Positions 1 to 41,212 of a stretch of DNA of 41,212 nt are shown piece after piece (the first letter of the stretch is position 1; every line of letters starts with the position of its first letter). Under the pieces are notes generated by a model, which saw nothing but the letters and a program-made list of their open reading frames with translations, was not told where the DNA came from and did no database searches. The stretch lies in assembly GCA_026770705.1 (NCBI GenBank), contig JANJGN010003720.1:1-41212 (forward strand), given 5' to 3'. This stretch comes from Isurus oxyrinchus. Its lineage: Eukaryota. A program made the position numbers and the translations under genes.

Positions 1-65
1 GCTGAAAAATAATTGTAATGTTTTTGCAAGCAATGAAAAATTATGTGTGCCAGATGTACCCGCCT

Positions 66-240
66 CCACAGCCACACATACAGCTGCAAACACCTATATA
101 CACAACCACACACCGACAGACAGACGCACACACACACATTCACATATACAGGCACACAGACACCGACTGACTGGCACAAACACCGACACACACCGACAGA
201 CACACACACACAGACACACCGACAGACACACACACACACT

Positions 241-272
<32 letters not shown>

Positions 273-305
273 AACACAAACACACACACACAGACCCTGA
301 CACAC
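66..305. repeat. (CA)n / CAGA-interrupted microsatellite
   Basis: Direct reading; explains the T/H- and C/V-rich spurious ORFs at 43-390. Confidence 0.95.
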
Positions 306-924
306 AGGAACATGAGTCATTACAATGCTGTGGCCGTCCATTCGCCTGATGATACGGTTTCAGACTCTGCCTCTCACAATCGGTGGCCAAGCCAAAAGCA
401 AACAGAAAGTCCTATTGCAAAAGTGGGAAAAAAAACTTAAAATGAAAGATAACTGTGAGCAATTACCACAGATCAACTCAAGCATGAATTAGTCATCTCG
501 AACACAATGCATTGTGTGACTAAGTTATGCAATGTGCAGTCCAATGTTGTTCACCTTTATTTCTGTTCCTCAATCTCATTGATGAAGGGAATGTTACAAG
601 ATTCATCCCAACCTTTCAAAACAAATATTACACACATTTCACTGGAGCAATTAGAAATTGCACCCAACGCCTAATAGTTATTAACAAGACTAAACGTCTT
701 CTTTCAACCACTTATCACCAACAGGGTATTATAACATTCTTAAAGTTAATACCCACCTATCCATGTGGCATGGTCTCTCCATCTCTAGTCAGCAGAGACC
801 TTTTATAATGCAGTAAGAACTGAGACTCGGTCCAGTTTATCAATAAATGAGATAGGACCTCTACAATATAAGGTGAGATATAGGAGAGCACAGCAATGAA
901 TGAAGCTGTCTAATGCAGTAATAT

Positions 925-2078
925 CACAGAATCAACAAATCTTAATGGCACAGATGGGGGCCATTCGGCCCATCGTGCATGCACCGGCTCTCCAAATGAG
1001 CTTTATGACCTAGCACCATAGCCCTGTCATTTCCCCATATCCTTGTACGTTGGTTCTATTCAAATTCTCATTTAATTCCGTCTTGAATGCCTCAATTGAA
1101 CCTGCCTCCACTGCACTTCCAAGCAGTGTATTCCAGACTCGAACCACTCGTTGTGCGAAAAAGCTTTTTCTCACATATCATCTGTTTCTTTAGCAAATCA
1201 TTTCAAATCTGTGCCCTCTTGCTTTTTCTTCCTTTTATGAATGAGAACAGTTTCTCCTTATCTGCTTCGTCCAGCCCCCTCATGATTTTGAAAACTTCAT
1301 CAAGTCTCCTCTCAGCCTTCTCCTCTCCATGGAAATAGTCACAACTTCTCCAATCTATCCTCATAGCTGAAGTTCCTCATCCCTGGGAGAATTCTTGTAA
1401 ACCTCTCCTGCACTCTCTCCAATATCTTCACATCCTTCCTATAATATGGTACCCAGGGTGGTACACAATATTCCAGTTGAGATCGAAGGAGGGTCTTATA
1501 TAAATTCAGCATAACCTCCCCGCTCTTGCACTCTATGCCCCTATTAATAGAGCCCAGGATACTATATGCATTATTAACTGCCAACTCCATATGTCCGACC
1601 ACCTTCATTGGTCTATGCACATATACTTCCAAGTATTTCTGCTCCTGCACACCTTCAAAATTCCAGCTCTTATTTTATACTGTCTGTCCATGCTCTCCCT
1701 ACCAAAATGCATCACCTCACATTTCTCTGCATTGAACTGCATCTGCCATCTATCTGCCCACTCCACCAACTTGTCTGTGTCCTCTTGAAGCTCCACACCG
1801 CTCTCATCACAGTTCACCACACTCCCAAGCTTCGTATCAATCGCAAACTTCGAAATTGTCCCCTGCACACCAAGATCTACATCGTTAATATATATCAGGA
1901 AAAGCAAGGGCCCCAATGCTGACCCCTGGGGAACTCCACCACAAATCTTCCTCCAGCCCGAAAAGCATCGATTGACCATTACTCCCTGCTTCCTATTTTT
2001 CAGCCAATTTTGTATCCATACTGCTACTGTCCCTTTTATTCCATGAGCAATAACTTTTCTCACAAGTCGGTTGTGAGA
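925..2078 (-). mobile_element. CR1-type LINE, 5'-truncated (RT C-terminal half + 3' UTR), degenerate
   Basis: Minus ORFs 1605-2063 (WIQNWL..RKQ.V..GVPQGSALGPLLFLIYIND..ISKFA.DTKL..WQMQFNAEKC) and 1339-1650 (LYKTLLRSQLEYC..LERVQERFTR) are CR1 reverse-transcriptase motifs, broken by frameshifts. Confidence 0.93.
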
Positions 2079-2084
2079 TAAATC

Positions 2085-2340
2085 CTAATATAATATCAAA
2101 AGAGAATTTGTGCAATGCAACAGCAGCTCAGGAATTGTCACTTGCAGTATATCTGGAGGCATGGCTATGTGCATTAATAAACAAAGCAGTATATAATGTA
2201 ACATAAACAGAGACATAGTCCTGTGCAGTAATAACTGAGAAAGGGTCAATTGTAGTGTATACTGAGGCATGGTCCAGTGCATTATAAATTAAACTGCAGA
2301 TAGCGTTATATAGACAGATGCATTGCTGAGAGGAAGATAA
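2085..2340 (+). repeat. Diverged copies of the 27-bp satellite subunit
   Basis: Motifs such as ataaacagagacatagtcc and tgcagtaataactgagaaagggtc match the main array at 4920-11860. Confidence 0.75.
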
Positions 2341-2349
2341 AAGGAGAAA

Positions 2350-3010
2350 TGGTAAGCAATTAGGAAAGCTAATCGAATGTTCTCATTTCTTGCGAGGGGA
2401 ACAGTAGGGAAGTTCTGCTTCAGTTATACCAGGCACTAGTGAGATCTCGTTTGGAGTACTGTATGCATCATTGGTCACCTTATTTAAGGAAGCATGTGAA
2501 TGCGTGAGAAGCAGTTCAGAGAAGGATTACTAGACTAATACCTGGAATGGTTGGGTTGCTTAATGAGATTGGACAGGCTAGACTTGTATCTGCTGGGGTT
2601 TAGAAGAGTAAGAGGCGACTTGACTGAAACATATACGATCCTGAGGGGCCTTGACAGGGTGGATGTGGAGAGGATGCCTTCACTTGTGGGAGAATCTAGA
2701 ACTAGGGGTTACTGTTTAAAATAAGGGGTCGCCCATGTAAAACGGAGCTGAGGCGAATTTTTTTCACTCTCAGGGTCGTGAGTCTTTGGGACTCTTCCTA
2801 AAAAGGCAGTGGAAGCAGAGCCTTTGGATATTTTTAAGGCAGAGGTGGATAGATTCTTGGTAACCAAGGGGGTGATAGATTATCAGGGGTAGGTGGTGTC
2901 CAAGATTTCAGGTTACTATCAGATCAACTATGATTTTATTAAAAGGCGGAACAGCCTGGGGGGCTTAAAGGCCAACTCCTGCTCTTTGTTCGTATGCTCG
3001 TATGTCCATC
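2350..3010 (+). mobile_element. CR1-type LINE 3' fragment
   Basis: Decayed C-terminal ORF2 sequence (ggagtactgt..ttggtcaccttatttaaggaag..gcagttcagagaagg..tttagaagagtaagaggcgacttga) followed by a CR1-like tail (ggccaactcctgctc..tcgtatg). Confidence 0.88.
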
Positions 3011-3011
3011 T

Positions 3012-3544
3012 GGTCTAGTACAGTTATAACTGAGACAAGGTCATCAGGCCAAGGGTAGTGATAACTGAAGCATGGTGCAGTGTAAAATAATGAAACACAA
3101 AGTGCAGTGAAATATAAGTTCAGACATGGTTGTACTACAGTACGAACTGAAAAAGGGTAATTGAAGTGTCCGCAGAAGCATGGCATAATATAGTAACAAC
3201 TGACACAAGATCTAATAATATAAACCGGCAGGGTCAGATGCAGTGATAACTGGGAAAGGACCAGTTACAGCACAAGTAGAGATATGGACGACTGCAGTAA
3301 TAGATAAGATAGGACACATTGTACTATAGTTCAACAATAGTGCAACAATAACTAAAGCAGAGTGTAGTGTAGCATTTACAGCTGCAGGTGAGGTGCAAAA
3401 TAAATTGAACCAGGGATGTATGGGGATTACTAAAATGGGGCCTTGATTGACATAAACTGAGACAAGACTTAGTGCAGTGATTACTGATACAGGGCCTGGA
3501 TTATTATCAACCGAGACAGGGTCTAATGGTACAGGGTATAGATT
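3012..3544 (+). repeat. Diverged 27/54-bp satellite units, continuous with the main array across the Penelope-like insertion
   Basis: 3455-3544 reads ataaactgagacaagacttagtgcagtgattactgatacagggcctgg, the main-array consensus. Confidence 0.85.
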
Positions 3545-4890
3545 AAAATAAAAACAGAAAATTCTGGAAAAACGCCATTCCCATTCTCTCTGTCGCTTTG
3601 TCTCCTTCACATCTGGTCCGATGCCACTTTCCAAAACACCGCTTCTGACATGTCTTCCTTCTTCCTAAACCGAGGTTTCCCCTCCCCCCCCACCCTCTAC
3701 TGTGGTTGACAGGGCCGTTAACTGTGTCCGACCCATCTGCCGAGCCTCTGTTCACACTTTCCCCTCCCACTCAGAACCATGATAGGATCCTCCTTGCCCT
3801 CACATTTCACCCCACCAGCGTCCGCATTCAAATGACCATCCTCCACCATTTCTGCTAACTCCGGCATGATGCCACCACCAAACACATCTTGTCCTCGCCA
3901 CCCCAACCCCCTCGACTACTATCAGTGTTCTGTAGTGGCCATTCCCTTCAGGACACCCTGGCCTACTCCTCCATCAACCCCAATACCTCATTCACTTCCC
4001 ATGGCACCTTCCTATGCAATCACAGAAGATGCCACATCTGCCTCTTTACCTCCTCCCTTTTCACCATCCAAGGGCCCAAACACTCCTTTCAGGTGAAGCA
4101 CTGCTTCATTGCACCTCCTTAAATTTGGCCCACTGCATTCGCTGCTCCCAATGTTGTCTCCTCTAGACTGGGGACACCAATCACAGACTGGGTGAGTGCT
4201 TTGTGGAACACCTTTGGTTTGTCCGCAAGCATGATCAAGGCCTTCTTGTCGCTTGCTATTTCAACACACCATCCTGCTCTCATGCCCACATGTCCATCAT
4301 TGGCCTGCTGCAATGTTCAAGTGAAGTCTAACACAAACTGGAAGAACAGCACCTGATCTTCTGATGATGCACTTTAAAGCCTTATTCATTTATTAATTGT
4401 TTTAGCCTCATTTTACCCTCTTTTCTTGTTCCTTTTCATACAGTTCTTCCCCAACCACCGCCCCCTCCACCAACCACACCTCCCAAAAGGCCCATCTGTT
4501 ACTTGTTCCATGTTGTTCTTTCACAGTGTGCTCATTCTGGTTCTGCTATTAACACATTCTGCTTTCTTAACTTAATGCCACTATCAGCACCTTATTTAGC
4601 CTTACCACTACCATTAACACTCCCTTAGCCTTTTTGCCCATGATATGTTTGTCAGCATCACCTTACCCCTGCCTATCACGTGCCTTCTATCCAGCCTCAC
4701 CCGCTCCATGCCGCTTAAACAGCATTAAGGTTGTCACATTTCTATTGTTCTTTAGCTCTGAGGAAGAGTCACAGGGTCTTTAAATGTTAACTCTGCTTCT
4801 CTCCCCACAAGTGCTGTCAGACGTGTTGAGTTTTGCCGTCATTTTGTGTTTTCCTTTCAGACTTCCAGCATCTGCAGTATTTTGCTTTCA
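3545..4890 (+). mobile_element. Penelope-like retroelement, 5'-truncated, with decayed GIY-YIG endonuclease region and short inverted 5' terminal piece
   Basis: Translation across frameshifts gives ..TFHPTS..SLQDTL..GTFLCNHRRCHIC..IQGPKHSFQVK..CIRCSQC..G.T..RLG..F.EHL..VACYFN..KLEEQHLIF, the Penelope GIY-YIG/Cys-rich C-terminus. 3545-3572 is an inverted copy of the element's 3' end (about 4830-4860). Confidence 0.85.
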
Positions 4891-4919
4891 TCCCTTTGAT
4901 ATAAATTAAGAAAATGCCT

Positions 4920-7900
4920 TTTGCAGTGATTACTGATACAGGGTCTAGGTTAATATAAACTGAGACAGGGGCAAGTGCAGTGATTACTCATACAGGTCTT
5001 GACTGATATAAACTGAGGCAGGGTGAAGTGCAGTGATTACTGATATACGGTCTGGATTGATACAAACTGAGGCAGAGCATAGTGCAGTGATCGCTGATAC
5101 AGGACTGAGATGAATATAAACCAAGACAAGTGATGAGGCAGTGATTCCTGATACAAGATGTAGATCATATAAGCTGAGACAGTGTCCATTGCAGTGAAAA
5201 CTGTTACAGGGTCGAAATCAATATGAACTGAGATAGTGTCTAGTATAACGATTGCTGATACAAAGTCTGGATTAAGATAAACTGAGATGAGGTCTAATAC
5301 AGTGATTACTGATACAATGTCTAGATTAAAATAAACTGAGACAGGGTCAAGTGCAGTGATAACTGATAGAGGGTATAGGTTGATATAATCTGAGGCAGGC
5401 CATAGTACAGTGATTACTGATACAGGGTGTCAATCAATAAAAACTGAGACAGTGTCCATTGCAGTGATTACTGATACAGCATCTAGACCAATTTAACCTG
5501 AGGCAAGGTATAGTGCAGTGTTTACTGGCACACAGTTAGCAATAATATAAACTGAGACAGTGTCTAGTGCAGTGATTACTGCTATAGGGCCTATATCAAT
5601 TTACACTGAGACAGAGTCTCATGCACTGATTATTGATACAGGGTCAAAATTAATATAATTGAGACAGAGTCTGGTGCAGTGATTACTGATACAGGATCTA
5701 GATTAATATAAACAGAGAGAGCCAAGTGCAGAAATTATTAATATAGGGTCTTGATTGATATAAACTGACACAGAGCATTTAACATTGATTACTGTTACAG
5801 GGCCTAGATTAATATAAACTGAGAGAGAGTCTAGTGCAGTGATTACTGAAACACAGTCTTTAATAATATAAACTGAGGCAATCTCTCATGCTGTCATTCC
5901 TGGAACAGGGTCTGAACTAATAAAAACTGAGATGGGGCCCAGTGCAGTGATTACTGGTGAAGGGTCTAGGCTAATATGAACAGAGGCATGGCCAACTGCA
6001 GTGATTACTGATACAGGGTCTAGATTAATGTAAACTGATTCAGCACCTCGTGAAGTGATTTCTGACACAGGCTCTAGATTAATATGAAGTGAGACAGGCT
6101 CTTCTGCAGCGATTACTGCTACCAGGTCTAGATTGATAAAAATTGAGGCAGGGCCAAGTGCAGTGATTAATGATACAGGGTCAAGAATTGATAAAAATTG
6201 AGACAGGGTCTAGTGCAGTGATTACTGACACAGGCTCTAGATTAATATAAACTGATACAAGGTCTAGTGCAGTGATTACACATACAGGATATAGACCAAT
6301 ATAAACCGAGTTAAGGTGTAGTGCAGTGATTACAGATACAGAGGCTAAATCAATATAAACTGAGACAGGGCCAAGTGCATTGATTACTGATGCAGTGTCT
6401 AGGTTGATATAATCTGAGGCAGTCCATACTGCAGTAATACTGATACAGGATCTATATCAATATGAGCTGAGTTAGAGTCTAAAGCAGTGTTTACTGATAC
6501 AGTGTCTTGATAAATATAAAATGATAGCGGATCTACCTCACGGCTTACTGATACAGGGTCCAGGTTGATGCAATCTGACGCAGGCCATTGGGCCCAGACA
6601 AATATAAAATAAGACAGGGGGTAATGCAGTGATGACTGATCCATGGTCAAACTTAACATAAAATGAGACAGGGTCCATTGCAGTGATTATTGAAACCCAG
6701 TCTAAATTAATACAAAATTAAATAGGGTCTATTGCTGTGGTTAATGATACAGGGTCTAGATCAATTTAAACTGAGACAGGGTCTAGTGCACTGATTACTG
6801 ATGCAGGGTCGAAATTAACATAATTGAGATAGGGTCTAGTGTGGTGATTACTGATACAGTGTCTAGATTAACATAAACTGAGGCAGGTTCTAGTGCAGTA
6901 ATTAGTGATACAGGGACCAGATTAATATAAACTGAGACAGGCTCTAGTGCAGAGATAAATGATAGAGGGCCATGATCAACATTAACCAAGACAGGGTCTA
7001 GTGCACTGATTACTGATACAGGGTCTAGATTGATAAAAAAAAAAATAACTGAGGCAGGGTCTAGTGCGGTGATTACTCTTACAGGATCTAGATCAATGGA
7101 AACTGATACAGTGTCTATTGCAGTGATTACTGATACAGGGTCTAGATTGATATAAATGAGGCAGGGCCTAGTGCCATGATTACTGATACAGGATCTAGAC
7201 TAATATAAACTGAGACAGGCTTGAGTGAAGAGATAACTGATACAGGACCTAGATCAATATTAACTGAGATAGGGTCTCGTGCACTGATTACTGATGCAGG
7301 GTTTAGGCTAATATGAACTGAGACAGGGCATTGTACAGTGATTATTGATAGAGGGCCTGTATAAATATAAACTAGAATAAGGCTAGTGCAGTGATTACTG
7401 ATACAGGGTTTGGACTAATATAAACTGAGATGGGGCCCAATGCAATGATTACTGATACAGGGGCTAGATCACTATAAACTGAAATAGTGCCCTGTGCAAT
7501 GCTTACTTATACAGGGCCCAGATAAATATAAGCCAGGACAGGGGCTAGTGCAGTGATTACTGATACAGGGTCTAGATCAATATAAACTGAGACAGGGCCT
7601 AGAGCAATGATTATTATACAGGGTCTTGATTAATATAAAGTGAAAGAGGGTCTTCTGCAGTGATTAATGATACAGGGCCTAGGTTGAAATAAACTAAGGC
7701 AGGCAATAGTGAAGAGGTTACTGATTCAGGGCCCAGATAAATATACACTAGGACATGGGCTAGCGCGGTAGTTACTGATACAGGGTCTAGATCTGCATAA
7801 ACTGAGACAGTGTCCATTGCTGTGATTATTGATACAGGGTCTAGATCAATGCAAACTTAGACAGGCCTTAGTGCCATATTTACTGATACAGGATCTAGAC

Positions 7901-10900
7901 TAATATAAACTGAGACAGGCTCGAGTGAAGACATAACTGATATAGAGCCTAGATCAATATTAATTGAGACAGGGCCTAGTTCACTGATTACTGATATAGG
8001 GTCTAGATTAACATAAACTGAGAGAGGGCCTAGTGCAGCGATTACTAACATAGGGCCTAGATTGATATAAACTGATACAGAGCATAGAGCAGTGATTATT
8101 GATAAAGGCTCTAGATTAATAGAAACTGAGACAGAGCATGGTGCAGTGATTACTAAGACAGTGTGTTCATTAATATAAACTGAGACAGGCTGTATTTCAA
8201 TAATTACTGATACAGGGCCTGGATCAATATAAACTGAGGCCGTGTCCAGTGCAGTGATTACTGACACAGGGTCTAGATCAAAATAAACTGAGACAGTGTC
8301 CAGTGAAATGATTCCTGATACAGGGTGTTGATGATAAAAACTGAGGCAGGGCATAGTGCAATGATTACTGATACAGGGTCTAGATTAATATAACCTAGAT
8401 AGGGTCCAGTGCAGTGATTACTGACACAAGATCTTGATTAATATAAACAGATACAGGGCCAAGCGCACCGATTAATGATACAGGGTCTCAATTTATATAA
8501 ACTGAGGAATGGTATGGTGCAGTGATTACTGATACAGGGCCTAGATTAATAGAGACTGAGACAGGGCAAAGTGCAATTATTACTGATACAGGGTCTAGAT
8601 TTCTATAAACTGGGGCAGGTCATAGCGCAGTGAATACTGATACAGGGATTAGAGTCATACAAACTGGGACAGGATCTGGGGCAGTGATTACTGATACAGG
8701 GACTAGATCAAAATAAACTGACACTGTAGCCAGGGCAGTGATTACTGATACAGGGTCTTGACTAATACAAACTGAGACAGGGCCCAGTGCAGTGATTACC
8801 AATATAGGGTCTAGGTTAATATGAACTGAGAACTGAGAGAGAGTATACTGCAGAGCTTACTGATGCATGGTGTGGATTACTATAAACTGAGGCTGGGTCT
8901 AGTGCAGAGAAATATGATGCAGGGCCGATGTCAACATTAACTGAGACAGGGTCCAGTGCAATGGTTACTGATACTGTTCCTTGATTAATATAAACTGAGT
9001 TGGTGTCCAGTGCAGTGATTAGTGACACATGGTCTACGTTAATATAAGCTGAGTCAGGGCCTAGTGCAATGATTACAGATATAGGGTTTAGATTGATATA
9101 AACTGCAGGATGGCATTGTGTAGTCATTACTGATACAGGGTCTGGATTAATATAAACTGAGATGGGGTCTAGTGCAGTGATTACTGATACATGGTGTAGA
9201 TTAATAGAAAATGAGACAGGGCCAAATGCAGTGATTACTGATACAGGCTCTAAGTTAAGATAAACAGAGACAGGGCCTAGGGCAGTGATTCCTAATACAG
9301 GGCCTTCACTAATATAAACTGAGACAAGTTCTATTGCAGAGATAACTGATACAGGGTCTAGAACAACATTAACCTAGACAGGGTCTAGTGCAGTGATTAC
9401 TGATACAGTCTAGATTAAGATAATCTGAGACAGGGCCTAGAGCAGTGATTACCGATACATGGTCTAGATTAATATGAAATGAGAACTGAGACAGAGTATA
9501 TGCAGAGATTACTGATGCATGATGTGAACTACTATAAACTGAGTCTGGGTCTAGTGGAGAGAAATATGATGCAGAGTCAACATCAATATTAACTGAGACA
9601 GGGCCTAGAGCAGTGATTACTTATACAGGGTCTTGACTAATATAAAATGAAAGAGGGTCTCCTGCAGTGATTAATGATACAGGGTCTAGTTTGAAATAAA
9701 CTGAGGCAGGCCATTGTGCAGTCATTACTGACACAGGATCTCGATTAATTTAAACTGATGCAGGGCCAAGCACAGTGATTACCAATACAGGGTCTCGATT
9801 GATATAAACTGAGGCAGGGCATGGTGCAGTGATTACTAATACAGGATCTAGATTAATAGAAACTGAGGCACAGCCAAATGCAGTAACTACTGATAAAGGG
9901 TCTAGATTTATTTAAACTGGGGCAGGGCATAGCCCAGTGAATACTGATACAGGGATGAGATTAATACAAACAGAGACAGGATCTGGGGCAGTGATTACTG
10001 ATACAAGGACTAGATCAAAATAATCTGACACCATGTCCAGGGCGGTGATTAATGATAAATGGGCCTGAACTAGTGTAAACTGAGACAGGGCCAAGTGCAG
10101 TGATTACTGATACAGGGTCTTGACTAATACAAACTGAGACAGGTCCTAGTGCAGTGATTACCGATACAGAGTCTAGATTAATATGAAATGAGAACTGAGA
10201 CAGAGTATATTGCAGAGATTACTGATGCATGATGTCAACTACTATAAACTGAGTCTGGGTGTAGTGCAGAGAAATATAATACAGAGTCAACGTCAACATT
10301 AACTGGGACAGGGCCTAGAGCAGTGATTACTGATACCAGTCTAGATTAATATAAACTGAGACAGGGCCTAGAGCAGTGATTAATTACACAGGGTCTTGAT
10401 TAATATAAAATGAAAGAGGGTCCTCTGCAGTGATTAATGATACAGGGTACAGGTTTAAATAAACTGAGGCAGTAAATTATGCAGTGGTTACTGATGCAGG
10501 GCTCAGATAAATATACACTAGAACATGGGCTAGTGCAGTGATTACTGACACAGGATCTAGATCAATATAAACTAAGACAATATCGATTGCAGTGATTATT
10601 GATACAGGGTCTCGATCAATGCAAGCTGATACACTGTCTATTGCAGTGATTACTGACACACAGCCTTGATTAATGGAAACTGAGACAGGTTCCAGTGCCG
10701 TATTTACTGATACAGGATCTAGACTAATTTAAACTGAGACAGGCTCGAGTTCAGAGATAACTGATATAGGGTCTAGATCAATATTAGCGGAGACAGGACC
10801 TACTGCACTGATTACTTATCCAGTGCCTAGGTTAATATGAACTGAGACCGGGCCTAGTGCAGTGATTATTAATACAGGGTTTAGATTGATAAATACTGAA

Positions 10901-11860
10901 GTAGAGCATAGTGCAGTGATTACTGATGGAGTCTAGATTAATAGAAACTGAAAGTGGACCAAGTGCAGTGATTACTGATACAGGGTCTTGAGATATTAAC
11001 TGAAACAAGGTCTAGTTCAGTGATTACTGATACAGGCTCCAGATTAAAAGAAACTGAGGCAGGGCCTAGTGTAGTGATTACTGACACAGGATAAAGATTA
11101 ATATAATCTGATACAGGGCCAAATGCAGCGATTACCGAAACAGGTTCTGGATTAATGGAAACTGCAGCAGAGCATTGTACAGTGATTACTGATACAGGGT
11201 CTAGATTAATAGAAACTGAGACAGGGTCCAGTGCTTGTTTACTGATACATGGTCCTGATCAATATAAACTCAGACAATGACCAGTGCAGTGATGACTGAT
11301 ACAGGGTCTAAATTGATATAAACTGAGGCAGTACATAGTGCATACAGGTCTAGGTTAGTATAATCCGGACAGGCTCTAGTGCAGTGATTACTGATACAGG
11401 ATCTTCATTGATATAAACTGAGACAGGCCCTACTGCAGTGATTACTGATATAAGGTCTAGATTGATATAGACTGTGACTGGGTCTAGTATAGTGATTACT
11501 GATATAGGGCCAAGATTAATATAAACTGAGACAGGATCTAGTGAGTCATTACTGACAAAGGGACTGTATTAATTTTTAATGAGAAAGGGTCTAGTGCACT
11601 GATTATTAATGCAGCATCTAGATTTTTATAAGCTGCGACAGGATCCAATGCAGTGATTACTGACATAGGGTTTAGATTGATATAAACTGAGGCAGTGCAT
11701 ACTGATACAAGGTATAGATTAATAGAAACTCAGACAGGGCGAAGTGCATTGATTACTGATACAGCTCTAGGTTAAGATAAACTGAGGCAGGGTGTGTGCA
11801 GTGATTACTGATGAATGATCTGCACTAATATAGTGAGACAGGGCCAAGTGCAAGAATTAC
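4920..11860 (+). repeat. Satellite array, 54-bp unit made of two related 27-bp subunits, about 125-130 units
   Basis: Consensus AGTGCAGTGATTACTGATACAGGGTCT + AGATTAATATAAACTGAGACAGGGTCT; GCAGTG recurs at 4923 and 4977 (54-bp period). Copy number is length divided by 54. Confidence 0.97.
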
Positions 11861-11899
11861 TTCATCAGTGGCACCCATATCCCAAGAACAAATTAAAGC

Positions 11900-12012
11900 G
11901 CTGCAAAATACTACAGATTCTGGAAATCTAAAGCAAAACAAAAAAAAAAAACGCTTAGCAGGCCTGTGGGCATCAGTTCGGAGAGAAACAGATCAAATTC
12001 TCAGGTCGATGG
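11900..12012 (-). mobile_element. Short decayed Penelope-like 3' terminal fragment
   Basis: gcaaaatactacagattctggaaatct..cttagcaggcctgtgggcatc..gagagaaacaga is the reverse complement of the 4780-4890 terminus. Confidence 0.7.
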
Positions 12013-12099
12013 CAGGTGCAAAATCTCCCTTGGTACCTTCTTGAGAGCAGAACTGTTCGCCCCACGATCCCATACAAATATTCATTCTTTAACTAAAAT

Positions 12100-12260
12100 C
12101 ACGTATTATCTGGTCATTTTTCACAACTCTATTCGTGGGATCTTGCTGTGTACAAATCACCGGATGCATTTCCAACATTACAGTAGTGTCTAAACCTCAA
12201 CAAAACTACATCAACGAGTTTTAAGGGTCATGAGCATCATTCTATAAATGCAAATTATTT
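12100..12260 (+). mobile_element. Ancient SINE 3' portion (LF-SINE/AmnSINE-like tail), decayed
   Basis: gtgggatcttgctgtgtacaaat..catttccaacattacagtagtg..ctataaatgcaa resembles an old SINE tail recurrent in cartilaginous fish; recognised from memory only. Confidence 0.5.
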
Positions 12261-13079
12261 CTAAATGTTGACATTTTAAAATGATAGTTGCGATATGTTG
12301 AAAACTCAGAGATTAATATGATTGTAGGTCAGTCTTCTGGCTGCCGTTTTAACTTGTCCAGTTTAAAGGGGTTAAATCTTCAATCAAATTGACATTCAGT
12401 GGAATCCCAGCCTGTTCAAAGATTATGATAGTAGATTTTTTGGAATTAAATTCTTAATTTAAATGTATTTTTATTTATTTGAAATAAATAACATGTTCTT
12501 ATTGATGTTGAAGACGTTTCCATTCATTTTGTAACAACTATCAATATTCTTAAAATAAAACCTTGTTTTGAGTTGAAACCAATCAATAAGTGTCTGTGTT
12601 TATCTGGTTTTGCTGCCATGAAAACTTAATTGAAACCAGTGAGGCGTTTATGTAAATAAACACAGAAATAGAAGTCTCAGATTAGATTCTGAAGAGACAA
12701 TAACACAACAAATATTTCCCCACCAACACAGAAATAGAGCCAAACATGCAAATACATCAACCGATTTCAGTAGCAAATTTTAAGGGGCAATTTTAAAATT
12801 AGTTATATGAGCATTATGTCACGATGACTTCCATGTTCAGAATTAAGATACATTCCCACTTATCATGAAATATAATGGCATGGCAAATGTGTTTGTAGAG
12901 ATTTCCTGTACCCTCTCCCTCTCTCTCTCTGTCTCTTTCTCTTATTTGGTTCTGTGTCTTGTCTCTCCACTGTGGGTCACTGTCTTTCCTCCACAACATG
13001 AAGTCAATGTCTAGCCAATGTGTTATCTCAGCCCGATTCATGCACTTCAAACTAAATGGATCAAATGAAATGGATTAGA

Positions 13080-13565
13080 ATCCATAGAGGGATCTTTACT
13101 CTAAATCTGTTTTGAGCATTCAATGACCTGGGAGTGCTTGATGGGAAACTGAAGGGGAAACGTTACCCTGTATCTAACCTGTGTTGTGCCCAGTAGCGAG
13201 GATCTGATGTCGCAATGCCGAACAATCTTTCCCTGTATCTGACCTGTGTTGTCCCGGCCTTTGGAGTGTTTGATAGGACAATGTAGACTGGGACAATTTC
13301 ACTCTGAATCTAACCCGTGCTATACCTGCCTTAGGAGTTTTTCATGTAGCAATGTAGAGGGAGCTTTACGTTATTAATGTAGTCCCATGCTACACCTGAC
13401 GGAGCCGCAGGCCTTGTCTCTGCATTACACTAGGCCATGTCTGACCACATTTTACCAGTGCTGGCCTTCCCTGGGAGTATTTAACGTGGCAATGTAGACG
13501 GAGCATTAAATTCTGTGCCTCTCCCCATGCTGCACCTGCCCTGGGAGTGTTTGATGGGACTGTAG
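13080..13565 (+). repeat. ~65-bp minisatellite (ctgggagtgtttgatgggacaatgtagagggagctttactctgtatctaacccgtgctatacctgcc-type)
   Basis: Several diverged tandem copies visible; related copies at about 29740, 30460-30560 and inverted at about 39270-39330. Confidence 0.8.
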
Positions 13566-14075
13566 GCCCGGTGTCAATATTGCATTCGACCGTGACCCTG
13601 CCCGTGTTAATATTACACTAGACCCTGTCTGTGTTTGCATTATATTAGGCCCTTTCTCAGTTTATATTACGATCGGCACGTGACGCTGACTCTCTTTATG
13701 CTATACTAGACTCTGTCTGTTTGTATTGCGCTAGGCCCTCTCCTTGTTTATATCACACTCAAATGTTTCTGTTTATATTACACTCGACATGTCCCTTTTT
13801 ATATTATACTCGACCTGGTCTGTGTTTATAATACACTAGACGCTGTCTCTGTTTATATTACATTGGACCCTGCTTCTGTTTATATTACTCTAGATCCTGT
13901 CTTTGTTTCTATTAAACAAGGCCTTATCTCTTTATAGTACACTTGACATGTCTCTGTATATATTCATCTAGACCTGTCTCTGTATTGAAATAGGCGTTGC
14001 CTCAGTTCTGCGCTAAATTGCATTTAAATTCCATTAGATGCGGCCTCAGTTATTACTGCACTGCACAAGCCCAAT
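13566..14075 (-). repeat. Inverted array of the 27-bp satellite monomer
   Basis: Tandem acactagaccctgtctctgtttatatt-type units are the reverse complement of aatataaacagagacagggtctagtgt. Confidence 0.88.
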
Positions 14076-14169
14076 AATGTGGAAATTGGTTGGGGTGGAA
14101 ATGGTGATGATCAGACATCAAGATGGTTAATAATGCTAAAAATCTTTCGAAAACGATTATCATGGGTGC

Positions 14170-14975
14170 CTATTTAGATGTCGAGACTTGCACTTTGTAG
14201 GAAGAATAGAGGCATAGAGTATTTCCTAAATGGGAAGATAATTCAGAAATCTGGAGTGCAAACGGACTTTGGAGTCCTGGTCCAGGATTCTCTTAAGGTT
14301 AACTTGCAGGTTGAGTCGGTAGTTAGGAAGGCAAATGCAATGTTGGCATTTATTTCAAGAGGACTAGAATATAAAAGCAGGGATGTGCTGCTGAGGATTT
14401 ATAAGTCTCTGGTCAGACAACATTTAGAATATTGTGAGCAATTTTGGGCCCCGTATCTCAGGAAGGATGTGCTAGCCCTGGAGAGGGTCCTGAGGAGGTT
14501 CACGAGAATGATCCCAGGAATGAAAGGCTTAACATATGAGAAACGTTTGAGGACTCGGGGTCTATACTTGATGGAGTTTAGATGGATGAGGGGGGATCTG
14601 ATTGAAACTTACAGAATACTGAAAGACCTGGATAGAGTGGACATGGGGAAGATGTTTCCAGTCGTAGAAGAGACTAGGCACAGCCTCAAGGTAAAGAGAA
14701 GGCCTTTTAGAACAGAAATGAGGTGAAACTTTTTTAGCCAGAGAGTGGTGAATCTATGGAATTCATTGCCACAGAAGGCTGTGGAGGCCAGGTCTTTGAG
14801 TGTTTTTGAGGCCGAGATAGATAGGTTTTTGATTGGTAAGGGGATCAAAGGTTCCGGGGAAAAGGCAGGAAAATGGAGTTGAGAAACTTATTAGCAATGA
14901 TTGAATGGTGGAGCAGACTCGATGGACTGAATGGCCTATTTTCTGCTCCTATGTCTTTTGGTCTTATGGTCTTGT
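14170..14975 (+). mobile_element. CR1-type LINE 3' fragment (relatively well preserved)
   Basis: ORF 14178-14726: KANAMLAFISRGLEYKSRDVLLRIYKSLVRQHLEYCEQFWAPYLRKDVLALERV..RGDLIETYRIL; tail ending in tcttatgg-type repeats. Confidence 0.95.
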
Positions 14976-15069
14976 CCTCCCTGCATCCCAGATTTGTGTT
15001 CATAAGCCACAGATCTCTCTTATCTTGCAGCTGTTTAAATTAAAGCATTTAATGCCTATTTCCAGGGTC

Positions 15070-15245
15070 TACAGCAATAATGCAAGGGAATGTACTAATG
15101 TAACATAAACAGGGAACAATAACATAAATAACTGTAACAGGGTCTAGTTTTACAGAAATATGGACCAGAGCAGTAACAACGAGACAGGCCCAGTGTAATT
15201 TGAACAGAGACATGGTGGAGTGCAGCAATATTGACAACAGATGAC
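15070..15245 (+). repeat. Diverged 27-bp satellite monomers
   Basis: aatgtaacataaacagggaac, actgtaacagggtctagt and aacgagacaggcccagtgtaat resemble the monomer. Confidence 0.6.
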
Positions 15246-15274
15246 CTGAAGCCCCACATAACCAGATAAGATAG

Positions 15275-17712
15275 GGATGGAGATACCTCCTGGTCATTAA
15301 CACCTATTGCCCTCCTTCAGCTGATGAATCTGTACTCCTTCATCTTTAGCACTACTTGGAAGAACCACTGAGGGTAGCAAAGGCAATGCATGTGCTGTGG
15401 GTTTGCAAAGTCAATTACCATTTGACAAGACCACTAATGACCGAGCTGGATGAGTCCTGAATGAGGTATCTGCCAGGCTGGACCTGCCACAGATGATGAG
15501 AGAGCCAACACGAAGGAAAACCTGACCTGATCTCAGGCCCATCACACTAGCAATATAGGTGAGATTGACCCCTGCACTGTCCTTGCGGAAACCAAGGCCG
15601 GTATTCATTCTGAGCACATTCTCCATTGTGTTGTGTGGCACTGCTGCCATGCTAAACAGGATACATTCAGAACAGGTCTAGCAGTTCAAAACTTGGCAAC
15701 AATGAGATGCTGGTGGCCATCAGCAGCTGAATAATTGCATTCAGTCATAACCTGTAATCTCATGGACCAGAATATCCCTCACTCACACCTTGGTGTGCAC
15801 ATCCACAGATCTCTGGAGGTAGCAGGGCAAGTAGATGAGGTGGTTAAGAAGGCATATTGGACACTTACCTTTATTAACCGAGGCATAGAATACAAGAGTA
15901 AGGAGTTTATGCTGGAATTGTATAAAACGTTGGTTAGGCCACAACTGGAGTGCTGCATGTAGTTCTGGTCACCACATTATAAGAAGAATGTGAATGCACT
16001 GAAGACAGTGCAAAGGAGATATACCAGGGTGCTGCCAGGCTGGAGGGCCTGAGCAATGACGGAAGATTGGATAGTCTGGGGCTGCTTTCCTTGGAGCAAC
16101 GAAGGCTGAGAGGGGTCCTGATAGAGGCGTAAAAGATTATAGGGGCATAGATAGAATGGATAGGAAGGCACTTTTTCCATTTTTAGGGGGGTCAATAACC
16201 AGGGGGCAGAGATTTAAGGTAGGAGGTAGAAGACTAAGAGGGGAGTTGAGGAGAATTTCTTTCATCCAGAGGGTGGTTGGAATCTGGAACTCACTGACTG
16301 AAAGTGTGGTTGACTCAGGGACTTTTGCAAAATTCAATAAGTATTTAAGTTACCACTTAAGCTGCCATAGCTTCCAGGGCTATGGGTCAATCGCTGGAAA
16401 ATAGGATTAGTTTTGTCAAATTGTTGTTGACCTGTGCGAAAACGGTGGGCCGAATAGCCTCCTTCTGGCTGTAAACATCCATGAGTCTAACATTCAGCCT
16501 GGGGACAATGAGAAATGTAGAACAGCAGGTCAAAAGCAAAACCAGGAATACCTGAAAATGATGAACCACCGTGTGAAGCTACAACACTGTACATAATGGA
16601 CAACAGATCAAATCAGTCTCCGAGCTGCACAATCAGTCTACTCTCAATCATCAGTAAAGTGATTGAAGATATCGCCGACCTGCTCACCAAAGCTCAGACT
16701 AGATACACCCGGATCAGTCAGCTTCAAAGCTCATTGTAAATTTGACCTGAACATGGTCAAGAGAACGGACTTCCAGACATGATGTGTGAACGCTTTAGCA
16801 ATTGCTGTCAAAGTAGCCATTGACCGAGTGTGGCATGAAGAAGCCTTGGGAAGAGTCATGTCAATGGGAAGCAAGGGTAAGTCTCTCCAATGGCTGGAGT
16901 CACATCTAATACACATGAAGATGTTGTGGTTGTTAGAGACAAATCATCTCGGCACCAGGACATCATTCCAGTAGTCCCTCAGAGAAGTGTCCTTGGCCCA
17001 AGCATCTTCAGTCCCTTCATCAATTACTTTCCCTTCATCACTGGGTCAAGAGTTGGGATGTTCGCTCATATTTTCAGTGTTCAGTTCCATTTATGACCTC
17101 TCAGGTAATGAAATCGTCCTTACTTGTTACATCTCGAACTGGACAAAATTCATCTTTGAGCTCATAAGTTGCAAGTGATATAAGCAACACACAAGTGCCA
17201 GGCAATGACCAACTCCAACAATAAGGAAACCAATCATCTCTCCTCAAAATTCAAAAGGCATTACTGTCCCTGAAACCCACCATCAACGTCATACAGGTAT
17301 CATTCAACAGAAACTGAACTGAAACAGCCATATAAACACTGTGACTACAAGAGTAGGTCAGAGGCTGAGGATTCTGTGGTGAATAACTCACCTCCGGACA
17401 CCCGAAGCCTTTCCACCATCTGCAGGTCTGCAAGTCAGATGCCTATTGGAAATTGTTTACTTTCCTGGACGAATGTAACTTCAGCAACACTCAAGAATCT
17501 CCACACCAACCAGGGGAAATCAACCCCTTGATAGGCACCTCATCCAGGAGTTAAACATTCATTCCCATCACCACCGATACACAGTGGCTGCAGAGTGTAC
17601 CATCTACAAGATGCACTGCAGCAACTCGCCAAGGCCTCTTCAACAATACCTTCCATACCTGTGACCTCCACCTCCCAGAATAACAAGGGCTACAAGCACA
17701 CGGGAACACATG
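15275..17712 (+). mobile_element. Decayed LINE (APE endonuclease + RT remnants), split by a nested CR1
   Basis: 15285-15420 reads LLVINTYCPPSADESVLLH..LEEPLRVA (endonuclease-like); 16786-17100 reads AIDRVWHEEAL..MGSKGKSLQWLESHL..VPQRSVLGPSIFSPFIN (RT motifs). Confidence 0.78.
15786..16490 (+). mobile_element. CR1-type LINE 3' fragment nested in an older LINE
   Basis: ORF 15735-15962 switches to LGVHIHRSLEVAGQVDEVVKKAY..FINRGIEYKSKEFMLELYKTLVRPQLE; CR1-like tail gggccgaatagcctccttctggctgtaa at about 16450-16475. Confidence 0.88.
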
Positions 17713-17981
17713 CCCTACATCCTCCTACACATACATCTCTATAGGGGAGAAATTGGCCTTGGGCGCTGGCAAAGAAGAAGCGATATCTGAAATCTCATTC
17801 TGCTGACTGCGCTGAAGGTGAATATCAAGTGCTGCGAAGCATGTACGGCCGATGCTATACCGCCCGTTTCAGGCTATTGCCAGATGCCAATGTCCAGGCC
17901 AAGATCTTTATTTTTAATATTATCTCTCCTTCTCATAGACACATGGGGTAATGCAGCCATAATTTAAACAGAAGCATAGAT

Positions 17982-18115
17982 TAAAGCAAAACACTGCTGA
18001 TGCTGGAAATCTGAATTAGAAATAAAAAATGCTGGAAAAACACAGCAGGTCTGACAGCATCTGTGGGGAGAAAAACAGAGCTAACGTTTCGAGTCCGTAT
18101 GACTCTTCTTCAGAG
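17982..18115 (-). mobile_element. Penelope-like element 3' terminal (pLTR) fragment
   Basis: aaagcaaaacactgctgatgctggaaatctgaa..cagcaggtctgacagcatctgtggggaga..gactcttcttcaga is the reverse complement of 4755-4890. Confidence 0.85.
18079..18115 (-). ncRNA. Minimal type I hammerhead ribozyme motif (Penelope-associated)
   Basis: Minus strand: CU-CUGAAGA-A-GAGUC-AUACG-GACUC-GAAA-CG-UU-AGCU. CUGANGA and GAAA cores intact, perfect 5-bp helix II, loop-less palindromic helix III; helix I is weak in this copy. Confidence 0.65.
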
Positions 18116-18400
18116 GCATAGTATCGTGCCATAGTTACAATGACCAGGTCTGGTACAATATAGACATAGTCAAGATCGAATGTAATATAAACAGACAGGG
18201 TCCATTTAAATATAAACGGAGACAGGGCCTAATGTAACATAAGTGGAGATGGGGTCCAGAGCAATGCAAACTGAGATGGCTTCCATTGGAACATTAAGGA
18301 GATAGGGTCTATTTTAATACACACAGAGGCCTGATCCAGCACAATAGAAATAAAGCAGTTTCCAGGATATTAATAATCGAACCAGGATCCTGTATAACAT
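18116..18400 (+). repeat. 27-bp satellite monomers (diverged)
   Basis: aatgtaatataaacagacagggtcc and aatataaacggagacagggcctaatgt in tandem. Confidence 0.75.
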
Positions 18401-18652
18401 GGGAGGGCCGATCGTGCATTGGGAACATCACTGGGTTAGTAACCCAGAGATCCAGGCCTTTTCCCTGGGGATAGGGGTTTGAATCCCGTTATGGCAGCAA
18501 GAGGAATCCAAATTCAATTAATAAATCTGGAATTGAAGGCTCGTCTCTATAATGGTGACCATGAAACTATAATCGATTATCATAAATATCCTTCTGGTTC
18601 ACCGATGTCATTTAGAGAAGGAAATCTGCCGTCCTTACCCAGTCTGGCCTAC
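18401..18652 (+). mobile_element. tRNA-derived SINE (SacSINE1/DeuSINE-like), interrupted
   Basis: tRNA-like head (tagtaacccagag..gggtttgaatccc) and body (ggtgaccatgaaact..gatgtcatttagagaaggaaatctgccgtccttacccagtctggcctaca), homologous to 22557-22935. Confidence 0.8.
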
Positions 18653-18659
18653 ATTGTTA

Positions 18660-18965
18660 TTCTTCGTTCGTGGGAATGTGGGCGGCACTGGCTAGGCCAG
18701 CATTTATTGCCCATCCCCAATTGCCCTTGTGAACAGTGTGGCTTGTTACGCTATTTAAGAATCAACCACATTGCTGTGGGTCTGCAGTCACATGCAGTCC
18801 AGACCAGGTGGCATTAGTGTGAACCAGATGGGTTTTTACGACAATGGTTTCATGGTCAGCATTAGATTTTTGAAATCAAATTTCATCATCTGCCATGGGG
18901 GGATTCAACACAGATCCCAAGCCAATTACTAGCCGAACGAGAATGCCATTACACCACCGCCTCCC
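18660..18965 (-). mobile_element. tRNA-derived SINE, inverted, nested in the previous SINE
   Basis: Begins with the reverse-complement tail (tgtgggcggcactggctaggccagcatttattgcccatccccaattgcccttg) and ends with the reverse-complement head (ccattacaccaccgcctccc). Confidence 0.8.
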
Positions 18966-19989
18966 ATACATACAACTCCAGACCCACAATTTTGTGCAGC
19001 CCCATTCTCTGGCTATTTGTTTAATTACCCACCATTAGCGACTGGATGTGACAGGACTTCAGAGATAAAATCTAATCCGTTGGATGTGGGATCTTCCATA
19101 CTATGTCTGGATATAAATATTGGTATTGACTGGTGCAGTATTAATTGAAACAGGGTACAGTGACATATGCTAATGCAGTATTAATTGAAACAGGGTACAG
19201 TGACATATAAACAGAGACAGTGTTTGGTCTAACATAAGATTAGATGGAATCCAATTTTAAAAGACAGAGACAGGGTCCGATGCAATATTATTTGAGACAA
19301 CTCCTGCTTCACACAATGGATCCTTCAAGATTTCAAATCCATCTGCTGGCCAAACTTTGCAATTGCAGCTACTGTGAAAATGTCGCTGTCAGGTTAGATC
19401 TTTGACATTATTGTATCAAGAGTCCACTTCCTCAGATGTAGTACCGCATCACCTTCTGCGGGAGGTGTCAAAATTTAACAAAATTAAACTAATTGCAGAT
19501 GAATGTGGTTGATTAGCACACGTTAAAGTCAGCAGCAGAGTAAAGTGGCCCAATTCCTGGTGATGTGACTTTGTTCATCTTGATTAAAGGGAGGGATGTT
19601 GACCAGGGCGCTGTATAGAGACCATGGGAACTTTAATGTCCACCTCAACAAGCATAGTGTTGGGGAGAGTTTATTGGTTCATGATACCACCTGAAAGACA
19701 GTCATTTTCTTCAATAGTTACGTGCTCCGGAGCCTCCCAAGAAGTCAAGGTGGGATCTTAAGTTGAAGCACAAAATGCCATTTTGGTCTGTGTGTGTGAG
19801 AGGGAGAGGGAGGGAGAGAGACGGAGACGTACATCATATTGTTTGCAACTGAATTTCACGAAGGTCCTGGACAAACTTCCATCGATGAAAGGTCACAGAC
19901 ACACAATGGAAATAAACCCCTTGAAGATGTGCTGATGGCTGAGGGGGGGGCAATTGTTGTGAGGCAGGTTCTGCCAGAAATGCTGCACA

Positions 19990-21290
19990 TGAAACTACAA
20001 AATGTTGTTTTTCAGCGAAGGCCTCGATTGCCAAACCACTGTAGCCATTGGACATCGTGGTGGTTCACGCCAACCCACAGGAGGTGTCGCCATTTTCCTC
20101 AGTCATCAGTTAGTTACATTCAGTTGTGATAATCGATATTTAGGGCCTTCACTTCAAGCATTCTGGAAGTGGAGCTTTAGGCGTCCCACTGATTATCTGC
20201 CTCCGGCTACCTCACCATACAGAAAGTCCTTGTGCATGTGACCATCTTCCATCCTATGTACGTTCCCAAGCCACCAGCACCATCTCTGTTTCATGAGCTC
20301 CACGGTCTTGGGAGCTCTGCCTTTGAGAGTACTACTGCATTTGTGACTTTACCCTGCCAGTACATACCCATAATGCGCACCAGGCAGCGAATATGGAAAT
20401 TGTGGAGCTTCATTTCTTGATAACTGTAAGTCGACCATATTTCACAGCCATAAAGCAAGGTGGTGAGAGCACAGGCCATATAAACCATCAGGTTGGCCTT
20501 AAGGGTCAGTTTGATATTATTCCAGGGGCATTTCACGAGTCAGCCAAAAGTAGCAGCTGCTTTTCCCATGCGGGTATCAAGTTCTGCAGCAAGCACCAGG
20601 CTGCCTGACACAGTGGAACCCAGTGAGGGGAACTTATTTCCATCCGGGTGTTACTTAGCGTGATCAATGGTGGAAATGCAACACTTTGTCCCATGGCCAG
20701 GCGATCCTTCATGGTTATAGTCAGGGGGAACATGTTACAGGCATGGGAGAGTCAGTTCATCAGTCTTTGTGGATGAGTTTCCGTTTTGATGACGAAGTTA
20801 TCAGCTTCGAGCAATTCTTTGATCAGGATTCAATGTGTTTTAGTCTTCGCTTTCAGTCTTCTAGATTGTGGGGCTTGCAGTCTGACTGGGTGTGTGAGTA
20901 GACTCCTTCCATATCTACAGAGAAGGCAAAGATCAGCAGCGTGGAGAAGAAGATGCTAAACAGAATGGGGGTTAGGACACAGGCCTGTTTCACTCTATTC
21001 TTCACTCCGAATCTGTCGGAAGTGGAATCATCAATCTGTACAGTGCAGTGCATGTTGTCACGGAAGGAGTGAATGAGACTGAGGAGCTTTGGTTGGCAGC
21101 CAATTTTCCCCAAAATCTTGAAGGGTCCTTTCCTGCTGGTGGTGTCGAGCATATGGAGCAGATCATGTCTCGAGTATATTTTCCGATGCAAACATCACAC
21201 TGTGCTTCGGCCTGCAAATAGATGAAGTCTTTAAAGTATGACCTGAGCAAAGGCCTTCCCTGTGACTCTGAGTGAGATATTCCTGTAGTT
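19990..21290 (-). mobile_element. RTE-clade LINE, decayed RT and C-terminal region
   Basis: Minus ORFs: KILGKIGCQPKLLSLIHSF.DNM..SDRFGVKNRVKQACVLTPILFSIFF (RT), and KLTLK..LMVYMACALTTLLYGCEIW..KLHNFHIRCL.RIMG..WQGKVTN.VL, typical of the RTE/BovB C-terminus. Confidence 0.9.
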
Positions 21291-21380
21291 GTTTTCAGAT
21301 AGTGCGATGATTATTATGTTATTCATCTCCTGCAGAACGGATCTTATCTTTCAGCAGAGGAGGAGAAGGTCGTAAAGACT

Positions 21381-21690
21381 GAGAAAGATACATAATTATA
21401 TAGACCAATTATTATCAATTTACGAAGGTAAATAATTATATTCACAAATTACCATCAATTCACAAAGATAAATAATTAGATTCACCAATTGGCATCAATT
21501 CACAAAGATAAATAATTATATTCACAAATTATTATTCATTCACAAAGGTAAATAATTATATTCACCAACTATCATCAATTCACAAAGATAAATAATTATA
21601 TTCACCAATTATAATCAACTCACAAAGATAAATAATTATATTCATTAATCATCATCCATTCACAAAGATAAATGATTGCATTAACCAATT
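21381..21690. repeat. 40-bp AT-rich minisatellite, about 7.5 copies
   Basis: Unit cacaaagataaataattatattcaccaattatcatcaatt starts at 21461, 21501, 21541, 21581, 21621 and 21661, with diverged copies at 21381 and 21421. Confidence 0.95.
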
Positions 21691-22556
21691 ATTTTCAGTA
21701 TTTTATTACATATAAAATATAATTGCGGTTCATGTAATATCATTAACATTGATTGAGATCGCATTGACCCTTCTGTCAACAAGGAATCACATCTGTCCCA
21801 GAATTGAGTGGGAAATGGAATGAAATCAGACCGAGGGTAATGAACAGCTACCCAGCAGCCTCTGCGATTTATTGACAAGTAATCACCTCATCATCACAGA
21901 GAAAGTCCTGATAGAAAACTGGAGCGTGTGAGGATTTGTAAAGTGATGGTATGAAAAATGCTACCTGGACCTGACTTTACTTGATAAATATTTAAATCCA
22001 GATTTGTTATTTCCATCGTCTGGAAGGTAATGAAACATTTGCGGCCCTCCATTGAGTTTCACATTATTTCTGTTTCCATAGTAATAGTGTTTAGTTTGTT
22101 ACATTCATTAATTTGGGTGAGGATATGTTGATTGTTTTGTTGTGCATGAAAGGACCACATGTTCCAAATATTACAATCCTCCACCCTAATCTGTATTATA
22201 TATCCGCTTTCTGTGTTAAAGATGATGATTGCCCATCAGCAGGGAAGAATCACCAGTGTCGGAGGGACATCTCCAGCCTTCTCTTGGTGACGTTCAGCTC
22301 GTTAGTTCCCGATAGGCAGGGGATGGAATTCATCCAGAAAATCTGGAAGGACTGAAGATATTAGACTGACACAAATTAAATACAAGACCAGCTTCAAGAT
22401 ATGAAGTGGTCAAGCACAAAGATGAGAAAGTAGGACAACATCTTTCAGACGCATCGATGGATACATCAATCAATGTATTCATTGATTCCTTCATGAAAAT
22501 ATTCAGGCGTCCAACCACCATTCATTCCTGTATCACCGCAGTCATCCCTCCATTTT

Positions 22557-22935
22557 TGGCAGACGGTTGTGTTACATGTCAGTGGACTCGTAACCCAGAG
22601 ACCCAAGCTATTCACGAATTCAAATCCCATCATGGCAGCTGGTGGAATTTAAATTCAATTAGAAATCTGGGATTGAAAACTGGTCCCAGTGAAGGAAACC
22701 ATGAAACTATCATCGATTGTGGAAAAAAGTAATCTGATTCACTAATGTCTTTTAGGAAAGGAAATTTGCCACTGTACCTAATCTGGCCTACATGCGACTC
22801 CAGGTCCACGGCAATATGATGGACTCTAGCTGCCCTCTGAAATAGCCTCGCAAGACACTCAGCTCAAGAGCAATTAGGGACAGGCAACAAATGCTGGCCT
22901 TGCCAGTGACTCTCACATCCCGTGAAAGAGTAAAG
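22557..22935 (+). mobile_element. tRNA-derived SINE (SacSINE1/DeuSINE-like), near full length
   Basis: Head (tggactcgtaacccagag..gaattcaaatcccatcatggcagc), central domain, and tail (gcaattagggacaggcaacaaatgctggccttgccagtgactctcacatcccgtgaa). Confidence 0.85.
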
Positions 22936-24670
22936 GGGCAAAAAAATCACATGAACACACATGATTTTCTATTTCGAAATATATCCTTTCTCTGAGTCCT
23001 ATCTGATAGCCTGTAATTCTTTCTATCTATCCATCCATCACAATATTTTGATATGTTGGAGAGTTCCTCCAATGAGCTTTTAATGCAAACAGGGTGTCAG
23101 AGAAGCTGAAATTGTTTTCTTTCCTGGGAGATTGGAACAGTTCACATAGGTTCACAACTTAAAAAAATAAAACTGACTCCAATGTTGTTGCTGGGTAGAT
23201 TTGTTATAAATAGGCCTTGTTGACAATGTTAAGTGCTTATAGTTGGCTTGCAGCCAAGCGATCAGTACTGAGGAAACAGATCTTTCATTTACTGCACAAA
23301 ATCCCCAGATGCTTCCTGTAAACAACATTGGACATTCGAGCCTCCCTGACTGCAGCCGGCTGGCTTGCTGCCAAATACTGTGTGGGGTAGATTAGCCTGG
23401 GTATGAATCAACAAATTGGGATTTAGCCATTCAAACAATATTGCTTTCAGTCGCACACGGAATATACATTTTAAGTGGCATTTCATCCAAGGAAATATTT
23501 TAATGAATGTCGTGTTCACTGAGTTTAAACGCAAATCAAAAAAATTAAATTGACCATATACTAATTAATTTATATTATTTCGAATTAAATGGCATTCCAG
23601 TTATTAAAGCATGTTCATTAAGAACTTCATGAAGTGCGAGAGGGCGATGTTGATGGTCACAATGTCCCAGTCCAATGAGATGAGCGCAATGGCAAAAATT
23701 AAAAAGAAATTAAATTGAAAGAAAATTGTTGAATTGCCTTAAAGCCGCAGGAATTCCTTGAATATTCTGAGTTGTGCGCCTCATTTTACCTGAGGCGCCT
23801 CTTATTCCTGATTAGCACCGTGTACTGTACAGTTTAATTTGTGCTGATTTCGATTATTTAACAGTCCTTCTCATAGCTGCTAATAAGTGTAGAAATGACC
23901 AGTTCATCACCCGATTCAGTGGAAGATGAAACATTTATTCTTGTGATATTGTGTAATATGCCGCAAAGTCCTGATATCCTGTGTTCCCAATACCAGTGAA
24001 TGGTAGACAGCCGGTGGCCAATAGAATTACCTATAATGATTTGGATGCTGATCAGATTTGCTGATCTCCGTGTCCATTCTGATTCATTAGCTTCTCTGTC
24101 AAAAGTTGATGTAAATTTTATGTTTCTCTGTAAACTTACTGTTTAAATATCAGGGTGGCGGGCTTCTTTTTCCGCTAATTTTCGCAGGGCTGTCTTAGGT
24201 CAGGGGCTATTCGAGGAATGCAAGGAGAGACATTGCATAATATGGGCAGCTTCTTCTTATCTCTGGATCCAAACTGTACGGCGATAGCCACCCATTTTGT
24301 ATATAATATCACGTTGTTCATCCCCCTCATTTAGCTACATAAATCAATAATAATTCCTCTGATTAATTACACTTTATTACTGTAATGAGACAGAGACCCG
24401 GAGTTGCTGCAAAACAGACTGACAGCCCTGATAATATAACTTATTTTTTTAGATTCAACCCGCTGTGAAGTAGTGTAGAAGTAAATGGGCTTATTTTACA
24501 TTTGAATTAGTCATTTTTATGAACTGATTCTAAGCTACAATTTCACCATTAGAGCCAATGGAGACATTACAATAAATCCATTCAATCAAATATCCCGATA
24601 CAGATAACATGTCCACTTTTAAGAAAAAACTATTGTAAACATCTGAATCCATTCTGTTGGGGATATGGAA

Positions 24671-24756
24671 GGTGGGGCGTGGATCCAGTCGCCGCCTCCA
24701 CCAGGGAATCAACAGGCGGCGCCTGGAAACCCGCCCCCTTCTGCCGGGTATTTAAT
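24671..24756 (+). promoter_or_regulatory. Putative VH promoter: two GC boxes plus TATA-like element, no octamer
   Basis: GGTGGGGCGTGG (24671-24682), CCGCCCC (24731-24737) and TATTTAA (24749-24755) lie about 90-175 bp upstream of the leader ATG. Confidence 0.6.
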
Positions 24757-24846
24757 TACCGTTCACTGGGGCCGGAATCCAACAGTCCGGGAGCTGGTTT
24801 GTTCACTGAGTTCTGGACAGAACCATTTTCCCAAATGACCAGAAGG

Positions 24847-24892
24847 ATGAGGTCGGCGATTTCTCTCAGTTTGTTGCTGACTTTCTTATCCC
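24847..24892 (+). CDS. IGHV: IgH leader exon (MRSAISLSLLLTFLS); alternative in-frame ATG at 24835
   Basis: Hydrophobic signal peptide ending at phase-1 donor C|gtgagt (24893); 130-bp intron to acceptor ttttacag (25022). Confidence 0.95.
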
Positions 24893-25022
24893 GTGAGTAG
24901 TTTTAATTGTCCAAGTCTCTCACTGTTACTGTCTCAGTGTTAATCTCTCTCTTTGGAATGTTACAGAGTCAGGAATCATTTCACCAGGATTAATCCTCTG
25001 GGTTTTTGATATATTTTTACAG

Positions 25023-25327
25023 GTGTCCAGTCGGAGGTTGTGTTGACTCAGCCAGAGGCAGAGACCGGGCGTCCCGGAGGCTCCCTGAGACTGACCTGTG
25101 AAACCAGCGGCTTCGATCTTGGCAGTGCTTACATGAGCTGGGTCCGACAGGTTCCCGGACAGGGGTTGGAGTGGCTGGTTAGCTACTATAGTTCATACAG
25201 CAACGACTACGCCCCAGGAATTAAGGATCGATTTACTGCGTCCAAAGACACTTCAAGAAACATCTTCTCCTTGGACATGACGAGCCTGAAGACTGAAGAC
25301 ACCGCCATCTATTACTGTGCAAGAGAC
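25023..25327 (+). CDS. IGHV: Ig heavy-chain V segment, germline, open frame
   Basis: (R)[69 protein letters not shown]; canonical Cys, Trp and YYC; shark-type VH framework. Confidence 0.98.
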
Positions 25328-25366
25328 CACAGCGAGAGGAACCAGGGCTGGACCTGAACAAGAACA
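25328..25366 (+). other. V 3' recombination signal (23-RSS)
   Basis: CACAGCG (25328-25334) + 23 bp + ACAAGAACA (25358-25366). Confidence 0.95.
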
Positions 25367-25736
25367 GATCGAGAGAAACTCAACAACTTCCATCATAACC
25401 TGACGGTCAGTACTTGTTTCAAATGTAATATTAACTGTAATGATCAGGACCAGACAACAAGTCGCTTCTGACAAAAGTAAAACAGCAAATTTAACAGTAA
25501 AACCTAGCAAACCAATTGATATAATGGGCTGAGCTTTTGGCTGTGTTTATATTTACCGTTAACAGTTTCCGCAATTACAGACCTGGATATAATGTTCATT
25601 TTAATATGTCTGATACTTGGAGGGAATCACTGTTCATTGAGCTTTGTAAATTGCTGCATAAATACCAAACTAGATCAGAAGTAAACGTCTATTTGAAGTG
25701 AATATTGAGAGGCAGCACTGATCAGAGTGTGGGTGC

Positions 25737-25815
25737 AGTTTTTGTGTGGATGTATTTCACTGTGATACTACGGGGGTCACAGTGCTGTGCACAGCGACAT
25801 CCTCGTACAAAAACC
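25737..25815 (+). other. IGHD: DH1 segment (ATACTACGGGGGT, 25765-25777) with 5' 12-RSS and 3' 22-RSS
   Basis: AGTTTTTGT-12bp-CACTGTG [13-bp D] CACAGTG-22bp-ACAAAAACC. All three frames are stop-free (ILRG / YYGG / TTG). Confidence 0.96.
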
Positions 25816-26126
25816 TCAGAAAGAGTTTGTTCAAATTGGTGATCACGATCACAACAGGAAGAATCAAAGAAAATGGAAGCTAAATAAAATAATGGGTATA
25901 AGTAATATTTGACTTGTAAAAATATATAAAAGTCTTCCGCTTTGTTTGTGTTTACGGATACGCTAAATCTTCACAGAGGCTTTTAAAGAACTCCAATCGC
26001 GTTTATAAATATAATGACCAGCACAAGCTGAAATATCTCACTGGTTTACTCTTAGGCGAGTCAGGATCAGGTTTTTGAGAGCGCAGTGAGATTAAATCTC
26101 TGTACTTACAGTTAACAGTGTGCCGC

Positions 26127-26195
26127 AGTATTTGACATGGTGTGTCTCACTGTGATATACTGGGTGGCACAGCAGTTACTGTCAATACAAAAACC
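26127..26195 (+). other. IGHD: DH2 segment (ATATACTGGGTGG, 26155-26167) with 12-RSS on both sides
   Basis: AGTATTTGA-12bp-CACTGTG [13-bp D] CACAGCA-12bp-ACAAAAACC. All three frames are stop-free (IYWV / YTGW / ILG). Confidence 0.95.
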
Positions 26196-26524
26196 CCTCA
26201 GCACTAATTGAGTCTGCCGGGTTCAGTGCTCGCTTTCACAATCCTGCTATATTTACAATGAAGTATTATTTCTACCCAGCACTGCCCAAAAAGCATGGTT
26301 TAAGATGGAAAAGCTGTGATAATTATCCATACATCAATTGGTGATTTCAATAACATGTTCATGTGTTATTCTGTGAATTATAAAACATGTGGATCATTGA
26401 TGAATAGCTAAAGATATCCACAAACGCAAATATCATTTCGTGAAGATTCATCGTGATCTTACTTTGCCTCTGACTTATGAATATTTAAAATAATGGTGGA
26501 TTTCTGTCTTTTTGGTGCAGGGAC

Positions 26525-26563
26525 AGTTATTGTATGGCACAGCCCAGGGAATGTAACACTGTG
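26525..26563 (-). other. J 5' recombination signal (23-RSS)
   Basis: AGTTATTGT (26525-26533) + 23 bp + CACTGTG (26557-26563). Confidence 0.93.
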
Positions 26564-26611
26564 ATGCTATGGAAGACTGGGGACAAGGGACCATGGTGAC
26601 GGTGACTGCAG
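26564..26611 (+). CDS. IGHJ: Ig heavy-chain J segment (AMEDWGQGTMVTVTA)
   Basis: WGQG motif, phase-1 donor G|gtaag at 26612, preceded by a 23-RSS. Confidence 0.97.
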
Positions 26612-29600
26612 GTAAGAACCACACATTTATTTAGTAACTGTTTTATTTGAGTCTTTGCTTTTTTGTCTATTTTAATAATTCATTTAGCCAATGAAAACTG
26701 GGTTTGGTGGATTCTGTATGCAGAATTTTTTACAATGTTTCATGTGATTCTGCTGAAATTGAGTTATATAATTCCGCTGTGTCTTGATAAAATGGTGCTG
26801 CTGAGGGATTGAGACCCTGGTCGTTGTGATTTGGTGTTTATCTGCTGAGGATACTATGTGGCCTGGCTCCTTGAAATATCTAACCTTTGTAAAAACCGTT
26901 TGACGTTTCTGCAATGTTTAATCTCGGTGACATCTAATGGCTGCGGGTTTTACCATCTGTTGCACAAGAGTTTAAATAGATTTGAAATCAAACCATATTA
27001 ACAAAATATGCTTAAGTTTCAGTATTAATTTATTGAACATGTTCTGCCTACTCACAATGCTGTTGACATTATTCCATATTTCTGTTTAGTTTAATTATTC
27101 ATTCATTTGGTGATGAGCGGGTTGACTGGATTCGATATTGAGATTTTCTTGCAACGTTGCATTGGATTCTGTTGGAAGTGTTTGTATAATTGAGCTGCTT
27201 CTCCATGAAATGGGTTTCAGACCCTCAGTGATGTGATTTGGTGTTTTTCTGCTGAGGAGGTTGTGTGTCTGGGTGACTTTGAATAAGTAGAATTTGTGAA
27301 ACGGTTTGGCGGTTCTGCATTGTTTCTGCTTTGTTTAAACTCGGTGATATTGAGCGGTTACACGTTTTGCGATTGAATCTGCTTGAAGCGCGATTGTCGG
27401 CAGAAAACAAACAGGCTTCAGAAATGGGCAAAAAAGCATTTACAGATGTGTTAGAACATTTTGTCTTTATTTTAAGTGATAATTGCAGAATAAACTAAAC
27501 CATGGATTATGACGCTCATTCAGAACTTAATTCCTTACTGCGATCAGAAACTATACAATTACCAAGTTTTCAAGTTGTAGAGTAAAATTAATACAATTCA
27601 AACAATTACAATGTGTTAATATTTCTCCATATTGACGGAACAGCTTTCATATTAACCTAATTGATCATTAATCGCCTTTCACAACTCTGCTGTGCTCTGC
27701 GCACAATTAACATGATCGGGAAAGTTTTTAGGATAGAAACATTTTGTGATTATGCATGAAAAGTTTCAGTAAGAATATACTGACTCTATAGAATTGTTCA
27801 GTTTCAAAAGAGATTTTGAATTACTTTTTTATATCCCTGATAACATTTGCATTGACTTAAAGAGGAGTTTGATATTGCAGTTTGGCAATATGTCTATTCG
27901 GTTATTACATTCTTTCTGTGCAGCCGTAACCATATTATTCCTTCAATGTCATTGGGATTTGGATAGCGAGATAATTGTCACTAATCTAATTTTAAATAGT
28001 TTACTGGGGGTAATTCGCTGGCAGTAAAGGAATTGTTCTTACATTTTTTTGAACTGAAGGAAGGTGCAGACCGCATATAAATAGAGACTGACAAGTAAAA
28101 GCTTGAAATTCGAACAGATTAATTTAATTGCAAATATTTGAACTTAATAACAACATCCTGTCTCCCGTAGCTGTGTTGTACACGGGATAGAATTATAGGA
28201 GAAGAACAGATTACATCTGAGATTCATGCTTAATTCTTATTAAATATTAAATTGAAGAACAAAATCTGGAATCAATTTGCCGGTTATATTTCAGTGGCGC
28301 AGATGATCTGAATGAATTATTCTCATCAAATTTTTTACTGATCAATTTGGATCTTCTTTCAGTGAACAATATATTTAACAATTAAATTATAGGGATTGTT
28401 ATCTAGGAAGCACTTTCATTGATAATCAGTAACTGCCAGGAACATTTGTTTACGTATAGCTTGGAGTTAAGGCAAATTTGATTCAGCAAACTGATGATAT
28501 TATACCTCATCGACAGTTAATGCAAAGTGTTTCAAATATTGAACTCATAAATTCGTCGTGTGAATTACTCGATGAGAATAGATGGAATTTATGATTTCTC
28601 AATGCGTTCAGAAACGCATAGTTTACAATTTTGTCCATTAAAACAGAGCAGGAGAAGTAAAAATAAAATAGTAAATATTGATCAGATTTAAGTAAAATTG
28701 ATATATTTGCCTGAATGTTACCATCTAGTACTTTGAAGTATATTGTTCAACATTGTTTCAGTGTCAGGTTGATTTAAATAAGCCCCAATTATTTCACAAA
28801 GTACCAGGGAGGAACAAATTTTCACTTATTGAAAACTATTTTTATTATAAAGTAGAAATCAGCTAACAAGAAAATGAATTGATAATAACAAGATAATTAA
28901 CTTACAATATAATATTTATGGTAATTAATTCAACATAAATGAACTCCAACAATTAAATAGTACACTGGACATTATAGTGAATGCAAAATCTCAAAGGGTG
29001 GAGAGAATTTTGAATTGTATCCAAAATGAATTCAGAAAAGAATACTTTTCTTATTCAGCTGTGCTCACCTCGATAAGGTGTTTTGCCTCGATGTTTTTAT
29101 TGGTTATATTTATACCTAAAATCAAATCAAATCAGTGGGTAATCGGTTTTCAATGTGAATGTTTCCTGATTTGTTTAATTCTCACCCTGTCATTGAGTCT
29201 TTGTTACGGACAACCAGTTATCCTGAATCTGTAGTATTTGTGTGCTCATTTTCAGGGTAACTTAAATCGTACATTGTTTGGAGATTTGAGTCAGAAAGAG
29301 AATTAGATAGACTTCAAAGGGAGTTTTGAAATGAAAATCATTTTTTATTTCAAAGAAGTCATAGAATAATTGTAGCAAATTGACCAATTAGAATCAAACA
29401 GCTTGAATGAAATGGACAGATTGAACAGATCTATCTGCTGGGAACTCGATTGTTGCACCATTTGTGTCTGTTCTGTTTCTGTGAGCGTGGTCACTGTGCT
29501 GGGACCAGGAATCTTCCTGGCTGGTTGTTAACCTTCTGGTTCGCTCTCCTGTATTTCAGGAAGTGCAGTTTGATTTATTTCCTCACAAAACTTGTATTTG

Positions 29601-29869
29601 TGAGAAATGTGAATGTCTGATTTTTTGACCAAGCGGCTCAGAAATGAGATGCCCAACCTATTCTGACAGTCAGAAAGGACAATTCAGAAATGACAGACAG
29701 ACTGTCGAAGGAGATTTGGTCGATTTAAGCCAGTGATGTACCTGTCTTGGGAGTGTTCGGCTAGGCAATGCAGAGAGTTTTATTCTTTTTTAATCCGTGC
29801 TGTAGCAGTCCTTGACCTATTTGGTTGGACAATGCGGAGGAAGAAATTAGTCTGTATCTTATTTTTAAT

Positions 29870-30435
29870 CCTATCATAGAATGTTGGGGTTGCTGGCAAG
29901 GCCAGCATTTGTTGCCCATCCTAACTGCCCATCCTTGAGGGAGTGTTGAAATGCCGCGTCCTTGAATAGCCGCAGGTTCACTCACAGTTCTGTTAGGTCA
30001 GGAGTTCCAGGATTTTGACCCATTGAAAGTGAAGGAATGGCGATATAGTTCCAAGTCAAGATGTTCATTGTCTTGGAGGGAACATACAGGTGTTTCCAAG
30101 CACCTGCTGCCCTTGTCCTTCTAGTTAGGAGAGGTTGCGGGTTTTGAAGGAGCCTTGGCGAGTTGCTGCATTGAATCTTGTATATGGTACACACTGATGT
30201 CACTGTGCGTCGGTGGGGGAGGGAGTGAAAGTTTAACGTAGTGGATGGGGGTACCAATTCTGTGGGCTGCTTTGTCCTGGATAGTATCAAGTTTCTTGGG
30301 GTTGTTTGAAGTTTCACACATCGAGGCAAGTGGAAGTCCTTACTTGTGCCTTGTAGATGGCCAGTTTTCTTTGGGCGATAGGTGTTGAATTCCTCACCAC
30401 AGAATTCCCAGCCTCTGACCGGCTCCTGCAGCACA
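29870..30435 (-). mobile_element. LINE 3' end (same family as 15275-17712; shares its tail with the SINE)
   Basis: Minus strand reads KKLDTIQDKAAHRIG / HSLPHRRTV.SVCTIYK..CSNSPRLL, matching 17490-17710; its tail matches the SINE tail at 22870-22925. Confidence 0.8.
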
Positions 30436-31209
30436 GCACTTATATCAAAACCGGATTGAACCCTCTCCTGGGCATATTTGATGGAACAATGTAGAGAGTT
30501 TTATTTTATTTCAAACCAGTGCTGTACCTGACCCAGAGTGTTTGACAATTCAGTGGAGAGTTGGCTTTCTGTTGAATCCCACCCTTGCAGCTGATGACAG
30601 GAGTGTACTGGAGGAGGAGTGGGGGCTTTAATCCATGTCTTAACTTGTCCTGTTCCTTACCTGAGAGTCTTTTCCCTGCAGAGGTCAAACAAACTGGATG
30701 AGCATCGAACGAACTGGCTGTGGGTTCTCGAGCCAGATCTGTGAAAATAAATTGTTCCATTGCTCAGTTTAAATGACGCACGTTAATTGTTTTTAACAAT
30801 ATTTCTGCAGAGAACATGTATAAATTTTAATGAATTAATTATGTTTAAGCATTTTGAGTATCAGAAAATCATTGAATGTGAGTGACCTGAACTTGAGCAC
30901 AATTTCAGATCAAACAGAATCAGGGAGTGATAGTGAGGCTCCAGAGAGCAGCACCTGTTCTGATCTGATCAGAGGCTGCGAGTTATTTAAATGACTGAAA
31001 TGGACAATGACTAGACTCCCGCTCCAAATAACCAGCCACGGGGGATTTGGGGAAAAGGAGCCGCCATCAAAAACTGAGCCATTGGATTGCCCCCTGCAGG
31101 GGGTGGAATGAATGACAGAAATAAGAGCATGAGGAGGACATTCGGCTCTTCGATCCTGCCCTCCATTCAGTAAGATCATGGTTCATCTACCTCGACACTC
31201 AGTCTCTTT

Positions 31210-31948
31210 ACCACACACCCTCACTTGCTCACTCTCTCTGTCACACACGCTCTCTCTCTCACACATGCACACACTCTCTCACGCACTCTCTCTGACAGAC
31301 ATACACTCTCTCTTTCTCTCTCTGTCACACACACACATTCTCTCTCTGTCACACAAACTCCCTTTAACACGCACACACTCTGTCTCTCACACATTGCCTC
31401 TCTCTTTCACACACACTCTCACACAGACACCCACATTCTCTCATACACATACTCTCTCAACTGTGCACACACATACACACTCTCTTCCTCACACATACAT
31501 GCACTCTGTCTTCTTCACACATGCACTCTCACACATGCATTCTCTCTCTCACATATGCGCACACACCCTCTCTGTTATGCACACCCACTCTCTCTCTCTC
31601 TCACATACATCCACCCTCTCTCCCAAACACATACATTCTCTCAAATCTCACCCTCCCTCACACACAGACACATAACACTCTCTCTCACACACACATCCTC
31701 ATTCTCTCTCTCTCATGCACACAGAAACACAAACACATTCCCTCTCTCGCACATCGACACTGTTCCTCTCACACACAGACTCTCTCATTCTCTCCCTCTC
31801 ACAGTCTTTCTCTCTCTCTCTGACCCACACACTGGCTCTCTCTTTCACACACTCTTTCTCTCCCACACACAGTCTCTCTCTCTCACACTTATACTACCTA
31901 TCACTCACACCCCTACACACACTCTCTCACACACACATACACACACAG

Positions 31949-31988
<40 letters not shown>

Positions 31989-32078
31989 ATGCTCTCTCTC
32001 TGACACACATTTCTCTATGTCAGACACTCTCACACTTATACTCCCTATGACACTCTCCTTCTCTCATACACACTCACA

Positions 32079-32116
<38 letters not shown>

Positions 32117-32190
32117 TTGTCTGTCTGTCTGTGTCTCTCTCTTTCTCTCTCTTTCACATGCACACACACACACATATTCTCAAACACAGA
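31210..32190. repeat. Compound (CA)n/(CT)n low-complexity tract
   Basis: Direct reading; source of the H/T/L/S-rich ORFs at 31178-32262. Confidence 0.95.
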
Positions 32191-32751
32191 AATGGACTGA
32201 AAATGCTAACTTCAGAAAGAAAATCCGTTAAGCTGCAGGCATGTTCATTGTTCCATTTCTGATGTCTTTTTGTGTAAAATGAAATTACACACGTGACATC
32301 ACTATATATGTGGAGAATTTCCAAGTGTTGAACCAAACACAAAGAAACAAGAAAAAGGGAGGAATGTGATGGAGACCACGGCCGCCTGGATCCCCAATAC
32401 TGGTGCACACTTGGTGCAAGATGCCTGCATGGCCCTTCCTGGTTTTGCTGTAACCTTCCCCTCCAGCCCCCTCAGTCTGCCTATTCGCACACTGACACGG
32501 GTTTCTCAAAGAAAGGAATTGGCAGCTGGTCAGCGATCTACACTGCTGCCTGACTTTACACAGCCGGTGTTACTGAAAGCTGATCAATATGGAGAATCGG
32601 GACAGGGTCGATGGAGGGGAAGAGGAGGAGGTGGAGATGGAGGTGGAGCCGAATGGAGGAGCCCCCAGCTCGGTTGTGGACAACAGGCAATGGAAAGCTG
32701 AGCCAGAGCAGAAAATCATCTGGAAAAACATCACCATGATGAGCACCTGGG

Positions 32752-33345
32752 CACCCTCACTACCCACAATCACTCACCCTCACTCACCCTCACTCACTCA
32801 CTCACCCTCACTACCCACAATCACTCACCCTCATACCATCACTCACTCACCCTCACTCACTCAATCACCTTCACTCACCCACCCTCACTCATGCATCCTC
32901 ACTCACGCACCCTCACTCACGCACCCTCACTCACGCACCCTCACTCACACTCACCCACCCTCACTCACTCACCCTCACTCACTCACCCTCACTCACACTC
33001 ACTCACAGTCACTCAATCACCCAGCTTCACTCACCCTTATTCACTCACCATTAATTACTTTAACCTTCAATCACTCACCCTCACACACTCACCCTCACTC
33101 ACCCTCCCATCCTCACTCACCTACCTTCACTGACACTCAATAACTCATCTACGTGCCCTCACATACCCACTCACCCTCACTCACATACCTACCCTCACAT
33201 ACTACCAACCCTCACTCAGCCACTCGACTACCCTCATTCAATCACCCACCCTCACTCACCAACATTCAGACACCCACCCACGCCCATTCACCACCCACCC
33301 TCACTCACTCAGCCACCCTCACTTTGTCAAACATGCACATGCTCA
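32752..33345. repeat. C/A-rich tandem tract (CACT / CACCCT units)
   Basis: Repeated cactcaccctcactcact with very few G on the + strand. Confidence 0.93.
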
Positions 33346-33374
33346 CTCATTCGATCACTTTTCATAAATCGGTG

Positions 33375-35022
33375 TGTGGGAGGGCGGGAACTGCGGGGAA
33401 GTGAGACCTGGAAGCGAGGTCTGAGGCCTAGCAGTGCCAGAAAGTGGAGCATGGCTGAAGGGAGTGACGCTCTTGGTTGGAAAGTGCAGGGAGGCAGTGG
33501 GGGTAAAGCTCGGAGAGCCTGGGGAAAGGGCAGGGAGGCGGGGAAAATAGCAGAGAGCCGGGGGGCGGGGGAGGTGGGGGTGTTGGGGGGCAAGGGTAGA
33601 GAGTCGGGGAAAAGAGCAGGGATCCAGCGGAAAGTGCTTTGGGATGGGGCAAAGGTCAGCAAGCAGGGGGAAAGGTCAGCAAGCCAGTGAAAGGGCAGAG
33701 AGGCGGGGGAGGAAGAAGGGCAGAGAGACGATGGAAAGAGCAGAGAGGTGGGGGGGAAGGGCAGAGAGATGGAGGGAAGGGCATAGAGGCGGGAGGGGGA
33801 AAGGGCAGAGAGGCAGAAGGAGGAAAGGGCAGAGAGGCGGGAGGGGGAAAGGGCAGAGAGGCAGAAAGAGGAAAGGGCAGAGAGGCGGGAGGGGGAAAGG
33901 GCAGAGAGGCGGGAGGGAGAAAGGGCGGAGAGGTGGGGAGAAAGTGCTCAGAGGTGTGAGGGGAAAAGAGCAGAGAGGCAGTAGGGGGAAAGGGCAGAGA
34001 GGCAGTAGGGGGAAAGGGAAGAGAGGTGGGAGGAGGAAAGGGCAGAGAGGCAGGAGGGCAGAGAAGCGGGGTGTGGGATGGGCAGAGAGGCAATGGAAAT
34101 GGCAGAGAGGCGACCGAAAGATCAGCATGCTGGGGAACGGGCAGAGAGCTAATGGGAAAGGTCAGAGAGCCGGGCGAAAGCACAGAGAGCCGTGGAGGTA
34201 ATGCAGAGAGCTGGGTGAGAAAAGGCAGAGAGGCGTGGGGGGGAGTGCAGAGAGGCAGGAGATGGAAAGGGCAGAGAGGCGGGAGGGCAAAGAGGCGGAG
34301 GGGTGACAGGGGAGAGAAGTGGAGAGTGGGACAGGCAGAGAGGCGAGGGGAAATGGCAGAGAGGTGGCAGGAGGAAAGGGCAGGAATGTAGGTGGGGGAA
34401 AGGGCAGAGAGGCGGTGGGGGAAAGGGCAGAGAGGAGGGTGGGCAGAGAGGCAGAGGAGGGAAGGGCAGAGAGGAGGGTGGGCACAGAGGTAGAGGGGGG
34501 AAGGGCAGAGAGGCGAGGGAAAGGGCAGTGAGCTGGAGTAAGGGCAGAGAGGCGGGAGGGTGTAAGGGCAGAGAGGCGGGAGGGGGAAAGGGCAGAGAGG
34601 AGGGAGGGGGAAAGGGCAGAGAGGCGATTGAAAGGGCAGGGAGCCAGGGGAACGGGAAAAGAGCAGTGGAAAAGGTCAGAGAGCTGGGTGAAAGCACAGA
34701 GCACAGTGGAATGTGCGCAGAGACCTGGGGGAGAAAGGGCAGAGAGGTGATGGAGAAAGGGCAGAGAGGCGGCGGATGTAAAGGGCTGAGAGGCGGGAGT
34801 GGGAATGGGCAGAGAGGCGGGAGGGGGAAAGGGCAAAGATGCAGGAGGGGAACAGGGCAGAGAGGCATGTGGGAAAGGGCAGAGAGGAGGGGGGAAAGGG
34901 CACAGGGGAGGGAGGGGGAAAGGGCAAAGATGCAGGAGGGGAACAGGGCAGAGAGGCATGTGGGAAAGGGCAGAGAGGAGGGGGGAAAGGGCACAGGGGA
35001 GGGAGGGGGAAAGGGGCAGAAA
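33375..35022 (+). repeat. Purine/G-rich tandem repeat, 24-bp core unit AAAGGGCAGAGAGGCGGGAGGGGG
   Basis: GGGC(A/G)GAGAGG recurs at 33803, 33827, 33851, 33875, 33899 and 33923 (24-bp period) and degenerately through 35020; the last ~180 bp is a near-perfect 91-bp duplication (34831 vs 34922). Confidence 0.95.
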
Positions 35023-35712
35023 GTTACAATACAGGAACAGCAAGTGATGAGGAAGGCAAAGGGAGTGTTGGCATTTATTATAAGGGGAATAGATTATAAA
35101 TGGAAGGATATTTTACTATAGTTTAACAGGGTGGCGATGAGACCTCGTCTGAATTACTGTGTACAGATTTGGTCTCACTTAAGAAAGGATTTAAAAGCAT
35201 TAGAAGTTGTTCAGAGAATGTTCATTCAAATGATACTGGGGTTGTCATCGGTTATCTTATGAGGAAAGTTTGGATAGGCTGGGCCTGTATCCACTGAAGT
35301 TTAGAAGAATGAGAGCTGAATTTATTGAAACATATAAGATCTTGAGGGAAATTAACAGGGTGGATGCTGAAAGGATGTTTCCCCTTGTGAGAGAGACTAA
35401 CGAAAGAGAACACATTTTAAAAATAAGAGGTCTCCCATTTCAGACGGAAATGAGAGTATTTTATTTTCTCTCAAAGGGTTGTGAAACTTTGGAACTCTTC
35501 CATAGACAGCAATGGAGGAGGAGTCATTAATATTTCAAGGCAGAGGTAGAGAGATTCTTCATTGACAAGGGAGTCAAAGGTTAGCGGAGAGCAGACGGGA
35601 ATGTGGAGTTAACGCCACAATCAGATTATCTATGATCGGAGTGAATGGTGGAGGAGGCTAGAGAGGCCAAATGGCCTACTCCTGCTACTAATCCACATGT
35701 TCATATGTACAT
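35023..35712 (+). mobile_element. CR1-type LINE 3' fragment
   Basis: QQVMRKAKGVLAFIIRGIDYK and DRLGLYPLKFRRMRAEFIETYKILR; CR1-like tail aatggcctactcctgct. Confidence 0.9.
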
Positions 35713-36263
35713 ACGATTGGAAAATGTCGTACTAACTGTCACTAGTATTCAAGTTAGGGTTCTAAGGTCATTATATAGGTACCATTACAAAGGTACTTTC
35801 AAAGGGTGATTGCTGTTCTTTGTTTTGGGGGGACATGGAGAGGGGAGGGGGCATCAGTCAATTTCAACAGAGCCAATTTCCAAACTGCAATGATATAAAT
35901 GACAAGACAATTTCTCTATCACCAAGTGCTGTTAATTGAGAAATAAACAATGGCAGAAATAATGGGTAAAATCCTCAGCTCTTCCATTTTAATCCAATGA
36001 AAGGTACGTCATTCAGATGACATCAAAATGTTCTATTTTAGTAATGGGATAGAGGCGGAGAAAGAGGTGTGGGTTTCTAAAGAGGGAACCGACAGATGAG
36101 GGTCACCAAATAATGGAAATAATAAATGATCAAATATGGATGTGGGTTTCAATTGGAATATATTTGGATATGTTTATAGTTATAGTCAAATTTTGAGTTG
36201 TTTGGTTAATTAATGATCACAAATCACAGAGTCTAACTTGTTCAATTGGCCATTCTTTCCCAG

Positions 36264-36563
36264 TGACACCGTCTTCGCCCACTCTCTACAGCCTGGTCTC
36301 CTCCTGTCAGCAACACAACCCCGACGGCTCCATCACCTACGGCTGCTTGGCGATGGATTACTCCCCAGAAATCACCAGCCTGACCTGGAAGAAAGATGGG
36401 CAGGAGATCACCACTGGATTTAAGACTTACCCGTCAGTGAGGAACCAGAAGGGAACCTACACCATGAGCAGCCAGTTAACCATCACCGAGTCAGAGGGAG
36501 AATGCAGCAAAATCAAGTGTGAGGTTCGACACAGCGTCTCAAACAAGAGCATTGGAATGCCAT
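36264..36563 (+). CDS. IGHM: IgM constant exon Cmu1
   Basis: Acceptor ttcccag|, (V)[49 protein letters not shown], phase-1 donor T|gtaagt; in frame with JH. Confidence 0.96.
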
Positions 36564-36759
36564 GTAAGTGTTGGGGAACCTGTGAGAAACAGAAAGGCTG
36601 TGATTGACCTGTATAGGGCCTTGGTTATAACGCATTTATAGTGCTCTGCATAGTTCTGATCCTGGAAATTCCAGGTAGTGTCCATTGTTAAAATATAAGA
36701 ACTATTGTATCTGTTATCAATTTCTTCTGCAAGAAATGTTTAACCTGTGTTTTTTGAAG

Positions 36760-37068
36760 GTCCTGACTTACCTCCAACTGTTCTCCTCACCGTGAGTTCC
36801 CGGGAAGAAATCACAACCAACAAATTTGCAACCGCCGTCTGTTCAATCATCGATCTCCGTTCAAAGTCAATCACCGTGAAGTGGCTGAAGAATGGACAAC
36901 CCATGAATTCAGGAATTATCACCTCTCCCATCTTTGAAGTGAATGGGAACTTCTCGGCGACCAGTTTGCTGAAAGTCTCCACTGGGGAATGGTTCAGTAA
37001 CTCGGTCTATACCTGTCAGGTCACTCACCAAGGGGTCACCCAAAGTCGAGATGCCACCAAGTGTGATG
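36760..37068 (+). CDS. IGHM: IgM constant exon Cmu2
   Basis: Acceptor tttgaag|, (C)[42 protein letters not shown], donor G|gtaag. Confidence 0.95.
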
Positions 37069-37404
37069 GTAAGAAATACAAACCGAGGAAGGAATAGATC
37101 ATTCTGCTCTCTGATGTTAGTCAAATCAGGAATTTATTGGAGTTAGTACAAGCACAGAAGAATTTCTTATTTATTCTCATGTAGTTGTTATTTAATTCCA
37201 ATGTAAGTGCTACATTCAGATTGTTCACCATTCAGGATTTTATCACATCACGTCTCTACATTGACGTCATAGAGTGTGTGAGGTGGACTTGATATCAACT
37301 TTACCCTGAGACAGCTGATCATATTTGGAGAGGCAGAAGGTGCCTGGAACCCTTCACTGGTAACAGCTTCAGGATGGAGTGTTGGAAAGTGCATCCACCC
37401 TATT

Positions 37405-37600
37405 TATAAAACAGCTTTCAGTACTGCATTCCAGGGCCCAGGAATGATACATTTGTATTGGGATTGGGGCAACGCAGATTCATGAGAATGTTACCGGGGC
37501 TGAAGGACTTAAATTATGGGAATGATTTACACAGACCAAGCTGGTTTTCCATTGTGTAAAGAAGATTAAAGACGATAGTTAGAGGTTGATATGTCCAAGG
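37405..37600 (+). mobile_element. Highly decayed CR1 fragment in the Cmu2-Cmu3 intron
   Basis: gcaacgcagattcatgagaatgttaccggggctgaagg (QRRFMRMLPGLK) motif. Confidence 0.65.
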
Positions 37601-37691
37601 TGATTTATTCTCCTTTAGGGAGTGAAGGCTGAATACTACTGTGCTGATTCTGAAGGTGAAAGTTTGATTGATTTTCATTTCTGTCTCACAG

Positions 37692-37997
37692 GTGATGACC
37701 ACTGCCCCAACAATCCCACAATACTGCCACCTCCAGTAGAACAGGTCTTACTGGAGGCAACCGTGACCTTAACCTGCATCGTATCCAATGCTCCTTATGG
37801 AGTCCTCGTGAGCTGGACACAAGAAAAGAAGCCTTTGAAATCAGAGATCGCCGTCCAACCGGGAGAGGATCCCAACAGCGTGGTCAGCAACGTAAACATC
37901 TCGACACAAGCCTGGCTGAGTGGGGCTGAGTTCAACTGCGTGGTGAGCCATCAGGATCTGCCGACTCCTTTAAGAAGTTCCATCCACAAGGAATCAG
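37692..37997 (+). CDS. IGHM: IgM constant exon Cmu3
   Basis: Acceptor ctcacag|, (G)[58 protein letters not shown], donor G|gtgag. Confidence 0.96.
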
Positions 37998-38389
37998 GTG
38001 AGCGGTGAGATTGAAGCAATAAGTAGTTCAACGTGTCTATTTCCAGTGTAAGTGTCAGGATCAATATTTACTATTCAGTGTATTCATGGTCTACTCTGAT
38101 TAGCAATTTCGTCAACTAAACGGTCTGGGCCTGTGGACTTTCAGGGGGAAATTGATAAGTAGATGAATGAACAATGAATTGAAGGCTGTGCCATTGGGTT
38201 TAGATGAAGCAAGATGGGAGGAGCCTGGTGTGAAGCTGAAACACCAACATGGACCAGTTGGGCAGAATGGCCTGTTTCTGTGCTGTAAACTTTGAGAAAC
38301 TTTCTCGTCCAACCCCATAGGTTCTCAGGGAAAAGGATTGTGCCACCTCTGCTCCAAGCTGGAAAGCCGGACAGATCCCAAAGTATTTT

Positions 38390-38590
38390 ATTTACTAATT
38401 CATGGGATGTGGGCGTTGCTGGCTGGGCCAGAGTTATTGCCCATCCCTAACTGCCCTTGACAAGGTGTTGGTGAGCTGCCTTCTTGAACCGCTGCAGTCC
38501 ATGTGGTGTAGATACACCCACAGTGCTGTTAGGGAGGGAGTTCCAGGATTTTGATTCAGCTATAGTGAAGGATCGGTGATATATTTCCAA
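38390..38590 (-). mobile_element. LINE/SINE shared 3' tail fragment in the Cmu3-Cmu4 intron
   Basis: catgggatgtgggcgttgctggctgggccag..ttgcccatccctaactgcccttga..gagttccaggattttga, homologous to 29880-30055. Confidence 0.8.
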
Positions 38591-38711
38591 GAAGTGGATA
38601 ATGAAAAACCTTAATATTCATCACAAAACACATTTCTCTCACATCTAACCAGCGGTTTCATTGTCTACGAAAGTATCCAGTTTATTGACGTTTATTGTAC
38701 ATTTTCTGCAG

Positions 38712-39103
38712 TTAAAGACCCGCGGGAACCGTCCGTGTCTGTCCTCCTGCCCTCGGCAGAAGATGTCTCCGCTCAGAGGTTCGTCTCCCTCAGCTGCTTA
38801 GTGAGAGGTTTCTCCCCGCGAGAGATTTTCGTCAAGTGGACCGTCAATGACAAGCCGGTGAATCCCGGAAACTACAAGAACACCGAGGTAGTGGCGGAGA
38901 ATGGCAATCGCTCCTTCTTCATGTACAGCCTGTTATCCATTGCAGCGGAGGAGTGGGCCAGCGGAGCTTCTTACTCCTGTGTGGTGGGACATGAAGCGAT
39001 CCCCTTGAAGATCATCAACAGAACGGTTGATAAATCCAGCGGTAAACCGAGTTTCGTGAACATTTCCCTTGCACTGATGGACACCGTTAATTCATGTCAA
39101 TGA
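38712..39103 (+). CDS. IGHM: IgM constant exon Cmu4 + secretory tailpiece
   Basis: Acceptor ttctgcag|, (V)[75 protein letters not shown]; tailpiece has an N-glycan sequon and a penultimate Cys. Confidence 0.98.
39039..39047 (+). other. Internal Cmu4 splice donor for the membrane form (G|gtaaac at 39041/39042)
   Basis: Donor at the S-G-K junction, the conserved position used to splice to TM exons in IgM. Confidence 0.8.
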
Positions 39104-39130
39104 GAATCCATCGGTTACATTTCAAACATC

Positions 39131-39146
39131 AATAAAAAAAAATAAA
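39131..39146 (+). terminator. Secretory-form polyadenylation signals (two AATAAA)
   Basis: AATAAA at 39131-39136 and 39141-39146, about 30 bp after the stop, with T/GT-rich sequence downstream. Confidence 0.88.
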
Positions 39147-39544
39147 GTCCTTTTCTCTAATCGTGATTTAAATACACAATCGTTTAATCAACGTTGTTTT
39201 CTACTTTTGCTGATGTTAGACCTGTTTAGTTAAAATCGGATATTTACAGGGCTCACACCCAAGTCTTGTATACCCAGTGCTCCCAGCTCAGATACACCCT
39301 GGGTTAGAGACAGAGTAAAGCTCATTCATTACGGGATTCTGCAAAATAACTTCACCAACTTCCCTCCCACTGAGGTGAAATCTGACAATTCCCATTTCAG
39401 ACAAACAAACACAGCACATTTAGATCTGGGTGTTCCTGCTTCTCTTATTGTCCATTCCTTTAAAATGGATGTCACCTTTAAGCTGCTGCACCACACCCAC
39501 TGGGAACTGAAGTGGATTCACACAGAAACATGTCCCAACAATCC

Positions 39545-39895
39545 CCCATCAGGGAGAGAGGGAAGGGAAATTATTAACCCAATGTACCCCCTCTTCCCCA
39601 ACAGAGAGAGGGGGGAAGGGGACATTGTTAACCCATTGCACCTCCACTTCCACAACAGTGGGTGGGGGGGGGGCGAATTGTTTAGCCACTTTACCCCACT
39701 TTCCCAACAGAGAGAGGGGAAGGGAAATTGGTAACCCACTGTGCCTCCACTTCCCCAACAGAGAAAACTGAAAGGAAAATTTTAAGCCAATTTTACCTCC
39801 ACTTGCTAAACAGAAAGACGAGGAAGGTCATTGATTAACCCGGTGTGTCTCCACCTTCTCAGCAGAGAGAACCAAAAGGGAAATTGCTTAGACAA
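39545..39895. repeat. ~52-bp diverged tandem repeat, about 7 copies
   Basis: Unit aacagagagaggggaagggaaattgttaacccactgtacctccacttcccc. Confidence 0.85.
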
Positions 39896-40364
39896 CCAGA
39901 CAGAGCAAAACTATTAGCTCACTGGACCCTCAACAAGCAGAGAATCTGGAAGGGAACGGGTCTCTACTGTCAGGACTCAGTTACCAACAGTCCAAGTCCG
40001 CTTCCAGCTTACTGGCCACAGATTTTAAACTCCCATCATGCTTAGGATGTTGTAAAAACATCTATTTATGCAACATAAATTTGAAGATCTTTTAACACCC
40101 TTGTTCCTGTTAAGCTTATGCTAAGATTGGTTTCCCATAATCTGAATCTAAACTGGTGATTGAATCCTCCCTGAGTTGTTCAAGGTTCTGTCCCTGAATT
40201 TTATGAGGCACATGGTTGATTGTTTGCATTCGTTCACCTGATATCACCTTGCATCTCACAAAAAACACGTTTATACACAGAACATTGAAACTATTCACCA
40301 AAACTTTCACCATCAAGGTCAGACTCGATCATTGGTACTGGTGAAATTCGGGAAAATAGTAAAA

Positions 40365-41165
40365 GTACACACAGCTGACACAAATGGACAGACACAAACA
40401 TGCGTACACACGCACATAGGCACAGACACGCAGACACAAACACACACAGGTACAGGCAGACACATTTACACCCACACATGCGCACCCACACAAACACAGG
40501 CAGACACAGGCAGACACACATAAACAAATACACACACACATGCACACACACACGCACACATGCACACACAATCACAAACACAGATGCACATACACAGACA
40601 CACACGTACACACACTTGCACACATAAACAAATACATGCACACAATCACACACATGCAGAAATACACACACAGAGACACTCGCTCACACACATATACACA
40701 ATCACACACACACAAACAGATAAAACCAGACAAGCAGATTCATACAAGGACACAAAGCACAAATGTAACTATTAACATATGCATTATTACACGTTCACAA
40801 TGACATAAATACAGACATAAAGACACACACTATTGTATGCATTAAAACAAATACATGGACATACATTAACACATGCACACATATGAGCAGACGACACCCA
40901 GACACAAAAACATAGAGGAACAGACGAACACATTCACAGGCACACATATAGACACAAACATGAATATACTCACACACAGTAGAAAACAAAAAACACACGT
41001 TAGTACATATGAAAACATATACACACATTGATACATAGTTCTAAATATCGATCAACACACAAATGCACATATTAAAAACTCCCTCTCTCTCTCTCTCGCT
41101 GTGTCACACAATCACACAGACGCTGTGACACAGACATTAATATGCTGACAGACACGTGGAACACA
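40365..41165. repeat. Degenerate (CA)n-rich low-complexity tract
   Basis: Direct reading; explains the H/T- and C/V-rich ORFs. Confidence 0.92.
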
Positions 41166-41212
41166 AAAAGAAACATTAACACTCATATTAGCAGGCACAC
41201 TTTAAATAGGTA

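What the first reader, a model, noticed from the sequence alone, without database searches (positions are those of the whole stretch)
33375..35022. Switch-region-like G-rich tandem repeat upstream of Cmu1 in a shark-type IgM cluster
Seen: about 1.6 kb, G-rich on the non-template strand, with a 24-bp unit (AAAGGGCAGAGAGGCGGGAGGGGG), multiple G3-G6 runs, one or two GGCA (RGYW/AID hotspot) motifs in most units and a few GAGCT(GGG) pentamers (about 34146, 34209, 34530, 34681). It ends 1.24 kb before Cmu1 and shows recent internal duplication (91 bp). Known: mammalian S regions are repetitive, G-rich on the non-template strand, form R-loops and G4 and lie in this position; sharks are described as lacking S regions yet switch VDJ between clusters through J-C intron junctions. 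Inference: a proto-S region or independently evolved recombination target for inter-cluster switching. Caveats: palindromic AGCT/WGCW density is low, and purine-rich repeats occur elsewhere in shark genomes.
Basis: partly seen in the sequence, partly recalled or inferred. Interest (0 to 1): 0.8.

Follow-up and report, generated by a model that had tools for sequence, protein, structure and literature searches.

The report
G-rich minisatellite in shark IgM intron
A 1.6-kb run of G-rich 24-letter repeats sits in the long intron of a shark IgM antibody gene where mammals keep their class-switch region, and it has that region's strand bias but not its enzyme-target motifs, so it is most likely an ordinary inherited repeat array that could at most act as a passive break-prone zone.

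Summary
Window 33375-35022 is a tandem array of about 68 units (consensus AAAGGGCAGAGAGGCGGGAGGGGG). It is 52% G and 83% purine, with GC skew +0.67. It lies in the 9.65-kb JH-Cmu1 intron of a complete VH-D1-D2-JH-Cmu1-4 cluster, G-rich on the non-template strand, and ends 1,242 nt before Cmu1.

By sequence it is the one strongly R-loop- and G4-prone piece of the window: 86 of 96 G-cluster starts fall in it, and every 100-nt window is at least 40% G.

It fails the motif test shared by frog and mammalian switch regions:
- AGCT: 5 observed, 5.1 expected.
- WGCW and non-template WRC are depleted.
- Hotspots summed over both strands are fewer than in the rest of the intron.
- 54% of template-strand Cs are in cold-spot context.

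It starts 6.8 kb after JH, abuts a C-rich array of opposite polarity, and abuts a LINE fragment.

The unit occurs nowhere else in the window, and public contigs show no genome-wide amplification.

This scan has flagged the same kind of tract before, in at least 10 other IgM clusters of this genome. Those notes are unchecked; two follow-ups reached the same verdict.

Best reading: a G-rich minisatellite inherited with the cluster (0.6). A true recombination target remains possible (about 0.2).

The parts
33375..33688 (+). Degenerate 5' part of the G-rich tract (about 20-nt units, G-runs up to 6)
   Evidence: (period-20 rows at 33513-33698). Contigs of two other organisms align here at about 85-90% (records 14, 26, 27).
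33689..35020 (+). Core array of 24-nt units, consensus AAAGGGCAGAGAGGCGGGAGGGGG. The 12-nt core GGGCAGAGAGGC is conserved and the G-rich tail is variable. A 48-nt higher-order period is also present.
   Evidence: period 24, 56.5 copies, 66% matches; period 48.
34780..35015 (+). Recent internal duplication: 91-nt block, 2.6 copies, 93% matches
31000..33330 (+). Upstream CT/CA and CTCACTCACCC arrays, C-rich on the non-template strand (38% C, GC skew -0.54). Their polarity is opposite to the tract, and they abut it with a spacer of about 50 nt.
   Evidence: Very high summed contig depth, so these are common genome-wide. No inverted-repeat relation to the tract.
35028..35710 (+). 5'-truncated 3' part of a LINE (non-LTR retrotransposon), directly after the tract. 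Boundaries are approximate.
   Evidence: ORF 35270-35530 is 53% identical to the tail of ORF 14178-14726. A related copy at 1339-2063(-) carries RVT_1. This stretch has the highest summed contig depth of the region laid.
25022..25327 (+). VH exon (V-set), followed by heptamer CACAGCG. The leader exon lies at about 24847-24893.
   Evidence: V-set E 3e-18.
25765..25777 (+). D1, flanked by heptamers at 25758-25764 and 25778-25784
26155..26167 (+). D2, flanked by heptamers at 26148-26154 and 26168-26174
26564..26611 (+). JH (heptamer 26557-26563; GTAAGA donor at 26612). The JH-Cmu1 intron is 26612-36263.
36264..36563 (+). Cmu1 exon (C1-set)
   Evidence: C1-set E 2e-14. Closest named relatives are Mustelus asterias at 80% and Scyliorhinus torazame at 72-83%.
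36747..39103 (+). Cmu2, Cmu3 and Cmu4 with the secretory tail, inside ORFs 36747-37097, 37622-38008 and 38735-39103. Exact splice sites were not determined.
   Evidence: C1-set E 9e-16, 5e-9, 5e-21.

Best explanation
The tract is a G-rich, purine-strand-asymmetric minisatellite in the JH-Cmu1 intron. It grew and is kept homogeneous by slippage or unequal exchange, and it is inherited along with the IgM cluster when clusters duplicate.

What the sequence shows: when a rearranged cluster is transcribed, this is the stretch of the transcription unit most likely to form an R-loop and G-quadruplexes in the displaced DNA strand and in the intron RNA. Its 83%-purine RNA would pair with a pyrimidine-rich template.

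What is inferred: it is not tuned as a substrate for the deaminase AID. It has no excess of AGCT/WGCW, few WRC motifs on the displaced strand, and mostly cold-spot Cs on the template strand. Any part it plays in shark inter-cluster switching would therefore be that of a passive fragile or single-stranded zone, not a selected switch region.
For: - Array structure: degenerate units (66% matches), variable unit length of 16-25 nt, a 48-nt higher-order period and a recent 91-nt duplication. These are the marks of minisatellite turnover.
- AID motifs in the tract against 500 dinucleotide shuffles: AGCT 5 vs 5.1; WGCW 27 vs 41.8; top-strand WRC 44 vs 65.4; GYW 103 vs 100.4.
- WRC on both strands per 500 nt: 44-45 in the tract against 47-66 in the 5' intron.
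- Template-strand Cs: 54% are in SYC cold-spot context and 12% in WRC.
- The mammalian S pentamers cover 6% of the tract. The mouse Sgamma3 consensus printed in PMC2442634 carries 2 AGCT per 49 nt, about 41/kb, against 3.0/kb here.
- Setting: it is flanked by an opposite-polarity C-rich array and a LINE fragment, so the intron is a general repeat sink.
- Distance: it lies 6.76 kb downstream of JH.
- CpG observed/expected is 0.44, so it is not a CpG island or promoter-like.
- Contigs of a run guessed to be RNA cover the Cmu exons but not the tract.
- R-loop and G4 proneness: 86 of 96 G3N1-10G3N1-10G3 starts of the window; at least 40% G in every 100-nt window; mean G4Hunter score 1.19; RNA G4 in the minimum-free-energy fold of 13 of 15 windows against 1 of 43 in the 5' intron.
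- Two earlier follow-ups on sister clusters reached the same verdict (AI notes, not independent evidence).
Against: - Position, polarity, length and G density match mammalian S regions. A 1.6-kb tract with 52% G on the non-template strand would form R-loops whether or not it was selected for that.
- Scan notes, unchecked, place the same tract in the same position and orientation in at least 10 other IgM clusters.
- Contigs of two other organisms align to its less repetitive 5' part.
- It does not look like a genome-wide repeat.
- The field has no explanation of how sharks target switch breaks (PMC4279169, PMC4588147).
- AID preferences and the repair pathways that turn distant nicks into breaks may differ in sharks.
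Confidence: 0.6

Rival explanations
1. It is a true recombination target, either a proto-S region or a convergent one. Transcription from the rearranged VDJ promoter would form a stable R-loop or G4 over the tract. The displaced strand, or G4 intron RNA, would recruit AID or other nucleases. The resulting breaks would be joined to breaks in the J-C intron of another cluster.
For: Right intron, right strand, tandem structure, 1.6 kb, 52% G, dense G clusters and predicted G4 in DNA and RNA. One WRCY per unit on the template strand (GGCA 60 times). Not found elsewhere in the window or as a high-copy repeat. Reported in many sister clusters (unchecked). Sharks do switch through J-C introns, and no target sequence is known (PMC4279169, PMC8201067).
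Against: AGCT and WGCW, the motifs shared by Xenopus and mammalian S regions and sufficient without R-loops (PMC2442634), are at or below expectation. The displaced strand has only 10% C and is depleted in WRC. Total hotspots are fewer than in the rest of the intron. The tract lies 6.8 kb from JH, and no promoter evidence is seen upstream: the octamer occurs at chance level and none is near the tract; CpG observed/expected is 0.44. Recurrence in paralogues follows from duplication alone. The adjacent array has the opposite polarity.
Confidence: 0.2
2. It is a cis-acting RNA or transcription element unrelated to recombination. The 127 G-runs would bind G-run-binding splicing factors (hnRNP H/F type) or slow the polymerase, helping the processing of a 9.65-kb repeat-laden intron or setting expression level.
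For: G-triplet density of 77/kb, confined to the sense strand of an intron. Predicted RNA G4s. Apparent retention across clusters (unchecked).
Against: There is no direct evidence. The tract is 1.2 kb from the acceptor and 6.8 kb from the donor, far from where intronic G-runs usually act. Unit degeneracy and length variation argue against a dose-sensitive element. No Rfam family matches.
Confidence: 0.1
3. It is a tandem array carried by, or generated with, the adjacent LINE insertion or another transposable element.
For: The LINE fragment starts within about 10 nt of the array's 3' end. A small G-rich remnant lies beyond the LINE at 35826-35856.
Against: Two other copies of the same LINE family in the window (1339-2063, 14178-14726) have no such array next to them, and the unit is found nowhere else. 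Summed contig depth over the LINE is about three orders of magnitude higher than over the array (a weak measure). The layout fits better with a LINE that inserted at or near the end of a pre-existing array.
Confidence: 0.05

Closest known systems
Mammalian immunoglobulin switch regions (Smu, Sgamma)
   Same: Tandem repeats 1-10 kb long in the intron upstream of the CH1 exon. G-rich with G clusters on the non-template strand. Predicted to form R-loops and G4 (features as listed in PMC2442634 and PMC6125637).
   Different: Mammalian S units are built from GAGCT, GGGGT, GGGCT, TGGGG and AGCT. Here those pentamers cover 6% of the tract and AGCT is 3.0/kb, equal to background, against about 41/kb in the Sgamma3 consensus. 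No I-exon or germline promoter is evident. The tract is 6.8 kb from JH. No junction or mutation data exist.
Xenopus Smu
   Same: It is the pre-mammalian reference for what an early switch region looks like, and it sits in the same intron position.
   Different: Xenopus Smu is AT-rich, forms no R-loops and works through dense AGCT motifs (PMC2442634, PMC4279169). The shark tract is the reverse: G-rich, R-loop-prone and AGCT-poor.
G-rich hypervariable minisatellites of vertebrate genomes
   Same: 10-100-nt units, kilobase arrays, strong purine/G strand asymmetry, degenerate units with local higher-order duplications, and G4 potential.
   Different: The classical human core GGAGGTGGGCAGGARG (as listed in PMC9069542) is not present: only 2 hits with 3 mismatches. 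Only the GGGCAG hexamer is shared. Length polymorphism was not tested.
Predicted R-loop-forming sequences (RIZ plus REZ model)
   Same: G-cluster initiation zones followed by a long stretch of at least 40% G on the sense strand of a transcribed gene (PMC6125637).
   Different: Such sequences are common in gene bodies and mostly have no recombination role. Prediction is not detection.

Membership tests
Immunoglobulin switch (S) region | Lies in the intron between the J or I exon and the first constant exon | tested here: met
   JH ends at 26611, the tract is 33375-35022, and Cmu1 starts at 36264.
Immunoglobulin switch (S) region | Long (1-10 kb) tandemly repetitive sequence | tested here: met
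   1.65 kb, about 68 units, period 24/48.
Immunoglobulin switch (S) region | G-rich with G clusters on the non-template strand (mammalian type) | tested here: met
   52% G, GC skew +0.67, 77 G-runs per kb, no C-runs. 86 of the window's 96 G-cluster triplets lie in the tract.
Immunoglobulin switch (S) region | High density of AGCT/WGCW overlapping AID hotspots (shared by Xenopus and mammals) | tested here: not met
   AGCT 5 vs 5.1 expected. WGCW 27 vs 41.8. WRC on both strands is lower than in the rest of the intron.
Immunoglobulin switch (S) region | Units made of GAGCT, GGGGT, GGGCT and TGGGG pentamers | tested here: not met
   4, 4, 1 and 12 occurrences respectively; 6% of the tract is covered.
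Immunoglobulin switch (S) region | Germline (I-exon) promoter upstream and sterile transcription through the repeats | tested here: inconclusive
   No octamer near the tract, and the octamer count is at chance level. CpG observed/expected is 0.44. Contigs of a small run guessed to be RNA cover the Cmu exons but not 33183-34865. The tools have no eukaryotic promoter model and no raw RNA reads.
Immunoglobulin switch (S) region | Recombination junctions and AID-dependent mutations fall within it in B cells | not testable with these tools
   This needs B-cell DNA. The primary shark switching papers (PMC3360817, PMC3839419) are not held.
Immunoglobulin switch (S) region | Forms R-loops when transcribed in the physiological orientation | not testable with these tools
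   Only sequence-based prediction is possible, and it is positive.
G-rich minisatellite | Tandem array of 10-100-nt units over 0.5 kb or more, with strand-asymmetric G/purine content | tested here: met
   (83% purine).
G-rich minisatellite | Degenerate units with signs of ongoing turnover (higher-order or recent internal duplications) | tested here: met
   66% matches overall. Adjacent-unit identity is 0.77 against 0.75 for all pairs. A 91-nt block occurs 2.6 times at 93%.
G-rich minisatellite | Shares the classical hypervariable core GGAGGTGGGCAGGARG | tested here: not met
   Only 2 hits with 3 mismatches in the tract. It belongs to the general kind, not to that core family.
G-rich minisatellite | Array length varies between alleles or paralogous copies | not tested
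   Scan notes give 1.3-3.1 kb for sister clusters, but I could not read those sequences.
Transposon-borne tandem repeat | The array accompanies other copies of the element | tested here: not met
   No unit lies beside the LINE copies at 1339-2063 or 14178-14726. Contig depth over the LINE is about 1000 times that over the array (a weak measure).

The most novel reading that the evidence does not exclude
Sharks, described as lacking S regions, would carry an R-loop/G4-type switch target in every IgM cluster. Inter-cluster switch breaks would concentrate in this G-rich array and would depend on its orientation. G-rich, structure-based targeting of recombination would then either predate the AGCT-based frog type or have arisen twice.
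Probability: 0.15. Interest if true: 0.85.

Novelty: new member of a known kind. Interest (0 to 1): 0.35.

Why it matters
How sharks direct switch breaks to J-C introns without S regions is an open question. Three reviews state that no S regions or cryptic promoters are known (PMC4279169, PMC8201067, PMC4588147). This tract gives a concrete, testable candidate: it makes up 17% of the intron, so junction mapping can quickly show enrichment or none.

If it is used, it would change the accepted order of events in the evolution of class switching, in which AGCT motifs came first and G-richness and R-loops came later. If it is not used, it is a useful natural control: G-richness, polarity and position alone do not make a switch region.

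Tried and rejected
1. Fetching other clusters and species.

2. Microbial and metagenome collections. An exact 35-mer of the unit and the Cmu1 peptide gave no hits. This was expected and says nothing about sharks.

3. Primary literature. Zhu 2012, Zhu 2011 and Zhang 2013 are not held. Where nurse-shark junctions fall, and whether those introns hold similar arrays, therefore could not be checked.

4. No paper in the searched library describes a G-rich array in a shark J-C intron.

5. Inverted-repeat or hairpin relation between the C-rich and G-rich arrays: only short 72-83% matches, so rejected.

6. CpG island or promoter reading: observed/expected 0.44, so rejected.

7. Known RNA families: none.

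8. Jeffreys core membership: rejected.

9. Contig depth as copy number: the tool warns against this use. I use it only for the contrast of several orders of magnitude with the neighbouring repeats.

Full report
**Context**

The window carries a complete, unrearranged shark-type IgM minilocus on the + strand.
- A leader exon lies at about 24847-24893.
- The VH exon is 25022-25327 (Pfam V-set, E 3e-18).
- D1 is 25765-25777 and D2 is 26155-26167, each flanked by heptamers.
- JH is 26564-26611, with a GTAAGA donor.
- Four C1-set exons follow: Cmu1 at 36264-36563, then exons inside ORFs 36747-37097, 37622-38008 and 38735-39103. The last ends in an IgM-type secretory tail.

The JH-Cmu1 intron is therefore 26612-36263, 9.65 kb. 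The closest named relatives of the Cmu1 ORF are Mustelus asterias (80%) and Scyliorhinus torazame (72-83%), so the genome is that of a carcharhiniform-like shark.

**The observation**

It is correct in every descriptive point.
- Tandem Repeats Finder gives 33689-35020 with period 24 (56.5 copies, 66% matches) and period 48. It also gives a 91-nt block repeated 2.6 times at 93% at 34780-35015.
- Cutting the array at its GCA anchors gives about 68 units of 16-25 nt, with a mode of 24.
- The consensus of 33 in-register units is AAAGGGCAGAGAGGCGGGAGGGGG. The first 14 positions are 79-100% conserved (positions 2-7 are invariant) and the G-rich tail is variable.
- The whole tract 33375-35022 is 52.2% G, 30.8% A, 10.3% C and 6.7% T. 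GC skew is +0.67. There are 77 G-runs of 3 or more per kb and no C-run.
- The 24-mer (up to 3 mismatches, 20 hits) and its 12-nt core (up to 1 mismatch, 37 hits) occur only inside the tract and only on the + strand. Shuffles give 0-0.2.
- The tract ends 1,242 nt before Cmu1 and begins 6.76 kb after JH.

**What the sequence predicts physically**

The tract is the only part of the 41-kb window with strong R-loop and G-quadruplex potential.
- 86 of the window's 96 G3-N1-10-G3-N1-10-G3 starts lie in it.
- Every 100-nt window has at least 40% G. This is the layout of G-cluster initiation zones plus a G-rich elongation zone described in PMC6125637.
- Mean G4Hunter score is 1.19, and 26% of 25-nt windows score 1.5 or more, against 0.1% elsewhere.
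- There are 21 relaxed-loop (1-12) and 6 strict-loop (1-7) quadruplex motifs, all on the + strand.
- With RNA parameters and quadruplexes allowed, 13 of 15 150-nt windows have a G4 in the minimum-energy fold, against 1 of 43 in the 5' intron.

The transcript would be 83% purine. From established knowledge, purine-rich RNA on a pyrimidine-rich DNA template favours stable hybrids. All of this is prediction; nothing was measured.

**The test the tract fails**

[quoted passage not shown] It also reports that Xenopus Smu, which is AT-rich and forms no R-loops, still supports switching through its AGCT-rich part. The AGCT/WGCW motif is thus the feature shared across tetrapods.

Here:
- AGCT occurs 5 times against 5.1 expected from 500 dinucleotide shuffles.
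- WGCW occurs 27 times against 41.8, and every shuffle has at least as many.
- WRC on the non-template strand occurs 44 times against 65.4.
- GYW (WRC on the template strand) occurs 103 times against 100.4.
- GGCA is enriched (60 vs 37) only because it is part of the unit.
- Summed over both strands, WRC sites number 44-45 per 500 nt in the tract against 47-66 in the 5' intron, so the tract is hotspot-poor for its intron.
- Of the 861 template-strand Cs, 54% are in the SYC cold-spot context and 12% in WRC. The displaced strand has only 169 Cs.
- The four mammalian pentamers cover 6% of the tract.
- The Sgamma3 consensus printed in PMC2442634 holds two AGCT per 49 nt by inspection, about 41/kb, against 3.0/kb here and 2.5/kb in the whole window.
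- No other part of the intron is AGCT- or WGCW-rich either.

**Surroundings**

Directly upstream, 31000-33330 is a set of CT/CA and CTCACTCACCC arrays that are C-rich on the same strand (38% C, skew -0.54). This is the opposite polarity, and about 50 nt separate the two blocks. The two blocks are not inverted copies of each other.

Directly downstream, about 35028-35710 is the 3' part of a 5'-truncated LINE. Its ORF is 53% identical to the tail of ORF 14178-14726, and a related copy at 1339-2063(-) carries a reverse-transcriptase domain. A short G-rich remnant at 35826-35856 lies beyond the LINE, which suggests the LINE landed at or near the array's end.

The intron is therefore a general sink for repeats, and the G-rich tract is one of three repeat blocks filling its 3' half. 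CpG observed/expected is 0.44, so it is not an island. The Ig octamer occurs at chance frequency and not near the tract. No Rfam family matches.

**Is it Ig-specific?**

Within the window, yes. For the genome I could use only Logan contigs. The tool warns that contig depth is not copy number, so I use only the large contrast:

| Stretch | Summed contig depth |
|---|---|
| CT/CA array, CTCACCC array, LINE | 10^4 to 7x10^5 |
| Tract core (33744-34865) | 75-340 |
| Cmu1/Cmu2 exons | 3,500-4,100 |

This gives no sign that the unit is a high-copy genome-wide repeat. G-rich tandem DNA does assemble poorly, which weakens the point.

Contigs of two other organisms (coded B and C) align to the less repetitive 5' part of the tract: 33430-33707, 33523-33709, and 33305-33543 across the C-rich/G-rich boundary. 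Their identity is about 85-90%, similar to their identity over the unique intron before Cmu1. The layout therefore exists in relatives. Paralogous contigs of organism A itself are just as divergent, so these relatives are probably close and the comparison says little about selection.

A small run guessed to be RNA covers the Cmu exons but gives no contig over 33183-34865. This is weak negative evidence for a stable transcript.

**Earlier findings of this scan**

First-stage notes describe the same kind of G-rich tract in the JH-Cmu intron of at least ten other pieces of this genome, 1.3-3.1 kb long. One of them is also preceded by a C-rich repeat. Two were followed up, and both were judged to be inherited minisatellites lacking AID motifs.

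These are unchecked AI notes and I could not read those sequences. However, recurrence in paralogues, together with the neighbouring C-rich array, is what cluster duplication predicts without any selection.

**Literature**

Three reviews state that shark Ig loci lack S regions, and one adds that there are no cryptic promoters. They describe inter-cluster switching as AID- and hypermutation-associated, with unknown targeting (PMC4279169, PMC8201067, PMC4588147). The primary papers were not held. I could therefore not check where nurse-shark junctions fall or whether those introns hold similar arrays. Six full-text searches found no description of a G-rich array in a shark J-C intron.

**Verdict**

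The best-supported reading (0.6) is a G-rich minisatellite inherited with the cluster. It is R-loop- and G4-prone by composition but not shaped as an AID substrate, and at most it is a passive fragile zone.

The rivals are:
- A genuine recombination target (0.2). It is kept alive by position, polarity, apparent recurrence and the lack of any known shark target.
- A splicing or elongation element (0.1).
- A transposon-borne array (0.05). The absence of the unit beside other copies of the LINE argues against it.

It works like part of an S region (the R-loop half), but it is not a member of that family on the motif criterion.

**Limits**

- No B-cell DNA, raw RNA reads or eukaryotic promoter models were available.

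Noticed in passing
window 4922-11812 (and 13594-13983 in reverse orientation): A 6.9-kb minisatellite of 54-nt units (two 27-nt half-units, about 125 copies, 71% matches) lies about 13 kb upstream of the VH. A short patch of the same 27-nt unit lies in inverted orientation 1.8 kb further on.
   Followed up: no
window 31000-33330: CT/CA and CTCACTCACCC arrays, C-rich on the sense strand, directly abut the G-rich tract. GC skew flips from -0.43 to +0.69 within about 50 nt. Their summed contig depth is 100-1000 times that of the tract, so they are common repeats. A scan note reports the same C-rich-then-G-rich order in a sister cluster.
   Followed up: partly
window 35028-35710; also 1339-2063(-), 14178-14726(+), 20853-21191(-): Several fragments of one LINE family (reverse-transcriptase domain in 1605-2063). 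The one at 35028-35710 sits directly after the tract, and a G-rich remnant at 35826-35856 lies beyond it, as if the LINE had inserted near the array's end.
   Followed up: partly
protein P0001: A 132-aa 'hypothetical protein' filed under Salmonella enterica serovar Typhimurium, on a 480-nt contig, is 89% identical to this shark Cmu1 exon. It carries a C1-set domain and is almost certainly shark DNA contaminating a bacterial assembly.
   Followed up: no
window 39544-39885: A 52/103-nt tandem repeat (about 6 copies) starts 440 nt after the secretory-tail stop codon. No transmembrane exons were identified in the remaining 2 kb of the window, but they were not searched for systematically.
   Followed up: no
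window 27845-27852 (-): The only Ig octamer (ATGCAAAT) inside the J-C intron lies 1.2 kb after JH. The window holds 3 octamers in all, which is chance level, and there is no exact copy upstream of the leader.
   Followed up: no
window 21384-21692: An AT-rich 40-nt tandem repeat (7.7 copies, 83% matches) lies about 3.3 kb upstream of the VH leader.
   Followed up: no
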